NCBI GenBank assembly: GCA_913056125.1
Contig: CAJXNC010000012.1
Location: 18,861 to 82,860 of the forward strand
Length of the DNA: 64,000 bases
Source of the DNA: an uncultured Altererythrobacter sp.
GTDB taxonomy: Bacteria > Pseudomonadota > Alphaproteobacteria > Sphingomonadales > Sphingomonadaceae
Direction of reading: 5' to 3'
In this document: piece after piece, positions 1 through 64,000 of the stretch
Numbering within the stretch: the stretch's first letter is position 1
Layout: each line of letters starts with the position of its first letter
Translations under genes and position numbers: made by a program
Notes under the pieces: model-generated
Database searches by the model: none
What the model was told of the DNA's origin: nothing
What the model saw: the letters and a program-made list of their open reading frames with translations, nothing else

Positions 1-1858
1 TCGAACTCAGCTCCTCCATCCCGTCCATCTCGGCAAGGATAGTGTTGACCACGCGCGCCGTAACCTGCGGCTCGTTCCCGCCCGTGCCGCGTGCCGGAAC
101 AAGTGAATCGATCTCGTCGATGAAGATCACGCAGGGCGCGACCGAACGCGCACGAGCGAACATCCTGGCGATCTGCTGCTCGCTCTCGCCATACCATTTG
201 CTCAGCAGGTCGGAGCTCTTCATCGAGATGAAATTGGCTTCGGCTTCCTTGGCCACGGCCTTGGCGAGCAGGGTCTTGCCGGTGCCGGGAGGGCCGTAGA
301 GCAGGAAGCCCTTGGCCGGGCGGATGCCCAGCCGTTCGAAGGCCTGCGGGTTCTTGAGCGGCAGTTCCACCCCTTCGCGCAGACGATCCTCCGCCTCGTC
401 CACACCACCGATGTCGTCCCAGCCCACGGTCGGGGCCTGAACCATGACTTCGCGCATGGCGGAAGGCTGGACGCGCTTCAAAGCTTCCCGGAAATCCTGC
501 TTCTCGACGCAGAGCTCCTCGAGCACTTCGGCCGGAATCTCGCGTGCCTCGAGGTCGATCCTGGGCATGATCCGCCGCACCGCCTCGATTGCCGCCTCGC
601 GCGCCAAAGCGGCAAGGTCGGCGCCAACAAAGCCATGCGTCGAACGGGCGAATTCCTTCAGGTCCACCCCTTCGCCCAGAGGCATGCCGCGCGTATGGAT
701 AGCGAGGATCTCGCGACGGCCATTCTCGTCCGGTACGCCGATCACAATCTCGCGGTCGAAGCGGCCCGGACGGCGCAGGGCCTCGTCTATGGCATCAGGC
801 CTGTTGGTCGCCGCGATGACAACGATATTGGACTTGGTGAGGCCGTCCATCAGCGTCAGCAACTGGGCGACCAGCCGCTTCTCCGCTTCGCCCGAGACGC
901 GCTCGCGCTTGGGAGCGATGGAATCGATCTCGTCGATGAAGACGATGGCGGGCGCCGTGCGCTCGGCCTCCTCGAACACCTCGCGCAGCCGCTTCTCGCT
1001 CTCGCCATAGGCGCTGCCCATGATTTCGGGGCCGTTGATCGTGTAGAACTCGGCATCGCTTTCATTGGCGACGGCCTGCGCCAGCCGCGTCTTGCCGGTG
1101 CCGGGCGGACCGTGCAGCAGCACGCCCTTGGGCGGATCGACACCAAGTCGGGTGAACAATTCGGGATAGCGCAGCGGCAGCTCGACCATTTCGCGCAGCG
1201 CCTTGATCGTCTCGTCCATGCCACCGACATCGTCATAATTGACCATGCCGCGGCCATCGCGCGGTTCCTCGAACTCGGCGCGCAGTTCGACAACCGTATC
1301 CTCGTCGATACGGACAATGCCCTTGGGCACGGTCGAGATCACCTGCAGGCGAATCTGGGTGAGTGCATAGGCAGGCGCATTGAACATGCGGCGCACTTCG
1401 GGCGGCATGTTCTGCACCGGCTGCTGGCCATGCGTGGCGACAAGGTCGCCTGCGGAAAGCGGATGGCCGAAAAAGACCTTTTTCAGCGCCTCGGTCGGGC
1501 CCTGAAGCCGCATTTCGCGGCGCGCAGGTGCAAAGACGACGCGCGTAGCGAGTTTGGGTTCGGCACGGCGCACGACGACATGCTCACCCGACGATGTCTC
1601 GGCATTGCCGCGCTGCAAGCCATCGAGACGGATCACTTCAAGTGTCTCGTCTTCCTCATAGGCGGGCATGGCAATAGCAGCCGTGACGCGCTTGCCTTCG
1701 ATCTCGACGGGGTCGCCTTCGGTAATGCCAAGCGCCTGGAAAGCGGAGCGCGGCATACGCGCGACACCTCGTCCGGATTCTTCCTGCCGGGCGGCGGCAA
1801 CCTGCAGCCTGACCGTGCCTGCCTTGACCTCTTCGACTGCGGCGTCTGCGTCTGCCAT
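1..1858 (-). CDS. CDC48/VCP/VAT-like AAA+ ATPase (N-domain plus two AAA modules); 3' end lies beyond the left edge
   Basis: Absent from the ORF track because no stop lies in the window. Hand translation of the minus strand from the ATG (complement of 1856-1858) reads [20 protein letters not shown]...[14 protein letters not shown]. It then shows two GPPGTGKT Walker A motifs, two FIDEIDS Walker B motifs, and YDDVGG / WDDIGG module starts typical of CDC48/p97/VAT. Confidence 0.85.
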
Positions 1859-1987
1859 GAAACCTGCCTCTCCTTGCGCGTTTGCGTCCTCACCAGAGCT
1901 AGGTAGCTCGGAAGTGGATTGCAAACAGGAGGAGCAAGATTAGGCCGCCTGGATGAACGCGCGATGGAGCATCCGCGAGCCAGGCAG

Positions 1988-2017
1988 AAAAAAGGCCCGG
2001 TTGTCGCCAACCGGGCC
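1988..2017 (-). terminator. Rho-independent terminator oriented for the minus strand (orphan: no annotated gene ends here)
   Basis: Perfect 9-bp stem GGCCCGGTT / AACCGGGCC (1994-2002 / 2009-2017) with a 6-nt loop. On the minus strand it is followed by a run of six U (plus-strand A run 1988-1993). Confidence 0.6.
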
Positions 2018-2119
2018 TGGGAAGTTTTGGGAGAGGATGCCTGAAAGGCAGGTTCGATATGCTCGCAGGCCCGTTCTTTCGCAAGTGCGAAATGCGCAAC
2101 TGGTGTTGCAAAATATGCA

Positions 2120-2131
2120 ATTAATATTAAT
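2120..2131. promoter_or_regulatory. Perfect 12-bp palindrome ATTAATATTAAT in the AT-rich divergent intergenic region between the AAA ATPase and scoA
   Basis: Read directly; the sequence equals its own reverse complement and sits in the only AT-rich stretch of this region. Its function as an operator is not demonstrated. Confidence 0.3.
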
Positions 2132-2309
2132 ACTCTGATATATCGAACTAATTTCTACCTCATTCCGGTGTTGTTTGCAGATCGCTATTTACACTTGATT
2201 CAGCAGTTCGGCCTGTTGCGGTGCAAAAAAGTGCGTTGCAGCGGGGTGACATCTCCTTGCGCAAGACGTATTCCTGCAAGTCGCTCAACGAGCAGGAGAA
2301 GCCGGTCCT

Positions 2310-3017
2310 ATGCAGAAACTCTATCCCGATGCAACTGCCGCTCTCGAAGGCCTGTTGCATGATGGAATGCTGATTGCCTCGGGCGGCTTCGGACTTTGCG
2401 GTATCCCGGAAAGACTGCTCGACGCGATCCAGGCGAGCGGCGTGAAGGACCTGACCTTCGCCAGCAACAATGCCGGAATCGACAATGAAGGCATCGGCAA
2501 ACTTCTTCGCACCAAGCAGGTCAAGAAGATGATCTCCTCCTATGTCGGGGAAAACAAGGAATTCGAGCGGCAATATCTCGCCGGCGAGCTGGAAGTGGAG
2601 TTCTGTCCGCAAGGGACGCTGGCGGAGCGCATGCGCGCCGGCGGCGCGGGCATTCCCGGCTTCTACACCAAGACCGGCGTCGGCACCCAGGTGGCCGAAG
2701 GCAAGGAAGTGAAGAGCTTCGACGGGGAAGACTATATTCTCGAGCGCGGGATCTTTGCCGACTTGTCCATCGTCAAGGCGTGGAAGGCGGACGAGACGGG
2801 CAACCTCGTCTTCCGCAAGACCGCGCGCAATTTCAACCTTCCCGCTGCCACTTGCGGCAAGGCCTGCGTGGTCGAAGTCGAAGAAGTCGTCCCTGCCGGA
2901 AGTCTCGATCCCGACTGCATTCACTTGCCCGGCGTCTATGTCCAGCGCATGGTGGTGGGTGCCCCCTATAACAAGAAAATAGAGTTTACGACGACGCGGG
3001 AGAGGGAGAGCGCATAA
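2310..3017 (+). CDS. scoA: Succinyl-CoA:3-ketoacid CoA-transferase subunit A
   Basis: 235-aa ORF. MQKLYPDATAALEGLLHDGMLIASGGFGLCGIPE...ASNNAG...EFCPQGTLAERMRAGGAGIPGFYT matches 3-oxoacid CoA-transferase A subunits. AGGAGAAG Shine-Dalgarno lies upstream. Confidence 0.93.
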   Translation: MQKLYPDATAALEGLLHDGMLIASGGFGLCGIPERLLDAIQASGVKDLTFASNNAGIDNEGIGKLLRTKQVKKMISSYVGENKEFERQYLAGELEVEFCPQGTLAERMRAGGAGIPGFYTKTGVGTQVAEGKEVKSFDGEDYILERGIFADLSIVKAWKADETGNLVFRKTARNFNLPAATCGKACVVEVEEVVPAGSLDPDCIHLPGVYVQRMVVGAPYNKKIEFTTTRERESA

Positions 3018-4726
3018 TGCGCCAAGGAAACATGCGGCTCAAATTGGCCGCCGCCCTGCTGGCAGCCACGGCGCTGCAGGGGTGCCAGTCCGTCAACGTA
3101 TTGGCGGCGATCGACGGACCCTATGTCAGTCCGTCCGAACGAGAAGCCATTGCGATGGACGCCCAGGTGGCGCCAGCGGCCACGGCGCAGCCGGTTGCGG
3201 AATACACTGTCGATCCGGCACCGGTCGCGGCCGAGCCTGCAGCAATGGCGGACGCTCCTCAGGAGGAGATGCCGCAGCTGGCCATGCCCGAGCCTGTTGC
3301 CGAGGAGCCGCCTGCAGCGGCGATCGAGATCGAGGCGGAGGAAAATGAAAGCCGTTTCGTCGGTCCGATCCTGCCGCCCGAGGAAATGGCGCAACTTGCC
3401 CGTTCGGACGATGCCGATCCCGCCGAGGATGACGAGCCGATTGCCCTGATCGACCCCAATCTCGATAGCGATATACCGGCACTGGCCACCCCCACCTTGC
3501 CCGAAGACGAGGCCGAGGAGGTGGCGTTCGTCCCCGAAACCATCGAAGAGGAACGGGAAACGGTCGAGCAAGCATTCGCACCCGTGCAGGCGCTCCTGCC
3601 CGCCGAGGCCACGCCCGATGAAGCACCCGCCACGGAAGAACTCGCACTGGCAGTGCCGGTGGAAGAGCCTGAGGCAGAGGAGCTTGCGCTCGCCCTGCCC
3701 GCAGAAGAAGCAGAGGCGCCTGCAATCGGTTCCGATTTCCTTCCGCCCGAACCTGTCGCCGCAGAACCGGCAAGGCCCGCCCTCGCCGCGGTCGATGTGG
3801 CAGAGGGGCCGGCCATAGTCGGCCCGATGGACGTAGAGGACGAACCCGTAGCGCTGCGCACGCGACTGCCTTCGGCCTTCGATGTCCCGGAAGAAGAGGA
3901 ACCGGCCGAGCAGGCCGAGGAGAGAGTCGAGCTCGCACAACTCGGCCCAAGGCCTTCTGCATCGTCATCGTCGGCCATTGCCGTCCCCAATTCTGTCCTG
4001 CAGGAATTCCCTGCCGGGGCGCCAGATGCGGCCGAGGCCGAACTCACATTGCCCGAGGTGGAAGCGGACGAAGCTCCCGCCGCTGCAGCAACCGATGAGG
4101 CATCGCGTGTGGCTGCGGTCACACCGCTGGCGCGCCAGGGCGGATCGGAACTGACCGTTCTCGGCGCGACGGGCAGCGCGACATATTCGCCGTTCTTCAA
4201 CCACGCCATGGCACGACTCAATGCCGCCTCCGGTTCGGGCAACCGCAGCTCCATGCTGCTGGCCGATCCGCCCAGCCTGCGGCCCGACCTCAAGCCCTGC
4301 GGGAACCTGCCGCCGGCCGTGCTGATCGATCTCGATCCGGCGGGCGGCCTGCTGCCGCTGGCGGGCGACAACCGCCCGATCCCCTCGCTCGCCGGCTATT
4401 TGCAGCGATTGCGCGAAGCGGGCGTGACGGTGAACTGGATCAGCGGCCACGGCCCCGAAGGCGCCAGCGCCATCCGTACAATCCTGCGCGAAACGGGGCT
4501 CGATCCGCTCGGTTTCGACCCGCTGATCGTCAGCCGTTTCGCCGGCGAAAGCAAGCAGGAGCGGCGCATGGAATTGGGCGAGAGCTACTGCCTGCTCGCC
4601 ATTGCCGGGGATCGACGCGCCGATTTCGACGAGCTTTACGATTTTGTCCGCGATCCCGTCATGGCCGCACCGCTCGAAAGGCTGGTGGGCGATGGCTGGT
4701 TCCTGGCCCCTCCACCGATAGACTGA
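3017..4726 (+). CDS. Lipoprotein with a long acidic Pro/Glu/Ala-rich disordered region and a C-terminal class C acid phosphatase / HAD-IIIB-like domain (degenerate motif I)
   Basis: Lipobox LQGC after [19 protein letters not shown]. Residues ~40-390 are low complexity ([29 protein letters not shown]). The C-terminus aligns by eye to e(P4)-type phosphatases: [10 protein letters not shown] (DxDxT becomes DLDPA), [24 protein letters not shown]. The start ATG overlaps the scoA stop (ATAATG). Confidence 0.7.
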
Positions 4727-4737
4727 AGGACACGCCC

Positions 4738-5373
4738 ATGCCTTGGACCCGTGATGAAATGGCCGCCCGCGCAGCAAAGGAATTGCAGGACGGCTTCTAC
4801 GTCAACCTCGGCATTGGCATCCCGACCCTCGTCGCCAATCACATCCCCGAAGGGATGCAGGTCACGCTGCAGAGCGAGAACGGCATGCTCGGGATCGGCC
4901 CCTTCCCCTATCCGGACGAGGTCGATGCCGACCTGATCAATGCCGGCAAGCAGACGATCAGCGAGCTGGCCCATTCGGCCTATTTCGACAGCGCGGCCAG
5001 CTTCGCCATGATCCGCGGCGGGCATATCGACCTGACCGTGCTCGGCGCGATGGAAGTGTCCGAGGACGGCGACATCGCCAACTGGATGATCCCGGGCAAG
5101 ATGGTCAAAGGCATGGGCGGGGCGATGGACCTCGTCGCCGGGGTCAAGAAGATCATCGTGGTGATGGAGCATGTCTCCAAGCACGGCGATCCCAAGTTCA
5201 TCCCCGAATGCACCCTGCCGCTGACGGGCAAGAACGTGGTCGACATGATCATTACCGACCTTGCCGTGTTCCAGCGGCCCAATCACGGCCTGCCCTTCCA
5301 TCTGGTCGAACTCGCCCCCGGCGTGACGGCAGAGGAGGTCGCGGAGAAGACCACCGCACATTATGTGAGCTGA
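4738..5373 (+). CDS. scoB: Succinyl-CoA:3-ketoacid CoA-transferase subunit B
   Basis: 211-aa [17 protein letters not shown]...SENGMLG...[12 protein letters not shown] is the signature of 3-oxoacid CoA-transferase B subunits. Confidence 0.93.
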
Positions 5374-5410
5374 AAGGCGTCCACTAACGACGATTTGCGG
5401 ACATTGAGCC
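5326..5410 (+). repeat. Copy A of an imperfect ~85-bp direct repeat (functional scoB 3' end plus downstream sequence)
   Basis: Aligns by eye with 8251-8335. The last 16 codons ...[15 protein letters not shown] compare with ASEVVAEKTIAHYVS* (about 77% nucleotide identity over 48 nt). Similarity continues past the stop codon (GTCCACTAACGAC..TTGCGGAC versus GTCCGCTAACGAC..TTGCGGAC). Confidence 0.8.
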
Positions 5411-5564
5411 GAAAGGGCCGGATTCGCGGCGAATAATACAAACCGATACAAATTCGGCATGGTTTCGCCGTACGGATTGCTTGGCAAGCAATCTCATTAG
5501 CTGCATGATTGTTCCCAAACAAAGCATAACCGGGACTCATTGTCCGGAGAGGGAAAATCTAGTC

Positions 5565-8228
5565 ATGCGTAAACAGTCTCGTCTGCTTCTTGCTTCTTCA
5601 CTTCTGCCTGCCTCGCTGCTTCTGGGTGCTGGCGGTGTCCATGCACAGGACCATGCCGGAATGGACATGCCGGCTGACGAGGCTGCGTCAGCGATGCGCA
5701 CGCTGCGCTGGTCCGATGCATCGTCCTGGCCCGATGGCCGCGTGCCCGCTGCCGGCGCCGAAGTGACGATTCCCCGCGATGTCGAAATGGTTCTGGACGT
5801 CAGCCCGCCGGAACTGCGGAGCATCACCGTTCAGGGCAAGCTGACCTTCGCGGACGAGAGCGACCTGTCGCTGACCACCGAGTGGATCTATGTCCCCGGC
5901 GGTGAAGTGGAGATCGGCACCGCGGCCTCTCCCTTCCAGCACAATGCCACGATCACACTGACCGACAATGTGACGGGCGAAGACATCAACACCATGGGCG
6001 ATCGCGGCATCATGTTGCTGCGCGGCTCGCTCAGCATGCATGGCTCCACCAATCACACCTGGAGCAAGCTGTCCGCCACGGCAGAGGCCGGCGCAACCAG
6101 CATTGATGTACTTGATGCCTGGGGCTGGAACGTGGGGGACGAAATCGTCCTTGCCTCCACCGACTTCAATCCGCGTCAGGCCGAGCGTCGCACCATCACC
6201 GAGATTGATGGCAACACGGTCTCCTTTGCCGAGCCGCTGGAATACATGCATTTCGGCGAGGTCACCTTCGGGGTGGATCAGCGTGGCGAAGTCGCGAACC
6301 TGACCCGCAACATCAAGGTGCAGGCTTCCGAGGATGCCGCGGAAACCTATTTCGGCGGTCACATCATGGCGATGAGCGGATCCGAGCTCTATGTCGACAG
6401 CGTGGAATTCAACCGCATGGGCCAGCATCTGACGCTGGCACGCTATCCCATTCACTTCCACGTGCTGGGTGAAGGTCAGGGCATGTATGTCCGCAACAAT
6501 GCCATCCATGACACGTTCAATCGCTGCGTGACGGTGCATGGCACCAACAACCTTCTGGTCGAGAACAACGTCACCTACAATACTGTGGGTCACTGCTTCT
6601 TCCTTGAGGACGGGATCGAGCAGGGCAACCGCTTCGAGCGGAACGTGGCCATCCAGACCAAGTGCCATCCGACGCTCGATTGCGTGCCGATGAACATCGG
6701 GCCCAATGGCGAGGCCCTGGAGTTCGAAAATCGCGCGGCGCACATCCAGGCCACCTTCGAAAGCGAAAACGTCCTGCTGCCTTCGGACAATACGGTGGCG
6801 AGCTTCTGGATCACCAATCCGAACAACTACTTCGTCGACAATGTGGCCGCCGGTTCCGATCAGGCCGGTTTCTGGCTGTCTTTGCCCGAGCATCCCAATG
6901 GTGCCTTCCTTGGCACCGAAGAGAGCGCCAACACCTGGCCGCGCCGGACACTACTGGGCGAGTTCCGGGGTAACACCGCGCACTCGAACTACGACGGCTA
7001 CATGTTCGATCGCAACATTGCCGAAAACAACACTTTTGCGTTGGCCGGCGCCACCTACCTCCCGCTGGTCGATCCTTTCGACCCGATGAGCGAAGCGCTG
7101 GTAACGCACATCGAGGACCTGACCGCCTACAAGAACCGCAACCAGGGTTTCTGGGGCCGCGGTGAGCTTCTCGTCCTCGACAATTTCAGGTTTGCCGACA
7201 ATGCCATCGGCGTGACGCAATCCTCGGGGTCTTTCGGCACAGAGAAGTTCACCTCAATCGTGACCAATTCACTGTTCGTGGGCGAATCCGACAATATCGG
7301 CAATCCGACGACGGCGGAGGAAGTCGCCTATGGCCGCAGCCTGCCCAAGCCCATGATCCCGGACTATCCCATTCGTGCTTACGAATATTACGATTACCGC
7401 AATGAGGTGGAGGACACGACCTTCGTCAACTACGCGGACAATGATCTGCGCAAGACGGGTGCCCTGTCGTGGCTGATGTTCAACAGCTCGGGCGTTACCA
7501 CCGCAAGCACGATCAGAAGCGCGACATATATCAACGCCAAACCGGTCTATTTCCCGGACTACGATACAAGGTTCGACAACGACAACCGCGGCGGCGGCTC
7601 GTACCGAACCCTGTCGATCCTCGATCTTGACGGCACGACAACGGGCATCCCCAATTCCCACATTCTCCTCCATGACGGGGTGAGCAACTCCGTCGCCACC
7701 GATGAAAGCTGCACGATCCACCCCGACTGGAACGCCTCTGTCTGCGCTGGCGATGTCGGGCGCTTGAACTTTTCGCCGCCTCGCCAGGGCTTTGCATTCG
7801 GGCGTCCCGGTGCGCCGCGCCCCGAAGGCGTTACGTTCAACTTTGGCAATCTCGGCCCGCCGTCCGCGCCCCCTGCGCCCATCTTCCTGCGTCGCGGAGA
7901 CATCGAATTCGGAAATGGCAATGGAGCCACCGTGCGCGCCGGCACCGAAGTGCAGGTGATTACCGAAAGGGAAGAAGTCCCTCTCAGCATTAGCGAAATG
8001 GACCAGGGTTCGTGGATCATCTTCGAACTGCCGGGCTTTGCTACTGCGGACTCCGGAACGGAACTGAACAGCCTCGATGCACTGCGCGCAGCGAATGAGA
8101 CGTCCTGGTTCAGCGAAGGTGATAGCCTCTGGGTCAAACTCTATGTGGCCGATCCTCCGGAAATGCCCATTCGTCCCTTGAACATGCAGGCGGGCATTAT
8201 CGCCAGCAGAGAAGGGCGCGGCGGCTAA
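5565..8228 (+). CDS. Secreted G8-domain / right-handed beta-helix protein, CEMIP (KIAA1199)/TMEM2-like
   Basis: ORF frame 5481..8228, with the start moved to ATG 5565 (MRKQSRLLLASSLLPASLLLGAGGVHAQ signal peptide, GGAGAGGG upstream). G8 motif: LRWSDASSWPDGRVPAAGAEVTIPRDVEMVLDVSPPELRSITVQGKLTF. The core ARYPIHFHVLGEG...IHDTFNRCVTVHGTNNLLVENNVTYNTVGHCFFLEDG closely resembles the CEMIP/TMEM2 catalytic region. Confidence 0.8.
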   Translation: MRKQSRLLLASSLLPASLLLGAGGVHAQDHAGMDMPADEAASAMRTLRWSDASSWPDGRVPAAGAEVTIPRDVEMVLDVSPPELRSITVQGKLTFADESDLSLTTEWIYVPGGEVEIGTAASPFQHNATITLTDNVTGEDINTMGDRGIMLLRGSLSMHGSTNHTWSKLSATAEAGATSIDVLDAWGWNVGDEIVLASTDFNPRQAERRTITEIDGNTVSFAEPLEYMHFGEVTFGVDQRGEVANLTRNIKVQASEDAAETYFGGHIMAMSGSELYVDSVEFNRMGQHLTLARYPIHFHVLGEGQGMYVRNNAIHDTFNRCVTVHGTNNLLVENNVTYNTVGHCFFLEDGIEQGNRFERNVAIQTKCHPTLDCVPMNIGPNGEALEFENRAAHIQATFESENVLLPSDNTVASFWITNPNNYFVDNVAAGSDQAGFWLSLPEHPNGAFLGTEESANTWPRRTLLGEFRGNTAHSNYDGYMFDRNIAENNTFALAGATYLPLVDPFDPMSEALVTHIEDLTAYKNRNQGFWGRGELLVLDNFRFADNAIGVTQSSGSFGTEKFTSIVTNSLFVGESDNIGNPTTAEEVAYGRSLPKPMIPDYPIRAYEYYDYRNEVEDTTFVNYADNDLRKTGALSWLMFNSSGVTTASTIRSATYINAKPVYFPDYDTRFDNDNRGGGSYRTLSILDLDGTTTGIPNSHILLHDGVSNSVATDESCTIHPDWNASVCAGDVGRLNFSPPRQGFAFGRPGAPRPEGVTFNFGNLGPPSAPPAPIFLRRGDIEFGNGNGATVRAGTEVQVITEREEVPLSISEMDQGSWIIFELPGFATADSGTELNSLDALRAANETSWFSEGDSLWVKLYVADPPEMPIRPLNMQAGIIASREGRGG

Positions 8229-8236
8229 TGCACAAA

Positions 8237-8260
8237 CCTCCGACGCTACGGCGTCGGAGG
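8237..8260 (+). terminator. Stem-loop immediately after the G8 gene stop
   Basis: Perfect 10-bp stem CCTCCGACGC / GCGTCGGAGG with loop TACG. No clear U-tract follows, so terminator function is uncertain. Confidence 0.4.
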
Positions 8261-8335
8261 TAGTCGCCGAAAAGACCATTGCGCATTATGTGAGCTAAGT
8301 GGAACGTCCGCTAACGACCCAATTGCGGACTGTTG
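8251..8335 (+). pseudogene. Displaced, decaying copy of the scoB 3' end (copy B of the direct repeat)
   Basis: 8251-8298 reads ASEVVAEKTIAHYVS* with no upstream coding context. The downstream ~37 bp also parallel the sequence following the intact scoB. Confidence 0.75.
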
Positions 8336-8459
8336 ACTTCTTCGCGATAGAAAGCGCCGCTATTCGGATCGCTGTTTCTCCGCTCAGTGGTCATTGACTT
8401 GTGTATTTTGAGCTGCGAGCAATCGCGGCCAGCCTTTTACCTTACGTAGACAAATCCAA

Positions 8460-9347
8460 ATGCGCGAAGAACTTAGGATTGCCGCAGCTCACTGGTCTGC
8501 ACCACGTGAACCTGGTAAACGCCGCTGGTGGCAATCTCCCACCATATTGCAGCACATAAACGAGGTCACATGTGGTAAGCCGCTAGTTGGAGCTTGGGCC
8601 GGCCTTATCGATCGGATGCGACTGGAAAGGCCTGAAGGGTGGGGGCGCGGCATCTCGGTTGGTTGCGGAGAAGGTGCCAAAGAAATCAGTCTCGCGCGAA
8701 TCGGACTAGTAGATCACTTCGACCTTTACGAGATCTCGGAAGTTCGGGCGGAAAAGGGACGCGCTCTCGCGGAAGCGCAAGGAGTGTCCGATAAGGTTGC
8801 CTTCCATACGCGCGACGCATTTCAAGAGGATCTTGGGCAATACGACCTAGTCTATTGGAACAATGCACTGCATCATATGCTCGACACGAACGATGCTGTG
8901 CGTTGGAGTCGAGACAGGCTCAAAAAAGGTGGCTCGTTTGTCATGGATGACTATGTCGGTCGCAACCGCCTGCAGTGGAGTAGCGCTGAGATGGATGTTG
9001 CTGAAAAGGTTCGCAGGCTGCTCCCGGAACGGTTTCTGAGAGACCCGCTCAATCTTGATCGCGAGCTACCTTTGCGCCCACTTCCACTTTCAGTTGAAGA
9101 GTGGATACGCCGCGATCCAACTGAGTGTGCCGACAGCGAGAACATCATTCCCGCAATAACTTCCTACTTTCCTGAGGCTGAGATAACCTACACCGGTGGG
9201 GTGATCTATCACTTAGCATTGAACGACGTTATTGCGCACTTTGATGAAGACGAGGATCGACACCTGCTCAGCGCGCTTTTGATGGCCGACCTAGCTTATG
9301 CGCGTGCTGGCCTCACGCACTATGCGGTTGTTATCGCGCGCCGATAG
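8460..9347 (+). CDS. Class I SAM-dependent methyltransferase (orphan, low-GC islet)
   Basis: 295-aa ORF with motif I ISVGCGEGAKE, DLVYWNNALHHM and post-II GGSFVMDDY. Lines I counted in this gene are ~52-55% GC, against 63-68% in neighbouring core genes. Confidence 0.75.
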   Translation: MREELRIAAAHWSAPREPGKRRWWQSPTILQHINEVTCGKPLVGAWAGLIDRMRLERPEGWGRGISVGCGEGAKEISLARIGLVDHFDLYEISEVRAEKGRALAEAQGVSDKVAFHTRDAFQEDLGQYDLVYWNNALHHMLDTNDAVRWSRDRLKKGGSFVMDDYVGRNRLQWSSAEMDVAEKVRRLLPERFLRDPLNLDRELPLRPLPLSVEEWIRRDPTECADSENIIPAITSYFPEAEITYTGGVIYHLALNDVIAHFDEDEDRHLLSALLMADLAYARAGLTHYAVVIARR

Positions 9348-9546
9348 CATTTCGAAACGAACACAATCGAAGGCTTGAAGCGAAAAGTACCTTGGCTAAC
9401 GTTAAGGTCTTCAGTGAACGCCACCAACTGCTTTGCTTACGCCAAGTTCAATTCTGCATCCGCCGAAATCGATCCCCAATTACTTTTCAGTCCGCTCCCC
9501 ACCCAAAGCCGGTCGTTGACTGTTTGACCAATCGTATATCCGCGCC

Positions 9547-9589
9547 TTGACATTCGCACTCTATCTTCTATTTCTGAAATTACAGAAAT
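9547..9589 (+). promoter_or_regulatory. Sigma70-like promoter (TTGACA-N16-TATTTC) overlapped by the inverted repeat ATTTCTG-N6-CAGAAAT; probable autoregulatory operator of the GbsR-type regulator
   Basis: TTGACA at 9547-9552, TATTTC at 9569-9574, palindrome at 9570-9589, all read directly. The regulator start is at 9602. Confidence 0.5.
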
Positions 9590-9601
9590 ACAGGAAGGGC
9601 A

Positions 9602-10156
9602 GTGCGAGTCGTGCGAGTCACCGATATCCCCGAGGCCGAAGCCTTCATCCTCCATTGGGGGGAAATGGGGACGCATTGGGGTGTGAACCGCTCGGTCAGC
9701 CAGGTCCATGCGCTGCTCTATTTGTCGGATCGCCCGCTTCATGCCGAGGAGATTTGCGAGACGCTCGGCCTTGCCCGCTCCAATGTCTCGACCGCCCTCA
9801 AGGAATTGCAGGGCTATGGCATCATCCGCCGCCAGCATGTCGTGGGCGACCGGCGCGACCATTTCGTTGCCGATACCGATCTGTGGGACATGCTGATGAA
9901 GATCAGTGCCGAGCGCAAGAAGCGCGAGATCGACCCGACCATTGCGGTGCTGGGCGAGCTCGCCGCACAGCTGGAAGGGCGCAAGGATGTGCCCGCCCAT
10001 ATTCGCGAGCGCATCGGCAATATGCACGGCTTCATCGCCCGGCTTACCAATTGGTATGACGAAGTCCGGCGCCTGCCCAAATCCACCCTGGTCACGCTGA
10101 TGAAGCTGGGCGGCAAGGTTGCCCGCCTGCTTCCGGGCAAGAAATCCAACCCCTGA
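9602..10156 (+). CDS. GbsR/MarR-family winged-helix transcriptional regulator
   Basis: 184-aa ORF (GTG start). FILHWGEMGTHWGVNRSVSQVHALLYLSDRPLHAEEICETLGLARSNVSTALKELQGYGIIRR...GDRRDHF matches the GbsR-type HTH pattern. Confidence 0.8.
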   Translation: MRVVRVTDIPEAEAFILHWGEMGTHWGVNRSVSQVHALLYLSDRPLHAEEICETLGLARSNVSTALKELQGYGIIRRQHVVGDRRDHFVADTDLWDMLMKISAERKKREIDPTIAVLGELAAQLEGRKDVPAHIRERIGNMHGFIARLTNWYDEVRRLPKSTLVTLMKLGGKVARLLPGKKSNP

Positions 10157-10208
10157 CAATGGCCTGAAGAAAGGAGGCGGAACGCCAAGCGCATATTCAC
10201 AAACACTG

Positions 10209-10228
10209 ATTTCTGTTTTTACCGAAAT
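10209..10228 (+). promoter_or_regulatory. Imperfect second copy of the ATTTCTG...CGAAAT dyad just upstream of the next gene
   Basis: ATTTCTG-TTTTTAC-CGAAAT lies 15 nt before the AGGAGG Shine-Dalgarno of the 10243 ORF. The left arm is identical to the 9570 operator and the right arm has a one-base deletion. Confidence 0.3.
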
Positions 10229-10242
10229 AACAGGAGGAAACG

Positions 10243-10623
10243 ATGATCGTCGAACTCAGCTATGCCGCCTATCTTGCCGCCAGCATCGGGATGACCATGT
10301 GGGTCGCCCGCACGCTGAGCTATAATGGCGAGATCTTCCTGATCGACTGCTTCGGTCATGACGAGAAGCTGGCCCGCAGCACCAACCATCTGCTGGTGGT
10401 CGGTTTCTACCTGCTCAATATCGGCTTCATCCTGCTGGCGCTGCAATTCGGGCGCGAACCGACCAATGGCCCCGAAGCGATCCGCTTCATCGCCACCAAG
10501 GTCGGTCTCGCCGTCATGGTGCTCGGCGCCTGGCACTTCTTCAACATGCACGCGATCGCGAAATATGGCCGCAAGGTCGGCCGCTGGATCCGCGAGGCCG
10601 CCATCACCAATGGCAATGCGTGA
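10243..10623 (+). CDS. Small integral membrane protein (3-4 predicted TM helices), unknown function
   Basis: 126-aa ORF with a strong AGGAGG Shine-Dalgarno. Hydrophobic segments: AAYLAASIGMTMWV, LLVVGFYLLNIGFILLAL, VGLAVMVLGAWHFF. Confidence 0.65.
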   Translation: MIVELSYAAYLAASIGMTMWVARTLSYNGEIFLIDCFGHDEKLARSTNHLLVVGFYLLNIGFILLALQFGREPTNGPEAIRFIATKVGLAVMVLGAWHFFNMHAIAKYGRKVGRWIREAAITNGNA

Positions 10624-10675
10624 ACAGGTCAGGGCGAGCTGCGGCTTGCCCGCACCCACTGCAAAGGAGGCAGTC

Positions 10676-11161
10676 ATGGAAGACCACATTCGCCATTTCG
10701 CCCGCGCGGTGATGTTCGGCACGCTTGCCGGGAGCGGGTTCTTCCTGCTTTTCAGCGTGCCGATTGGCGTGACCGGAATCTTGGTCGACCCGCTGGGGGC
10801 GCTCTTCATCGCGCTCTTCCCAATACTCGTGTGCGGAGCATTCGTCCTGCCGAGCATGATCCTTGTCGGCCTGCCCACAACTGCCATCCTCCACCATATC
10901 GGAGATGAAGATTGCAAGACCTATGCGCTTGCCGGTGGGGTAACGGGTTTGATCATACCGATCATCGTTGATGGGGTGTGGGGCATGCTCGGTGGCACTT
11001 CCATCGTGCTCGCCATTTTTGGAATAATCTCCGGTACGACTGCCGGCTATGTCTGGGGAGGCTGGCGCGAGAAGCTGGCCGACACGCGGCAGGCCTGGCT
11101 GGAATTCGAGGACGAGCCCGCCCCCGCGCCGCGCCCCAAGCGGGAGAAGTGGCTGTCCTGA
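10676..11161 (+). CDS. Integral membrane protein, unknown function
   Basis: Frame of ORF 10358..11161, with the start moved to ATG 10676 (AAGGAGG 6 nt upstream). MEDHIRHFARAVMFGTLAGSGFFLLFSVPIGV..., 4-5 hydrophobic helices and an acidic/Pro-rich tail. Confidence 0.6.
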   Translation: MEDHIRHFARAVMFGTLAGSGFFLLFSVPIGVTGILVDPLGALFIALFPILVCGAFVLPSMILVGLPTTAILHHIGDEDCKTYALAGGVTGLIIPIIVDGVWGMLGGTSIVLAIFGIISGTTAGYVWGGWREKLADTRQAWLEFEDEPAPAPRPKREKWLS

Positions 11162-11444
11162 GCAGGGTGCTGGAGGCGCCCCCTTTCCTACACGTTCCCA
11201 ACATAGCTAGGCCAGGCACATGCTCCGCCTTCGCCGCCTGTCTGCCCCAAGCATCTGTTCTGCAAGGATTCCTGGGCATTTGGGCGGCGAAGCATTCTTC
11301 CGCACAGGACAGTGTGTCAGGTGTGAGGGGTTAGGTGGGAATCGGCCGCAAATCGCACGGCACCTCCCCCGCCCACATTTCCTCTTCCGCTTTCGGCGCG
11401 CCCCTCTATCCTCCCCGCCGGGACAGGAGAGGAATTCGCACATC

Positions 11445-12725
11445 ATGCGTTTGCGCAGCAATTCGCCATGGCTGGCACTGATCGTGCTGACGGCGATCAG
11501 CACGGTCGGTTTTATCGACCGGATCGTGGTCAATGTACTGGTCGAGCCGATCAGGACCGAATTCGGCCTGACCGATTTCCAGGTCTCGCTCATGGCGACG
11601 GCCTTTACCGTGCTCAACATCGCGCTCGGCCTCGTCATCGCGCGCTATGCCGAACGCGTGCGGCGCCTGACGCTGATCTCCATCGGCACCTTCCTGTGGT
11701 CCGGCGCGACGGCATTGTGCGGTGTCGCCACGGGCTGGATACAATTGCTTGCCAGTCGCATGGGCGTGGGGCTGGGCGAGGCGATCGGCCTGCCGAGCCT
11801 GCAATCCGTCATCTCCGACTATTTCCCCGCCAACAAACGCGGCATGGCCATTTCCGTGCTGATGCTGGCCCCGCCCATCGGGGCTTTCGTCGGCTTTGTC
11901 GGCGGCGGCTATATCGCGCAGGAATTCGATTGGCGCTTCACCTTCCTGATCGCCGCCATTCCCGGCTTCATCCTCGCAGCACTCGCCTGGTTCCTGGTGA
12001 AAGAGCCCAAGCGCGGCGCGCATGACATAGGCGCGGGCGACGACGTCCCACCGATCACCGATGTGCTCAAGCGCCTCTTCGCCCTGCCCAGCGCGCGCAA
12101 CCTCGTGATCGGATCGGCCTTTGCCGCCATGCTCGGCTTCGGGCTCAATTACTTCTTCACCTCGCTGATGATCCGCGAATTCGAAGTCGGACTGGCCGAA
12201 GCGGGCCTTTATTCGGGCCTGATCGCAAGCCTGCCCGCCGCGGTTTCCGTCGTGCTGAGCGGCATGCTGGGAGACCGGCTGGGAGAGAAGAACCCTGCCG
12301 CCTATGCGCTGGTCCCTGCCGTGTGCCTGATCCTTGGCGGGCCGATCTATGCGCTGGCCATCACGCGCGAGGAGCTGGGCCTGCTGCTCGGCCTGGTGAG
12401 CGTCGCCACCTTCCTCAATTTCGGCTATCTCGGCATCACCTACGCAGCGCTGCAGAACCTGATGCATCCGCGCATGCGCGCCACCTGCTCCGCCGTGCTC
12501 AACGTGGTCTACGGCATTGCCAGCGCACTCGGCCCCATGCTGCTCGGCCAGCTGAGCGATACATTGGCGGTGACCCATGGCGAGACCAAGGGACTGACAA
12601 TAGCCATGGCGATTACCGGCGGGCTCTATGTCTGGGCGGGGCTGCATTATTTGCTCGCCTCGCGCCGTTATCGGGCGGACCTCGCCTCGACCAAATCCGC
12701 TATCGTCGCAACGGGAGAAGCCTGA
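11445..12725 (+). CDS. MFS transporter
   Basis: Frame of ORF 11220..12725, with the start moved to ATG 11445 (GGAGAGG upstream). 12-TM-like pattern with GFIDRIVVNVL, LASRMGVGLGEA and FPANKRGMAIS motifs. Confidence 0.85.
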   Translation: MRLRSNSPWLALIVLTAISTVGFIDRIVVNVLVEPIRTEFGLTDFQVSLMATAFTVLNIALGLVIARYAERVRRLTLISIGTFLWSGATALCGVATGWIQLLASRMGVGLGEAIGLPSLQSVISDYFPANKRGMAISVLMLAPPIGAFVGFVGGGYIAQEFDWRFTFLIAAIPGFILAALAWFLVKEPKRGAHDIGAGDDVPPITDVLKRLFALPSARNLVIGSAFAAMLGFGLNYFFTSLMIREFEVGLAEAGLYSGLIASLPAAVSVVLSGMLGDRLGEKNPAAYALVPAVCLILGGPIYALAITREELGLLLGLVSVATFLNFGYLGITYAALQNLMHPRMRATCSAVLNVVYGIASALGPMLLGQLSDTLAVTHGETKGLTIAMAITGGLYVWAGLHYLLASRRYRADLASTKSAIVATGEA

Positions 12726-13929
12726 GCTGGGCAATGCACCGCCAGGCCCATTCGGTGGGGCCCTGCCTGAACAGTGTGAGCCATAGCTGCGAGAGAAAGA
12801 GCATCACGGCAATGGGTAGCAGGCACAGGAGATAGGCCTCGATACGCCCCACCGCGCCGAACAGGCCGAGCCCCCAGCTGGCAAAGAGCGCCGCAAAGAT
12901 CAGGCTGGTAAGCAGGTAATTGGTCAGCGCCATACGGCCAGCCGCAGCCCATAGTCGCGTCAATGCGCCTTCATGGTGAAACAGCGCCATGAACAGCGCC
13001 GCCCATCCGATTGCGAGCAGCAGGTCAAATGGTGCAGACCAGATGAGCGAGATGGAGAAGCTCACCAGCGCATCGAAGCCGCCGACCCAGACCAGCAGCG
13101 CCATGGCCGCCAGGACGATCAAGGCAGGAATGGAGGTAAGGTAAAAGAGCCGTATGGCGCGTTCGCGCTTCCAGTCACCGCGCAGCAGGCCGGTTCGCCA
13201 CAAGGCAATGCCGATCAGCATCGCTGCGAGCGAACTCGGCAGGCCTGCCATGACACGCATGGTCAGGTCGGGCTCGCCAGCCACGCGGCGCTGGATCCGT
13301 TCGCCAAGTCCTTCCTGCCCGCGCTGCAAAGCTGCAGCAATGGTGTCGGCATCCATGCCAAGCACCCGGTCGAGCCCAAGCACGGGAATGTCGGTTGCTG
13401 CAAGCCAGAAGGATATCGCTTCTCGATAGTACCAGGCGGCCACTGCCATCTGCGCGGCAATCAGTCCCGCAGCCGCCCAAAGCAACAGGCGCGGACGCCA
13501 ATGCACGAGCATCGGCAGCACCAGCCCGCCTACCGCATAGACGCGCAGGATATCGTTATTGGCCAGCAGAAGCGCGTGGAGCCAGCCGATCAGGAACAGC
13601 ACAGCCATGCGCGCGTAGTGCCCTCCCAGACGGTTCGGACCGGTCTTGTCGAGAAGGATGGTGACCCCCGCACCGAACAGCATGGCAAAAAGCGCACGGA
13701 ACTTGTCTTCCACCAGGACGAAGACCGCCGCCCAGGAGGCGATGTCGAGCGATTCCAGCCCGCCATAGGCCCGCGGATCGACATAAGCGGCGGCCGGCAT
13801 GGAGAACGCGATCACGTTCATCCACACAATGCCGGCGACGGCAACGCCGCGCAGCGCATCGAGCGCGACTATCCGTCCGCCAAGGCGGCCCTCGGAAACG
13901 GTCAGCGAGGTGTCGGCTGCGCCGTCCAT
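12700..13929 (-). CDS. DUF418/YeiB-family membrane protein
   Basis: 409-aa ORF. RIVALDALRGVAVAGIVWMNVIAFSMP at the N-terminus and a multi-TM body typical of YeiB-like proteins. Overlaps the convergent MFS gene by 26 nt. Confidence 0.7.
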   Translation of the reverse strand: MDGAADTSLTVSEGRLGGRIVALDALRGVAVAGIVWMNVIAFSMPAAAYVDPRAYGGLESLDIASWAAVFVLVEDKFRALFAMLFGAGVTILLDKTGPNRLGGHYARMAVLFLIGWLHALLLANNDILRVYAVGGLVLPMLVHWRPRLLLWAAAGLIAAQMAVAAWYYREAISFWLAATDIPVLGLDRVLGMDADTIAAALQRGQEGLGERIQRRVAGEPDLTMRVMAGLPSSLAAMLIGIALWRTGLLRGDWKRERAIRLFYLTSIPALIVLAAMALLVWVGGFDALVSFSISLIWSAPFDLLLAIGWAALFMALFHHEGALTRLWAAAGRMALTNYLLTSLIFAALFASWGLGLFGAVGRIEAYLLCLLPIAVMLFLSQLWLTLFRQGPTEWAWRCIAQLRLLPLRR

Positions 13930-13950
13930 CTCGAACGGCGCGCCGTCGGA

Positions 13951-15159
13951 TCAGGCCAGGGCGGCCTTGAGATCGTCCACCAGGTCGGTCTTCTCCCAAG
14001 GGAAGAATTCGTCCTCGGGCTTGCGACCGAAATGGCCGTATGCCGCGCTCTTGCGGTAGATCGGCTTGTTGAGGCCCAGATGCGTGCGAATACCGCGCGG
14101 GGTCAGGCCGCCGAGCTTTTCCATCGAGCGGATCGCATCTTCGATCTTGTCGTCATCCACCTTGCCCGTGCCGTGCGTATCGACATAGAGCGAAAGCGGC
14201 TTGGAGACGCCGATGGCATAGGCCAGCTGGATCGTGCAGCGCTGGGCGAGGCCTGCGGCAACGATGTTCTTGGCCAAGTAGCGGGTGATGTAGGCTGCCG
14301 AACGGTCGACCTTGGTCGGGTCCTTCCCCGAAAAGGCACCGCCACCATGCGGGCTGGCACCGCCATAGGTGTCGACGATGATCTTGCGCCCGGTCAGGCC
14401 GGCATCGCCATCGGGACCACCGATCTCGAAGGAACCGGTCGGATTGATGTGGTATTCGGTCTCGTCGGAGAGCAGTTCAGCCGGGATCACCTCGGCGATA
14501 ACGCCCTTCACATATTCTTCGAGCTTGGCCTTCTTCTCGCCCTGGTCATAGCCTGGCGCGTGCTGGGTCGAAACGACCACGGCAGTGCAAGCCACTGGCT
14601 TGTCGCCCTCATAGCGCAGCGTCACCTGGCTCTTGCTGTCCGGCTCGAGGAAAGGTGCCGCGCCCGAATGGCGATCCGCCGCCATCTTGGCGAGGATCTT
14701 GTGGCTGTAATCGAGTGTAGCCGGCATCAAATCGGGCGTGTCGTCGGCGGCATAGCCAAACATGATGCCCTGGTCGCCCGCGCCTTCATCCTTGTTGCCA
14801 CTGGCATCGACGCCCTGCGCAATATGCGCGCTCTGTCCATGCAGATGGTTTTCGAAGGTCAGCGTTTCCCAGTGGAAGCCGTCTTGCTCATAGCCGATAT
14901 CCTTGACCACGCCACGCACGGTCTTCTCGATCTCGTCCAGAGCGCCGGGGGCCCATGCGCCATTCTCATACACGCCCTTGCATCGGATCTCGCCCGCCAG
15001 CACCACCAGCTGCGTCGTCGTTAGAGTCTCGCACGCAACGCGCGCTTCCGGATCCTTGGACAGGAACAGGTCGACAATGGCGTCGGAAATCTGGTCCGAG
15101 ACCTTGTCCGGATGACCTTCGGAAACGCTTTCGGAGGTAAAGAGGTAGGATTGACGCAT
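13951..15159 (-). CDS. metK: S-adenosylmethionine synthetase
   Basis: 402-aa [36 protein letters not shown] and [19 protein letters not shown] are canonical MetK motifs. Confidence 0.97.
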
Positions 15160-15209
15160 AGAATGGTGAGTCCTCTGATCTTGTGTTTTCGTTGGATTGC
15201 GGCGGAGGT

Positions 15210-16811
15210 CTAACGGGGTCGCTGGCGTATTACAACAGCAGCCATTGCAAGGAAAAACAGGGCCCAGATAAGCGGCAGGCTATTTCCCAACCGGGCAAAA
15301 AGTGTCGGCGGAAGGGCCGGCGGGACAAAGCCGTCGATGCGCTGCCGGACTTGTTTGCCGGCGCGGGCGCGCACCACCCCGTGCGCATCCACGATCCCGC
15401 TAATGCCGGTGGTTGTTGCGCGCAGGACGGGCAGCCCCTCCTCTATTGCGCGCAGCCGAGCCTGCGCAAAATGCTGCGGCGGGCCGAAAGCCCCAAACCA
15501 GCCATCATTGGACGGGTTGAAGATATAGTCGGGGCGGTTCTTCGGATCGACGACCTGTCCGGAGAAAACGATCTCGTAGCAGATCTGTATGCCCGCCCTT
15601 CCGTGATCGCCGAGCTCGAAGGATTGCGGGCCCGGACCGGGAAGGAAATCGATCGAGCCGGGCACCAGCCGGCTCAGCCCGATCGGTTCGAGCAGCCAGC
15701 GCATGGGCAGATATTCACCGTAGGGGACCAGGTGTGCCTTGGCATAGGAGCCGACAATACCTCCTCCGGCATCGATGGCCGTGACCGAGTTGTAGGCTCC
15801 AAGAGCACGGACATAACCCGTCTCGTCCGGACCGATCTCCAAATCGACCGCACCCGTCAGCAGCACGCTGCCTTCTCCGACCACGCGGCCCAACCGCGCG
15901 CGGGCGAATTCCGGGCTGCCGAGCGCGGTGGTGCTGTTGTAATAACGCTGCGGATATCCGTCCTGCAGATAGTCGACCATGCCCGATTCGGGCCACAGGA
16001 CCAGACGCGTCTGCCCGGGCTCGCGCGGCAGGGACAGCTCCGCCAGGCGCTGGAAATTCTCTTCGTAATGGAGCGGGTCGGAGAGGACTTCCTGCCGGAT
16101 GTCGGGCTGGGCAATGGTCACAGCCAGGCTACCTTCCTCGCCCTCGCCCGCAGGCCAGTACATCCCAGCCGCCAGCAGGAACGCGGCGAGGGAGGCTGCA
16201 ACAAAGGCGCGCGTGGTCAGCAGATGCACCACCATCACCCCCAGCAGGACGGCAAGTCCTGAAAGGGCATAGGTGCCCATGAAGGGAGCGAGCGCGGCAA
16301 GGCCCGGCCGGTCGTCCGGGCCCAACAGGACGGCACCGAACGGGTTCCATGCATAGCCGGTGAAGACCCAGCTTCTCAGCCATTCGGCGATTATCCAGCA
16401 AGCCGCAAAGCCCAGCGCGAGGACGGCACCCTTGCGCTTGCCCGCGATCGCGCGGGCGGCGCCGGCAGCAATCGCCGGAAACACTGCGAGGTAGAGGGAA
16501 AGGAGCGGTACAGCCGCCCAGCCGAGCACGGCAGGCATGTTGGACTGGTAGGTAAAGGCAGTGGCGATCCAGCTATTGCCGAGCGTGAAATGCCCCATCC
16601 CGAACAACCAGCCAAGCCAGGCGGCCTGGCGCCAACCCGTGGCGATCGGCAGAAGCAGGGCGAAGGCACCTATCGCCAACAAGGCAAGGGGCCACAGCCC
16701 CATCGGCGCGAAGCCGCTTGCCGAGACCACGCCGAGCACAAGCGCCAAAAGCGCCGCGTGTCGGCTCACTTTGGTCGGAAAGGCTGGCACGCGGATCATG
16801 GCTAGCGGCAC
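15210..16811 (-). CDS. lnt: Apolipoprotein N-acyltransferase
   Basis: 533-aa ORF. N-terminal multi-TM region plus a C-terminal nitrilase-like domain (VLWPES...ICYE...NDGWFG). Confidence 0.9.
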
Positions 16812-16852
16812 TGGCCTGTGAAGGCCCGGCTTTCAAGCCCGATGCGCCGGTC

Positions 16853-17524
16853 TCAGCCTACGGCCTGCAACGTCTCGTCATCGCCATCATCGGCCGGCTG
16901 CGAGCGACGCTTGGACGAACGGCGGGGCTTGCGGGCCTTTTCGGCCTGTTCTTCCACATCGCCGTCGCTGTCATCGTCATCATCGTCACCACGCGAAATC
17001 GACGGGGGCAGGCGCGCGGCATCGAGCCCCGCTTCCTCGTCATCGGATTTCTTGCGGCTGCGGCGCTTGCGATTGTCGCGGGTGAAGGGATTTGCGCCGT
17101 CGTCGTCATCGCCTTCGGCGCCGCGCCGACCCTCTTCGGAGTCGCCCTGATCCTCGTCATCGCGATTACGACGCGAACGCGAACGCGGCTTGCGGCTGCG
17201 CTCTTCCTCGCGATTGTCCTCATCGTCGCTGTCGTCATCGTCCTGCTGACCGCGCTCGGCCTCGCGCTTGGCGCGCTGTTCGTCCTTCTGCGCCTTGTTG
17301 TCGGCGATCACGCGGAAATAGTGGTCGGCGAACTGCAGGTAATATTCGGTCTGCACCCGGTCGTCATTGAGCGAAGCCTCATGGGCCAGCTTCTTGTACT
17401 TCTCGAGCAGCTGCGGAGCATTGCCGCGCGCCCGATTGTCGATCCGGTTGGACTGGTTTCCACCACCACCGCCACGATTGCTTCCGCGGCCGCGCCGGCG
17501 ATTATTGTTACGTTGGCTATTCAA
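16853..17524 (-). CDS. DUF4167 domain protein (basic N-terminus, acidic/basic low-complexity tail)
   Basis: 223-aa ORF. RGNAPQLLEKYKKLAHEASLNDDRVQTEYYLQFADHYFRV is the conserved alphaproteobacterial DUF4167 core. Confidence 0.8.
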   Translation of the reverse strand: MNSQRNNNRRRGRGSNRGGGGGNQSNRIDNRARGNAPQLLEKYKKLAHEASLNDDRVQTEYYLQFADHYFRVIADNKAQKDEQRAKREAERGQQDDDDSDDEDNREEERSRKPRSRSRRNRDDEDQGDSEEGRRGAEGDDDDGANPFTRDNRKRRSRKKSDDEEAGLDAARLPPSISRGDDDDDDSDGDVEEQAEKARKPRRSSKRRSQPADDGDDETLQAVG

Positions 17525-17757
17525 AGGAAATCCGTTTCCTCTTTGGGACCGGCTGTTTCACATTGTGTCCGGTCGCTTTGCCCCTCGTGACAGTGCCTCA
17601 TGGCATCTGCCTGTTCTCCAATCCTGCACACGCAAAAGGCGATTTAACGCCGCCTACCGAGCAATTTAGGAGTTGGCCCCGGGTGCAGGCTGAACCTTTC
17701 GCACCACTGGCCTGACCTAGAGGTAGCTACTCGAAAATCATTTGCCAAGCCCTAATG

Positions 17758-18594
17758 TCAGGACAAGCGCAGTGTAATTGCCCTGTCCCTGCCCGCCAGA
17801 TCCTTGCCGACCAACGCAGTAAAACCATATTTTGCGGCAATTTCCGCGACAGTCAGGGCCTGCGACGCTCCAATTTCGAGTACGGCGACACCGCCTTCAG
17901 ACAGCAATGCGGGCAATTGCGGGATCAGTACGCGGTAATCGTCTAGGCCTTCAGGACCGGCAAACAGCGCCTCTGCCGGCTCGAAATCGCGCACGCCGGG
18001 ATCGAGGTCGGCGTCCTGTTCGACATAGGGAGGATTGGCGATGACAAGGTCGAACGCACCCAAATCGTCGGCCCATCCTTCCTGCGTCCAGTCCCGACGC
18101 AGGAATTGCACGCGGCCCGTGAGGCCCAACGGTGCGGTATTGGCGGCCGCGACCATGGCCGCCTCGGCAGAAGCGTCGATACCGATACCGCTGGCATCGG
18201 GCCGCTCGGCCAGGAATGTCAGGAGCAGCGCGCCCGAACCCGTCCCGCAATCGAGCACACGGGCATTAACGGGTGCGGCATCGAGCGCGGCCTGCACGGT
18301 CGTCTCACTATCGGCGCGCGGGATCAGCACGCCAGGCATGACTGCGAAGGTGCGCCCGAAGAATTCCTGCTGACCCAGAATATATGCAATCGGCTCGTGG
18401 CCGAGGCGCCGGGCAACGAAATGCTCGAAGTTGGCGAGATGCGGCAGGGCATCGTCCTGCATGTGCTTGAGCAAAAGGTCCGATCGCGAGACCCGCAGCT
18501 GGTGCGCCATCAGCAGCTCCGCATCGAGTCGGGCGGTGTCGGAGACAGGTTCCAGCCGCCGGGCCGCGTCGCGCAAGGCCTCGGCAATCGTCAC
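17758..18594 (-). CDS. prmC: Release-factor glutamine N5-methyltransferase
   Basis: 278-aa ORF with VLDCGTGSGALLL and IANPPYV motifs. Lies immediately downstream of prfA. Confidence 0.93.
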   Translation of the reverse strand: MTIAEALRDAARRLEPVSDTARLDAELLMAHQLRVSRSDLLLKHMQDDALPHLANFEHFVARRLGHEPIAYILGQQEFFGRTFAVMPGVLIPRADSETTVQAALDAAPVNARVLDCGTGSGALLLTFLAERPDASGIGIDASAEAAMVAAANTAPLGLTGRVQFLRRDWTQEGWADDLGAFDLVIANPPYVEQDADLDPGVRDFEPAEALFAGPEGLDDYRVLIPQLPALLSEGGVAVLEIGASQALTVAEIAAKYGFTALVGKDLAGRDRAITLRLS

Positions 18595-18598
18595 GGTC

Positions 18599-19666
18599 TC
18601 ATTCCGTCATGGCCGCGAGGCGCTTGGCCTCGTCTTCGGCGGTCAGGGCATCGACGATCTCGCCCAGCGCAGTACCCGCCAGCACCTCGTCGAGCTTGTG
18701 CAGGGTCAGGCCGATGCGGTGGTCGGTCACGCGCCCTTGCGGAAAATTATAGGTGCGGATGCGTTCGCTGCGATCACCCGAGCCGACCATGGCCTTGCGC
18801 GCCGCAGCCTCTTCCCCCTGCGCCTCCTCGCGCATCTTCTCGTAGAGGCGCGCGCGCAGCACCTGCATCGCCTTTGCGCGGTTCTTGTGCTGGCTGCGCT
18901 CGTCCTGCTGGATCACCACGATGCCGCTCGGCAGGTGGGTGATGCGCACCGCGGAATCGGTCGTATTAACGTGCTGGCCGCCCGCGCCCGAAGCACGGTA
19001 AATATCTATTTTCAGATCATTATCGTTAATCTGGACATCCACCTCGGTCGGCTCGGGCAACACCGCCACCGTCGCAGCAGAAGTATGGATGCGCCCACCG
19101 CTTTCGGTCACGGGAACGCGCTGCACGCGGTGCACGCCGCTTTCCCATTTGAGCTTGGCGAAGACACCCTGCCCGGTGACGTTTGCTACGATTTCCTTGA
19201 AGCCGCCTGCATCCGAGACATTCATGCTGACCGGCTCGACCCGCCAACCCTGTTCGGCCGCGAACCGCTCATACATGCGGTAGAGATCGCCCGCGAAAAG
19301 CGCTGCCTCGTCGCCGCCCGTCCCCGCGCGGATTTCGAGCATCGCGGAACGGGCATCGGCCTCGTCCTTGGGCAGCATGGCAATGGCCAGCTCGTGCTCG
19401 GCTTCGGGCAGGCGCTGCTTCAGTTCGGCCAGTTCTTCTTCCGCCATGGCCTTCATCTCGGGATCGGAGAGCATCTCGGTAAGGCCGGAAATCTCCTCGC
19501 GAATGGAGGTCACCTCGGCGGCGACCTTGGCCACAGGCTCGAGTTCGGCATAATCGCGGCTCGCCTGCACGAAAGCCTCGCCTTCGAGCTGGCCCGAGGC
19601 CATGCGCGCTTCGAGTTCGGCAAAGCGATTGGCGATCTGCGCCAGGCGTTCGGCAGGAATGGACAT
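18599..19666 (-). CDS. prfA: Peptide chain release factor 1
   Basis: 355-aa ORF with PVT tripeptide context, the GGQHVN motif ([19 protein letters not shown]) and an RF1-type N-terminus. Confidence 0.97.
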
Positions 19667-20967
19667 CAGTCGCGGCGGATCGCCCAGCGCGCCTGGTCGC
19701 CCCGGCCCTGGCGCGACAGCAGGCCGAAGACATGATCGACAAGGTCGCCCAGCGGCACTTCATGCTGGTCGCCTTCGATAAGGTCCTTGAGATTGGCGAC
19801 ACCCTTGGCAAGCTCGTCATCGCCAAGGATCACCGCCACGCTGGCACCGGCATTATTGGCGCGCTGCATGCGCTTCTTCATATTGCCGCGATAATCCATC
19901 TCGGCACAGACGCCGTGGCGACGCAATTCGGCCAGCAGGCCCTCTCCGCGCGCCGAAGCGGCATCGCCCAGCGGAATAACTGCCACATCGAGAGGAGCCG
20001 CATCGCGCTCACCCACCAGCATGGCGAGGCGTTCGATACCCGCAGCCCAGCCGACCGCCGGCGTGGGATTGCCGCCAAGCGATTCCATCAGCCCGTCATA
20101 GCGTCCGCCGGCAAGCACCGTACCCTGTGCGCCCAAGCGGTCGGTGACGAATTCAAAGGCGGTGTGGCGGTAATAGTCGAGCCCGCGCACCAGCGCCGGA
20201 TTGCGCGTCCACGCCACGCCCGCGGCATCGAGGCCTGCGGTAACCGCGCCGAAGAAATCCTGCGCTTCACCGGAAAGGAAATCGTCGATCAGCGGCGCAT
20301 CCGCGACGAAGACCTTGTCGCGCGGATCCTTGCTGTCGAGAATCCGTAGCGGGTTCTTTTCGAGCCGTTCCTGCGAATCCTCTGAAAGTTCTCCGCGCAC
20401 GGCGGAAAAATACTCGATCAGGGCGGCGCGCCATGCCTCGCGGCTGTCGCCATCACCCAAGGTGTTGAGCTGCAGCGTCACGCCATCGGCAATGCCCAGT
20501 TCGCGCAAGAGCTGGTCGGCCATGGCGAGCAGTTCGACATCGGCTTGCGGCTCGCCCGCGCCGATGATCTCGGCATCGATCTGGTGGAACTGGCGGTAGC
20601 GGCCCTTTTGCGGACGCTCGTAACGGAAGACCGGACCATGCGTCGCCACCTTGAGCGGCACATATTGCTGCCAGCCATCGGTCAGGAAGGCGCGGCAGAT
20701 GCCGGCGGTGAATTCGGGCCGTAGCGTGAGGCTTTCTTCGCCGCGATCGAGGAAGGAATACATTTCCTTGGAAACGATATCGGTGGTCTCACCGATCGAA
20801 CGGGCGAAAACCTCGGTCTTTTCGAAGACCGGCATTTCCGCGCGGCGGAAGCGGTACAGCTTCCTCACGCGCTCGAACGTCTCCACCACGAAGGCGAAGG
20901 CCTCTGCTTCGGGTCCGAATATATCCTGCGTGCCGCGAATGGGACGCGGCGTTTCAACCTTGCTCAT
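19666..20967 (-). CDS. hisS: Histidine--tRNA ligase
   Basis: 433-aa [27 protein letters not shown] and GGRYDGL are class II HisRS motifs. Confidence 0.95.
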
Positions 20968-21005
20968 GGGGTGCAGCCCTTAAGCCGCACCCGCAAAAGC
21001 CGCAA

Positions 21006-22118
21006 CTATTCAGCCGCCTCGAGGAAACGATCGTCAATCGAGGTATCGGCTTCCCAGCTCTTGAGTTCGGGCAAGACCGTTTCGGCGAACATGTACATGG
21101 AACGGCGCGCATCCTCCTGCGGCATGCCGCCATAATAGACATGCGGGAAGAAGCCCTGCGGGTTGTAGATGCCTTTCAGCTCCCACAGCCGGTCGAGGAT
21201 CTGCTGCGGCGTTCCGGTGATCGCGCCCTTGGAGAAGTTCTCGCAATAGGCGTCGATCTCCTCCGGGCTATGCAGCATCATCTTCTCGTAATGCTCATAG
21301 CCCTTCACATTGGCGAAGGTGCCCGGCTTGGCGAGCGAGTAGTTCTTGATCGCCGCGCGCATGGTGTTGGCAAGGTACATCTGCCCCTGCTGCTCGGCGA
21401 AATCGCCATCCTCATGGATGTAGAAATTGCCGCTGAGCATGGGTGGGGGCGGCGAGGAGCCGTCGCCATGCACCTCGTCCCAGATCGCCTTGTACTGGTC
21501 GGGCGGGGTTTCCTTACCGCGCTGCGGGATCATCAGCACCATGTTGCCGAAGCCATGACGGGCAGCGGCATACATGGAATTGCCTGACAGCGAGCCGCAG
21601 AACTTGCGCCCTTCGAAGCTCTTGATCGGACGCGGGCGCAATTCGGTGCGCGGGATCTTGCCGAACGCGCCCTCGCCCTCGATCACGCCGGTTTCCAGCG
21701 CCGGGATGAGCACGTCGAGGACATCGTTATAGAGATCGCGGCTCTTGTTCTGGTCGATGCCCAGGCCGGCAAATTCCTGCGGGGCAAGCCCGCCGCCAAA
21801 GCCCAGCAGCGCCCGGCCACCCGAAAGGATATCGAGGTTGATGATGTTCTCGGCCAGCCGCACCGGATTGTGCCAGGGCACGATGATGCACTGCGTGCCC
21901 AGCTTCACCCGCTTGGTGCGCCCGGCAATATGCGTGAGCAGGAAGAGCGGATCGTTCGACACCGAATAGTCGGAGAAATGATGCTCGGTAATCCACACCG
22001 AATCGAAGCCCAGCTCTTCGGCCAGGACGAGGTTCTCGATCTCTTCGCGCAGCAATTGCGCATCGTCGTAATTGTCTCCGCGCTGGTGCGCGAACCCACT
22101 GGCCAGGCCTACATGCAT
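21006..22118 (-). CDS. LLM-class (luciferase-like) flavin-dependent oxidoreductase
   Basis: Frame of ORF 21006..22496, with the start moved to ATG 22118 (GAGGAGTTGAGAGG directly upstream). LGFDSVWITEHHFSDY...RVKLGTQCIIVPWHNPVRLAE. Confidence 0.85.
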   Translation of the reverse strand: MHVGLASGFAHQRGDNYDDAQLLREEIENLVLAEELGFDSVWITEHHFSDYSVSNDPLFLLTHIAGRTKRVKLGTQCIIVPWHNPVRLAENIINLDILSGGRALLGFGGGLAPQEFAGLGIDQNKSRDLYNDVLDVLIPALETGVIEGEGAFGKIPRTELRPRPIKSFEGRKFCGSLSGNSMYAAARHGFGNMVLMIPQRGKETPPDQYKAIWDEVHGDGSSPPPPMLSGNFYIHEDGDFAEQQGQMYLANTMRAAIKNYSLAKPGTFANVKGYEHYEKMMLHSPEEIDAYCENFSKGAITGTPQQILDRLWELKGIYNPQGFFPHVYYGGMPQEDARRSMYMFAETVLPELKSWEADTSIDDRFLEAAE

Positions 22119-22313
22119 CCTCTCAACTCCTCTCCGCACACGGTGGGAGCCTGTAAAACGACTCTTCTCACCGCCATATTCACGAACGTTACAATGACTC
22201 GAAAGCGGCGGCGGCGCAATTGACCTGTGGCAATCCGGCGCAAGCTGTTCTAACGGCACGGCCAGTTGCGGGAGGGGATGCCGCCAGAGACTCGGGAAGA
22301 GCAGGGAGCATCC

Positions 22314-22856
22314 ATGCGTATCGAACACATTCCTACGGGGGACAATCCGCCCGAAAGCCTCAATGTCATCATCGAGGTGCCGACCGGCGGAGAACCGGTG
22401 AAGTACGAGTTCGACAAGAAGAGCGGCGCGCTGTTCGTCGACCGCATCCTGCACACGCCTATGCGCTATCCGGCAAATTACGGCTTCGTGCCGCACACGT
22501 TGTCACCCGATGGCGACCCGCTCGATGCGCTGGTGATCGCCCGCTCGCCCTTCATGGCCGGCTGCGTGGTGCGGGCACGGCCAATCGGCGTGCTCAACCT
22601 CGAAGACGAACATGGCGGCGACGAGAAGCTGATTTGCGTGCCGATCGATTCGACCTTCCCCTATTATTCGGATGTCGGCGAAACCAAGGACCTGCCCTCG
22701 ATCATCTTCCAGCAGATCGAGCACTTCTTCACCCACTACAAGGACCTCGAAAAGGAAAAGTGGGTCCGTGTCGGTGCCTGGGGCGATGCCGCGGAAGCGC
22801 GCAAGGTCACGCTCGAAGCGATCGAACGCTACGAGGCGAACAAGGCCGAGGGGTAG
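22314..22856 (+). CDS. ppa: Inorganic pyrophosphatase (family I)
   Basis: Frame of ORF 22266..22856, with the start at ATG 22314. NVIIEVPTGGEPVKYEFDK...YPANYGFVPHTLSPDGDPLDALV. Confidence 0.95.
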   Translation: MRIEHIPTGDNPPESLNVIIEVPTGGEPVKYEFDKKSGALFVDRILHTPMRYPANYGFVPHTLSPDGDPLDALVIARSPFMAGCVVRARPIGVLNLEDEHGGDEKLICVPIDSTFPYYSDVGETKDLPSIIFQQIEHFFTHYKDLEKEKWVRVGAWGDAAEARKVTLEAIERYEANKAEG

Positions 22857-22865
22857 GCAATACCC

Positions 22866-22900
22866 GGCCTTGCGCATTGGATTGATGCGCCGGCCTTTTT
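22866..22900 (+). terminator. Rho-independent terminator of ppa
   Basis: GGCC(TT)GCGCAT - TGGATTG - ATGCGC(C)GGCC followed by TTTTT. Begins 10 nt after the ppa stop. Confidence 0.7.
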
Positions 22901-22975
22901 GCGAATTTCTTGCGCAGGCAAGAATAGCTGCGCTCCGCAGGTGGACTTGGCAGTTCAATACTGCAATCTGTCGCC

Positions 22976-24970
22976 ATGTCCGACGTGTTCCTTTCCTACG
23001 CGCGCGCAGACCAGGCCAGGATCGAGAGTCTTGCCAAGGCTCTCGAAGAGCTTGGGCATAGCGTCTGGTGGGATCGCAATATCGAAGGCGGAAGCCATTT
23101 CGCCAAGGATATCGAGCGCGAAATACGGGCCGCAAGGGCGGTAGTCGTCGCCTGGTCCGCCCATTCGATCGAAAGCCACTGGGTCCTCGATGAGGCCGGA
23201 TATGCGCGAGACGAAGGCAAGATCGTGCCGATCACGCTCGACGGGACCCAGCAACCATTCGGCTTTCGCCAGGTGCAGGCACTCGATTTTTCCGAATGGC
23301 CCGCATCGCGGTCCGGCCTGGCCGGGCTGGAGAGGGCAGTCGCGCGGCTGATCGGCGAAGCGCCGCACGAACTGGTCGAGGCGCCCGCCGCTGCGCCGGG
23401 CAAGCGGTCGAACAAGCGCGCGCTGGTGCTTGGCGGGACAGTCGCGGCCGCGCTGCTGGTGGCAGGCGGCACCTATGTCGCAATGAACGGCACGACCGCC
23501 GAAACAGTGGAGGTGGCCAGCGAACCGGTGGCTTTGGCCATACTGCCTTTCAGCGTTTCAGGCGATGCGGGAGACGGCGACAACGCCCTCACAAACGGTT
23601 TCTCCGGCGCCCTCAATACCAATCTCTCCGGCCTTGCCGGCCTCGCTTTGGTCTCCAACACCTCCACCACCCAGCTTGCCGAGGAGGGGCTGTCGATTGC
23701 TGCAATCGGCGAGCGTCTCGGCGTGGACTATCTCGTCGAAGGCTCGATGCAATTCAGCGGAAGCGAGGTGGTCCTCGATATTGCGCTGATCGAGGCAAGA
23801 TCGTCGCGGCAGCTATGGAACGAGCGCTTCCGGGAAGATCGCGGCTTTCTCGATGTGCTTATGCTTCGTACCAGCAATGCGCTGGCATCCATGCTGCAAT
23901 CGCGCTTCGGGGTCGGCCAGGGCAGCACGATTGCGCATGTCGATGCGAATCCCCGGGCTTACGAGGCCTATCTGCGCGGAATGGAGCTGCTCCTGTCGCG
24001 GCAGTTCGGCGACAACCGGCGTAGCGCCTTTGCCCAGTTCCAGCGCGCCGTCCAGATCGATCCAGATTTTGCGGCGGCACAAGCCGCTTTGGGATTGACC
24101 CTTGCACTTGGCGATCCTGCCGCTTTTTCGCTGTCACCGTCCGAAGGCGAGGCGTTGGCGACTGCTTCTATCGATAACGCGCTGGAACGCGACCCGGGCA
24201 ATCTCATGGCGCAGGTGGCGCGCGAATTGATGCCCACGACCTTTGGCGGAGATGTCGGCGCAGCGATTGTCAATTTGCAAGAGCTCACCCAAGACCATCC
24301 CGACTATGCGCTCGGGCAATACGCACTCGGCCTGAACCTTACTGCCGTAGGTGAAAGTGAAGCTGCCTTGCAGCATTACCGGGAGGCACTGCGCATCGAT
24401 CCCGTCGATACAAGCTACAACAATTTCTACACATTATCGCTCGTCCTGGCGGGCAATTATGACGAGGTACGAAGCGCGGCGATGGAATGCACCGATTGCT
24501 TCCTCGTCAACGACGTATGGTATGGCGGGTTGATGTGGCTCGCGGACGACGAGCAATATCGATCCGATGCTTCCCTGTGGCGCGAACGGTGGACCACCAT
24601 TTTGCCCGAGGAAGAGCGGTTCCTGCCTTCTCTGGTTCTCCCAGCCTATCGGGAGAACAGGCCCCTTCCTGTGACGGCTGCGGAACTGGGTGTGAATGAC
24701 GTAGCACCAGTGATCCTGGCCGCTTTCGGCCAGTATGAGGACGCGTTATCCGTGCTGGGCCAACAGGGAGAGGAGTATCGCGGGCTGGACCAAACCGCGC
24801 GATTACTCGATTCGCCCAGTCCGGATTGGCCCGAAGAAGTGCGCGCCGATCCGCGCTATCACGCCGTGTTCGACGACCCCGTTTCGCAGAGCATTCTCGA
24901 GGAACGACGCAAACGCGGCAATTTACACAGTTTTCCGGTCTTTCCGGTGAGGCCGTACGAAGGCCCCTGA
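22976..24970 (+). CDS. TIR-domain transmembrane protein: N-terminal cytoplasmic TIR, one TM helix, periplasmic TolB-N-like module and TPR repeats
   Basis: 664-aa ORF. TIR_2 pattern: SDVFLSYARADQ...VWWDRNI...AVVVAWSAHSIESHWVLDEAGYA (putative catalytic Glu73). Basic GKRSNKR precedes the TM ALVLGGTVAAALLVAGGTYVAM. VALAILPFSVSGD...LVSNTST...IGERLGVDYLVEGS...LIEARSSRQLWNERF is the TolB-N-like module seen in TPR receptors. The C-terminus has TPR-like AYEAYLRG...FQRAVQIDPDF...HYREALRIDP. Confidence 0.85.
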   Translation: MSDVFLSYARADQARIESLAKALEELGHSVWWDRNIEGGSHFAKDIEREIRAARAVVVAWSAHSIESHWVLDEAGYARDEGKIVPITLDGTQQPFGFRQVQALDFSEWPASRSGLAGLERAVARLIGEAPHELVEAPAAAPGKRSNKRALVLGGTVAAALLVAGGTYVAMNGTTAETVEVASEPVALAILPFSVSGDAGDGDNALTNGFSGALNTNLSGLAGLALVSNTSTTQLAEEGLSIAAIGERLGVDYLVEGSMQFSGSEVVLDIALIEARSSRQLWNERFREDRGFLDVLMLRTSNALASMLQSRFGVGQGSTIAHVDANPRAYEAYLRGMELLLSRQFGDNRRSAFAQFQRAVQIDPDFAAAQAALGLTLALGDPAAFSLSPSEGEALATASIDNALERDPGNLMAQVARELMPTTFGGDVGAAIVNLQELTQDHPDYALGQYALGLNLTAVGESEAALQHYREALRIDPVDTSYNNFYTLSLVLAGNYDEVRSAAMECTDCFLVNDVWYGGLMWLADDEQYRSDASLWRERWTTILPEEERFLPSLVLPAYRENRPLPVTAAELGVNDVAPVILAAFGQYEDALSVLGQQGEEYRGLDQTARLLDSPSPDWPEEVRADPRYHAVFDDPVSQSILEERRKRGNLHSFPVFPVRPYEGP

Positions 24971-24980
24971 GAAAGTGAGG

Positions 24981-25095
24981 CCACTCCCGCCTGATCGGCG
25001 TGCTCACGCTCGATGACGAGCATGGAGGCGAGACCAAGGACCTGCCTCCTATCATCTTCCAGCAGATCGAACGCTACGAGGCGGAGAGGGCGTAA
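24981..25095 (+). pseudogene. Decayed duplicate of the ppa 3' part (two internal in-frame deletions)
   Basis: 24988-25095 reads RLIGVLTLDDEHGGETKDLPPIIFQQIERYEAERA*. The resident ppa reads RPIGVLNLEDEHGG[20 aa]ETKDLPSIIFQQI[35 aa]ERYEANKAEG*. The deletions are bounded in the resident copy by short repeats GGCGA and GATCGA. Confidence 0.85.
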
Positions 25096-25188
25096 GCCCA
25101 GGCACACCCGGACCCGGGCGTAGTCCTGCGAGAGGGAGTGCCCACACCCCCGTCTCGCATGACCCACACCTCTGCCCATTGCATACGC

Positions 25189-25218
25189 GCTACATTTGTG
25201 GCACGCTACAAATGTAGC
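25189..25218. promoter_or_regulatory. Perfect 11-bp inverted repeat GCTACATTTGT-N8-ACAAATGTAGC, BlaI/MecI-type operator (TACA/TGTA dyad)
   Basis: Read directly. Ends 20 nt upstream of the BlaI-family repressor start at 25238. Confidence 0.7.
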
Positions 25219-25237
25219 AGCCAAGTGTGGGGTGCCG

Positions 25238-25627
25238 ATGTTGAAGAAATTGCCACCGCGGGAACGGGAGATTGTCGACCTTCTATACGAGAGGGGAGAC
25301 CTGACTGTCACCGAGATATCAGAGGCCTTGTCCGGACAGCCTAGCGGCTCTGCCGTTCGGACCATGCTCAGCAGGCTCGAGCAGAAGGGCTTTGTCCGTC
25401 GCACCGATGGCCCCAAAGGCCACCTCTACCATCCGGCCGTACCCGACAACCAGGCACGCAAGACTGCCCTCAAGGAACTCGTACGCGTGTTCTTCCGTGG
25501 CTCTCCGGTTGGCGCTGCGACGGCGTTACTCGGCATGTCCGAACAGCTAGACGATGAGCAGCTTGACGAGCTTGAAGCGATGATTGCCCAGGCCCGAGCC
25601 GACAGGGCCAGGGAATCCGGGGAATGA
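25238..25627 (+). CDS. BlaI/MecI/CopY-family transcriptional repressor
   Basis: Frame of ORF 25196..25627, with the start at ATG 25238. MLKKLPPREREIVDLLYERGDLTVTEISEAL...SAVRTMLSRLEQKGFVRR is a winged-helix pattern of the BlaI family. Confidence 0.88.
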   Translation: MLKKLPPREREIVDLLYERGDLTVTEISEALSGQPSGSAVRTMLSRLEQKGFVRRTDGPKGHLYHPAVPDNQARKTALKELVRVFFRGSPVGAATALLGMSEQLDDEQLDELEAMIAQARADRARESGE

Positions 25628-26706
25628 TCGTTCTCCTCGCCGCGAAGTCCTTCGTGATTGCGGGCGCAACCCTGCTGATCCTGCGGCTTATGAGTGACCG
25701 CTCCGCCTCGGATCGAAGCTGGATCGCCCACCTCGGCCTGGCTGCAATCGCTGCGCTGCCGCTTGTATCAGCGCTGTTTCCGCCGCTGGAGGTTGCGAGT
25801 TCCTACGCATCGGCCCTGGCGCCGGCTGTTTCTGTTTCCTCCACCCAACTTGCCTCGTCAGTCTGGCCACAGACAGCGACAGACTGGCTGCTCCTTGCTT
25901 ACCTATTGCCGGCACTGCTTCTCATCGCGCATTTAATGTTGGCATTGCTCCGACTGGCGTTGCTGACAGAGCGTGCCCGCCCTGTGACCGACGATCGGTG
26001 GCTTGCGATTTTGTCCAGCGCGCAGCATCGGATCGGACTTTCGAAGAGTACTGCGTTGCTGGCCAGCGAAGGGATTGCATCGCCGGTGAGCTGGGGCGCT
26101 TTGCGGCCAAAGATCCTGCTCAATGCGGATGCCGTGGCGAGCCAAGAATGCGCGGAAGCCGTCGTGGCGCACGAACTGGCGCATATCGCGCGGGCTGACT
26201 GGCTGAAGCTCATCCTGGTCCGGCTGAGCGTGGCTCTGTTCTGGTTCAATCCATTGGCATGGATGTTGGCGCGAGAAGCGCACCAGCTGCGCGAGGAAGC
26301 GGCCGACGATGCCGTGCTGGCCGCGAATATCGAGGATACGGCCTACGCGAGCCTTCTGGTCAACACAGCCCGTAACCACGGCATCGGAATCGTTTTCGGA
26401 ACACATGGCGTCGCGCCAACACGCAACGCGCTTGCCCAACGCGTCAAAAAGGTTCTCGATCGCGACCTGAACCGCTCACCCGGAAGAGCATCCTGGGCAA
26501 CGGCTGTCGCCCTGTTTGCGGTTGCCCTGTCCACGCCGCTGATGACCCTGCAATTGACTGACACGACGCCCTCGCACCCGAATTCCGTGCTGTTTGCAAA
26601 GGGCGAGAATGCAGAAATCATCGTCTTCGAACTTCGCGCACCACACGCCAATCCCGGCTTCACACCGGCATCCTCGCAAGAGGACCGAGCAGGGGAAGAG
26701 GAGTAA
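25624..26706 (+). CDS. M56-family (BlaR1-like) membrane metalloprotease lacking a C-terminal penicillin-binding sensor domain
   Basis: 360-aa ORF overlapping the repressor gene by 4 nt. Has N-terminal TM helices and the HEXXH motif in VVAHELAHIARADW. It ends after one more TM helix and a ~60-aa tail. Confidence 0.85.
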   Translation: MIVLLAAKSFVIAGATLLILRLMSDRSASDRSWIAHLGLAAIAALPLVSALFPPLEVASSYASALAPAVSVSSTQLASSVWPQTATDWLLLAYLLPALLLIAHLMLALLRLALLTERARPVTDDRWLAILSSAQHRIGLSKSTALLASEGIASPVSWGALRPKILLNADAVASQECAEAVVAHELAHIARADWLKLILVRLSVALFWFNPLAWMLAREAHQLREEAADDAVLAANIEDTAYASLLVNTARNHGIGIVFGTHGVAPTRNALAQRVKKVLDRDLNRSPGRASWATAVALFAVALSTPLMTLQLTDTTPSHPNSVLFAKGENAEIIVFELRAPHANPGFTPASSQEDRAGEEE

Positions 26707-26713
26707 TCGCAGA

Positions 26714-27997
26714 ATGACCAGTTTCAGAATCACGGGCGCGAGCGGGATGTTGTATCGCGCGCTTGCCGCAGCCGTTCTTCTCCTCACTCCCATCGCTGCC
26801 GCCGCACAGGATGTGGAGCAGCGCGCGAGGGAAATTGTGGAAGTGCTGCATGGAGAGGCGGTCTACACTGACGTGTTCGACGACGTCTTTACCGCACGGA
26901 CTTCGCAAGAGCGGTTCTCTGCCATGTTTGACCCGGTAGCCGCCCAATACGGCCCTTTGGTCGGGCTGGAAGAAGTTGAAGCGACATCGCCAACCGCCGC
27001 CCGATTCGCCTTCCGTTTCGAGCGCGGGTTCGCTTGGGGCGCATTCAATCTTTCCGGCGAAGCGCCGTTCCGCGTGGCAGGGATCATTGTGAACAACACC
27101 GGCCCGGCCGATGACACAGCCGAAAAACTGTTGGCCGATTTCCAGGCATTACCGGGAGAGTCATCAATCCTGATTGCACCGCTAAATGGTGGTGCGCCTG
27201 TGCTGTCATACAATGCCGACCGGCAGCTGGGCATCGGGTCCGCCTTCAAGCTGTACATACTTTCCGCGCTCGCCCGCCAGGTTGCAGCAGGAGAGCGCAG
27301 CTGGAGCGATGTCGTGCCGCTCGACAGCAGCGGACCTTCGGGCATCACAAGCACGTGGCCTGAAGGCGGGCCGACCACGCTTCACACGCTCGCCACACAG
27401 ATGATCTCGGTCAGCGACAATAACGCCACCGACCAGCTTCTGTCATTGCTCGGGCGTAGCGCAGTGGAGGCAGAGGTTGCCGCATCGGGTCATTCCGATC
27501 CGGCACTGCTGGTTCCCTTCATGGCGGCGCGCGAGATGATCGCGCTGAAGATCGACGGCGATATCGACGCCTATCGCGCCGCAGATGCGGCCGGCCGCCT
27601 CGCCGCGCTTGAAGCCACGGCCGACAGTGAAATTGACATGTTCGAATTCATGATGACCTTTACCGGCAACCCCACGGCGCTCGATATCGAATGGCTGGTG
27701 TCGGGTGAGGACATGGCCAATCTCATGCGCCGGATCAGTGAGCTCGAAGACCCCACGGCACGCAGTATCATGGCAGTGAACACCAATGTTCCTGACCATT
27801 TGGCTGGGGATTGGCAATATTTCGGTTACAAAGGTGGTTCGGAACCCGGGGTGATCAACTTGAGCTGGCTGCTGCAGGATCATCACGGCGGATGGCATGT
27901 GGTGACCATGAGCTGGAACAACCCGGAGGCGGAAATCATCCTCCCGCAGTTCAGAGATCTCTCAGCGCGCGCCATCGCGCTGGCCCGGCCACAATAA
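26714..27997 (+). CDS. Secreted serine hydrolase with class A beta-lactamase fold (Cpe/LpqF-like two-domain protein)
   Basis: Frame of ORF 26594..27997, with the start at ATG 26714 (signal-like LYRALAAAVLLLTPIAAAAQ). SxxK = SAFK (GIGSAFKLYIL), SDN = SVSDNNATD, KTG-like = YKGGSEPG. Confidence 0.8.
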   Translation: MTSFRITGASGMLYRALAAAVLLLTPIAAAAQDVEQRAREIVEVLHGEAVYTDVFDDVFTARTSQERFSAMFDPVAAQYGPLVGLEEVEATSPTAARFAFRFERGFAWGAFNLSGEAPFRVAGIIVNNTGPADDTAEKLLADFQALPGESSILIAPLNGGAPVLSYNADRQLGIGSAFKLYILSALARQVAAGERSWSDVVPLDSSGPSGITSTWPEGGPTTLHTLATQMISVSDNNATDQLLSLLGRSAVEAEVAASGHSDPALLVPFMAAREMIALKIDGDIDAYRAADAAGRLAALEATADSEIDMFEFMMTFTGNPTALDIEWLVSGEDMANLMRRISELEDPTARSIMAVNTNVPDHLAGDWQYFGYKGGSEPGVINLSWLLQDHHGGWHVVTMSWNNPEAEIILPQFRDLSARAIALARPQ

Positions 27998-28054
27998 CCC
28001 AAGTCTCACTTTCAGGAGCGACGCTCGGGCGGAAATCGCCCACTTCCAGGGAAT

Positions 28055-29437
28055 TCACTCCACCGGCCGGTCCGGATCAAGCAGGTCGGCCTCGGCGGCC
28101 TTCGTGTCGGCCCGTTCCTCCTCGACCATGCGCGCGATCTCGTCGGCGGGCGCTACATCAGCTTCGGTGCTGTCGGGTGCAGGTGGGGGCGGTGCAGGGA
28201 CGGGAGCAGCTGGCGATGCAGCGGTGGTCAGTTCGGCCGACCCCGTCGGCAAGGGCGCGCTGCGCGGATCGAAACGGAGGCGGTAGATCGGTTCGGGTAT
28301 TGCGAATCCGGCCTGCTCAAGCGCATCCTTGACCGCAGGGATGGCGCGGCTCTTGGCCTTGTACCAGTCAGTCTTTTCCTGATCGATCCAGCCGAGAAAA
28401 CTGAGCACGATGTTGGAATCGCCGACCGCGACCACGCGGCCCTGCGGTTCGGGATCGTCGAGCACGAAGTCGAGCGAACGCAGCACGTCCACACCGAGGT
28501 GGCGCGCAGCGGTGGGATCGTCATCCGCATCGATCCCGATCTCGAAGTCGAAGCGGCGCTGCGGATTGCGCGTGTAATTGAGGATCACCGCCTTGAAGAC
28601 TTGCGCGTTGGGAATACGCAAATGATTGCCGTCGAGCGTCATCAGGATCGTCGCGCGGCTGGTCAGGCGGATGACGCGGCCTTCATGCTGGTCGATCACC
28701 ACCCAGTCATTGGCGCGGAAGGGCTGGCGCACGCTGAGCATCAAGGAGGCGACATAGTTCTCCACCGTGTCGCGCATGGCAAAGCCGAGCGCGATGCCGA
28801 TCACGCCCGCACCACCAAGCACCGCGCCAAGCAGCGTTCCGGCGCCAACCATGTCGAGCGCAATCACAATGCCGAAGATCACGAAGATGAACCGGATCGC
28901 GCTGGCGATCAGTTCAGCCAGGAAGACATTGGGAGTGATCCGGCGCCACAGGCCGGTAAGCGCGGCCAGCGCGTAGCCGAAGGCAGAAATAAGCAGCGCG
29001 GCTAGCAGTGCCGCGCCGAACAGCGGCAGGTTTCGGGTGAAGGTGGCGATCTTGTCGCCCAATGGCCCGAGGCCGAAGCCGCTATCGACCGAAACGTCCC
29101 GCTCGATATTGTTCTCGATCGTCACCACGCCACTGACGCGCTCGGCGATGGCGACAGCCCTGTCCGCCGCATCGGCATCTTCCACGGTCCCGGCAAGAGT
29201 GACAACGCCTTCCTCGACGCCGACCGTGACGCCGGTGAGGCTGGGCACCTCGGCAAAGATGCCCGCGATGCGATCCGAAATACGTTCATCCTGCCCGCTT
29301 TCGGGCTCAGCCTCGATCTCGCTCGGAGCCATGGTCGGCTGCGGCTCCGGCGCTTCGACCGGTAGGAGTGCGGCATGGGCCGCGCCCGCCCAGAAGAGCA
29401 GGAATGCAGCAAGCAGGTGGCGCAGGTAAATGCACAT
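28055..29437 (-). CDS. Mechanosensitive ion channel (MscS family) with N-terminal periplasmic BON domain
   Basis: 460-aa ORF with a signal peptide. BON-like VTVGVEEGVVTLAGTVEDADAADRAVAIAERVSGVVTIENNI. MscS core: ANDWVVIDQHEGRVIRLTSRATILMTLDGNHLRIPNAQVF. Confidence 0.85.
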   Translation of the reverse strand: MCIYLRHLLAAFLLFWAGAAHAALLPVEAPEPQPTMAPSEIEAEPESGQDERISDRIAGIFAEVPSLTGVTVGVEEGVVTLAGTVEDADAADRAVAIAERVSGVVTIENNIERDVSVDSGFGLGPLGDKIATFTRNLPLFGAALLAALLISAFGYALAALTGLWRRITPNVFLAELIASAIRFIFVIFGIVIALDMVGAGTLLGAVLGGAGVIGIALGFAMRDTVENYVASLMLSVRQPFRANDWVVIDQHEGRVIRLTSRATILMTLDGNHLRIPNAQVFKAVILNYTRNPQRRFDFEIGIDADDDPTAARHLGVDVLRSLDFVLDDPEPQGRVVAVGDSNIVLSFLGWIDQEKTDWYKAKSRAIPAVKDALEQAGFAIPEPIYRLRFDPRSAPLPTGSAELTTAASPAAPVPAPPPPAPDSTEADVAPADEIARMVEEERADTKAAEADLLDPDRPVE

Positions 29438-29496
29438 GCAGTCAGCCTAGCGCCTCGCGCGCGGCAGGCAAACCAATGTGGAGAACATGGCCCGCT

Positions 29497-29880
29497 TCAG
29501 GCGAAAAGGAACGAAAGGCCCTTGATGAGTGCGGTGATGCCGAGCGGAAGGCCAATGGCCGCGCACCAGATGATCGCCCGGTCGCGCGCAAAGGCACCGG
29601 CCAGATCGGGATTTCGTGTTTCCTCCTCTGGCAGGTCGGTCCAGCGTTTCTCGATCATCCAGCATGCCGGGATAATCGCCACCACCAGCAGCACCAGCGC
29701 GAAATAGGGCAATATGCTGTTATTGTTCGCCTTGAGTGCCACCGAGGTAACAAAAATCTGCAGGCCCGTGTAGACCAGCAGGCCGAACGCCACGTGGTCG
29801 CTCATCTTGCGACCCCATCCATTTGCCCCAGCCGTGCGCTTCTGCGTCTGTTCGGCGGAGCCTTCCAGCGCGTGTCCCAT
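29497..29880 (-). CDS. Small membrane protein, unknown function (alternative start at 29805)
   Basis: 127-aa ORF with three hydrophobic helices (FGLLVYTGLQIFVTSVAL, ILPYFALVLLVVAIIPACW, IIWCAAIGLPLGITALI). I recognise no family. Confidence 0.5.
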   Translation of the reverse strand: MGHALEGSAEQTQKRTAGANGWGRKMSDHVAFGLLVYTGLQIFVTSVALKANNNSILPYFALVLLVVAIIPACWMIEKRWTDLPEEETRNPDLAGAFARDRAIIWCAAIGLPLGITALIKGLSFLFA

Positions 29881-30053
29881 GCGCCTCTCTCCTCTCCATT
29901 CCCTGACTGTCCTTATCGCGCTTCCCCGTCATGGTGGCAAGGGCAGTAACCATATGTTCAAAATGCTGCTGCAATCAGCCTGCCGATGAATGTCATGCAT
30001 GAATCTTGCCAAACGGCCTTCAAAGCGCAGCATTCCGTGCTATCTGGACGCCC

Positions 30054-30866
30054 ATGACCACGCTCGAGAACGACGCGATCGACACCAACGCTCTGGCCGA
30101 GGCCATGGAGCATGCCTCTGCAAATGCCGCTCCGCCGCTGAGTGGAGAGGGTCTGGAAGTCATCTCCATCGCCAAGAGCTATGACAAGCGCGCCGTACTC
30201 AGCGATATTTCGCTGACCGTTGCCAAGGGCGAAGTGCTCGGCCTGCTCGGCCCCAATGGCGCGGGCAAGACCACCTGCTTCTATTCGATCATGGGCCTCG
30301 TCCGGCCGGATTCGGGCCGCATCCTGATGGACGGGGAGGACGTGACTGCCCTGCCCATGTATCGCCGCGCCATCCTCGGCCTCGGCTACCTCCCGCAGGA
30401 GACCAGCATTTTCCGCGGTATGACCGTGGAACAGAACATCAAATGCGTGCTGGAAATGGTCGAACCCGACCCCAAGGTGCGCGAGGAAGAGCTCGAAAAA
30501 CTACTCGAGGAATTCCACATCACCCGCCTGCGCGACAGCCCGGCCATGGCGCTGTCGGGCGGTGAACGCCGCCGCTGCGAGATCGCCCGCGCGCTGGCGG
30601 CAAAACCGTCCATCATGTTGCTGGACGAACCTTTCGCGGGCATCGACCCGCTCTCGATCGCCGATATCCGCAGCCTTGTGATCGACCTCAAGAATCGCGG
30701 CATCGGCGTGCTGATCACCGATCACAATGTCCGCGAGACGCTCGATATCGTGGACCGCGCCTGCATCATTTACGGCGGGCAGGTCCTGTTTGCCGGCAGC
30801 CCGCAGGAACTGGTCGCGGACGAGAATGTGCGGCGTCTCTATCTCGGCGAATCCTTTACGCTGTGA
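30054..30866 (+). CDS. lptB: LPS export ABC transporter ATP-binding protein
   Basis: Frame of ORF 30006..30866, with the start at ATG 30054. GLLGPNGAGKTT Walker A, LSGGERRRCEIARAL signature, and the position directly upstream of rpoN. Confidence 0.92.
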   Translation: MTTLENDAIDTNALAEAMEHASANAAPPLSGEGLEVISIAKSYDKRAVLSDISLTVAKGEVLGLLGPNGAGKTTCFYSIMGLVRPDSGRILMDGEDVTALPMYRRAILGLGYLPQETSIFRGMTVEQNIKCVLEMVEPDPKVREEELEKLLEEFHITRLRDSPAMALSGGERRRCEIARALAAKPSIMLLDEPFAGIDPLSIADIRSLVIDLKNRGIGVLITDHNVRETLDIVDRACIIYGGQVLFAGSPQELVADENVRRLYLGESFTL

Positions 30867-30889
30867 TGCCTTCGCGGGAGGTCTGACCA

Positions 30890-32353
30890 ATGGCGCTGGG
30901 ACCGAGGTTAGACCTCCGGCAGACCCAATCGCTGGTGATGACGCCTCAGCTGCAGCAGGCGATCAAGCTGCTGGCGCTGTCCAATCTCGAGATCGAGGCC
31001 TTTATCGGAGATGCGCTGGACAACAACCCGCTGCTGGAAGCGGGCGAAACCAGCCGCGAGGCGGGCGAGTCTCCCGAAAGCGATGCAGCGGACGATGCTT
31101 CCACATCGGACGAACTGATGATGGCAGGCGCGGGCGAGGCCGATGCCCCGCTCGATATCGATCCGGATGCTCTCGACCGTGACCGCGACACTGGCGACTG
31201 GTCGGCAGCACATGGATCGGGCCCGGGTGAAGACAGTTACGATTTCGCCGAACAGGGCGAGAGCGAACCAAGCTTGGCCGAACATCTGGAAGCGCAGATC
31301 GGTCCCGTGGCTCCGGACGAACGGACTGCCTTTGTCGCGCGCCATATCATCAACCTGCTCGACGAAGCGGGATACCTCACCGTGCCCCTGCGGGAGATCG
31401 CCGGCGACCTCGGCGTAACCCTTGTCGATGTCGAGGCCGCGCTCGAAGTGGTGCAATCGCTCGAACCCACGGGAGTTGGCGCGCGCAGTCTGTCCGAATG
31501 CTTGACGCTGCAGGCGAAGGAGGCCGACCGCTACGACCCCTGCATGCAGGTGATGCTCGCCAACCTCGAACTGCTCGGCAAGGGCAGCTTCGCGCAGTTG
31601 AGACGCATCTGCGATGTCGATGACGAGGACCTTGCCGAGATGCTGGCCGAACTGCGCGGCTACGATCCGCGACCGGGCCTCAAATTCGGCGGAGGAGGCC
31701 AGGCGCCGGTCGTCCCCGATATCCTGATCACCGCGGCGAAAGATGGCGGCTGGGACATTGCGCTCAACCAGGCGACCTTGCCGCGCCTCGTGGTCAATCG
31801 CGACTATTATGTCGAGCTGCGCGGCGGCTGCACCGACAAGCAATCGAAGAGCTGGCTGTCGGAAAAGCTCGCCGATGCCAATTGGCTGATCAAGGCGCTC
31901 GACCAAAGGCAGAAGACGATCCTCAAGGTCGCCGCCGAGATCGTGAAGCAGCAGGACGGCTTCTTCCGCAAGGGCGTGTCCGAGCTGAAACCGCTCACCC
32001 TCGCCAAGGTGGCCGAGGCGATCGAGATGCATGAAAGCACGGTCAGCCGCGTGACCAGCAACAAGTACCTCCACTGCGATCGCGGGACATTCGAGCTGAA
32101 GTATTTCTTCACCAGCGGTGTCGGCGGCGGCACCGATGGTGAAGGCGCGAGCGCGGAGGCGGTCAAGGCGCGGATCAAGGCGCTGACCGATGCCGAGGAT
32201 CCGAAGAAGATCCTGTCGGACGACAAGCTGGTGGAACTGCTCAAGGGCGAAGGCTTCGACCTCGCGCGGCGCACCGTCGCCAAATATCGCGAGGCGATCG
32301 GGATCGGCTCATCGGTTCAGAGACGGCGACAGAAGAAGCTGGAGAGCATTTGA
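30890..32353 (+). CDS. rpoN: RNA polymerase sigma-54 factor
   Basis: 487-aa ORF. N-terminal LRQTQSLVMTPQLQQAIKLLALSNLEL-type region I and a C-terminal RpoN box (ARRTVAKYRE). Confidence 0.96.
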   Translation: MALGPRLDLRQTQSLVMTPQLQQAIKLLALSNLEIEAFIGDALDNNPLLEAGETSREAGESPESDAADDASTSDELMMAGAGEADAPLDIDPDALDRDRDTGDWSAAHGSGPGEDSYDFAEQGESEPSLAEHLEAQIGPVAPDERTAFVARHIINLLDEAGYLTVPLREIAGDLGVTLVDVEAALEVVQSLEPTGVGARSLSECLTLQAKEADRYDPCMQVMLANLELLGKGSFAQLRRICDVDDEDLAEMLAELRGYDPRPGLKFGGGGQAPVVPDILITAAKDGGWDIALNQATLPRLVVNRDYYVELRGGCTDKQSKSWLSEKLADANWLIKALDQRQKTILKVAAEIVKQQDGFFRKGVSELKPLTLAKVAEAIEMHESTVSRVTSNKYLHCDRGTFELKYFFTSGVGGGTDGEGASAEAVKARIKALTDAEDPKKILSDDKLVELLKGEGFDLARRTVAKYREAIGIGSSVQRRRQKKLESI

Positions 32354-32359
32354 TGTTCC

Positions 32360-32379
32360 GCCCGCCCATCCGGGCGGGC
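32360..32379 (+). terminator. GC-rich hairpin just after the rpoN stop
   Basis: GCCCGCCC-ATCC-GGGCGGGC, a perfect 8-bp stem with no U-tract. Confidence 0.35.
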
Positions 32380-32613
32380 ATCCTCGGTGCTGTCCCTCCG
32401 CCGGGACATTCGTTCCGGCTGCAGGGCACCTGCGGGCGGCCCGTCGGCCTTGCGGTCACTGGCGTGACCGTTTCCTTGCGCAATCCGTATGGCTTGGAGA
32501 GCTTCGCGAGGCGAAGCCGAGTGCAAGCGCGACTGCGCGTCGGCCGGTCAGGCCGGAAGCCAAGCTAGCCGGATGGCTCGCGCCCGGCGTTTGAGGGACC
32601 CCAAAAACACTGT

Positions 32614-32692
32614 GACTCGAAAGACTCACATGGAAATCGTTAACGCGTTAAACTTCTTATTAACCTTTTTTGGTGAGAAGTTGCGTGGTTAA
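32614..32692 (+). promoter_or_regulatory. ctrA upstream control region: two GANTC (CcrM) sites, palindrome TTAACGCGTTAA and further TTAA half-sites in an AT-rich island
   Basis: GACTC at 32614-32618 and 32623-32627. TTAA at 32640, 32648, 32660 (TTAAC) and 32689. The spacing between the 32648 and 32660 sites is 8 nt, not the canonical 7. Confidence 0.45.
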
Positions 32693-32765
32693 TTCAAGGC
32701 AACCTCTCCTACCGGGTCGTTAATCGGGACGAGAGATTACCGCAGGGGATAAAGGGGACACCCAA

Positions 32766-33461
32766 ATGCGCGTTCTGCTGATCGAAGACGAGCCGACAAC
32801 CGCCAAGGCCATCGAGCTGATGCTCACGACCGAAGGCTTCAATGTCTATTCCACCGATCTGGGCGAGGAAGGCCTCGATCTGGGCAAGCTGTATGATTAC
32901 GATATCATCCTGCTCGACCTCAACCTGCCCGACATGCATGGTTACGATGTGCTCAAGAAATTGCGCGTCGCCAAGGTGCAGACCCCGGTCCTGATCCTTT
33001 CCGGAATTTCGGAAATGGACAGCAAGATTCGCTCGTTCGGCTTCGGCGCGGACGATTATGTGACCAAGCCGTTCCACCGTGACGAGCTGGTCGCCCGCAT
33101 CCACGCCGTTGTGCGTCGCTCCAAGGGCCACAGCCAGTCGGTCATCCGCACCGGCAAGCTGGCGGTGAACCTCGACGCCAAGACCGTGGAAGTCGATGGC
33201 GCCCGCGTCCACCTGACCGGCAAGGAATATGCGATGCTCGAGCTGCTTTCGCTCCGCAAGGGCACCACGCTGACCAAGGAAATGTTCCTCAACCATTTGT
33301 ATGGCGGCATGGACGAACCCGAACTCAAGATCATCGACGTGTTCATCTGCAAGCTGCGCAAGAAGCTCTCGAGCGCGTGTGGCGGCGAGAACTACATCGA
33401 AACCGTCTGGGGCCGCGGCTATGTGCTGCGCGATCCGGACGAGGCTGTCGAAGCCGCGTAA
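32766..33461 (+). CDS. ctrA: Cell-cycle response regulator CtrA
   Basis: 231-aa ORF, near-colinear with Caulobacter CtrA as I remember it (MRVLLIEDE...[26 protein letters not shown]...[51 protein letters not shown]...[13 protein letters not shown]). Confidence 0.96.
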
Positions 33462-33497
33462 CGCCTTTCGGCACCCGCCGAATAGGGGGGACAGGGA

Positions 33498-33532
33498 CGG
33501 CTCGCTTCCGGGATCGGAAGCGGGCCGTTTTT
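33498..33532 (+). terminator. Rho-independent terminator of ctrA
   Basis: 13-bp stem CGGCTCGCTTCCG / CGGAAGCGGGCCG (one G-U pair), loop GGAT, followed by TTTTT. Confidence 0.8.
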
Positions 33533-33535
33533 GTG

Positions 33536-34774
33536 TCAGGCGTCGCGACCGGAGAGCGACTTGAGGTCCAGCCCGCTCGGCTCCTGGAATAGGCGCAGGT
33601 CGAATTCGGGCAGGATGGCAATGAGGTGGTCGAACAGGTCCGACTGGATCCCTTCGTAATCCGCCCACTGCGTGGTCCCCGTGAAGCAATAGACTTGGAG
33701 CGGCAGGCCCTGCGGCGTGGGCTCGAGCTGGCGCACCAGCGTGGTCATCTTGCCGGTTAGGCGTTTATGCGCCTTGAGATAGGCAACGATATAGGCGCGC
33801 AGCATGCCGATATTGGTGAAGCGCCGCGCATTGACCGGATTGGTGTCGCCCGCCAATTCGCGCTCGTTCCACGCCTTGAGCTCGGCATCCTTCTCATCGA
33901 GATAGTCACTCAGCAGACGGAAGCGTCGCAGGCTATTCACTTCCTCATCGGTCAAGAAGCGAATCGAGTTCTGGTCGATCGGCAAGGACCGCTTGATCCG
34001 CCGTCCGCCTGCCTCGCGCATGCCCCGCCAGTTCTTGTAGCTCTCGGCGATCAGCTTGTAGGTCGGGATGGTGGTGATGGTCTTGTCGAAATTCTGCACC
34101 TTCACCGTGTGGAGCGCGATGTCGACAACATCGCCGTCGGCATTCATGCTCGGCATCTCGATCCAGTCGCCCACGCGCAGCATGTCATTGGAAGAAAGCT
34201 GCACGCTCGCCACCAGCGAGAGGATCGTGTCCTTGAAGACCAGCAGCAGCACCGCGGCCATGGCGCCGAGGCCGGAGAGCAGCAGAAGCGGGCTCTCTTC
34301 GATCAGGACGGCGATGCCAAGGATCGTGGCCGCGCAATAGACCCCGATCTTGAGAACCTGGACATAGCCCTTGATCGGCTTGTTTTTCGCCTGCGGCTGG
34401 CGATTGTAGAGCTCGTTGACGTAATCGAGGCCCTTGCTCACTGCCATGGCGACCGACAGCACGATGCAGGCCCGCGCCACGTTGACGATGGCAAAGACCA
34501 CCTCGTCGGGCAGGTTGGGAACGTAGGGAACGCCGCGCGAGATGATCAGCAACGGCAAAACGGTAGACAAGCGTGCGGCAGCCTTGTCGGCAGTCATCGT
34601 GCGCGTGTCGAGGAAGGGCGCGGCCAACCGCAGGATGACCTTCTTGAGAAGCCAGTTGACCGCCAGCGCAGCCAGCGCGAGCAGCACCAGGCCGATAAGC
34701 GACTGGACCCACAAGGGCTGTCCGGTGAAGAATGTATTGAACTGTTCGATCATGGCAGCGCGGACTAGCCGCAT
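33536..34774 (-). CDS. Mechanosensitive ion channel family protein (YbdG/MscM-like); alternative start 34753
   Basis: 412-aa ORF. MLRVGDWIEMPSMNADGDVVDIALHTVKVQNFDKTITTIPTYKLI is the MscS beta-domain signature. Confidence 0.85.
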   Translation of the reverse strand: MRLVRAAMIEQFNTFFTGQPLWVQSLIGLVLLALAALAVNWLLKKVILRLAAPFLDTRTMTADKAAARLSTVLPLLIISRGVPYVPNLPDEVVFAIVNVARACIVLSVAMAVSKGLDYVNELYNRQPQAKNKPIKGYVQVLKIGVYCAATILGIAVLIEESPLLLLSGLGAMAAVLLLVFKDTILSLVASVQLSSNDMLRVGDWIEMPSMNADGDVVDIALHTVKVQNFDKTITTIPTYKLIAESYKNWRGMREAGGRRIKRSLPIDQNSIRFLTDEEVNSLRRFRLLSDYLDEKDAELKAWNERELAGDTNPVNARRFTNIGMLRAYIVAYLKAHKRLTGKMTTLVRQLEPTPQGLPLQVYCFTGTTQWADYEGIQSDLFDHLIAILPEFDLRLFQEPSGLDLKSLSGRDA

Positions 34775-34839
34775 TCGACAGATGACCTCAAGCCCACCGC
34801 TCTGGACAATTTGCCCAGAACCCGCTTAGCGCGGCCATC

Positions 34840-35541
34840 ATGAGTGCACACAAGGAAGGTGATCCGACGACCCTCAAGCGGCTCTATGGCCGCAGCCAGG
34901 GCAAGCCGCTGCGCGCCGCGCAGCAGGAGCTGGTCGACAATCTCTTGCCCAGTATCGCCGTGCCCGAGGAAGGTCCCGTCACCGCAGAGCGACTGTTCAA
35001 TGAGGACTGCCCGCTGCATTTCGAAATCGGCTTCGGCGGCGGCGAGCACATGGCCTATCGCGCCGACCTGCTGCCCAATCACGGTTTCATCGGCGCCGAG
35101 CCGTTCCTCAACGGCGTGGCCAGCGCGTTGACCCATGTGAAGGAAGGCAACCTTGCCAATGTCCGCATCCAGCATGGCGATGCACTGCAGGTTCTCGAAC
35201 GCGTGCCCGATGGCGCGCTGACTATGCTCTACCTGCTGCATCCCGATCCCTGGCCCAAGGCCCGCCATGCCAAGCGACGGATGATGAATGACGGGCCGGT
35301 GCGCATGTTCGCCGACAAGCTCAAGCCCGGCGGCGAGTTCCGCTTCGGCACCGACCATCCGATCTATCTGCGCCACGCGCTGATGGTGATGCGCCGCTTC
35401 ACCACTGAGTTCGAATGGGTCGTCGAGGGGCCGCAAAGCTGGCAGGTCCGCCCCTCCGGTTGGCCCAAGACGCGTTACGAGACCAAGGCGCGCAACGTCT
35501 TCGGCCATGAAGTCTGGTATTTCCGCTTCCGCAGGAAATAG
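34840..35541 (+). CDS. trmB: tRNA (guanine46-N7)-methyltransferase
   Basis: 233-aa ORF. FEIGFGGGEH...LHPDPWPKARHAKRR motif. Confidence 0.92.
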   Translation: MSAHKEGDPTTLKRLYGRSQGKPLRAAQQELVDNLLPSIAVPEEGPVTAERLFNEDCPLHFEIGFGGGEHMAYRADLLPNHGFIGAEPFLNGVASALTHVKEGNLANVRIQHGDALQVLERVPDGALTMLYLLHPDPWPKARHAKRRMMNDGPVRMFADKLKPGGEFRFGTDHPIYLRHALMVMRRFTTEFEWVVEGPQSWQVRPSGWPKTRYETKARNVFGHEVWYFRFRRK

Positions 35542-35557
35542 GTGATATTGCGAACCG

Positions 35558-36268
35558 ATGAAGCGGTTCAACATCTGGTTCGGCGGGATCTTCGCAGCCT
35601 TCGGGCTGGTGTTCGCCGGTGTCGGCTCCTGGTTCTGGTTTAGCGACCTCGATCTTGCCGCGAACGGCGAGCGAGCGCAGGGCCGCGTCGTCGGTTTCGA
35701 GGAGAGCTATTCCTCTGACAATGGCACGACCTATCGCCCGCGCGTCAGCTTCACCGACGCAAACGGTCAACTGCACACTTTCACAGGATCGATCGGATCG
35801 AGCCCGCCCAGCTTCGACCGGGGCGAGGAGGTGGAGGTCATTTACGATCCCTGGACGCCCGAACAGGCGCTGATCGACAGCTTTGGCCAGCGCTACCTCT
35901 TCCCGCTGGCCTTTGGTGGCTTCGGGCTGGTCTTCGCCGGAATAGGCTTCGGCATGATGGGCTGGGGCATCAGGCGCCGCATGATCATCGATCGACTGAA
36001 ACTGAGCGGCGTGCCGATCGAGGCCGATTTCGGACAAGCCTATCTCGACACCAGCGTGAAGGTGAACGGTCGCAGCCCGTGGCGGGTCACCGCACAGGCA
36101 ACGCATCCTTTCACTGGCAAGCTGGAGACGTTCAAGAGCGAGCGTATCTGGGCCAATCCGTCCGGCCTGCTAAGCGGCAAGAAGGTCCGCGTGCTGGTCG
36201 ATCCCAATAATCCCAAGCGCCACTATATCGATCTCGACGAATATCTCGGCGAGAGCGCCAGCGGATAG
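35558..36268 (+). CDS. DUF3592 domain membrane protein
   Basis: 236-aa ORF. TM helix - beta-rich module (RAQGRVVGFEE...YRPRVSFTD...GEEVEVIYDP) - two TM helices - a second similar module. Confidence 0.65.
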   Translation: MKRFNIWFGGIFAAFGLVFAGVGSWFWFSDLDLAANGERAQGRVVGFEESYSSDNGTTYRPRVSFTDANGQLHTFTGSIGSSPPSFDRGEEVEVIYDPWTPEQALIDSFGQRYLFPLAFGGFGLVFAGIGFGMMGWGIRRRMIIDRLKLSGVPIEADFGQAYLDTSVKVNGRSPWRVTAQATHPFTGKLETFKSERIWANPSGLLSGKKVRVLVDPNNPKRHYIDLDEYLGESASG

Positions 36269-36328
36269 GAACATTCGCCAACCCAATGCCGTTGGCAGGG
36301 GAAGAAGTATGAAAATCGGGAGCTTTTC

Positions 36329-37015
36329 ATGAGCGACAAGACAGCCTGCATTGTCGGCGCATCGCGCGGGATCGGCCTCGGTCTCGCCAAACATCTGGCC
36401 GCGCGCGGATATCGCGTCTTTGCCACCGAGCGCTCGCATAGTGAGGCGCTGGCCGAAGCGGCAGCCGAAAGCGCTGGCGCGATCGAAGTGCACACAGCCG
36501 ATGTGACGGACCCCTCCAGCATCGCCTTTCTGGGCGAAGCCATCGGCAGGGATGCGCTCGATATCCTCGTGCTCAATGCCGGGGTCTATGGCGGCAGTGC
36601 GCAAGCGCTGGAGGACCTGACCCGCGAGAACGTGGCGGACATCATGATGACCAATGCCGTCTGCCCTGCCCAGGCTGCCGTGGCGCTGATGCCCTGCATG
36701 AAAGACGGCGGTTGTATCGGCATGATGACCAGCAAGATGGGCTCGATTGAAGACTCTTCTGGCGGCACCAATCTCTACCGCCTGTCCAAGACCGGGCAGA
36801 ACGTGCTCGCCCGCTCCCTGTTCGAAAAGCATGCAAGGGCGCGCGGCATTTCGGTGCTTTCGCTCCATCCCGGCTGGGTGCAGACCGATATGGGCGGGCC
36901 CAACGCCTTGATCGATGTCGATACGAGCGTGCGCGGCATGATCGACCTGCTCGAAGCCGAGCGCGAGCCGTGCCACGTCTTCCTCGCCTATGACGGGCAG
37001 GAAGTGGGCTGGTAG
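36329..37015 (+). CDS. SDR-family oxidoreductase
   Basis: 228-aa ORF. IVGASRGIGLGLA cofactor motif and YRLSK catalytic motif. Confidence 0.88.
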   Translation: MSDKTACIVGASRGIGLGLAKHLAARGYRVFATERSHSEALAEAAAESAGAIEVHTADVTDPSSIAFLGEAIGRDALDILVLNAGVYGGSAQALEDLTRENVADIMMTNAVCPAQAAVALMPCMKDGGCIGMMTSKMGSIEDSSGGTNLYRLSKTGQNVLARSLFEKHARARGISVLSLHPGWVQTDMGGPNALIDVDTSVRGMIDLLEAEREPCHVFLAYDGQEVGW

Positions 37016-37019
37016 AGAG

Positions 37020-37442
37020 CTAGGCTTGCTCGCGGCGGCGTATAGCCCAGGGGAACAGGCCGAATGCGACCTGCCCGGCAAGCCCGATAGCCCCGGCGGG
37101 CGTGCCGATACCGGCAATCCATTCTCCCACCGAGTCTCCGAACACGATTAGCGTAAGCAACACTTCGCTGCCCATCAGCAGCGCGAAGGCAATCGCACCC
37201 ATTGCCAGGGCGTGCTTCGGTTCAGCGATGCCAAAACGCCCCAGCAGCCAGCGCGCAACCATCCAGCTGGCCCCGAGCATGATGGGAAGCTCGATCAGGG
37301 TTGCCGGGAGCATGCCCAGCGCCGGCTCGAGCACGAGCACACGGATGCTGCCGAGAAGAAAGCCCAGCGCGAAAACCAGCGCCCAATAGGCGATTGCGGC
37401 CTTGGGGACAGCCCCGGAGGCAACCTCGCCAACCGGGCGCAC
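37020..37442 (-). CDS. Small membrane protein, unknown function
   Basis: 140-aa ORF with four hydrophobic helices. I recognise no family. Confidence 0.5.
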   Translation of the reverse strand: MRPVGEVASGAVPKAAIAYWALVFALGFLLGSIRVLVLEPALGMLPATLIELPIMLGASWMVARWLLGRFGIAEPKHALAMGAIAFALLMGSEVLLTLIVFGDSVGEWIAGIGTPAGAIGLAGQVAFGLFPWAIRRREQA

Positions 37443-37446
37443 GGGA

Positions 37447-39735
37447 TCAGCCGACGACGCCAGCCGCTGCCAGCACGCTGAGCGTCAGCACGTCTGGCGC
37501 GATCGCAGTCATGGGGGCAATTTGCACCGGCTTCTCCATGCCGATCAGCATCGGGCCGATCGTGGCATTTCCGCCCAGCTCGCGCAGCAGCTTTGCCGAA
37601 AGATTGGCCGATTGCAGGCCAGGCATGACCAGCACATTGGCCGGGCCCGACAGGCGGCTGAAGGGATAAAGCTTCATCACCGTCGGATTGAGCGCGGCAT
37701 CGGGCGCCATTTCGCCTTCATATTCAAAGCCGGGATCTTCCGAGTCGAGGATGTGTACCGCGTCACGGATGTTCTCGAGCCACTTGCCCGACGGATTGCC
37801 GAAGGTCGAGTAGGACAGGAAGGCGACGCGCGGTTCGTGGCCCAGCCGCCGTGCGACCGCGGCGGTTTCCTTGGCGATATGGGCCAGCTGCTCGGCGCTC
37901 GGTCGCTCGTTGATCGTGGTATCGGCAAGGAAGGTGGTCTGCGTCTTGCCGATCATCATGTGCACGCCGAACGGGACCTGGCCCTCCTTGGGATCGAGCA
38001 CCTGGCTGACTTCGCGCATGGTTTGCGCAAAGGTACGCGTAAGGCCCGATATCATCGCATCGCCATGGTCGAGCTCGAGCAGCAGGGCAGCGAAAATGTT
38101 GCGTTCCTGGTTGACCATGCGGCGCACGTCGCGCTCGGTGAAGCCCTTGCGCTGCAATTTGTCGTAGAGATGTTCGACCATCTGCGGCACGAGGTCGCTA
38201 TCGGCCGAATTCTGGATGTCGAAGGTTTGGGGATTGTCGACGCCGAGTTCGGTCAGCTTGTCGAGCACGGCCTGCGTCCGGCCGACCAGCACGGGCTTGC
38301 CATAGCCGAAGTCGCGGAACTGGATCGCTGCCCGCAGCACGACTTCCTCTTCCGCCTCCGCAAAGATCATCCGCTTTGGATTGTTCTTCGCCTCGGCATA
38401 GACCGTGGTCAGCACCGAAGTCGTCGGGTTGAGGCGGCTCTTGAGCTGGTGGCGATAGACGTCGAAATCCTCGATCTGCACCTTCGCCACGCCGCTATCC
38501 ATCGCAGCCTTGGCAACGGCGGCGGAAACGGTTTCCATCAGGCGCGGATCGAACGGGACGGGGATGATGTAGTCGCGCCCGAACTGGTGGTTCTTGCCAT
38601 AGGCGGCGGCCACTTCCTCCGGCACGGGCATACGCGCCAGCTCGGCAATGGCGGTGGCGGCAGCGATCTTCATCTCCTCGTTGATAGCGGTCGCCTGCAC
38701 GTCGAGCGCACCGCGGAAGATGAAGGGGAAACCCAGCACGTTATTGACCTGGTTGGGATAGTCGCTGCGCCCGGTGGCGACGATCGCATCGGGGCGCACT
38801 GCCTGCGCTGCATCGGGCGTGATTTCCGGATCGGGATTGGCCATGGCGAAAATGATCGGCTGTTCGGCCATCTCGGCAACCCATTCGGGCTTGAGCGCAC
38901 CAGCGACCGACAGGCCTAGGAAGATGTCTGCCCCTTTAAGCGCCTCCTCGAGTGTACGGCATTCGGTGTCGACTGCATGCGCGCTCTTCCACTGGTCGAC
39001 GCGTTCGCGGCCATTGTAGATCACGCCCGAACGGTCACACATGATGACGTTCTCGTGCTTTACGCCCATCGCCTTGATCAGCGAGGTACAGGCAATGGCA
39101 GCAGCGCCCGCGCCGTTCACCACCACCTTGACTTCGTCCATCTTGCGACCGGTGATGTGGCAGGCATTGAGCAGGCCGGCAGCCGAGATGATCGCCGTGC
39201 CATGCTGGTCGTCATGCATGACCGGGATGTTGAGCCGCTCGCGCAAGGCCTGCTCGATGATGAAGCATTCGGGGGCCTTGATATCCTCGAGGTTGATGCC
39301 GCCGAAGCTCGGCTCCATCAACGCTACGGCCTCGATAAAGGCATTGGGGTCCTCCGTCGCCAGTTCGAGGTCGATCGAGTCCACATCGGCGAAGCGCTTG
39401 AACAGCACCGCCTTGCCTTCCATCACCGGCTTTGATGCCAGAGCGCCGAGATTGCCGAGGCCGAGGATGGCGGTTCCGTTGGAAATCACCGCCACGAGAT
39501 TGGCCTTTGCCGTGTAGTTGGCAGCGAGCGAGGGATCCTCGGCAATCGCCTTTACCGGCACCGCAACACCGGGTGAGTAGGCAAGGCTCAAGTCGCGCTG
39601 CGTCGCCATCGGCTTGGAGGCGACGATCTCGATCTTACCCGGCCGGATCGTCTCGTGGTAGAACAGCGCCTCGCGCGCGGTGAAATCATTGGTATCGTCG
39701 GCCAAGCCTGTACTCCCTCTTGCACGCCCACGCAT
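37447..39735 (-). CDS. maeB: NADP-dependent malic enzyme (malic enzyme + phosphotransacetylase-like domain)
   Basis: 762-aa ORF. ALFYHE...GKIEI...RDLSLAYSPGVA...GLGNLGA...INLEDIKAPECF plus a C-terminal PTA-like half. The exact start is uncertain. Confidence 0.93.
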   Translation of the reverse strand: MRGRARGSTGLADDTNDFTAREALFYHETIRPGKIEIVASKPMATQRDLSLAYSPGVAVPVKAIAEDPSLAANYTAKANLVAVISNGTAILGLGNLGALASKPVMEGKAVLFKRFADVDSIDLELATEDPNAFIEAVALMEPSFGGINLEDIKAPECFIIEQALRERLNIPVMHDDQHGTAIISAAGLLNACHITGRKMDEVKVVVNGAGAAAIACTSLIKAMGVKHENVIMCDRSGVIYNGRERVDQWKSAHAVDTECRTLEEALKGADIFLGLSVAGALKPEWVAEMAEQPIIFAMANPDPEITPDAAQAVRPDAIVATGRSDYPNQVNNVLGFPFIFRGALDVQATAINEEMKIAAATAIAELARMPVPEEVAAAYGKNHQFGRDYIIPVPFDPRLMETVSAAVAKAAMDSGVAKVQIEDFDVYRHQLKSRLNPTTSVLTTVYAEAKNNPKRMIFAEAEEEVVLRAAIQFRDFGYGKPVLVGRTQAVLDKLTELGVDNPQTFDIQNSADSDLVPQMVEHLYDKLQRKGFTERDVRRMVNQERNIFAALLLELDHGDAMISGLTRTFAQTMREVSQVLDPKEGQVPFGVHMMIGKTQTTFLADTTINERPSAEQLAHIAKETAAVARRLGHEPRVAFLSYSTFGNPSGKWLENIRDAVHILDSEDPGFEYEGEMAPDAALNPTVMKLYPFSRLSGPANVLVMPGLQSANLSAKLLRELGGNATIGPMLIGMEKPVQIAPMTAIAPDVLTLSVLAAAGVVG

Positions 39736-39820
39736 ATAGCCCTTGGCAATCTCGCGATAGGGGAAAGAGTAGCCGGCACCCTTCCCGAATCGGCCAAGGG
39801 GCAGTTACCTCCCGGGTCCG

Positions 39821-42445
39821 ATGGCCGGTTCCGCAACTCCCATGATGGCCCAGTATCACGACCTCAAGCGCGAGGCCGGGGACTGCCTGCTGTTCTATCG
39901 CATGGGCGACTTCTTCGAACTGTTCTTTGACGATGCCAAGACAGCCGCCGGCATACTCGACATCGCCCTGACCAGCCGCGGCGAACATGGCGGGGAGCCT
40001 GTGCCGATGTGCGGCGTCCCCGTGCATGCCGCGGAGAGCTACCTCGCGCGGTTGATCCGAGCAGGCTGCCGTGTGGCGATTGCGGAGCAGGTGGAAACGC
40101 CCGACGAGGCGAAGGAGCGTGCCAAGCGCGAAGGGTCGCCGGTTTCCAAGGCGCTGGTGAAACGCGACATCGTCCGCTTCGTCACCGCCGGAACGCTGAC
40201 CGAGGAAGCACTGCTCGAGCCCCGCCGGGCCAACATGCTCGCCGCGATCTGCGAAGTACGCGGGACAATCGGCGTGGCCAGCTGTGACATCTCGACCGGG
40301 CGGATGGAGCTGGAAGAGTGCAATGCCGGCCAGCTCGGCGCCGTTCTCGCACGCATCGGTGCGAGCGAACTGGTGGCCCCCGACGATCTCGAGGATAGCT
40401 GGCCCGACGCCATTGCCCGGCCGCGCAGCGACTTCGGAAGCGATGCCGGGGAGGCCCGCCTTAAAGCCATCCATGGCGTCGCCACGCTCGACGCGTTCGG
40501 GGACTTTACCCGTGCCATGCTGGCAGCGGCTGGCGGGCTCATTGCCTATCTCGACCATGCCGGACGCGGCACCCTGCCCTTCCTGCTACCACCTGTCGCC
40601 AGCTCGAGCGCGGACAGACTGGCCATGGACGAAGCAACCCGGGCGAGCCTCGAGATCACCTCCTCGCAAGGCGGATCGCGCGCCGGCAGCCTGCTGGCCG
40701 AGGTAGATCGCTGCGTCACCGGAGCCGGGGCGCGTCAGCTGGCGACGGACCTGTCCGCACCGCTCACGCGAAGCGAGGCGATCGAAAACCGCCTCGCCCT
40801 CGTGCAGTTCGTGCACGATGATCCGCTGCTGCGTGCCGATTTGCGCGAGGTGATGCGCGCCATTCCCGATATCGGGCGCGCGCTGGGCCGCATTGTGGCC
40901 GGACGCGGCAGCCCGCGCGACCTTGGCCAGGTGCGCGACGGCTTGAACGAAGCGCGGCGCATCCACGACTTCCTCAAGGGCCGCAAAGATCGGCCTTCCC
41001 TGCTCGATGCGCTGCTGCCGGAAATGACTGGCCATGGCGCGCTGACGGATTTGCTCATGCGCGCTTTGGTGCCCTCCCCGCCGACCGAGCGCAGCCAGGG
41101 CGGCTTCATTGCAGAAGGCTATGACGCCTCGCTTGACGAACTGCGCGCCATGTCGGGCAGCGCGCGGCGTGCCATCGCGGCGATGGAAGCACGCTATCGT
41201 GAAGAGACCGGAATCTCCTCGCTCAAGATCAAGCATAATGGCGTACTCGGCTATTTCATCGAAGTGCCGAGCAAGCATGGCGATGCTCTGATGGGGCCCG
41301 ATAGTGGCTTCATCCACCGCCAGACCATGGCCAATGCGGTGCGCTTCAACTCGCTCACCTTGCATGAAGAGGCAAATCGCATCGCCGAAGCCGGCGGCCG
41401 GGCGCTTGCTGCGGAGGAGGCGCATTTCGAGGAACTGGTCGATGCCGTTGCGAATGACAGGGAACGCATCGCCGCAACGGCAGCGGCACTGGCGCGCCTC
41501 GACGTCTCCGCCGGGCAGGCCGAGCGCGCCGCCGAGGGCGGGTGGTGCAGGCCCGACATCCTCGAAGACAAGACGCTGGATATCGTCGGGGGCCGCCACC
41601 CTGTGGTCGAAGCCGCGCTGAAGAAACAGGGCGAACGTTTCATCGCCAATGATTGTTCGCTTTCGCCGGCGGACAGGCTGTGGCTGGTCGGCGGGCCGAA
41701 TATGGGCGGCAAGTCCACCTTCCTGCGGCAAAATGCGCTGATCGTGCTGCTGGCACAGGCGGGCGGCTACGTGCCTGCGGAGAGTGCCCGGATCGGTCTG
41801 GTCGATCGCTTGTTCAGCCGCGTCGGCGCTTCGGACAATCTCGCGCGCGGGCGCTCCACCTTCATGGTCGAAATGGTCGAGACTGCGGCGATCCTCAGTC
41901 AGGCCAGTGATCGCAGCTTCGTCATCCTCGACGAGGTCGGGCGTGGCACCTCGACCTATGACGGGCTGGCACTGGCCTGGGCCGTGGCCGAGGCGATCCA
42001 TGAGCGAAACCAGAGCCGCTGCCTATTCGCCACCCACTACCACGAGCTGGCGCGGCTGGCGGAAACCTGCCCCGCCCTCTCGCTGCACCATGTCCGGGCC
42101 AAGGAATGGAAAGGCGATCTCGTCCTGCTGCACGAAGTTTCGGAAGGGGCTGCGGACCGCAGCTACGGCCTTGCCGTCGCACGGCTGGCAGGCGTTCCCG
42201 CAGAAGTCGTCAAACGCGCCAAGTCGGTGCTCGACAAGCTCGAAAAGGGCCGCGCGGAAACCGGCGGGCTCGCTGCTGGCCTTGGCGAATTACCGCTTTT
42301 CGCCGCGATGGACGAGGAAGAAGACGAAGCGCAGGACAGCCTGCGTGAACAACTCGAAACGCTCGATGTCGACGCGCTCAGCCCGCGCGAGGCGCTCGAC
42401 ATCCTCTATCGCCTCAAACGCGAAGCGGGAACGGAGGGCGGCTGA
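39821..42445 (+). CDS. mutS: DNA mismatch repair protein MutS
   Basis: 874-aa ORF. TPMMAQYHDLK...FYRMGDFFELFFDDA, GPNMGGKSTFLRQ Walker A and DEVGRGTSTYDG. Confidence 0.97.
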   Translation: MAGSATPMMAQYHDLKREAGDCLLFYRMGDFFELFFDDAKTAAGILDIALTSRGEHGGEPVPMCGVPVHAAESYLARLIRAGCRVAIAEQVETPDEAKERAKREGSPVSKALVKRDIVRFVTAGTLTEEALLEPRRANMLAAICEVRGTIGVASCDISTGRMELEECNAGQLGAVLARIGASELVAPDDLEDSWPDAIARPRSDFGSDAGEARLKAIHGVATLDAFGDFTRAMLAAAGGLIAYLDHAGRGTLPFLLPPVASSSADRLAMDEATRASLEITSSQGGSRAGSLLAEVDRCVTGAGARQLATDLSAPLTRSEAIENRLALVQFVHDDPLLRADLREVMRAIPDIGRALGRIVAGRGSPRDLGQVRDGLNEARRIHDFLKGRKDRPSLLDALLPEMTGHGALTDLLMRALVPSPPTERSQGGFIAEGYDASLDELRAMSGSARRAIAAMEARYREETGISSLKIKHNGVLGYFIEVPSKHGDALMGPDSGFIHRQTMANAVRFNSLTLHEEANRIAEAGGRALAAEEAHFEELVDAVANDRERIAATAAALARLDVSAGQAERAAEGGWCRPDILEDKTLDIVGGRHPVVEAALKKQGERFIANDCSLSPADRLWLVGGPNMGGKSTFLRQNALIVLLAQAGGYVPAESARIGLVDRLFSRVGASDNLARGRSTFMVEMVETAAILSQASDRSFVILDEVGRGTSTYDGLALAWAVAEAIHERNQSRCLFATHYHELARLAETCPALSLHHVRAKEWKGDLVLLHEVSEGAADRSYGLAVARLAGVPAEVVKRAKSVLDKLEKGRAETGGLAAGLGELPLFAAMDEEEDEAQDSLREQLETLDVDALSPREALDILYRLKREAGTEGG

Positions 42446-42462
42446 CCGCCGTTCCTCAAGGC

Positions 42463-42894
42463 ATGAGCGACAAGAGCGGCTACGACAATGGCGACACGCC
42501 CGACGAGCAGGAGGAGGATCGCGAGGAATTGGCACGCGAGCGGACCGACATGGCCGAGGATCGCACGATCATGGCGGTCGAGCGAACCTTTGCAGGCTGG
42601 ATCCGTACCGCTTTTGCCGCCATCGGTATTGGTCTCGCTTTTCGCGTGCTTTTCGGCGAACTCGATCCACCCTGGTTGGCCAAGGGGCTAGCGAGCCTTT
42701 TCATCGCCTTTGCCGTGTTCCTGTCCCTGAGCGCGTACAAGCGCGCGGTGGCATCGCTCGAACGAATGCATCCGCACGTGCTTGAACGGCCCGACATACC
42801 CAGCTTCAAATGGCTTTCCTATGGCGTGGCGCTCGGTGCCGCACTGTTAATCGCCGGCCTTTGGGTTCTCAATGACGGATCGCTGGCGAGCTGA
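42463..42894 (+). CDS. DUF202/YidH-family membrane protein
   Basis: 143-aa ORF. LARERTDMAEDRTIMAVERTFAGWIRT is the DUF202 signature. Confidence 0.8.
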   Translation: MSDKSGYDNGDTPDEQEEDREELARERTDMAEDRTIMAVERTFAGWIRTAFAAIGIGLAFRVLFGELDPPWLAKGLASLFIAFAVFLSLSAYKRAVASLERMHPHVLERPDIPSFKWLSYGVALGAALLIAGLWVLNDGSLAS

Positions 42895-42897
42895 CCC

Positions 42898-43770
42898 TCA
42901 GCGCGTCGGCACGGGTTCATCGCCGGAATAGTCGTAGAACCCCTTGCCACTCTTGCGGCCGAGCCAGCCGGCCTCGACATATTTCACCAGCAAGGGTGCG
43001 GCGCGATATTTGGAATCGCCAGTGCTGGCGAAGATCACCCGCATGATCTCGAGACAGGTATCGAGCCCGATGAAGTCCGCCAGTTCGAGCGGACCCATCG
43101 GATGGGCGAGGCCGAGGCGGCAACCCTTGTCGATATCGGCAATGCCCGCCGTCCCGCTACCCAGCACGAAGACAGCTTCATTGATCATCGGCAGAAGGAT
43201 GCGGTTGACCACGAAGCCGGGCTCATCCTCGCTAAGCACCACTTCCTTGCCGAGGCTTTCGGCAAAAGCCTTGGTGGACGCGCGTGTGGCTTCGGAGGTC
43301 GCAAGGCCGGGAATGACCTCGACCAGCTTCATCACCGGCACGGGATTGAAGAAGTGCAGGCCGACAAAGCGTGCCGGATCGGGCACGCCCGCAGCCATGC
43401 GGGTGATCGGGATCGAACTGGTATTGCTGGCGAGGATCGCCTCGGGACTCAGCACCTTGGCGGCAGCCTCGAAAATCTTCGCCTTGATGGACTCATTTTC
43501 CGTTGCGGCTTCGATGATGAAGGTTGCATCGCCCATCGGCGCATAGTCGATGCCGGGAGAAATCCGCGCCACGGCCGCATCGGCATCGGCCTGCGTCATC
43601 TTCTCCTTCTCGACCAGACGCCCAAGCCGCTTGGCGATACCGGCGACGGCCTTCTCGGCGATCGCGGGGTCGCGATCGACAAGCACTACCTCATGCCCGC
43701 TCGCAGCAACGACCTGCGCGATCCCCGCGCCCATCTGGCCTGCACCGATAATGCCGATTACCTGGCTCAT
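42898..43770 (-). CDS. 3-hydroxybutyryl-CoA dehydrogenase
   Basis: 290-aa ORF. IGIIGAGQMGAGIAQ Rossmann motif and NTSSIPITR...HFFNPVPVMKLVE. Confidence 0.92.
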   Translation of the reverse strand: MSQVIGIIGAGQMGAGIAQVVAASGHEVVLVDRDPAIAEKAVAGIAKRLGRLVEKEKMTQADADAAVARISPGIDYAPMGDATFIIEAATENESIKAKIFEAAAKVLSPEAILASNTSSIPITRMAAGVPDPARFVGLHFFNPVPVMKLVEVIPGLATSEATRASTKAFAESLGKEVVLSEDEPGFVVNRILLPMINEAVFVLGSGTAGIADIDKGCRLGLAHPMGPLELADFIGLDTCLEIMRVIFASTGDSKYRAAPLLVKYVEAGWLGRKSGKGFYDYSGDEPVPTR

Positions 43771-43823
43771 TCCTCAGCTCCTTCGCACTTGCAGCATGCC
43801 TTACAGGAGCAATGTCCGCCTTG

Positions 43824-44405
43824 CTAGCGGTTAGCGCCGGGCTTCCAGAGCACATCGCCCTTGCCGCCATCATTGGCATGGCGAGCGAGCACGAACAGAT
43901 AGTCCGACAGGCGATTGATATAGGCAAGCGCGGCGGGATTGACCGGCTCGGCGTCTGCCAGCGCGGTCATCGCGCGCTCTGCCCGTCGCGCGGCGGTGCG
44001 TGCAAGGTGCAGGCGTGCTGCCGCCTCGCTGCCGCCCGGAAGCACGAAACTTGTCAGCGGTTCGAGCTTTTCGGTGAGCGCATCGATCCTGCCCTCGATC
44101 CATTCGACCTGCACCGGAACGATCCGCAGGACCATTTCCGACGGCGTGAAATCCTCCCCCGGCGTGGCGAGGTCTGCGCCAAGGTCGAACATATCGTTCT
44201 GGATACGGTTCAGATATTCGGCTGCATCACCCGAAAGGTTGAGAACAGCCAGACCGAGCGTGGCATTGGCCTCATCCACCGCGCCAACTGCCTCGATTCG
44301 CAGCGCATGCTTGGGCAGGCGCGAGCCGTCGACCATGCCGGTCGTCCCGTCATCGCCAGTGCGCGTGTAGATGCGGTTAAGCTTGACCAGATGCGCCTCC
44401 CGCAA
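43824..44405 (-). CDS. PduO-type ATP:cob(I)alamin adenosyltransferase
   Basis: 193-aa ORF. IYTRTGDDGTTG...RIEAVGAVDEANA pattern. Confidence 0.9.
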   Translation of the reverse strand: MREAHLVKLNRIYTRTGDDGTTGMVDGSRLPKHALRIEAVGAVDEANATLGLAVLNLSGDAAEYLNRIQNDMFDLGADLATPGEDFTPSEMVLRIVPVQVEWIEGRIDALTEKLEPLTSFVLPGGSEAAARLHLARTAARRAERAMTALADAEPVNPAALAYINRLSDYLFVLARHANDGGKGDVLWKPGANR

Positions 44406-44415
44406 TCCGGCACGG

Positions 44416-44649
44416 TTACTGGTTGATGATCAGCAACAAGGCGACGATGACCACGGCCAGCGCCTGGAACTTGATGCGGTTCATCATCATCCTGTTCTGC
44501 TTGGCCTGCATTTCACCGACCCGCGCATCGTCATCGGGATTTTCGAGGTCGAGCTTGGTCGATTGCATGAAGGCAACGATTCCGCGCACCAGCATGACCA
44601 CGGTACCGATCACGGCAGCGATCAGGAGAAGGGTAAGAACGACATTCAT
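44416..44649 (-). CDS. Twin-transmembrane-helix small protein (HIG1 domain)
   Basis: 77-aa ORF with two TM helices flanking a polar loop. MQAKQNRMMMNRIKFQALAVV is typical of the alphaproteobacterial HIG1-like family. Confidence 0.75.
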   Translation of the reverse strand: MNVVLTLLLIAAVIGTVVMLVRGIVAFMQSTKLDLENPDDDARVGEMQAKQNRMMMNRIKFQALAVVIVALLLIINQ

Positions 44650-45497
44650 GGTTCACCATGTAGGACCGGCGAGAGGGTAATTCCACCCGGCATTTGTCCG
44701 GTACGCAATTGCGCCGCAAGCGCGCGCCCGTCCGTACCCGCCAACCTCCGGTCCGCGAGGGAGGGAGAACCGCGCCGCTTGGCCAGCTTGCGCCCCTCTC
44801 TATCGAGCACCAGGGCATGATGGTGCCAGGTCGGAACGGGAAGGCCGAGCAGCTCCTGCAGAAGGCGGTGGACATGCGTTGCCGCGAACAGATCCGCGCC
44901 GCGGGTCACCAGCGTCACGCCATCCGCAGCATCGTCAAGAGTTGCCGCCAGATGGTAAGAGGCCGGGGTCTCCGTATCCTTGCGCACCAGCACGACGTCG
45001 CCCGCCAGATCGGGCCGCGCCAGCTGTTCGCCCGCCAGTTCGTCCACCCAGGTGAGCGGGCCCGTGCGCGACATGGCTTCCGACACGTCGAGCCGCCAGG
45101 CTACCGCCTGATCGGGTGTAGGCGGATCGAACTTGCAAGTGCCGGGATAGACCGGCCCGTCCGGACCCATTTCGCTTGCCGCTTCTGCAATTTCCGCTCG
45201 GGTGCATTTGCAGGGATAGAGCACGCCCATCGCCGCCAGGGTCGCGGCCGCCACCTCGTATTCATCCAGCCGCGCACTCTGCGCGGGAACTTCCTCCCAG
45301 GCGAGGCCGAGCCAGGAGAGATCGTCACGGAAGGTTGCGGCCAGTTCGGGACGTGAGCGGCCGCCATCGATATCCTCGATCCTGAGCAAGAAACGTCCCC
45401 CCCGTTCCTTTGCGAGATCATGCGCGACGATCGCCGAGTACGCGTGGCCGAGATGCAACGGACCATTGGGGCTGGGTGCAAATCTGGTCACAACCAT
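44646..45497 (-). CDS. gluQ: tRNA glutamyl-Q(34) synthetase
   Basis: 283-aa ORF. RFAPSPNGPLHLGHAYSA...LLRIEDID, a short GluRS paralogue lacking the anticodon-binding domain. Confidence 0.9.
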   Translation of the reverse strand: MVVTRFAPSPNGPLHLGHAYSAIVAHDLAKERGGRFLLRIEDIDGGRSRPELAATFRDDLSWLGLAWEEVPAQSARLDEYEVAAATLAAMGVLYPCKCTRAEIAEAASEMGPDGPVYPGTCKFDPPTPDQAVAWRLDVSEAMSRTGPLTWVDELAGEQLARPDLAGDVVLVRKDTETPASYHLAATLDDAADGVTLVTRGADLFAATHVHRLLQELLGLPVPTWHHHALVLDREGRKLAKRRGSPSLADRRLAGTDGRALAAQLRTGQMPGGITLSPVLHGEP

Positions 45498-45621
45498 GAC
45501 TTAACTCGATCCCCGAATGCCTTGCGACTCGTGAAAAATCCTGTGGATTTGCATTTTGTAACAGGCTTGACGCTTTTTGGCGCAAATGCTCCACCTGTAC
45601 GTATCAGGGAGGACACAAATC

Positions 45622-46230
45622 GTGTTCAAGGCCGAACTGATCGAACGCGCCGCGCAATTCCGGAGTGCGGAGGATGATCCCTCCCGGAAGCTTGAGAGCT
45701 GCCCGGCTTTGGTCCTCAATGCGGACTACACCCCGCTATCCTATTATCCGTTGAGTCTCTGGCCCTGGCAGACGGCGATCAAGGCCGTGTTCCTTGAACG
45801 CGTGGACATTGTCGCCAGCTATGACCGGCAGGTCCACTCGCCTTCGCTCGACATGCAGATCCCGAGCGTGATCGCGCTGCGGCAATATGTGAAGCCGAGC
45901 GAGTTCCCGGCCTTCACGCGCTTCAACCTGTTCCTGCGCGATCGCTTCCAGTGCCAATATTGCGGCAGCGGGCAGCATTTGACCTTCGACCACGTGATCC
46001 CACGCCGCCTGGGCGGCAAGACCACGTGGGAAAACATCGCCACAGCCTGCGCGCCCTGCAACATGAAGAAGGGCGGACGTACGCCGAAGCAGGCCAATAT
46101 GCGCATGATTTGCGAGCCGATCCGCCCAACCAGCTGGCAGTTGCAACAGCACGGCAAGGGCTTCCCGCCGAACTACTTGCACGAAACCTGGCGCGATTGG
46201 CTCTACTGGGACATCGAACTGGAAGAATAG
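45622..46230 (+). CDS. HNH endonuclease-family protein (conserved alphaproteobacterial type)
   Basis: Frame of ORF 45577..46230, with the start moved to GTG 45622 (AGGGAGG 9 nt upstream). RDRFQCQYCG...LTFDHVIPRRLGGKTTWENIATACAPCNMKKG. Confidence 0.85.
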   Translation: MFKAELIERAAQFRSAEDDPSRKLESCPALVLNADYTPLSYYPLSLWPWQTAIKAVFLERVDIVASYDRQVHSPSLDMQIPSVIALRQYVKPSEFPAFTRFNLFLRDRFQCQYCGSGQHLTFDHVIPRRLGGKTTWENIATACAPCNMKKGGRTPKQANMRMICEPIRPTSWQLQQHGKGFPPNYLHETWRDWLYWDIELEE

Positions 46231-46249
46231 GCGCGGCTGCGCCGGGAAT

Positions 46250-46666
46250 TCAGCCTTCGATCACCCGGCTTTGCGGATGGTGCTTGTCGAGGTGGCGCTT
46301 GACGATGCGCAGGTTGCGCGTGTTCGAGCGGAAGAAGAAATCGAAGAAATCGCCGGCGACGGGCACTGCGCCGATAGCACTGTCGAACAACACGTTGCCC
46401 GCCATGCGTGCGAGCTTCCATTTCGGCAGTCCGAGATTGCGCGCTTCCCACACGATGTACATGCCCAGCCCTGCGGTAATGATGTCGCCCAATACCGGTA
46501 CCAGACCGGCAACGGCATCGAGGCCGACAGGTCGGTTGATCCCGGGGACGACCAGGCTGCGCTCCAGCAGCTGTTCCATCGCTTCGATCCGACGACGCAC
46601 CGAAGCCGGGTCCTGACCCAGCGGCACGTCGATCTTCATCGGTCGCGGACTAGTGGTCTCAGCCAT
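46250..46666 (-). CDS. DUF4112 domain membrane protein
   Basis: Frame of ORF 46250..46759, with the start moved to ATG 46666 (AAGGAGG upstream; this avoids overlap with the upstream gene). GLDAVAGLVPVLGDIITAGLG...FDSAIGAVPVAGDFFDFFFRSN. Confidence 0.8.
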   Translation of the reverse strand: MAETTSPRPMKIDVPLGQDPASVRRRIEAMEQLLERSLVVPGINRPVGLDAVAGLVPVLGDIITAGLGMYIVWEARNLGLPKWKLARMAGNVLFDSAIGAVPVAGDFFDFFFRSNTRNLRIVKRHLDKHHPQSRVIEG

Positions 46667-46688
46667 ACGGAAAGCCTCCTTAGGTGAC

Positions 46689-48167
46689 TTATTTGGGTAT
46701 GACAGCAAGGTCTGACAAGGGATGGAAGGCCCAGAGGTTGCCCGAGAAGCCATCGACATTGCCGCGCACCAGCGACCAGCGGATCGGCGGACCGAAGGGA
46801 ATGTAGATATTGGAGAGCGTCAAATCCGCCTCGGCCTCGGCCAGCAGGTAAGTGCGTCGCTCGACATTGTCCTCGTCCAGCGCCTGACCGACGAGGAAAT
46901 CCACATCATCGTCGCACAATCCGCGCTCAAGCCCGCAATTGAACTGGTTGAGGAACCAGCGTGGCGCGGCATAGCGGGCGATGCGGTCGACGATGAGAAG
47001 GTCCGCCTCGGCGCGGGATTCCGCCCGCACAAGCTCGACGCCAATCAGGCGCCATTGGGCCGCCAACTCGCGGAAAAGGATATCATTGCCGGGTTCATCG
47101 CCGATCAGCATGGCAATCCTTGGCATCGCCTCGATATCCTCCTGCCCCGCCCGCCATTCGGCGATGCGTGCCGCAGCCGCTTCGCGCAGCTCGTCGATCG
47201 AGCGGTCCGCCCAGCGCTCCGGAACGAGGCCGGGATCGCCCGGCAGGCCCGGCGTGACGACCCGTGTAGAGGCTTGCCAGCCGCCGATATTGAACGGCTC
47301 CAGCAGGGCAGCGCGATCAAGCGCCATGGCCAGGGCCTCGCGCAATTCGCTCGTTTCCAGCACGCCATTGGCACGGCGAACGTGCACACCGAACAGTCCA
47401 ATCGCCGGATCCAGGCGCACGGTCCCGCGCGACAGCGGCCCGGTATTGACCAGCGGCATGGCGCCGATCCGGCCTCCTAGGACCACTTCGATCCCGCCAT
47501 CCTCGAACCCCTCAATGGCCTCTGTCGCAGTGAGCGCATGGATCTGCACAGGCCGCACGTAATCCTGCCAGTCCTCGGACAGGGGAAGGCCGCGCTGTTC
47601 AGGCGGCTTCATTTCGAGGACGGAGGAATCATTAGCGAGGCGCAGCACCATCGGGCCCGTTTCGCCTTCTCCCCGGTGCAGGCCCAGTTCGGGCTGGGCG
47701 AGCAATTGCAGGAGGTTGGGAACCGCGCTGGACAGGCGAATTTCGATCACCCGTCCGGCCATGGCCCTGACGTCCGTCACTGGGGCCAGATCGAGCCCCA
47801 GCGAGGTGCCGCGCAGATCGCGAATCGCGCGATTGAGGGCGATGCGCACGCTATCTGCCGAAAGCGCCTCTCCATCGGGCCAGTTGCCGTCGCGGAGCCT
47901 GAACACGAAAATCCGGCCATTCTCCGTGACGTTCCAGCGATCCGCAAGCGCGGGTACGACCTCTCCGTCCTGGTCCAGCGCGACAAGGCCGGACCGTATC
48001 GCAGCGCGCACATGCTGGCCACCTGCGGAAAGCCGCACACCATCTTCGAAGAGGTTCACATCGCTATCGATGAAGGCGACATCGAAGGCGCCATCGTCCG
48101 AACTGCCGCAACCGGCAAGCGCCAGGGCCAAGCCCGAAACCAACAATGTCGAGGAGCGAGAAGCCAT
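46689..48167 (-). CDS. ABC-transporter family-5 (peptide/nickel-type) substrate-binding lipoprotein, orphan
   Basis: 492-aa ORF with lipobox LALAGC. GLVALDQDGEVVPALADRWNVTENGRIFVFRLRDGNWPDGEALSADSV. No permease or ATPase gene is adjacent. Confidence 0.75.
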   Translation of the reverse strand: MASRSSTLLVSGLALALAGCGSSDDGAFDVAFIDSDVNLFEDGVRLSAGGQHVRAAIRSGLVALDQDGEVVPALADRWNVTENGRIFVFRLRDGNWPDGEALSADSVRIALNRAIRDLRGTSLGLDLAPVTDVRAMAGRVIEIRLSSAVPNLLQLLAQPELGLHRGEGETGPMVLRLANDSSVLEMKPPEQRGLPLSEDWQDYVRPVQIHALTATEAIEGFEDGGIEVVLGGRIGAMPLVNTGPLSRGTVRLDPAIGLFGVHVRRANGVLETSELREALAMALDRAALLEPFNIGGWQASTRVVTPGLPGDPGLVPERWADRSIDELREAAAARIAEWRAGQEDIEAMPRIAMLIGDEPGNDILFRELAAQWRLIGVELVRAESRAEADLLIVDRIARYAAPRWFLNQFNCGLERGLCDDDVDFLVGQALDEDNVERRTYLLAEAEADLTLSNIYIPFGPPIRWSLVRGNVDGFSGNLWAFHPLSDLAVIPK

Positions 48168-48214
48168 GCCTTGGATTAGGCTGGCTGCGGGCGGCCTTCA
48201 ACCGCCCATTCGCG

Positions 48215-48583
48215 TCAGAGCTTGCGCAGACGTTCGTTCGCTGCGCGTTCCTCCGAAACCGTCGGGCGCGAGTAAAGCGAATCGTCTTTCTTCTTGGCGG
48301 CAACCGGCGCGCGGGCTCTCTTCGGATCGATCTCGTCGGCAAAGGCAATGCCGAAGCGCGTCTCCTGGCGCCACGCCACGGTACCCTCAATCCAGCCGAG
48401 ATTGCGCAATTCGACGGAAACCGTTTCTCCGCGCGCGACCTTGACCTCACCCTCGGCCATCATGCCACCGGCGGAAAGATTGCGAACCTTGACGCGATGC
48501 ATCTCGTCGCTGCCCGCCACACGCAATTGGGCAAGCAGGAACAAGCTGTCGCGTTCGACCTGGCGTGTATCTACATTGCTCAT
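48215..48583 (-). CDS. PilZ domain protein
   Basis: 122-aa ORF. VKVRNLSAGGMMAEG...GTVAWRQETRFGIAF is the PilZ pattern. Confidence 0.8.
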   Translation of the reverse strand: MSNVDTRQVERDSLFLLAQLRVAGSDEMHRVKVRNLSAGGMMAEGEVKVARGETVSVELRNLGWIEGTVAWRQETRFGIAFADEIDPKRARAPVAAKKKDDSLYSRPTVSEERAANERLRKL

Positions 48584-48732
48584 CGAGCGCTCGAGACCTC
48601 TTGTCCGGGCCCGATCCGCGTGGATGGCAGAGACGGGCGCTACAGTTGAATTCCTGCGCGCGGATATGTGGCAATCACGGCTAATCGAGCGTTAACGGCC
48701 CGCCGCGTGGAACATGCATGTCCCAAATTGGG

Positions 48733-49191
48733 TCAGTTATCGCGCGAAACCTTTTCACGCCGTTCATGCGCCTGCTGCGCCTCGACCGTCATCGTGGCGA
48801 TCGGGCGAGCGATCAGGCGGTTGATGCCGATCGGATCACCGGTCACCTCACACCAGCCATATTCACCCTCGTCGATACGGCGAAGCGCGGCATCGATCTT
48901 GGCGATCAGCTTGCGCTGCCTGTCGCGCGTACGCAGCTCGATCCCCCAATCGGTTTCCGAGGAGGCGCGATCATTGAGGTCGGGTTCGCGAATGGGGCCG
49001 TCCTGCAGGTTCTGCAGCGTGCCTTCCGCCGCGACGAGGATCGACTTTTTCCATTCGAGCAGCAGCACACGAAAATAGTTCAGCTGCGCTTCGCACATAT
49101 ACTCTTCGTCTTCGGACGGAGCGTAGTCGCTGGGCAGCGCACGCTTCGCCTTCGCAAGAATATCGATGTCGTCCCTTGGAATAGACGCCAT
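48733..49191 (-). CDS. dksA: RNA polymerase-binding transcription factor DksA
   Basis: Frame of ORF 48733..49206, with the start at ATG 49191 (GGAG 8 nt upstream). DRASSETDWGIELRTRDRQRKLIAKIDAALRRIDEGEYGWCEVTGDPIG. Confidence 0.9.
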   Translation of the reverse strand: MASIPRDDIDILAKAKRALPSDYAPSEDEEYMCEAQLNYFRVLLLEWKKSILVAAEGTLQNLQDGPIREPDLNDRASSETDWGIELRTRDRQRKLIAKIDAALRRIDEGEYGWCEVTGDPIGINRLIARPIATMTVEAQQAHERREKVSRDN

Positions 49192-49489
49192 TAACGCACT
49201 CCGCATCCTGATCCTGCCAGCCTGTCCTGCATCGCATTCGGCGCTTGCCCTTTTGGGTCTGTCAGCTGCCTTGCCCAGGCCGGATTTGAGGCGGCGCTAT
49301 AGTGGGCGCGCCAAAGACTCACAAGCGACAATTCTGGATAAGTTGTTGAGCCAGGCAATGGCGGCGGCAAAGCCTCCGACACGAATTCGCAGCACGTGTT
49401 AACCATTTCTTGACCATGATCGTCAAAACCTTGGTCCATCGAAGGTTCGGCGATTTGGGGGTCCGGGCCAAATATGGGGGTAAACGATC

Positions 49490-49822
49490 ATGGAACTCGC
49501 CAAGATCGAGACTTTTGCGAAGATCCAGCCGGCCGAGATTTCTGGTGCCGATATGCTGATTGCCCATTGCCTGGCCGCTGCAGCCGATGGGGACATCACC
49601 GCCTATTACGACCTCGGCGTCGCCTTCTCTACCGGTAGCCACGGTGTCGCATGCGACCTTGTCGAGGCGCACAAGTGGTTCAACCTTGCCGCGTCGCGCG
49701 GTCACGAGGAAGCTGCCTGGTGCCGTGCCGACATTTCCGACGAAATGACCGCTCGCGAAATTGCCGAGGCCCAGCGCCGCGCTCGTGAATGGCTTTCCAC
49801 CGGAACGCGCTACGCTGCCTGA
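49490..49822 (+). CDS. Sel1-repeat protein
   Basis: 110-aa ORF. AYYDLGVAFSTGSHGVACDLVEAHKWFNLAASRGHEEA is a Sel1/TPR-like repeat. Confidence 0.75.
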   Translation: MELAKIETFAKIQPAEISGADMLIAHCLAAAADGDITAYYDLGVAFSTGSHGVACDLVEAHKWFNLAASRGHEEAAWCRADISDEMTAREIAEAQRRAREWLSTGTRYAA

Positions 49823-49834
49823 AGCCTGTGCCGT

Positions 49835-50971
49835 TCAGCCCTTCCTGAAGGGCGTGCGGTCGCCCAGCTGCAGGCGATCCATCGCAACCCCGCGGCGCTC
49901 CTGTTCGAGGTATTCGGCGACGGCCCTGCGGAAGCCCGGATCGGCAATGTAATGCATCGAGGTGGTAGCCACCGGTTCATAGCCCCTTGCGAGCTTGTGT
50001 CCGCCCTGCGCGCCCGCCTCCACCCTTTTCAGCCCCCGCTCGATGGCGGCATCAATCGCCTGATAGTAGCATAGCTCGAAATGCAGGAAGGGCTTGTCCA
50101 CCAGGCAGCCCCAATACCTGCCATAGAGCGCATCCGACCCGATGAAATTGAGCGCCCCGGCGATCGGGCGATCATCCTCGAAGGCCAGCAGCAGCAGGAT
50201 CTGCTCACCCATCCTCTCCCCGAACAGGTCGAATGCGGCACGCGTCAGGTAGGGCGCTCCCCATTTGCGCGCGCCCGTGTCCTGATAGAACAGCCAGAAG
50301 GCGTCCCAATGCTCGGGCCGGATGTCGTCTCCGCTCAGGGCCGCGATTCGCACCCCTTCCTGTGCCGCCTTGCGCTCCTTGCGGATGGCCTTGCGTTTGC
50401 GGGATGCCAGCACGCCAAGAAAATCATCGAAGCTGGCAAAATCGCGATTGGTCCAGTGGAACTGGATGTCCTCGCGCCGTAACCATCCCGCATCCTCGAA
50501 GAATGGGTGCTGAGATGTCTCAACAAAGGTTGCATGGGCGGAGGACAGCTCGCTCTGCAGGCAAAGCTGCTCCGCCGCCCGCAATAGCGGTACGCCGAAT
50601 TGGGGGCCGGAAAGGAGCAGGCGCGGCCCGGTGGCCGGGGTGAAGGGAGCGGCGATCTGCAGCTTGGGATAATAGTCCCCGCCCGCCCGGTGCCAGGCAT
50701 CGGCCCAAGCATGATCGAACACATATTCGCCCTGGCTGTGGCTCTTGGCGTAGGATGGCATCGCTGCCAGCAGCTGGCCCTGTGCGTCCTCGATCACCAA
50801 AGGAAGGGGCTGCCAGCCAGTCCCTTCGCCGACGCTGCCCGAATCTTCCAGCGCGGAGAGGAAGGCATGCGACATGAAGGGATTGCCGTGGCCCTCCAGC
50901 GCATCCCACTGCGCCTGTGGAAGCGAGGCAATGCCGGGAGCAATACGGGCTGTGAACTCGCCTTCGGCCAT
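49835..50971 (-). CDS. GNAT-fold N-acetyltransferase of the DUF482 (FemAB-like) family
   Basis: 378-aa ORF. WDALEGHGNPFMSHAFLSALEDSGSV...KSHSQGEYVFDHAWADAW...YYPKLQIAAPFTPATGPRLL. Confidence 0.8.
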   Translation of the reverse strand: MAEGEFTARIAPGIASLPQAQWDALEGHGNPFMSHAFLSALEDSGSVGEGTGWQPLPLVIEDAQGQLLAAMPSYAKSHSQGEYVFDHAWADAWHRAGGDYYPKLQIAAPFTPATGPRLLLSGPQFGVPLLRAAEQLCLQSELSSAHATFVETSQHPFFEDAGWLRREDIQFHWTNRDFASFDDFLGVLASRKRKAIRKERKAAQEGVRIAALSGDDIRPEHWDAFWLFYQDTGARKWGAPYLTRAAFDLFGERMGEQILLLLAFEDDRPIAGALNFIGSDALYGRYWGCLVDKPFLHFELCYYQAIDAAIERGLKRVEAGAQGGHKLARGYEPVATTSMHYIADPGFRRAVAEYLEQERRGVAMDRLQLGDRTPFRKG

Positions 50972-50981
50972 TGCCGCCTAT

Positions 50982-51713
50982 CTAGGGTAGCCTATGCGAT
51001 TCTGCGAGCCCCTGCCCTTCCGCGATCGGCGCATCCGCAAATTCCTGTGCACTTGCGCGCAGGGCGGGCGAAGCGACAGTCCAGGTGAGAAGCGGCAATC
51101 CTCTTGCCCGCTGGCTGGCAGCAAAAGGGCTCGGCAAGTCGCGAACGTCGTAGGCAAGGAAATGGGGCTTCGCCCTCCAAAGGAAGCGATGGCGGGTCAG
51201 GCGCGCACCGCTTGTCCGCCGATCCCGCTCCGTCACGACGAGCCCGCGTACGACCTGGGGCGCATTTCCTGCGAACCAGGATCCGACACGCGGATCGAAG
51301 GACATGACTGCTACCTGGCCCTGATAGCCTTCCAGGTCGCGCCGTACGGCCTTGCACAGGCCCGAAACGGAACGCGGCGGATCGGTCTTCAGCTCGAGCA
51401 GCAGCGGAACCTTGCCATCCACCTGCTCCAGCAGGTCGCGAAGCGTGGGAATGCGCTCTCCGCCAACCGACAGCCTGGTGCTTGTCAGCTCGGCAATTCC
51501 CAGCCGCGCGACCGCGCCCTGTAGACCCGCGAGGCGCTCCAGCGTCGCATCATGGAACACCACCGCCCGGCCGTCACCGCTCAAGCGGATGTCGCACTCG
51601 ATCCCCATGCCAAGTGACATCGCACTGGCAAAGGCAGAAGGGGAATTTTCGGCCACTGTCGGAGAATGCAGCCCGCGATGGGCATATTCCCATTCGCGCA
51701 GCCAGCCGACCAT
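50982..51713 (-). CDS. Glycerophosphodiester phosphodiesterase family protein
   Basis: Frame of ORF 50982..51830, with the start placed at ATG 51713 (MVGWLREWEYAHRGLH; avoids overlap with the upstream RidA gene). ENSPSAF...GIECDIRLSGDGRAVVFHD. Confidence 0.8.
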   Translation of the reverse strand: MVGWLREWEYAHRGLHSPTVAENSPSAFASAMSLGMGIECDIRLSGDGRAVVFHDATLERLAGLQGAVARLGIAELTSTRLSVGGERIPTLRDLLEQVDGKVPLLLELKTDPPRSVSGLCKAVRRDLEGYQGQVAVMSFDPRVGSWFAGNAPQVVRGLVVTERDRRTSGARLTRHRFLWRAKPHFLAYDVRDLPSPFAASQRARGLPLLTWTVASPALRASAQEFADAPIAEGQGLAESHRLP

Positions 51714-51744
51714 GGCGGCATCGGGCGCCGGAACGAGTGCGGCG

Positions 51745-52203
51745 TCAATCCACCGCAAGGGCAATGACGGCATCCACTTCGACAGCAGCGGCAAGCGGCA
51801 GGACGGGCACGCCCACGGCGCTGCGCGCATGGCGACCGATCTCTCCGAACACTTCGAACATCAGCTCGGACGCACCATTGGCAACCTTGGGCTGGTCGGT
51901 GAATTCAGGAGTCGAATTGACGAAGGCGCCGAGCTTGACCACCCGCTCCACCTTGTCGAGCAGGCCAGCCGCCTTGAGCTGTGCAAGGATCATCAGTCCG
52001 CAGGCGCGCGCGGCCGCGTAGCCATCCTCGAGTGCAACATCTTCGCCCAGCCGGCCGGTCACCAGCTTTCCATCGACGAAGGGCAATTGCCCGGAAACAT
52101 GCGCCATTCCCTTGGTCACGACCACGGGCTGGTAAGCCGCGACGGGTGCGGCGGCTTCTGGCAGGGTGATGCCGAGTTCGGCAAGTCGGGCTTCAACGCT
52201 CAT
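51745..52203 (-). CDS. RidA-family protein
   Basis: Frame of ORF 51745..52254, with the start at ATG 52203. MAHVSGQLPF...VKLGAFVNSTPEF...ARSAVGVPVLPLAAAVEVDAV. Confidence 0.85.
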   Translation of the reverse strand: MSVEARLAELGITLPEAAAPVAAYQPVVVTKGMAHVSGQLPFVDGKLVTGRLGEDVALEDGYAAARACGLMILAQLKAAGLLDKVERVVKLGAFVNSTPEFTDQPKVANGASELMFEVFGEIGRHARSAVGVPVLPLAAAVEVDAVIALAVD

Positions 52204-52829
52204 CTTCGCTCTCCATGCAATGTTTCGAGAAGCCAGGGCAGGGCCTCGGCCCAATTGTCTATCCGCGCATGGGCATGCCCCGCCTCATGCGCGCAGGGAA
52301 TATGCGGCGCGATGGCCGGTTCGCCACAGAAATGCAGGCGATGCACAAGCGGCGTGAGCTCGGCAGCGGATTCGTGATGCTTGGCGATATCATCGATGAA
52401 GACGGCCCGCTCGGGCTGGAATTCGTCGATGATGCGGCCGAGCGCCCCGCCTTTTGGGCCCTGGTTGGTAAATACCCGCGCTGTTATTCCAAATTCGCGC
52501 AATTGCCGCGTGCGATCCTCGTTTCTCTTGTCCTGCAGATTGGTGAGCACGACCACGTCGGCCTCGCGCTGCAATTCGGCGATCGCCTCGACTGCGCCGG
52601 CAATCGGCGTCTGCCGGTGCATTTCCGTATCGAAAAAGCTGCCGAGCAGGTCCCATACCTCTTCCTCGGACATCTCGCTTTCGGAATTCCTGCGCCGCAT
52701 GCTCTGGACGAAGACATTACCTTCCAGCGCAAAGTCGACATCATGCGCCGTATCCAGCCAGTCCCGGAAATGGCGCACCATGTGCAGCAATACCTCGTCG
52801 CAATCGGTGACGACCAGCGGACGTTTCAT
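52200..52829 (-). CDS. HAD-family hydrolase
   Basis: 209-aa ORF. Motif I VVTDCDEVL and later VFIDDIAKHH. Confidence 0.7.
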   Translation of the reverse strand: MKRPLVVTDCDEVLLHMVRHFRDWLDTAHDVDFALEGNVFVQSMRRRNSESEMSEEEVWDLLGSFFDTEMHRQTPIAGAVEAIAELQREADVVVLTNLQDKRNEDRTRQLREFGITARVFTNQGPKGGALGRIIDEFQPERAVFIDDIAKHHESAAELTPLVHRLHFCGEPAIAPHIPCAHEAGHAHARIDNWAEALPWLLETLHGERR

Positions 52830-53107
52830 CGAGCGAACTCCTGTGCGGCAGCGGCCAGTGTTTCGGGCGCAATGCCAAGCGCTTCGGCAGCCCCGACAAG
52901 GTCGGGCTCATGCGCCATGAGGAATTCGAACACTGCACGGTGCGTTGAGTCCTCTCCCGCAGCAGCGCGAAGCCCGTCAGGCGTAAGGCCGGTCAGGTCG
53001 AGAAATCGGTGGGCGCGCCGCTCATCCTGCATGATCCAGCCGAGCGCACCCAGTGCCAGTACCGCTACGTCCTTAACCTGATTTTCAATCCTGTTGAGAA
53101 TTGTCAG
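52826..53107 (-). CDS. DUF3572-like small protein; annotated ATG is 53032 but the family-like sequence continues upstream to a possible CTG start at 53107
   Basis: The 68-aa ORF in the track is MQDERRAHRFLDLTGLTPDGLRAAAGEDSTHRAVFEFLMAHE.... In-frame upstream codons read LTILNRIENQVKDVAVLALGALGWI and are bounded by a TAG at 53123-53125. Confidence 0.5.
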   Translation of the reverse strand: MTILNRIENQVKDVAVLALGALGWIMQDERRAHRFLDLTGLTPDGLRAAAGEDSTHRAVFEFLMAHEPDLVGAAEALGIAPETLAAAAQEFAR

Positions 53108-53172
53108 TCTCCCGAGACGGGTCTAGGGTCGGGTGAAAGCCGTCGGTAATTTCTGCGGCATTCGGGGGCGCA

Positions 53173-53541
53173 ATGACGAAACGTATCCTCGTTGTCGAGG
53201 ACAACGATCTCAACAGGAAGCTTTTCTGCGACGTATTGCAGGCAGGCGGCTTTGCGGTCGAGCCCGTGGCGGACGGCAATGAGGCGCTTCAGCGCGCGCG
53301 CGACTTCTTTCCCAATCTCGTGGTCATGGACATCCAGCTGCAGGATGTGTCGGGCCTCGACCTTATCGCCTCCATGAAGGGCGATGCGCAATTGGCCGAA
53401 GTGCCCGTCCTCGCCGTTACCGCCTATGCCGGCAAGGGCGATGAAGAGCGCATTCGTGAAATCGGCGCCGAAGGCTATCTCGCCAAGCCGGTTTCGATCG
53501 GACCGTTCATGGCTGCGGTAAAGGGCCTTGTCGGCGCCTGA
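53173..53541 (+). CDS. divK: Single-domain response regulator DivK
   Basis: 122-aa ORF, colinear with Caulobacter DivK as I remember it (MTKRILVVEDNDLNRKLF...MDIQLQDVSGLDLI...VLAVTAYAGKGDEERIREIGAEGYLAKPVSI). Confidence 0.85.
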   Translation: MTKRILVVEDNDLNRKLFCDVLQAGGFAVEPVADGNEALQRARDFFPNLVVMDIQLQDVSGLDLIASMKGDAQLAEVPVLAVTAYAGKGDEERIREIGAEGYLAKPVSIGPFMAAVKGLVGA

Positions 53542-53554
53542 TCACATGGAGTGA

Positions 53555-54130
53555 TTACATGCTGGGCGAGACTTCGTAGCCGAAGACAATCAGCGTCAGG
53601 ATCAGACCGGCGATGAACAGCCTGTATGCATAGGCGAGGAACTTGTACTTGCGCCGCTGCAGCACCTGCCCGTTCTGGTAGATGTCGCGCAGCATCATAC
53701 GGTACATGGCCTCTTCGGTTTCCATCCGCTCCAGAACCTCGTCGGCCCACTCGTTCTCGTCTCGGCCGGTGTAATGTCCAAAGAAAAGGCGGTTGGGCGG
53801 GAAAGTTTTCTTCGCGTCGGGCTTGGGCTTGGAGATCGACGGGAGGATGGCGATCACCGCGCACATCGAACTGAGGAAGGAGAAGGTCGCAAGCACGGTC
53901 AACGACCAGGGCAGGCTTCCCGTCAGGGCCCGGCTGACCGACAGCGAAAACACCACGAAGGTCGCGCCCATCAGGATCGAAGCCTTCTGGTCGGCCATCT
54001 GCGACAACGCCATCGTATTGGCCTGGACCGTGCGCAGCATCTGCACGGCATTGGTCGCAAACTTCCTCGGTTCTGACATCATTTGCCCCCGTATTTGTGC
54101 GAATCCTTGCACAGGCGCTACGATTGTCAA
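53555..54130 (-). CDS. DUF5706 / Pycsar-effector-like (PycTM-type) membrane protein, stand-alone; alternative start 54082
   Basis: 191-aa ORF. LSQMADQKASILMGATFVVFSL, a second TM LTVLATFSFLSSMCAVIAILP, then FGHY...EWADEV...MYRMMLRDIYQNGQVLQRRKYKFLAYAYRLFIAGLILTLIV. This matches my memory of the family layout and is not verified by HMM. Confidence 0.6.
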   Translation of the reverse strand: MTIVAPVQGFAQIRGQMMSEPRKFATNAVQMLRTVQANTMALSQMADQKASILMGATFVVFSLSVSRALTGSLPWSLTVLATFSFLSSMCAVIAILPSISKPKPDAKKTFPPNRLFFGHYTGRDENEWADEVLERMETEEAMYRMMLRDIYQNGQVLQRRKYKFLAYAYRLFIAGLILTLIVFGYEVSPSM

Positions 54131-54228
54131 TCACGCTCTCGCTTGACAAGCAGTAGCAAGAGCCGCTTTTCCGCCGCAATGTCTTGGCAGCAAGCCGCTG
54201 CCAGCAATTTGAGATTGGAACATTCCGC

Positions 54229-54471
54229 ATGGACCGCGCAGAAGTCGACAGCAAGATCCGCTCAATCATCGAGCCCTTCAACAAGAAGGGCGTGCCGATC
54301 GAGGACGGGACCACCTTCGCAGGCGACCTTGAGTTCGACAGCCTGACGGTGATGGATTTCGTCGCCGCGATCGAGGACGAATTCGACATCATCATCTCGA
54401 TGAACCAGCAGGCCGAAATCGAGAAATACGGCCAGCTTGTCGATGCTGTCGCCAAGCAGCAGGGCGAGTGA
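54229..54471 (+). CDS. Acyl carrier protein (sphingolipid-associated)
   Basis: Frame of ORF 54184..54471, with the start at ATG 54229. The DSL phosphopantetheine site lies in LEFDSLTVMDFV. Coupled to spt (GTGA overlap). Confidence 0.88.
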   Translation: MDRAEVDSKIRSIIEPFNKKGVPIEDGTTFAGDLEFDSLTVMDFVAAIEDEFDIIISMNQQAEIEKYGQLVDAVAKQQGE

Positions 54472-55727
54472 ACCGGATGAGCGAGGGTGTTTCCCAGGCC
54501 GACCAGCCGGTTTTGCGCGAAGGCGAGAAGCCCGATCTCTTTGACAAGTTCGAAGAGACCATCAAGATTCGCGAAAGCCTGCTGGCCAGCGGTGTGGAGG
54601 ATCCCTTTTCGCTGGTGATGGAGAAGGTACTCTCGCCCACGCGGGCGATCTGCAACGGGCGCGACACCATCCTGCTCGGCACCTACAATTACATGGGCAT
54701 GACCTTCGACCCCGATGTTATCCAGGCGGGCAAGGATGCGCTCGACAATTTCGGTTCGGGAACCACGGGCAGCCGCGTGCTCAACGGCACGTATCAAGGC
54801 CACAAGGAGTGCGAGGAAGCCCTGAAGGAATTCTACGGGATGGACCATGCCATGGTCTTCTCGACCGGCTATCAGGCAAACCTTGGCATCATCTCGACCA
54901 TCGCCGGGAAGGGCGATTACGTCGTCCTCGACATCGATAGCCATGCCAGCATCTGGGATGGCTGCTCACTGGGCAATGCCGAGATCGTGCCGTTCAAGCA
55001 CAATGATATCGAGGCAATGGAAAAGCGCCTACGCCGAATCCCCGAAGGCGCGGGCATCCTGGTCGTGCTTGAAGGCGTCTATTCGATGCTCGGCGACATT
55101 GCCCCGCTCAAGGAAATGGTCACCGTCGCCAAGAAGTATGGCGCCATGGTGCTGGTCGACGAAGCGCATTCCATGGGCTTCATCGGCAACCATGGCCGCG
55201 GCGTATGCGAACAGGCTGGCGTGATCGATGATGTCGACTTCGTGATCGGCACCTTCTCCAAGAGCGTCGGCACGGTCGGCGGCTTCTGCGTCTCCAACCA
55301 TCCCAAGTTCGAGATCATGCGCCTGGTCTGCCGGCCCTATGTCTTCACCGCATCGCTGCCGCCCAGCGTGGTGGCAACCGCAGCGACATCTATCCGCAAG
55401 CTCATGCACGGTTCGAACAAGCGCGCGCATCTGTGGGAGAATTCCAAGCGATTGCATGGCGGCCTGACCGCAATGGGCTTCAAGCTTGGCACGGACGAGC
55501 CGCAAAGCGCCATCGTCGCAGTGATCATGCCCGATCTGAACAAGGGCGCGGCGATGTGGGAAGCACTGCTGAAGGAAGGGCTCTATGTGAACCTCGCCCG
55601 CCCGCCGGCAACGCCCGCCAACATGACCCTGTTGCGCTGCTCGCTCTGCGCCGAACACTCGGCCGAAGAGGTCGAGACCATTCTCGGCATGTTCGAACGC
55701 GCCGGCAAGGCCGTGGGGATTATCTAG
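54468..55727 (+). CDS. spt: Serine palmitoyltransferase
   Basis: 419-aa ORF, colinear with Sphingomonas SPT as I remember it ([20 protein letters not shown]...[13 protein letters not shown]...[20 protein letters not shown]...DEAHSMGF...[13 protein letters not shown]). The start could be GTG 54468 or ATG 54477. Confidence 0.93.
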
Positions 55728-56757
55728 AGCTCTCGACGGGAAATTTGCCACGCGTCCTGTTGGCGAGCGCTACCAGCGAAAGCATCACCGGTACTTCCAC
55801 CAGCACGCCGACCACGGTGGCCAGGGCCGCGCCGCTTGTCAGGCCGAACAGGCCGATCGCCACGGCGACTGCCAGTTCGAAGAAGTTCGATGTTCCGATG
55901 AGCGCGCAAGGCGCGGCAATATTGTGCGGGACCTTCCAGGCCCATGCTGCGGCATAGGCGACCGCGAAGATGCTGTAGGACTGGATGATAATGGGTATGG
56001 CGATCAGGAGGATCAGCACTGGCTGCGTGACGATCGTCTCTGCCTGGAAGGCGAAGAGCAGCACCACGGTTGCCAGCAATCCAATGATCGAGAAGGGCTT
56101 GAGACGCGCGGTGAATGCATCGACCGCAGATTCGTCATCGCCTGCGCGCGCAATGATGGTGCGGCGTGTAAGCCAGCCGAGCACCAAGGGTATCACCACG
56201 TAAAGCACGACCGAGAGCAGCAGCGTCGTCCACGGCACTTCGATATCGGTAACGCCCAGCAGCAGCGCGACGATCGGCGCGAAGGCGACAATCATGATCA
56301 AATCGTTCGCCGAAACCTGCACCAGCGTATAGGCCGGGTCACCCTTGGTCAGCTGCGACCAAACGAACACCATCGCCGTGCATGGCGCGGCGCCGAGCAG
56401 GATCAGGCCGGCGATGTACTGGTCGGCCTCGGCCCCGGTTATCAGGCCCGAATAAAGGTAGTCGAAGAACAACACGGCCAGCGCCGCCATGGTGAAGGGT
56501 TTTATCAACCAGTTCACTGCCAGCGTGATGATCAGGCCCTTCGGCTTGGTCCCGATCTGCCTGATGCTGGCAAAGTCGACGCCCACCATCATCGGATAGA
56601 TCATCGCCCAGATGAGCACGGCCACCACGAGATTGACCGAGGCGTATTCAAGTCCGGCAAGCGAGGCTGCAATACCCGGCGCGACAAGGCCGAGTATGAC
56701 CCCGGCGACAATCGCCAGGCCGACCCAGATCGACAGGAAACGTTCGAATATCGCCAT
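55720..56757 (-). CDS. acr3: Arsenite efflux permease, ACR3 family
   Basis: 345-aa [12 protein letters not shown]...[11 protein letters not shown]...[17 protein letters not shown] is the ACR3 pattern. Its 3' end overlaps the spt 3' end by 8 nt. Confidence 0.92.
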
Positions 56758-57263
56758 CAGGTCGCTCCCTCGGCTTCACGTCCGATAGCAATCAGCGCGT
56801 CGCGCCATTCGCGGTCGGACAAGGCTTCCTCGTCGAGCGCCAGCATGGCATCGACACGTTCGGTCAGCCTGCGATAGGCGGTTTCGAAGCCCGCCATATC
56901 GCCATCCACGTGATTCCCTGCTGCATCCACGCTGGCAGGATCGGGAATGCCCCAATGCGCTTGTAGCGGATGACCGGGAAAGATCGGGCAGGTCTCGCCC
57001 TTGGCATTGTCGCACACGGTAATCACCGCATGGATCTTCGGTGCTCCCGGCGCGGTGAACTCGTCCCAGCTTTTCGAGCGCATGGCGGAAACATCGTGCC
57101 CCTTGGCCGCAAGCAATTGCAGCGCCACCGGATTGGGCACGCCCCGCGGTTTGCTGCCTGCGGAATAGGCCATGAAGCGCCCCTGCCCGCGCGCATTGAG
57201 GATCGCCTCGGCAAGGATCGAACGGGCCGAATTGGCCGTGCACAGGAACAGGACGTTGCGCAT
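56757..57263 (-). CDS. arsC: Arsenate reductase (LMW-PTPase/thioredoxin-coupled type)
   Basis: Frame of ORF 56757..57320, with the start at ATG 57263. [17 protein letters not shown]-loop (CX5R) and [14 protein letters not shown]. Confidence 0.9.
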
Positions 57264-57265
57264 GA

Positions 57266-57592
57266 TCAGTCCTCGCAAAGGGCCTCGGCAGCCGGGACAT
57301 CGCATCCAGCTCCACCGCAACAGTTTTCGGTCAGGTAATCAACGAGGTTGCCCATGGCAGTGAAATCGGCCGTGTAGATCAGCGAGCGGCCTTCACGGCG
57401 CTGGTGCACCAAACCTGACTCGGCCAGCTGGGCGAGATGGAAGGAAAGCGAGCTGTTGGGAACGCCGAGCGCCTCCGCGATCTGCCCTGCTGCCATGCCT
57501 TCGGTTCCGGCTTGCACGAGCAGGCGGAAGGCGGCGAGGCGATGGTCCTGCGCCAGCGCGGAAAGTGCGTCTACGGCCTGATTCGCTTTCAT
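57266..57592 (-). CDS. arsR: ArsR/SmtB-family metalloregulator
   Basis: Frame of ORF 57266..57628, with the start at ATG 57592. LSALAQDHRLAAFRLLVQAG...AGQIAEALGVPNSSLSFHLAQLAESGLV, plus a Cys-rich C-terminus (CCGGAGCD). Confidence 0.9.
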   Translation of the reverse strand: MKANQAVDALSALAQDHRLAAFRLLVQAGTEGMAAGQIAEALGVPNSSLSFHLAQLAESGLVHQRREGRSLIYTADFTAMGNLVDYLTENCCGGAGCDVPAAEALCED

Positions 57593-57610
57593 TTCGATAT
57601 TTATCGAAAT
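57591..57610. promoter_or_regulatory. Perfect dyad ATTTCGATA-TT-TATCGAAAT, probable ArsR operator
   Basis: Read directly. The dyad overlaps the arsR start codon (minus strand ...TATCGAAATG). Confidence 0.55.
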
Positions 57611-57651
57611 GTTGGTCGGGAGACGCAAGCCTTATTTCGAGAAAACTCGAA

Positions 57652-58299
57652 TTATAACTGGTCGAGGCTTGTCACCTGCGCGCAGCGGTCGGTCGGGTCG
57701 CTCTCATCCCCGCCATCGAGCTGGGTGATCAGCACGAAGCCGCCGATCAGCAGGACCACGAACAAGGCCGTGAGCATGCCGAGATACTTGTCGATGAAGC
57801 GCTTGATTGGCGCGCCGAAGACGCGGAACAGGATTCCGACCGTCATGAAGATCAGCCCGCGCCCGACAATGCTGGCAAGCAGGAAGCTGACGATCGACAT
57901 CTCGATAAAGCCGGCGGTGATGGTCAGCAGCTTGAATGGCACCGGCGTCGTCCCGGCAATGACGATCACTTCCCAGTCATATTCGCGCAGGTAACAGGCC
58001 GCCTTGGGAAAGCTTTCGGTCAGGCCCAGAAGGCCGATCAGCCATTCGCCCAGCGCCTCGTAAAGAAAGAAGCCGATGGCATAGCCGAATAGCGCACCCA
58101 GCACCGATGCACCGGTACAGATCAGCGCGAAGCGGATCGCCTTCTTTGGTTCGGCTAGGCACATGAGGCCCAGCAGCGGGTGCGGCGGGATCGGGAAGAA
58201 GCTGGATTCGATGAAGCTGACCAGCGCCAGCCAGCCTTGCGCATGCGGATGCGCCGCCTTGTCGATAGTCCATTCATACAAAGCGCGCAGCCAGCCCAT
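57652..58299 (-). CDS. YqaA/DedA-related membrane protein
   Basis: 215-aa ORF. LALVSFIESSFFPIPPHPLL...TTPVPFKLLTITAGF pattern. Confidence 0.75.
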   Translation of the reverse strand: MGWLRALYEWTIDKAAHPHAQGWLALVSFIESSFFPIPPHPLLGLMCLAEPKKAIRFALICTGASVLGALFGYAIGFFLYEALGEWLIGLLGLTESFPKAACYLREYDWEVIVIAGTTPVPFKLLTITAGFIEMSIVSFLLASIVGRGLIFMTVGILFRVFGAPIKRFIDKYLGMLTALFVVLLIGGFVLITQLDGGDESDPTDRCAQVTSLDQL

Positions 58300-58387
58300 A
58301 AGTGCTCCGATCCCCTAGAGTTTCTGCGGGTTAGGCGAGCGGCAATAACCGTGCAAGCGCGAATAGATAACCCATTTGGCACTTTTT

Positions 58388-58472
58388 TTGACATCGTCAC
58401 GCTATTTAGGTACATAAGAGGAACATCGCGATAGAGCGAGTCGAAAGGGCGGTCCCGCAAGGGCCGCCCTTT
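58388..58472 (+). promoter_or_regulatory. Sigma70-like promoter (TTGACA-N17-TACATA) followed ~25 nt later by a 12-bp stem / GCAA tetraloop hairpin, upstream of the GTA g1-like gene
   Basis: TTGACA at 58388-58393 and TACATA at 58411-58416. The hairpin AAAGGGCGG(T)CCC-GCAA-GGGCCGCCCTTT is at 58444-58472. All read directly; function is inferred. Confidence 0.4.
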
Positions 58473-58475
58473 CTC

Positions 58476-58991
58476 GTGCCCGCCACGCAATATCGGGACC
58501 AGGCAGGATTCATGGGATCGCAGACCAAGATCAAACCGCAATTGAAGGCAGGAGAGAAAGACGGGCTCAATCGCCACTGGCGCGGCCTGTTCCTCGACGT
58601 ACTAGCAGAGACGTCCAACGTCTCTGCCGCAGCGCGCATGGCGGGGATCAATCCCAGCCGCGCCTACAAGGTCCGCCGCGCCGAGCCTCGCTTCCGCACC
58701 GATTGGCAGGAAGCACTGCTTGAAGGCTACGAACACCTGGAAATGGAAACGCTCCACCGGCTGCGCTTCGGGACGGGCAAGGAGGACAACAAGTTCGATG
58801 TCGCCAATGCGCTGCGCCTGCTGAGCCTGCACAAGGAAACCGCAGCGCGCGCCAAGGCGCTGCGCGACGAAGAGGACGAGGAAAGCGTACTCGCCTCCTT
58901 AAATGCCAAGATCGATGCCATGCGCGCCCGCGAGGCCGAAGTGAAGCGCATGCTCGCCGATGACGAACAGGATGGGCATGGAAGCGATTGA
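58476..58991 (+). CDS. GTA/phage small-terminase-like HTH protein (RcGTA g1 position); start may be ATG 58512
   Basis: 171-aa ORF. WRGLFLDVLAETSNVSAAARMAGINPSRAYKVRRAEPRFRTDWQEALLEGYEHLEMETLHRL is the motif found upstream of GTA large terminase genes in alphaproteobacteria. Confidence 0.7.
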   Translation: MPATQYRDQAGFMGSQTKIKPQLKAGEKDGLNRHWRGLFLDVLAETSNVSAAARMAGINPSRAYKVRRAEPRFRTDWQEALLEGYEHLEMETLHRLRFGTGKEDNKFDVANALRLLSLHKETAARAKALRDEEDEESVLASLNAKIDAMRAREAEVKRMLADDEQDGHGSD

Positions 58992-59721
58992 GCGGCTGCG
59001 CTTCCTCATCGGACTGGAGCCGCAATCGCGCGAGGGCTTCCTGGCGGATCTCGACGAAAGCGAGCGTCGCCAGCTCAAGGCCTACTGGCCATTCTGGGCG
59101 CGCGAGGAACAGCTGCCACCCGATGGCGACTGGCGAATCTGGCTGATCTGTGCCGGGCGCGGCTTCGGCAAGACCCGCGCGGGGGCCGAATGGGTTTGCG
59201 AGATTGCCCGCAACCACCCGCAAGCCCGTATCGCACTGGTCGGCTCCTCCATCGGGGAGGCGCGCAGCGTGATGGTCGAAGGCGAAAGCGGGATCCTCGC
59301 CTGTTCGCACGGCTCCTCGCGACCGAACTTCGAAGCGAGCCTCAGGCGGCTGACCTGGCCCAATGGCGCGCAGGCTTTTCTCTACTCTGCAGCCGAGCCG
59401 GAAAGCCTGCGCGGTCCGCAGCACAGCCACGCCTGGTGCGACGAGATTGCCAAATGGGACAATGCCTCTGCCCGCGCGACAAGTGCGTGGGACAACCTCC
59501 TGCTCGGCATGCGGCTGGGCGAGACCCCGCGCCTTCTGGCAACGACCACGCCGCGCGCCGTGCCGCTGCTCCGCCGCTTGTTCGATGAAGAGAAGCTGGG
59601 TGCCGTATCGGTCACGCGTGGCAGCACATATGACAATGGCGCACACCTGCCTGCGAGCGTCTCTACGATGGAGGATGGCAGATACCGCCAAGCGCGGCAG
59701 AACCGACGGGCGGCAGTGTAA
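58960..59721 (+). pseudogene. Truncated GTA/phage large terminase (N-terminal ATPase half only)
   Basis: 253-aa ORF. YWPFWAREEQLPPDGDWRIWLICAGRGFGKTRAGAEW (Walker A) and HAWCDEIAKW (Walker B). The terminase-like sequence stops after GSTYDNGAHLPAS near 59660. No nuclease half follows, and queC begins 84 nt later. Confidence 0.75.
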
Positions 59722-59798
59722 TCGATGTCGAGGCCCGCAATGCCATTACCGGCCTGATCACCGCGCTGGTTGCCGCGGGGGTCATCCAGCAGTCCTGA
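59664..59798 (+). pseudogene. Orphan C-terminal fragment of a GTA-associated tail-fibre/DUF2793-like gene (different frame from the terminase remnant)
   Basis: Frame +2 relative to the terminase ORF reads WQIPPSAAEPTGGSVIDVEARNAITGLITALVAAGVIQQS*. The GG..D.EAR.AI...L..L...G.I ending resembles the C-terminus of alphaproteobacterial DUF2793 proteins as I remember them. Not verified. Confidence 0.4.
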
Positions 59799-59804
59799 GA
59801 AAGC

Positions 59805-60497
59805 TCAGTCAGGTGACGCTGCATATGGGGTCGGATCGACAAGCCCTGAGTCGGCAAATCCCTGCCTGCGCAGACGGCAACTGTCGCACAAACCGCAAGC
59901 CAGGCCGTTGGGCGTGGGATCATAGCAGGACCAACTCATGGCCGGGTCTAGGCCGAGCCTGACACACTCCCTGGCGATCTCTGCCTTTCCGAGATGCTGC
60001 AACGGAGCATGGATCACGAAAGGCTGCCCCTCGACCCCCGCTTTGGTGCCCAGCCGGGCGGTCTCTGCAAAGCTGGAAATAAACTCCGGTCGACAGTCGG
60101 GATAGCCGGAATAGTCCAGGGCATTGACCCCGATGAAGATGTCGCTTGCTCCGCTCGCTTCGGCGAAGGCAGCGGTAAGGGCGAGAAAAACGAGATTGCG
60201 AGCCGGAACGTAGGTGACAGGGATATCGTTTCCGACACCGATCTTGGGCACTTCGATATCGTCGGTAAGCGCCGAGCCGCCAAAGCGCGATAAATCCAGC
60301 GGCAGGATCACATGGCGCTCAACGCCGAGGTGCTCGGCTATCGCATTAGCCGAGGCGATCTCGCGCCGATGCCGCTGGTTATAATCGATGGTGAGGGCAT
60401 GGAGCGCAAACCCCTGCTCCTGCGCCATTCCGGCAGTGACCATTGAATCAAGCCCACCTGAAAGCAGGATCACGGCAGTGGCGTTGTTGCTCATCAC
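59805..60497 (-). CDS. queC: 7-cyano-7-deazaguanine synthase
   Basis: 230-aa ORF. AVILLSGGLDS PP-loop and a C-terminal Zn cysteines cluster (CYDP...GLACGLCDSCRLR). Confidence 0.95.
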   Translation of the reverse strand: MMSNNATAVILLSGGLDSMVTAGMAQEQGFALHALTIDYNQRHRREIASANAIAEHLGVERHVILPLDLSRFGGSALTDDIEVPKIGVGNDIPVTYVPARNLVFLALTAAFAEASGASDIFIGVNALDYSGYPDCRPEFISSFAETARLGTKAGVEGQPFVIHAPLQHLGKAEIARECVRLGLDPAMSWSCYDPTPNGLACGLCDSCRLRRQGFADSGLVDPTPYAASPD

Positions 60498-60540
60498 ACC
60501 CGGCTAAGCGGCCTTGAACGACAGGGCAAGCCTGTCAGCC

Positions 60541-60942
60541 CTAGCAGGGACCGGTATGGCGCGCCTCGCCATCCATTGAGAATGGCGTGCCGCCCTGTAT
60601 CCCCTGGCTATGGATCTGCACCAAGCCATTGCCTTCGCGGCGGATCGTGGTCCGACCATAGCCATCGCCGCGGCATGTGTATTGGACAGTCACTTCGTTA
60701 GGATCGTCCTGCACGACAAAGCTCGAGCAGCCCGATTGCCTGTGACGAATCTGGATCAGTTCTCGACCGGTGCGAACACAGATCCTGCGATCGGGTCCGC
60801 CGCTCCGCAATTGCAGCTCCCAGCCTCCGCGATTGAGGCGATCGAGCATTGCCAGTTCGGGGGCCTGGGCAGACGCGGGCAAGCCAACAGCAAGAAGCGC
60901 TGCGGCGAATGCTGCGATGCGAATTCCCTTCTTGCTGTTCAT
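60541..60942 (-). CDS. Small secreted protein, unknown function
   Basis: 133-aa ORF with signal peptide MNSKKGIRIAAFAAALLAVGLPASAQA. The mature part is beta-rich with 4 Cys. Confidence 0.55.
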   Translation of the reverse strand: MNSKKGIRIAAFAAALLAVGLPASAQAPELAMLDRLNRGGWELQLRSGGPDRRICVRTGRELIQIRHRQSGCSSFVVQDDPNEVTVQYTCRGDGYGRTTIRREGNGLVQIHSQGIQGGTPFSMDGEARHTGPC

Positions 60943-61027
60943 AAATTACCCCAAAGACAAATCCGGCTGAGGATTGGCTACCACAAACCAGATGAACGGT
61001 GAATTGACCTCCACGAGCGACGAGCTG

Positions 61028-61942
61028 TTAATCCTCGATTGCAAATTGCTTCGAGCAGAACGCGCAATCGACCAGTATTATCCCGTTTTCATTTGCCATT
61101 TCGCGACGGTCTTCCTTTGGAAAGCGCGCGAGCACTTCTTCAAAATGAACATGGGTGCATCGGCAGCCGCGTGAGAGTGCGTTGCCTTGCTCGACTCGCA
61201 CCTCACGTTCTTGATGATACAGGCGCCAGATCAAAGCTTCCAATGACAATGTCTGTTCGATGAGTTCATCCTTGGCCAAACTACGGGCCATGGTGGCGAC
61301 ATGCTCCCATTCAGGATGATCTAGTCTCGCATGCAGCCTTTCACGCCCCTCCTCGCCTTCGGGCAGGTGTTGCACCAGCATGCCAGCTGCGACACAATTC
61401 GCGACATTCGAATGGATAGCCGCCGTGACGATCGTGGGAACCTGCTCGCTTCGGGCAAAATAGGCCTCAACTGCTTCTGCCAGCGAGCCGCCTTCGAGTG
61501 GAACCACCCCCTGATAGCGTTGGCCCGTTTTTGCGATATCGAAGGTGATTGCTAGGAAGCCCTTTCCAAACAGGCTTTCCAACGAAGTGTCAGCGCCGAG
61601 CGCGTCGAACCGTTCGCGATCGTGCTGGACGTATCCGCGAAGCTCTCCATTGCGATAATCGCAGACCAGCAATTCGATCACGCCGCCTTCGGTCTGGGCC
61701 TGCATGGTAAGCTGGTCGTCCTCCTCCTTCAGCAAGCCGCCCATCAGCGTCGTGACTAGGAGAGCTTCCGCGAGGACGTGCTTGATCGCCGGCGGATAGT
61801 CGTGCGCTCCGAGAATCTCATCGAGAACCGGGCCAAGGCGTACGGCCCGTCCGCGGCAGTCGCGGTCGGGGATGGAGAAACTCAGCAGGCGGTCGAAGCC
61901 TGTTTCCGGCTGTGCAGGCGAATCGTCGGTCATCCGCGCCAT
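61028..61942 (-). CDS. hslO: Redox-regulated chaperone Hsp33
   Basis: 304-aa ORF with the C-terminal zinc centre CRCT...CAFC. Confidence 0.9.
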   Translation of the reverse strand: MARMTDDSPAQPETGFDRLLSFSIPDRDCRGRAVRLGPVLDEILGAHDYPPAIKHVLAEALLVTTLMGGLLKEEDDQLTMQAQTEGGVIELLVCDYRNGELRGYVQHDRERFDALGADTSLESLFGKGFLAITFDIAKTGQRYQGVVPLEGGSLAEAVEAYFARSEQVPTIVTAAIHSNVANCVAAGMLVQHLPEGEEGRERLHARLDHPEWEHVATMARSLAKDELIEQTLSLEALIWRLYHQEREVRVEQGNALSRGCRCTHVHFEEVLARFPKEDRREMANENGIILVDCAFCSKQFAIED

Positions 61943-61964
61943 ATGGGTGCGGCAATGCGATTAG

Positions 61965-62912
61965 TTAACCCGATTCCGTTCCCAGCTTGCCGAGGGACCA
62001 AAGCAAGATGCTCTTTTGCGCGTGAATGCGGTTCTCGGCTTCATCGAAAACAACCGATTGCGGGCCTTCAAACACATCCTCGCTGACTTCTTCCCCGACA
62101 TGGGCGGGCAGACAATGCAGGAAGACGGCATCCCGGCTGGCGGCCGACATAAGATCGGCATTGACCTGGTAAGGCGTGAGCTCGGCAATCTTGGCCGCCG
62201 CATGCTCCTGCCCCATCGAAACCCAGGTGTCGGTGACGACGACGTCCGCTCCCCGAGCCGCTTCCAATGCATCCTGCGTCACCGTGATCGTGGATCCGGC
62301 GCGCCTTGCCTCATCGACATATTGCGCATCGGGGACGTAACCGGCAGGCGTGCCGATACGCATGTCGAACTTCATCAGTCCGGCCGCTTCGACAAGCGAA
62401 TTCATCACGTTGTTGCAGTCGCCGAGCCAGGCAAGCTGCAGACCGGGCAAGGGCTTGCCATGCTCGACAATTGTCAGCAGGTCGGCAACAATCTGGCATG
62501 GATGCGATTGATCGGTCAGTCCGTTGATGACCGGTACGCCTGCATGGCGGGCCATCTCCTCCACCTTGGAATGATCGTCGGTACGCACCATGATAGCGTC
62601 CACCATCCTGCCGAGTACCCGAGCGGTGTCGGCGATCGTTTCGCCGCGACCAAGTTGCGATGTTCCCGAATCGAGTATGAGCGCGGTTCCCCCCAGCTGG
62701 CGCACCGCGATGTCGAAACTGACGCGTGTGCGCGTCGAGTTCTTCTCAAAGATCATCGCCAGCACGTGACCGGCAAGAGGTGCGTCGTAATCCGCCTGAC
62801 CTTTCGGCAAGGCACGTCGAGCCGCCTTGCGATCGATCGCGTCATGGATCATCGCGGCAAGCGCATTGCCTCCGGCATCTGCCAGATCGAGGAATGACCT
62901 ATTCCCGGTCAC
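61965..62912 (-). CDS. argF: Ornithine carbamoyltransferase
   Basis: 315-aa [19 protein letters not shown] and HCLPA motifs. Confidence 0.96.
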
Positions 62913-64000
62913 GACGATTGCCCGGGATCATAATCGGCAGCACCGGCCGAAAGCTTCTCGAAAAACTCGTCAATTTCTGCATCGCCAATGACCAGCGGCG
63001 GCAAGAGCCGCAAGGTGTTGTCACCAGCCGCAACGGTCAGCAATTGGTGGTCGTCACGCAGGTGAACCATAAAGGGGCGCGCTTCCACCTTCATTTTCAA
63101 CCCTAGCATCAGGCCCAGGCCACGGACTTCTTCGAACAATTCGGGATAGTTACCGATGAACTGCTCGAGGCGGGTGCGAATGCGTTCACCCTTCTCCCTG
63201 ACATCGGCCAGGAATTCATCGTTCGTCACCTCTTCCATCACCGCAGAGCCGGCGGCCATGGCGAGCGGATTGCCACCATAGGTCGAACCATGCGTGCCGA
63301 AGGTCATGCCGCGCGCAGCCTTTTCCATGGCAAGGCAGGCACCGAGCGGGAAACCACCACCAATGCCCTTGGCGGTTGCCATGATGTCCGGTTCGATCCC
63401 GTATTGCTCATAGGCATAGAGCGTGCCGGTACGCGCAACGCCCGTCTGCACCTCGTCGAAAACCAGCATGAGGTCATGCTCGTCGGCAAGTTCCCGCAGG
63501 CCCTTGATGAATTCCGGCGTCCCAACACGGATTCCTCCTTCGCCCTGCACAGGTTCCACGAGGAAGCCAGCAGTGTGCGGACCGATCGCAGCCTTTGCGC
63601 CCTCGAGGTCGTTGAATTCGACATATTTGAAGCCAGGCAGGAGGGGAGAGAAACCCTTGTGCATCTTCTCCTGATTCGATGCACTGATGGTCGCCATAGT
63701 CCGCCCATGAAAGGCGTTGTTGAAGGTAATCAATTCGAACCGATTCGGGTCACCACCCTCTGACTGGTGATAAGCGCGCGCCGTCTTGATCGCCGCTTCC
63801 ACCGCTTCGGCGCCAGAATTTGTGAAGAACACCGTGTCGGCGAATGTTGCATCGACGAGTTGCTGCGCCAGCCTCTCACCCTGCGGGCTGCCATATAGGT
63901 TCGAGACATGCATCAGGGTCTCGGCCTGACGCTGAATCGCGCTGATAAGCCCCGCATGGGAATGCCCAAGAAGATTTACCGCGATGCCCGCAGCGAAATC
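62909..64000 (-). CDS. argD: Acetylornithine aminotransferase; 5' end beyond the right edge
   Basis: The track ORF starts at an internal Met (63913). The frame stays open to 64000 ([36 protein letters not shown]). [16 protein letters not shown] and ATAKGIGGG are class III aminotransferase motifs. Overlaps argF by 4 nt. Confidence 0.93.

Follow-up and report, generated by a model that had tools for sequence, protein, structure and literature searches.

Accessory and defence-like genes are often found between core genes in neighbourhoods that lack mobile-element genes, and the route by which they arrived is usually invisible. Integrative elements that target the 3' ends of protein-coding or tRNA genes restore the gene, the fda-targeting ICESt1 and ICESt3 of Streptococcus thermophilus being examples, and integrase-less CIME relics also exist. 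In homology-facilitated illegitimate recombination (HFIR), foreign DNA with a single homologous anchor has its other end joined illegitimately with no integrase or IS, and the homology ends abruptly at the junction; in Campbell-type integration, a homologous segment is duplicated around the insert, giving one complete and one 5'-truncated copy. A displacement logic has also been proposed for the T6SS effector-immunity arrays of Vibrio cholerae and for Rhs/CDI orphan 3' ends with their cognate immunity genes (PMC5361080). In these arrays a conserved upstream gene is followed by a new 3' end with its cargo and then by the displaced 3' end with the older cargo, no integrase takes part, and the stacking order mirrors history.

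The locus described here, in which an intact inorganic pyrophosphatase gene (ppa) is followed by a TIR gene and then by a truncated second copy of the ppa 3' end (ppa'), has a likeness to each of these systems. It would share with HFIR the single anchor and the illegitimately joined end; however, HFIR was defined experimentally with known donor and recipient, whereas the ppa case is known from the recipient sequence alone, and laboratory HFIR usually deletes recipient DNA, while the ppa locus keeps a duplicated and displaced 3' end of the anchor gene. Campbell-type integration would require a circularised 2.4-kb fragment, and the ppa locus has no replicon or plasmid trace; at the sequence level it is indistinguishable from HFIR. 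As with elements that integrate into gene 3' ends, an intact gene with a possibly imported 3' end is followed by cargo and a truncated direct-repeat copy; the differences are that there is no integrase, that the repeat is long and diverged instead of a short identical core, and that it does not enclose the whole insert. In the T6SS and Rhs arrays, polymorphic toxin domains make up the 3' ends and the kept orphans (immunity genes) are useful; at the ppa locus a housekeeping gene serves as the anchor, its two 3' ends are homologous to each other, and the displaced end simply decays. The features of the locus, which lies in a 64-kb stretch of DNA analysed as a whole (the window), are as follows.

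22314..22856, + strand: ppa, intact, 180 aa (PF00719, E 9e-57)
22584..22856, + strand: last third of ppa, the resident copy of the repeated segment (from alignments)
22866..22900 (about), + strand: hairpin plus U-run resembling an intrinsic terminator, 3' of ppa (-20.5 kcal/mol, z = -2.74)
22976..24970, + strand: cargo 1, TIR_2/TPR gene, 664 aa (Pfam), stop codon at 24968-24970
24994..25095, + strand: ppa', 5'-truncated, twice-deleted and diverged copy of the ppa 3' end, stop codon included
25190..25217, no strand assigned: BlaI-type operator-like inverted repeat, CTACATTTGT-N8-ACAAATGTAG, marking the conserved left part of the bla module
25238..27997, + strand: cargo 2, the bla operon (Pfam)
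25238..25627, + strand: blaI (Pfam)
25624..26706, + strand: BlaR1-type M56 gene (Pfam)
26714..27997, + strand: class-A-like serine hydrolase gene (Pfam)
28055..29437, - strand: mscS-like channel gene, which in about half of the related loci is the neighbour converging on ppa

To place this arrangement, 160 related ppa loci were used (80 from GTDB genomes and 80 from metagenome contigs, none from the same species or genus); exact-protein look-ups with ppa and the TIR protein brought up contigs of the same strain only, all of them 100% identical to the window. The resident ppa is 85-95% identical to its counterparts in the 160 relatives, its upstream synteny is kept, and its position relative to lux-like/hisS is conserved. 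The backbone in relatives reads hisS-(lux)-ppa, then convergent mscS, then lptB-rpoN; in the commonest layout ppa converges on mscS, often with a spacing of tens of bases, and in the alternative layout ppa is followed by lptB. Neither the TIR gene nor blaI, blaR1 or the hydrolase gene was found downstream of ppa in any of the 160 loci, and the empty site predicted by the sequence-only reading, with ppa directly followed by the blaI operon, did not appear among them either, nor was an intermediate site seen, the usual neighbour of ppa being mscS or lptB. The whole 5.2 kb, comprising the TIR gene, ppa' and the bla operon, is lineage-specific by comparison with these loci, with ppa' in its middle, and the bla operon is a lineage-specific cargo in its own right. 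Neither the ppa 3' flank (22857-22975), nor the ppa' flank (25096-25174), nor the bla/mscS spacer (27998-28054) had a match in relatives or elsewhere in the window; the spacer contains no ppa-like sequence, and an Rfam scan of 22000-28500 returned no RNA family.

The repeat itself, which the sequence-only reading had reported after the TIR gene, proved real by pairwise alignment, self-BLAST and shuffling, and the reported layout of intact ppa with its terminator, TIR gene, and 5'-truncated decayed ppa 3' end is present. Its start had been placed at 24981, 11 nt past the TIR stop codon; the nucleotide homology begins instead at 24994, 23 nt past the stop. The alignment falls into three collinear blocks, each 85-91% identical to its counterpart in the last third of ppa:

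Block 1, 22584-22621 with 24994-25031: 87% identity
Block 2, 22677-22720 with 25027-25070: 91% identity (85% over 54 nt)
Block 3, 22820-22846 with 25065-25091: 89% identity

The left edge of ppa' is abrupt at 24993/24994, the preceding 23 bases being 30% identical to ppa, i.e. random, as would be expected of an illegitimate junction, while weak similarity to ppa may run on beyond ppa' to about 25110. The ppa 3' third and its diverged copy stand on either side of the insert, one boundary of which lies inside recipient-homologous sequence. The original repeat was at least 270 nt long and is now about 12% diverged. Chance similarity or an assembly artefact, for which only the shortness of ppa' could be put forward, is effectively refuted: the collinear blocks gave self-BLAST E-values of 6e-10, 4.5e-5 and 0.08, the gapped local score of 132 was twice the best of 300 shuffles (67), and an independent Logan assembly of SRR6201726 was 100% identical across ppa'. 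Only three local direct repeats across the window are significant, this pair being one of them, and no comparable collinear self-match of ppa was found in any of the 160 related control loci.

Two stretches of ppa, of 60 nt (20 codons) and 105 nt (35 codons), are missing from ppa', each loss being in frame, in agreement with what had been read from the sequence. The short repeats reported at the deletion edges are also present, but they are 6 nt long rather than 5 nt, and they end the following spans of the resident gene:

22616..22681, + strand: span ended by CGGCGA direct repeats (22616-22621 and 22676-22681), around the 60 nt missing in ppa'
22715..22825, + strand: span ended by GATCGA direct repeats (22715-22720 and 22820-22825), around the 105 nt missing in ppa'

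We treated the in-frame state of both deletions as incidental: each repeat is a codon-phased motif, and the prior chance that two deletions both stay in frame is no less than 1 in 9. The amino-acid replacements in ppa' (RLIG, T, D, P and ER) were seen in none of the 160 related ppa genes, which indicates decay of ppa', as expected after displacement. Of the 14 differences between ppa and ppa', 10 fall at third codon positions (binomial p = 0.004), an excess which suggests that the copies were still functional alleles during part of their divergence. The 37-aa translation of ppa' had no Pfam match and its folding was unremarkable (z = -1.5), and a role as a functional micro-ORF or regulatory element was thus rejected; ppa' is a pseudogene remnant without the 5' two-thirds and two internal blocks of the gene. 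Loss of the TIR gene by recombination between the copies should now be inefficient, since the longest identical run that they have in common is only 20 nt.

The TIR protein has the domain order TIR_2, a membrane-helix-like hydrophobic stretch, a TolB-like region (a label that comes from sources on homologues) and TPR repeats. PADLOC gave matches only at the level of the TIR domain (residues 1-107, E 3e-10 to 9e-5); a known TIR anti-phage system, such as Thoeris and similar ones, was rejected on the basis that there was no full-length PADLOC match and no partner genes nearby. Homologues of the TIR gene occur in unrelated contexts in other genomes, and no flanking duplications were found around those in L082 and L083. 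Homologous bla modules sit in three different contexts in other genomes; the region of the operator-like repeat is conserved at about 96% in L084 and L085 and at 97% in L086, and the homology that this module shares with others on its upstream side breaks off at about 25175. Judged by these contexts, both cargos behave like roaming accessory genes. The GC3 is 0.70 for the TIR gene and 0.69 for the bla cargo, so that all four cargo genes lie at 0.69-0.70 in comparison to 0.75-0.81 in the flanking core genes, and given this shared GC3 the TIR and bla genes could have come together as one block.

No integrase, recombinase, IS or transposase domain was found by Pfam in 22857-28054, in line with the lack of integrase and IS noted earlier for the insert; the only domain-bearing ORFs of this region are TIR/TPR, BlaI, BlaR1-M56 and beta-lactamase-like, and the region had neither a plasmid match nor, apart from ppa', another repeat. 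An IS or transposon insertion was rejected on the grounds that there is no transposase domain, that no inverted repeats bound the TIR gene, and that the duplication was at least 270 nt. The 5.2-kb insert does not have direct repeats at both of its outer ends, the second ppa copy lying mid-insert.

We tentatively read ppa' as a scar left when DNA was inserted at the 3' end of an essential gene with no integrase and with homology as its anchor on one side only, an account to which we would give somewhat less than an even chance. A direct repeat of such a 3' end around a foreign gene is reached most economically through integration directed by homology to ppa. On the order of cargos that we infer, the blaI-blaR1-hydrolase module would already have been lodged between convergent ppa and mscS in this lineage when DNA entered from a related bacterium with a TIR-receptor gene just 3' of its own ppa. 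The incoming part of ppa would have recombined homologously with the resident gene, and the opposite end, which lay some 23 nt beyond the stop codon of the TIR gene, would have been joined illegitimately inside the resident ppa at about codon 91. The pathway would be HFIR, and a single Campbell-type crossover with a circularised fragment would give an identical product. The outcome would be an intact ppa with the incoming 3' third and terminator, an inserted TIR gene, and the old ppa 3' third displaced downstream along with the older bla cargo. Afterwards the displaced copy, free of selection, would have gained changes absent from functional ppa and lost 60 and 105 nt through slippage between the 6-nt repeats. 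The idea of integration through a ppa-homologous arm, already present in the sequence-only reading, is partly supported, by the insertion of the TIR gene relative to the 160 loci, the diverged repeat and the lack of an integrase, but the empty site predicted along with it was not found.

The direction, i.e. which of the two copies came in, is a more delicate matter. In an identity ranking, ppa' was about 88% identical to the resident ppa and, equally, to the best relatives. Maximum chi-square scans gave a patchy signal with no breakpoint at or just upstream of 22584, the nearest relative of ppa switched between successive 90-nt segments in a segment-wise analysis, and only about 2-4 of the differences looked resident-derived when polarised with 80 relatives. 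A donor search of proteins with the padded 40-aa ppa' peptide found nothing beyond the 31-aa ORF call of the window itself. With so few resident-derived differences, an old duplication that simply decayed fits almost as well.

The same class of event may have run in the reverse direction, with ppa' a foreign passenger and the resident ppa wholly native, which we regard as unlikely though not far-fetched. A recipient with ppa-TIR-mscS would have received a donor segment [ppa 3' part - bla operon - part of mscS] that recombined homologously in mscS, the left end of the donor being joined illegitimately just past the TIR gene, so that ppa' would be the leading edge of the bla segment. This version is equally simple, and it agrees with the position of ppa', which directly precedes the bla module and is central to the lineage-specific 5.2 kb, with the missing breakpoint at 22584, with the similarity of the resident C-terminus (ERYEANK...) to that of the nearest relatives, and with the stop of the module's upstream homology near 25175. 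However, it requires a donor in which ppa and bla are adjacent, while ppa followed by a bla module occurs in 0/160 relatives and the examined bla modules sit elsewhere, and it explains the adjacency of the ppa 3' end to its intact copy no better than insertion of the TIR gene through an incoming ppa arm. An internal tandem duplication that took in the ppa 3' third and the cargo downstream of it, after which the second copy of the cargo was deleted and decay set in, would need no foreign ppa arm at all; the unique changes in ppa' are decay-like, and two consensus-like sites in blocks 1-2 could be explained by synonymous drift of the resident ppa. Yet more steps are needed, including the precise loss of a 2.1-kb copy, the third-position excess is unexpected from decay alone, the original arrival of the TIR gene is left unexplained, and a like layout with a different cargo at a second locus argues for an insertion-linked process, and we thus consider such a duplication quite improbable.

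We give similarly little weight to a relic of a site-specific element that targeted the ppa 3' end, brought a replacement 3' end in its attachment site and later lost its integrase, a CIME-like relic possibly left after tandem accretion of two elements. Elements of this kind do leave a gene / element / truncated-copy layout, and ppa and ppa' have identical runs of 19-20 nt in common. Against it stand the lack of any integrase or recombinase domain in 22857-28054, the length and divergence of the repeat, which are unlike those of att cores, the absence of the third copy that tandem accretion predicts at the bla/mscS end, and the absence of such an element at all 160 related ppa loci.

If the one-sided, homology-anchored insertion holds, the ppa scar together with the second locus would represent a concrete and testable natural footprint of this process, in which the order of the stacked cargo hints at its history. 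The scar is instructive yet fairly ordinary, a fresh example of an already known kind, and its practical value is modest: it shows that the TIR gene was acquired separately from the bla operon, and it can serve as a search pattern for like events in other genomes.

The second locus lies 17 kb from the ppa scar and has a similar architecture, with the order CoA-transferase 3' end, G8-domain gene, displaced 3' end, further cargo and convergent metK. Its features are as follows.

5332..5402, + strand: copy 1, comprising the final 13 codons and the stop codon of the CoA-transferase gene (4738..5373) plus about 30 nt of its 3' flank
5481..8228, + strand: cargo, gene for a G8/CEMIP beta-helix protein, 915 aa (Pfam)
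8257..8330, + strand: copy 2, displaced CoA-transferase 3' end, 28 nt past the stop codon of the G8 gene

Since this second scar shares the layout of the first, insertions of the one-sided-homology kind probably occurred more than once in this genome. A broader and rather doubtful reading is that, at junctions where core genes of this lineage converge, their 3' ends act as anchors for the integrase-free capture and stacking of accessory cassettes of about 2.4-2.9 kb, covering the TIR receptor, the G8-domain protein and possibly the bla operon. If this were true, each capture would displace the prior 3' end and the older cargo downstream, and the arrangement would be a housekeeping-gene counterpart of the Rhs/T6SS orphan arrays. 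Delivery of the DNA as gene-transfer-agent-sized fragments or by transformation is pure speculation; in that case, the new gene would become locked in once the displaced arm had decayed. The two CoA-transferase 3'-end copies are 78% identical over 74 nt (E 9e-8), with a local score of 65 in comparison to a best of 34 among 500 shuffles, and in the relative L075 the CoA-transferase gene and metK are adjacent.

The features of the interval running from hisS to rpoN are as follows.

Features from hisS to rpoN (window coordinates)
19666..20967 (-), hisS
about 21006..22130 (-), luciferase-like monooxygenase gene (lux)
22314..22856 (+), ppa (PF00719, E 9e-57)
about 22866-22900, terminator-like hairpin with a U-run 3' of ppa (folding -20.5 kcal/mol, z = -2.7)
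22976..24970 (+), TIR_2 and TPR protein gene, 664 aa
24994-25095 (+), ppa-like fragment, between the TIR gene and the operator-like inverted repeat
25190-25217, BlaI/MecI-type operator-like palindrome CTACATTTGT-N8-ACAAATGTAG, upstream of blaI
25238..25627, blaI
25624..26706, BlaR1-type M56 gene
26714..27997, class-A-like serine hydrolase gene
28055..29437 (-), mscS, on the strand opposite to ppa; then lptB and rpoN

Pairwise alignment, together with repeat finding, upheld the duplication of the ppa 3' end described in the sequence-only reading, and resolved it into three collinear blocks: 22584-22621 with 24994-25031 (87%), 22677-22720 with 25027-25070 (91%), and 22820-22846 with 25065-25091 (89%). 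The gapped local score was 132 in comparison to a shuffle maximum of 67 (n=300 shuffles), and self-comparison of the whole 64-kb window gave only three significant local direct repeats, this one among them. The homology has a sharp start at 24994, lying 23 nt past the TIR stop codon and not eleven as first counted. The two deletions with short repeats at their edges were likewise recovered: 60 nt and 105 nt are absent from the fragment, and in intact ppa the first missing block is bordered by CGGCGA (22616-22621 and 22676-22681) and the second by GATCGA (22715-22720 and 22820-22825), as slippage or microhomology-mediated deletion would leave them. The fragment is identical in an independent Logan assembly. 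A 31-aa GTG-initiated ORF within it (25000-25095), called as protein P0241 by a public collection's gene caller, is almost certainly a pseudogene remnant.

The ppa locus was compared with 160 related loci. Of these, 80 belong to GTDB species representatives in Erythrobacteraceae and related Sphingomonadales, with ppa genes 85-95% identical, and the other 80 lie on metagenome contigs. The upstream order hisS-(lux)-ppa was kept among relatives. Downstream, mscS is convergent on ppa in about half of the 160 loci, commonly with a spacer of just tens of bases, while most of the remaining loci are without recognisable mscS and have lptB after ppa across spacers of about 0.5-2.5 kb; in a minority, various other genes occupy the gap. 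Since none of the 160 carries a TIR gene, blaI, blaR1, the hydrolase gene or a second ppa piece, the entire 5.2 kb ppa-mscS interval is, on this comparison, lineage-specific, with the fragment in its middle, and the empty site predicted earlier, ppa leading directly to blaI, was found at 0/160 ppa loci. The identical self-match test also gave no comparable collinear match in any of them.

The fragment and the resident copy differ at 14 of 110 aligned positions. Third codon positions make up 10 of these 14 (binomial p = 0.004), a hint that the copies diverged in part as two functional alleles. At the amino-acid level the fragment has RLIG (vs RPIG), T, D, P and ER, states that occur in 0 of 160 ppa genes and are, by this comparison, decay changes; when polarised with the first 80 relatives, only about 2-4 differences look resident-derived. 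Identity of the fragment is about 88% with the resident gene and 87-89% with the best relatives, the flanks 3' of either stop codon match no relative, and breakpoint scans and segment-wise nearest-neighbour analysis showed a patchy ppa that lacks a clean junction at 22584. Over its first 90 nt (22314-22403), ppa has 94% identity with Aurantiacibacter luteus (L007), in comparison to 73-89% further along the gene, and of the first 13 informative sites 12 agree with L007; the pattern resembles a short recombination tract with no relation to the 3' scar.

With regard to the cargo, GC3 is 0.69-0.70 in all four genes in comparison to 0.75-0.81 in hisS, lux, ppa, mscS, lptB and rpoN. The closest TIR-protein homologues (50%, 38% and 33% identity) either have unrelated housekeeping genes on both sides or form part of tandem arrays, and no flanking duplications were found at the loci examined. 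The TIR_2 domain occupies N-terminal residues 1-110, has Glu73 within a W..E motif, and aligns with PdTIR and AbTIR, this Glu included. A hydrophobic stretch at about residues 155-178, membrane-helix-like as judged by eye, is followed by a region labelled TolB-like in homologues and then by TPR repeats. In homologues the same C-terminal portion lies beneath Ser/Thr kinase, adenylate-cyclase or winged-helix heads in place of TIR, which suggests a receptor family with interchangeable heads, here with TIR output; PADLOC defence systems gave no membership beyond the TIR domain. In Sphingomicrobium marinum (L083, 6018-11489) three TIR/TPR paralogues stand head to tail without a spacer, one stop codon directly preceding the next start. 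The blaI-blaR1-hydrolase module is common in the family (hydrolases 73-76% identical) and occurred in three different contexts at the three loci examined (L084, L085, L086), where the palindrome is nevertheless about 96-97% conserved. Upstream of blaI, these modules and the window have in common the operator/promoter stretch alone (about 25175 onward); the sequence that the modules share further upstream is missing here.

Insertion anchored by one-sided homology is the most economical account. It leaves the essential ppa whole, calls for no integrase, accounts for the fragment's sharp left edge, and places the older bla cargo distal to the scar, that is, the displaced 3' end. Incoming DNA, made up of the 3' part of the anchor gene with its terminator and then the cargo, would cross over homologously within the anchor gene, its far end would be joined illegitimately inside the resident gene, and the product would be A-B'-cargo-B-older cargo; a circularised fragment with a single crossover would give the same product. 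The displaced ppa copy would then decay. We consider an insertion of this class, in either direction, probable. The version we tentatively put forward is that the resident 3' end came with TIR and displaced the old ppa 3' end and the older bla genes. In the mirror version, which appears rather unlikely, the fragment came in at the front of a bla segment anchored in mscS.

A decayed site-specific island is improbable: the ppa scar differs in having no recombinase and in repeats that do not bound the insert, and, in agreement with the earlier reading, a domain search of the cargo region gave no integrase or transposase; neither plasmid similarity nor an RNA family was found there. Internal tandem duplication, which would draw both copies from one gene, is given a similarly low probability. 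IS or transposon insertion failed its defining tests. The longest exact match between fragment and resident gene is now 20 nt, so loop-out of the TIR gene should be disfavoured.

Displacement of this kind is also the published proposal for T6SS effector-immunity arrays and for Rhs orphan 3' ends, where homology-facilitated illegitimate recombination is the suggested pathway (PMC5361080; PMC3240628). In sequence layout the ppa scar resembles both such displaced ends and the scars of that pathway. It is a fresh example of a known event type, unsurprising to a specialist but of use as a footprint left in nature, and the presence of two cases in the 64 kb adds slightly to its interest.

Features of the second case
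4738..5373, CoA-transferase gene
5481..8228, G8/CEMIP beta-helix gene, after the CoA-transferase gene
8257-8330, displaced copy, 74 nt, 28 nt past the G8 gene stop (source 5332-5402)

This pair is the third of the significant direct repeats in the window. The source takes in the last 13 codons of the CoA-transferase gene with its stop codon and some 30 nt of 3' flank; the copy is 78% identical (E 9e-8, local score 65 vs shuffle maximum 34), and its peptide EVVAEKTIAHYVS* is the counterpart of the 13-residue peptide in the intact gene. The copy is followed by a GC3-poor methyltransferase gene, unknown ORFs, an MFS transporter gene, a DUF418 gene and then convergent metK, which at a relative's locus (L075) is the direct convergent neighbour of the CoA-transferase gene. 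Both loci run from a core gene through the nearest cargo, the displaced 3' end and then further cargo to a convergent core gene. The methyltransferase gene (8460-9347; GC3 0.54 vs 0.75-0.85 in neighbouring core genes) was probably acquired recently from a foreign source. A perfect 10-bp hairpin, CCTCCGACGC-TACG-GCGTCGGAGG, at 8238-8260, exactly on the copy's left edge, could be the G8 gene terminator stem or a junction feature. Elsewhere, 105-418 and 921-1234 form a direct repeat with 70.6% identity over 320 nt and a spacing of 816 nt. One of the copies is within ORF 635..1906 (423 aa, no Pfam match), and its partner lies upstream, close to the edge of the window; these are probably tandem paralogues.

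What the first reader, a model, noticed from the sequence alone, without database searches (positions are those of the whole stretch)
22976..24970. Membrane-spanning TIR protein with Toll-like-receptor-style topology: best candidate for an undescribed single-gene sensing/effector module
**Architecture.** The 664-aa product has three parts.
- An N-terminal TIR_2-type domain (SDVFLSYARAD...AVVVAWSAHSIESHWVLDEAGYA). The Glu at the position that is catalytic in NAD-cleaving TIR domains is present (E73 by my count).
- A single TM helix (res ~149-170), preceded by the basic stretch GKRSNKR, so the TIR domain is predicted to be cytoplasmic.
- A ~490-aa extracytoplasmic part made of a TolB-N-like module and TPR repeats.

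**Why it stands out.** A ligand-binding repeat ectodomain wired through one helix to a cytoplasmic TIR is the logic of eukaryotic TLRs. It is not the layout of the characterised bacterial TIR systems (Thoeris ThsB, TIR-STING, TIR-SAVED, TIR-APAZ), which are cytoplasmic and multi-gene. I see no ThsA, SLOG, Macro, SIR2 or cyclase partner nearby.

**Context.** The gene carries its own upstream region after the intact ppa terminator and sits in an insertion footprint (see the ppa-duplication finding), so it is accessory. Possible roles are envelope-stress or phage-triggered NAD depletion, or production of a nucleotide signal. All of these are inference.
Basis: partly seen in the sequence, partly recalled or inferred. 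Interest (0 to 1): 0.72.

Follow-up and report, generated by a model that had tools for sequence, protein, structure and literature searches.

The report
Membrane-spanning bacterial TIR receptor, solo copy
This is an intact, horizontally inserted gene for an inner-membrane protein that joins a periplasm-facing sensor through one helix to a cytoplasmic, enzyme-type TIR domain; it belongs to a large uncharacterised family that in many relatives sits beside secreted proteases and a nucleotide-gated membrane effector.

Summary
ORF 22976-24970 (+) encodes 664 aa. It has a TIR_2 domain (E=8e-25), an invariant catalytic-type Glu73, one TM helix (149-170, N-in) and a ~490-aa periplasmic part. That part is an alpha/beta module of the TolB-N/LpoB type plus TPR repeats, a two-part layout like CadC's sensor.

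The gene is an insertion. Relatives with 81-85% identical flanking genes lack it, and a decayed ppa 3' remnant lies just downstream.

- **Family size:** 671 clusters at 50% identity, and at least 551 matches in species-representative genomes.
- **Shared sensor:** the same sensor module sits behind wHTH, Ser/Thr-kinase and adenylate-cyclase outputs.
- **Partner-linked clade:** one large clade is about 90% linked to a secreted trypsin-like protease. It often also has secreted caspase-like proteins and a SLOG-SLATT membrane protein, which makes it Thoeris-like with an outward-facing sensor.
- **The window's clade:** it has no partners, and none occurs in the 64 kb. Related partner-less clades form tandem paralogue arrays with a conserved TIR and a diversified ectodomain.

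The most likely mechanism is inferred, not shown: a periplasmic cue clusters the receptor, the TIR cleaves NAD+, and this yields a nucleotide signal or NAD+ depletion. I found no published description. I rate it a new variant of a known kind. "Single-gene" holds only for this clade.

The parts
22976..24970 (+). Complete gene for the 664-aa TIR / TM / periplasmic-sensor protein (stop TGA at 24968-24970)
   Evidence: ORF list. The same gene is called on an independent assembly. Homologues start at the same MSDVFLSYARAD N-terminus.
22985..23299 (+). TIR_2 domain match (residues 4-108). The folded TIR domain spans about residues 1-126 (22976-23353).
   Evidence: Pfam PF13676, E=8.3e-25. AF2 shows a beta-alpha flavodoxin-like pattern at pLDDT >90. 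Foldseek hits to TIR structures 8qlp_E, 4w8h_A and 9ugj_F. Sequence hits to PdTIR, AbTir and BtpA.
23192..23194 (+). Codon of Glu73 (GAG), the catalytic-type glutamate in the motif SHWVLDE
   Evidence: codon. Invariant in 85/85 family members. Aligned with the conserved Glu of PdTIR and BtpA.
23399..23419 (+). Basic juxtamembrane stretch GKRSNKR (residues 142-148), on the cytoplasmic side
   Evidence: 4 K/R on the N-terminal flank against 0 on the C-terminal flank of the TM helix. Homologues carry an SRRR-type motif at the same place.
23420..23485 (+). Single transmembrane helix (residues 149-170)
   Evidence: The only hydropathy window above 1.5 (Kyte-Doolittle, 19 residues) in the protein. 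AF2 models a helix at 156-170.
23522..23911 (+). Periplasmic alpha/beta module of the TolB-N / LpoB / GNA1162 type (residues ~183-312), with the family motif A188-x-x-P191-F192, G256 and W281
   Evidence: AF2 at pLDDT ~90-97. Foldseek hits 4r40_C, 4hrv, 4q6l and 3w1e, and the N-terminal subdomain of CadC 3ly7/3ly8. G256 and W281 are invariant in 85/85.
23951..24916 (+). Periplasmic TPR / helical-repeat region (residues ~326-647). The last ~160 residues are clade-specific.
   Evidence: Pfam TPR_11/TPR_1/TPR_2. AF2 is all-helical here. PDB TPR hits. This is the least conserved part of the protein, with median identity 0.17-0.23.
22314..22856 (+). Intact inorganic pyrophosphatase gene (ppa) immediately upstream; marks the insertion boundary
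   Evidence: Gene call with PF00719. Syntenic in relatives.
22872..22900 (+). Terminator-like hairpin plus T-run after ppa, separating ppa from the TIR gene
   Evidence: GCGCATTGGATTGATGCGC followed by CGGCCTTTTT.
24991..25095 (+). Decayed remnant of a ppa 3' end (LIGVLTLDDEHGGETKDLPPIIFQQIERYEAERA*) just downstream of the TIR gene; the insertion footprint
   Evidence: Direct repeats D1-D3, 78-87% identical to 22584-22859. Alignment. The in-frame translation shows two internal deletions at microhomologies.

Best explanation
**What it is.** The gene encodes a bitopic (N-in / C-out) inner-membrane receptor-enzyme.
- A cytoplasmic TIR domain of the enzymatic AbTir/PdTIR/BtpA type, with invariant Glu73, is tethered by one TM helix to a ~490-aa periplasmic sensor.
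- The sensor is a TolB-N/LpoB-like alpha/beta module followed by TPR repeats. This is the CadC-type two-part sensor, and other bacteria place it behind wHTH, Ser/Thr-kinase or adenylate-cyclase outputs.

**Shown here.** Architecture, topology signals, conservation, insertion status, family distribution and gene neighbourhoods.

**Inferred.**
- A periplasmic cue changes the oligomeric state of the ectodomain. The cue could be a ligand, a protein partner or a proteolytic event at the envelope.
- This brings the cytoplasmic TIR domains together. That is how all characterised TIR NADases are switched on.
- NAD+ is then cleaved to an ADPR/cADPR-type product.
- In the sister clade, the adjacent cytoplasm-facing SLOG-SLATT protein most plausibly reads that product and permeabilises the membrane. 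The adjacent exported trypsin-like and caspase-like proteases act on the sensor side. This amounts to a Thoeris-like pathway whose sensor looks outward.

**The window's copy.** It belongs to a partner-less clade and has no partner within 64 kb. It either signals to an unlinked effector or acts by NAD+ consumption itself. The likeliest role is envelope-level detection of attack or damage (phage or other), leading to growth arrest.
For: - **Domains and fold:**
- **Conservation:** E73 and 14 other residues are invariant in 85/85 (13 in the TIR, plus G256 and W281 in the alpha/beta module).
- **Topology:** a single TM helix with the positive-inside pattern, conserved family-wide. The homologous ectodomain is found C-terminal to wHTH, kinase and cyclase domains that must be cytoplasmic (BLASTP E=1e-31 and 4e-27; rhizobial cyclases).
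- **Family size:** 671 clusters at 50% identity at E<=1e-30 over TIR+TM+alpha/beta. At least 551 relatives in species-representative genomes.
- **Protease neighbours:** a secreted trypsin-like protease (PF00089, E=2.7e-27, with signal peptide) lies next to the receptor in 38-40 of 79 loci. Secreted Peptidase_C14 proteins occur in 8-10 loci.
- **SLOG-SLATT neighbour:** a DUF4231/SLATT protein occurs in 9 loci. Its N-domain folds as a YpsA-type SLOG (2nx2, TMt 0.74). Two of three contexts found independently from the SLATT side again contain the TIR receptor.
- **Clade structure:** the linkage is clade-specific, about 41 of 45 in one clade and none in the window's clade (the tblastn trypsin hit in L054, lies in a neighbouring small group).
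- **Literature:** YpsA-clade SLOG domains sense cADPR variants, SLATT is predicted to be an ADPr-derivative-gated membrane effector, and TIR-SLATT neighbourhoods are known (PMC9503650). Thoeris type VII is TIR plus a SLATT effector using cADPR (bioRxiv 10.64898/2025.12.03.692087).
- **Receptor-repertoire pattern:** TIR identity among tandem paralogues is 0.56-0.67, against 0.16-0.36 for the TPR and C-terminal parts.
- **Accessory status:** empty sites in relatives and the ppa remnant.
Against: - No enzymatic or phenotypic data exist for any family member.
- The window's copy has no partner gene in 64 kb. Its closest relatives also lack partners, so extrapolating from the linked clade (TIR domains ~53% identical) may not hold.
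- Family members sit in housekeeping contexts, not defence islands. None was found on phages or viral contigs, and only one on a plasmid-class replicon.
- The sensor module is a generic signalling module, which fits non-immune signalling equally well.
- The 3D position of E73 could not be checked, because model coordinates are not exposed.
- The SLOG assignment rests on a Foldseek E-value of only 1e-3, although TMt is 0.74.
- The 79 loci are the best-scoring 80 of at least 551, and ORFs and clusters were called crudely.
Confidence: 0.55

Rival explanations
1. It is a non-immune envelope or environment sensor. The protein would be an ordinary one-component transmembrane signalling receptor in which TIR replaces the cyclase, kinase or wHTH output. 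It would make an NAD-derived second messenger that regulates physiology such as envelope homeostasis, motility or biofilm, rather than killing or arresting the cell.
For: - The same ectodomain is used by wHTH, Ser/Thr-kinase and adenylate-cyclase proteins, including 134 rhizobial plasmid-borne cyclases.
- One family member fuses TIR with a cyclase domain (P0041).
- Neighbourhoods are housekeeping, and in Sphingomicrobium marinum the neighbours are PilZ and GGDEF-EAL genes.
- There is no association with phages or defence islands.
Against: - No non-immune TIR second-messenger pathway is known in bacteria.
- The partners of the sister clade (SLOG-SLATT, caspase-like, trypsin-like) are typical conflict-system components.
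- Tandem arrays with fast-diverging ectodomains and patchy, inserted distribution look more like an immune repertoire.
Confidence: 0.25
2. The TIR is a non-catalytic scaffold. It would only mediate protein-protein assembly, as in animal TLR/MyD88 signalling, recruiting other cytoplasmic proteins when the sensor is engaged. No NAD+ chemistry would be involved.
For: TIR domains are assembly modules in animals. No TIR-specific cytoplasmic partner is excluded by the data.
Against: - The Glu that is catalytic in TIR NADases is invariant in 85/85, together with the surrounding SxWVxDE motif.
- The closest solved relatives by sequence are NAD+-cleaving bacterial TIRs: PdTIR, AbTir and BtpA.
- A nucleotide-sensor (SLOG) partner is linked in relatives.
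- The window holds no second TIR protein.
Confidence: 0.08
3. It is a stranded, functionless passenger. The gene would have been carried in by the recombination event that duplicated the ppa 3' end. Lacking its partners, it would no longer do anything useful in this genome.
For: - The insertion footprint and empty sites in relatives.
- No partner genes in 64 kb.
- No sigma-70-like promoter was found upstream.
Against: - The ORF is intact over 664 codons, and every family-invariant residue is preserved. The neighbouring ppa remnant, by contrast, has visibly decayed.
- A whole clade of partner-less members exists, several amplified in tandem, so partner-less copies are maintained.
- The identical protein occurs on several independent assemblies.
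Confidence: 0.07
4. It is a host-directed Tcp-like virulence factor. The TIR domain would be delivered to eukaryotic cells to interfere with TLR signalling, as proposed for TcpB/BtpA, TcpC and PdTLP.
For: The best sequence matches among solved structures are PdTIR and BtpA/TcpB.
Against: - The TIR is N-terminal, has no signal peptide and lies on the cytoplasmic side of a TM anchor.
- The hosts are free-living marine and soil Sphingomonadales, Caulobacterales and Steroidobacteraceae.
- Genomes carry multiple paralogues.
Confidence: 0.02

Closest known systems
Thoeris systems (ThsB TIR plus a ligand-gated effector), especially type VII (TIR + SLATT effector ThsH, cADPR signal) and type I (SLOG-SIR2 ThsA)
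   Same: - An enzymatic-type TIR with a conserved Glu.
- In the sister clade, the TIR gene lies next to a protein that combines a YpsA-type SLOG (nucleotide-sensor fold) with SLATT-type TM helices. This is the Thoeris logic of a TIR product opening or activating an effector.
   Different: - Here the TIR protein is membrane-anchored and carries a 490-aa periplasmic sensor. Characterised ThsB proteins are cytoplasmic.
- Exported trypsin-like and caspase-like proteases are extra components.
- The window's own copy has no effector nearby.
- Pfam ThsB_TIR matches only at E=0.023, below its cut-off. PADLOC sees only domain-level TIR hits.
Bacterial TIR NADases AbTir, PdTIR (PdTLP) and BtpA/TcpB
   Same: They are the closest solved TIR domains by sequence (3h16 E=1.6e-4; 7uwg/8g83; 4c7m/4lzp/4lqc). 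E73 aligns with the conserved catalytic-type Glu of PdTIR and BtpA/TcpB.
   Different: Those proteins are soluble, with coiled-coil or short N-terminal regions. None has a TM helix or a periplasmic sensor. Identity is low (about 25-30% over 70 residues).
CadC / ToxR-type one-component transmembrane receptors
   Same: - The same overall plan: N-terminal cytoplasmic output, a single TM helix and a C-terminal periplasmic sensor.
- The best Foldseek match of the whole model is the CadC periplasmic domain (3ly7/3ly8/3lya, E about 5e-5). It has the same order of an alpha/beta subdomain followed by a helical subdomain.
- wHTH proteins with a homologous ectodomain exist (P0084, E=1e-31).
   Different: - The output is a TIR domain instead of a DNA-binding wHTH.
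- The structural match to CadC is moderate (TMt 0.40, rmsd ~11 A), with no sequence-level similarity to CadC itself.
Rhizobial class III adenylate/guanylate cyclases and Ser/Thr kinases carrying the 'TolB-like' (COG5616) + TPR module
   Same: The sensor module is homologous (residues ~172-550, 25-31% identity). There are 134 plasmid records annotated as cyclases. Kinase P0085 matches at E=4e-27. JGI names family members 'TolB-like protein/TadD'.
   Different: The output domain differs (cyclase or kinase rather than TIR). As far as I could find, those proteins are also largely uncharacterised with respect to ligand.
Animal Toll-like / IL-1 receptors
   Same: A repeat-containing extracytoplasmic sensor, one TM helix and a cytoplasmic TIR. 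Paralogue families have a conserved TIR and diversified ectodomains. In the sister clade the receptor is associated with exported serine proteases, which recalls the protease cascade upstream of Drosophila Toll (analogy only).
   Different: - Reversed polarity: here the TIR is N-terminal and the protein is type II, whereas TLRs are type I.
- The ectodomain is TPR/CadC-like, not LRR or Ig.
- The TIR is of the bacterial enzymatic TIR_2 type rather than a MyD88-recruiting scaffold.
- There is no evidence of common descent of the whole architecture.

Membership tests
TIR domain superfamily (Pfam TIR_2, PF13676) | Profile match above the curated gathering score | tested here: met
   88.1 bits against a cut-off of 28, E=8.3e-25, residues 4-108. 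PF01582 TIR also scores 26.6 against 21.3.
TIR domain superfamily (Pfam TIR_2, PF13676) | Flavodoxin-like beta-alpha fold matching solved TIR structures | tested here: met
   The AF2 N-terminal domain has pLDDT >90. Foldseek matches Hydra TRR-2 TIR 4w8h_A (TMt 0.83, rmsd 2.6), SPARTA TIR 8qlp_E (rmsd 3.0) and SARM1 TIR 9ugj_F (TMt 0.69).
Catalytic (NAD+-cleaving) TIR enzymes (SARM1 / AbTir / ThsB type) | Conserved glutamate at the catalytic position | tested here: met
   E73 is invariant in 85/85. It aligns with the conserved Glu in the PdTIR and BtpA alignments. Its position in a 3D pocket could not be checked, because no coordinates are exposed.
Catalytic (NAD+-cleaving) TIR enzymes (SARM1 / AbTir / ThsB type) | Measured NAD+ hydrolase or cyclase activity that depends on self-association | not testable with these tools
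   Needs biochemistry (NAD+ consumption, LC-MS of ADPR and cADPR isomers, E73A control).
Thoeris anti-phage system | TIR gene adjacent to an effector gene carrying a signal-binding domain (SLOG, Macro, SLATT etc.) | tested here: not met
   For the window, tblastn finds no SLOG-SLATT, trypsin or caspase homologue in 64 kb, and PADLOC finds nothing within +-10 kb. The feature is met in 9 of 79 related loci and in 2 of 3 SLATT-anchored contexts, but not in the window's clade.
Thoeris anti-phage system | ThsB-type TIR profile match (PF08937 / PADLOC ThsB models) at family level | tested here: not met
   PF08937 gives E=0.023, 15.5 bits against a cut-off of 21.2. The PADLOC ThsB models match weakly, 8e-5 at best, and only over the TIR core.
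Thoeris anti-phage system | Protection against phage, with phage-triggered signal production | not testable with these tools
   Requires plaque assays and metabolite detection.
ToxR/CadC-type one-component transmembrane receptors | N-terminal cytoplasmic output domain, single TM helix, C-terminal periplasmic sensor | tested here: met
   Hydropathy and the positive-inside pattern. There is no N-terminal signal peptide, since the TIR starts at residue 4. The homologous ectodomain lies behind cytoplasmic wHTH, kinase and cyclase domains.
ToxR/CadC-type one-component transmembrane receptors | OmpR/ToxR-type winged-helix DNA-binding output | tested here: not met
   No Trans_reg_C match. The N-terminal domain is TIR_2.
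ToxR/CadC-type one-component transmembrane receptors | CadC-like periplasmic fold (alpha/beta subdomain plus helical subdomain) | tested here: inconclusive
   CadC entries 3ly8, 3lya, 3ly9 and 3ly7 rank 1, 3, 4 and 5 in Foldseek (E 5e-5 to 1.3e-4, probability 1.00). However, TMt is only 0.38-0.42 and rmsd is 11-12 A. There is no sequence-level match to CadC.
Animal Toll-like receptors | LRR ectodomain, type I orientation, scaffold TIR that recruits TIR adaptors | tested here: not met
   The ectodomain is an alpha/beta module plus TPR. The TIR is N-terminal, so orientation is type II. The TIR is of the bacterial enzymatic type. Only the general logic is shared.

The most novel reading that the evidence does not exclude
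The family may be a bacterial counterpart of the Toll-pathway logic.
- Exported proteases (trypsin-like, caspase-like) would generate or unmask a periplasmic signal.
- A single-pass receptor would read that signal.
- Its cytoplasmic TIR would then make an NAD-derived nucleotide that opens a SLOG-SLATT pore.
- Partner-less, tandemly amplified members such as the window's gene would form a diversified repertoire of outward-facing sensors. This would be extracytoplasmic pattern recognition in bacteria, feeding a common TIR signal.
Probability: 0.18. Interest if true: 0.9.

Novelty: new variant of a known kind. Interest (0 to 1): 0.68.

Why it matters
All characterised bacterial TIR systems sense events inside the cell. 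A large family (hundreds of 50%-identity clusters) places an enzymatic TIR behind a periplasm-facing sensor. If it works as proposed, bacteria can couple detection at the envelope (phage adsorption or injection, cell-wall damage, proteolysis, competitors) to NAD-derived signalling.

- **A testable system.** The linked clade offers a complete set of parts for experiment: exported proteases, receptor and SLOG-SLATT effector.
- **A new output for an old sensor.** The widespread 'TolB-like + TPR' sensor module also controls many uncharacterised cyclases, kinases and transcription factors. TIR would be a new output domain for it.
- **A comparison with animal receptors.** The family is a concrete case for asking whether the receptor / TM / TIR arrangement of animal TLRs arose more than once.

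For this genome alone the finding is more modest: one accessory, partner-less family member inserted next to ppa.

Tried and rejected
- **Genome scan query.** The scan with the 50-sequence alignment failed because no stretch was conserved enough. I repeated it with 12 closer sequences.
- **Literature.** Searches for COG5616, CadC+TIR, single-pass TIR and SLATT/SLOG/TIR/trypsin found no description of this architecture. The 2015 paper that defined SLOG and SLATT is not held, so prior mention there cannot be excluded.
- **Two surveys read directly.** The TIR survey PMC7075850 mentions only actinobacterial TIR-TPR proteins with no TM helix. The 2025 Thoeris survey mentions TM helices only in effectors.
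- **Defence context.** PADLOC on the protein gives only TIR-core hits. PADLOC on 55 window ORFs gives generic cross-hits: LptB to mad3/mad8/AriA, a response regulator to SduA, BlaI to a CARF-HTH model. I rejected these as evidence of a defence island.
- **Mobility.** No matches on phages or viral contigs. Only one TIR-containing match was on a plasmid-class replicon. I therefore rejected a phage or plasmid origin.
- **Other neighbours.** The other recurrent clusters (Met-aminopeptidase, CinA-like, YhhQ-like, thioesterase, a sigma-54 activator) occur in 10 loci or fewer. They look like lineage synteny, not partners.
- **Clustering artefact.** Antisense ORF clusters overlapping the TIR gene were recognised and discarded.
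- **3D test of E73.** This was not possible because model coordinates are not exposed.
- **Promoter.** The sigma-70 scan found nothing upstream of the gene. That is uninformative for an alphaproteobacterium.


Full report

Yes.
- An ORF runs from ATG 22976 to TGA 24968-24970 on the + strand and encodes 664 aa. The identical protein is called on independent assemblies.
- Pfam gives TIR_2 at residues 4-108 (E=8.3e-25, 88 bits against a cut-off of 28), the general TIR model above its threshold, and several TPR models at ~351-377 and ~446-478.
Codon 23192-23194 is GAG = Glu73, inside ESHWVLDEAGY.
- The protein has a single hydrophobic window, residues 149-170. It has 4 K/R in the 15 residues before it (GKRSNKR) and none after.
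- An AlphaFold2 model built on a 50-sequence alignment is confident (mean pLDDT 86.5, pTM 0.73). Confidence is low only in the linker/TM segment 137-180.

**2. What are the parts?**

*N-terminal domain.*
- Foldseek matches solved TIR domains: Hydra TRR-2 (TMt 0.83), SPARTA TIR-APAZ (rmsd 3.0 A) and SARM1 TIR (TMt 0.69).
- By sequence, the nearest solved TIRs are the bacterial NAD+-cleaving group: PdTIR 3h16, AbTir 7uwg/8g83 and BtpA/TcpB 4c7m/4lzp/4lqc. E73 aligns with their conserved Glu.
- From established knowledge, not tested here, this Glu is the catalytic residue of SARM1, AbTir, ThsB and plant TIRs.

*C-terminal 490 residues.*
- The best whole-model match is the periplasmic sensor domain of CadC (3ly7, 3ly8, 3lya; E about 5e-5).
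- The alpha/beta module (residues ~183-312) also matches the TolB N-domain, GNA1162, LpoB and FlgT.
- The rest is a TPR superhelix.
The two-part arrangement is that of a CadC-type sensor, although the CadC match is only moderate (TMt ~0.4).

**3. Topology**

Three independent lines support N-in / C-out.
- The positive-inside pattern holds here and in about 45 of 50 homologues, typically as ...SRRR followed by the TM helix.
- There is no N-terminal signal peptide, since the TIR starts at residue 4.
- The same ectodomain is homologous over ~320 contiguous residues to the part that follows the TM helix in wHTH proteins (P0084, E=1e-31) and in Ser/Thr kinases (P0085, E=4e-27). It also matches 134 plasmid records, the annotated ones among those listed being adenylate/guanylate cyclases. 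Those output domains need DNA or ATP and must be cytoplasmic.

**4. Accessory status**

- The backbone in relatives is prmC-prfA-hisS-LLM monooxygenase-ppa-(MscS/BON)-small ORF-lptB-rpoN. These relatives have an LLM gene 81-85% identical to the window's: Alteraurantiacibacter aestuarii, a 2.7-Mb genome, and two metagenome contigs.
- They have neither the TIR gene nor the blaI-blaR1-bla cluster.
- In the window, a terminator-like hairpin follows ppa (22872-22890).
- Directly after the TIR gene lies a 105-nt relic, 24991-25095. It translates in frame to LIGVLTLDDEHGGETKDLPPIIFQQIERYEAERA*. That is the ppa C-terminus with two internal deletions at GGCGA and GATCGA microhomologies.
- The gene therefore arrived by a recombination event that replaced and duplicated the ppa 3' end.
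- The nearest homologue is only 50% identical (Altererythrobacter litoralis) and sits in a different context, between ccmB and a peptidase M24 gene.
- No relatives were found on phages or viral contigs, and only one on a plasmid-class replicon.

**5. The family**

*Size and spread.*
- The word-indexed search found about 100 clusters with the same ~650-aa layout.
- The exhaustive search with residues 1-320 found 671 representatives (50%-identity clusters) at E<=1e-30. Nearly all of the top 150 align across TIR+TM+alpha/beta.
- In species-representative genomes there are at least 551 relatives. They are mostly Sphingomonadales, Caulobacterales (Marinicaulis, Caulobacter), Steroidobacteraceae, Lysobacterales and various MAGs.

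*Conservation.*
- E73 and 14 other positions are invariant in 85/85: F5, S7, Y8, D12, W31, W32, D33, G39, W60, S67, W69, V70, A74, G256 and W281.
- Conservation is strongly asymmetric. Median identity to the window is 0.53 for the TIR. It is 0.26, 0.23 and 0.17 for the alpha/beta, TPR and C-terminal parts.

**6. Gene neighbourhoods (new here)**

I called ORFs in the 79 loci and clustered them.
- **Trypsin.** The only widely recurrent neighbour is a trypsin-like S1 protease (PF00089, E=2.7e-27; TAAHC...GDSGGP; Sec signal peptides). It lies directly adjacent in 38-40 loci. It is either convergent 190-400 bp downstream or immediately upstream on the same strand, sometimes in 2-3 copies.
- **Larger cluster.** A subset has two exported Peptidase_C14 (caspase-like) proteins of ~1100 and ~700 aa, then trypsin, then the TIR receptor, then a convergent ~600-aa protein.
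- **SLOG-SLATT.**
  - That last protein matches DUF4231/SLATT weakly, and some sources name it a 'SMODS and SLOG-associating 2TM effector'.
  - Its AF2 model (pLDDT 85, pTM 0.86) has four long TM helices. Its N-terminal domain is best matched by YpsA (2nx2, TMt 0.74), then DprA, ShosA, LOG/MCP proteins and the TRPM2/TRPM4 channels.
  - It is therefore a SLOG-SLATT protein.
- **Independent check.** Starting from the SLATT side, two of three contexts again contain the TIR receptor: Roseibacterium beibuensis, and Sphingomonas sp. JC676 together with trypsin.
- **Clade pattern.** On an NJ tree the linkage is clade-specific. About 41 of 45 members of one large clade have at least one partner.
- **Partner-less clades.** No other clade has an adjacent partner by ORF clustering. 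This includes the window's clade (window, A. litoralis, Sphingomicrobium nitratireducens paralogues). The one exception by tblastn is a trypsin hit in L054. Instead, these clades often form tandem arrays: five in a row in a Marinicaulis MAG (L023), and three in S. nitratireducens (L005) and S. marinum.
- **The window itself.** It contains none of the partner families and no defence genes within +-10 kb.

**7. Mechanism**

*Shown.* Architecture, topology signals, an invariant catalytic-type residue, the shared sensor module, clade-specific linkage to exported proteases and to a cytoplasm-facing SLOG-SLATT protein, and the insertion.

*From the literature.*
- YpsA-clade SLOG domains sense cADPR variants. 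SLATT is predicted to be an ADPr-derivative-gated membrane effector. TIR-SLATT neighbourhoods recur (PMC9503650).
- Thoeris type VII is TIR + SLATT with cADPR as the signal. Type IV is TIR + caspase-like protease (bioRxiv 10.64898/2025.12.03.692087).

*Inferred.*
- A periplasmic event changes the receptor's oligomeric state.
- This assembles the TIR domains and switches on NAD+ cleavage.
- In the linked clade, the SLOG-SLATT protein reads the product, and the exported proteases act upstream on the sensor side.
- For the window's partner-less copy, the output is either an unlinked effector or NAD+ depletion itself.
- I put 0.55 on this overall model. Rivals are non-immune second-messenger signalling (0.25), a non-catalytic scaffold (0.08), a stranded passenger (0.07) and a host-directed Tcp-like factor (0.02).

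**8. Comparison with what is known, and novelty**

- It works most like a Thoeris TIR sensor. It fails the Thoeris membership test at this locus, because there is no adjacent effector and the ThsB profile scores below its cut-off.
- It has the plan of a ToxR/CadC receptor but lacks the wHTH output.
- It resembles TLRs only in logic: polarity is reversed, the ectodomain differs and the TIR is enzymatic.
- I found no paper describing a membrane-anchored bacterial TIR with a periplasmic sensor, or the trypsin / caspase / SLOG-SLATT association. One key paper could not be read.
- I classify it as a new variant of a known kind.

**9. Caveats**

- The 79 loci are the top-scoring subset of at least 551.
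- ORF calling and single-linkage clustering are crude, and the tree is a simple NJ tree.
- The SLOG call rests on a borderline Foldseek E-value.
- The 3D environment of E73 could not be inspected.
- Nothing here is functional evidence.

Noticed in passing
window 24991-25095: A 105-nt in-frame relic of the ppa C-terminus (LIGVLTLDDEHGGETKDLPPIIFQQIERYEAERA*). It has two internal deletions flanked by microhomologies (GGCGA, GATCGA). It marks the recombination that brought in the TIR gene.
   Followed up: yes
window 25196-27997: The blaI - blaR1 (Peptidase_M56) - class A beta-lactamase cluster just downstream is also absent from the syntenic region of relatives. It is therefore a second insertion at the same ppa-proximal spot.
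   Followed up: partly
window 25189-25218: A near-perfect palindrome, GCTACATTTGTGGC / GCTACAAATGTAGC (14-nt arms, 2-nt spacer), lies upstream of the 87-aa blaI gene call (window 25364-25627). From memory, it looks like a BlaI/MecI-type operator.
   Followed up: no
window, ORF not located (outside 16.7-34.8 kb): One window ORF hits the PADLOC PycTM models (E=1.5e-14) and '2TM effector' models (E=3.8e-9). Pfam shows a second MscS-type channel somewhere in the window. I did not identify which ORF gives these hits or whether this is more than a shared-domain cross-hit.
   Followed up: no
L023:3748-14137 (Marinicaulis MAG OFTM310); also L005:3654-10019, L003:8018-13489: Back-to-back arrays of 3-5 paralogous TIR-TM-TPR genes with 0-4 nt spacing in L023. 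The TIR domains are 57-67% identical, but the TPR parts only 16-29%.
   Followed up: partly
P0041 (835 aa, Gammaproteobacteria MAG): A family member carries both TIR_2 and an adenylate/guanylate cyclase domain (PF00211), plus TPR, in one protein.
   Followed up: no
P0361 (2837 aa) and P0395 (2283 aa): Very long proteins contain 5-7 separate matches to the alpha/beta sensor module (query residues ~162-292). They are either fused tandem gene calls or true multi-module proteins.
   Followed up: no
L088:9001-16326 (Sphingomonas panacisoli CP042306.1): Here the SLOG-SLATT homologue has no TIR receptor nearby. It lies next to a Peptidase_C1 gene, a zinc-ribbon Ser/Thr kinase and an FHA protein. This suggests the effector can be wired to other sensors.
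   Followed up: no
L003:7279-15701 (Sphingomicrobium marinum): The three tandem TIR receptors are flanked by two PilZ-domain genes and a GGDEF-EAL gene, which hints at a link to c-di-GMP signalling in that genome.
   Followed up: no
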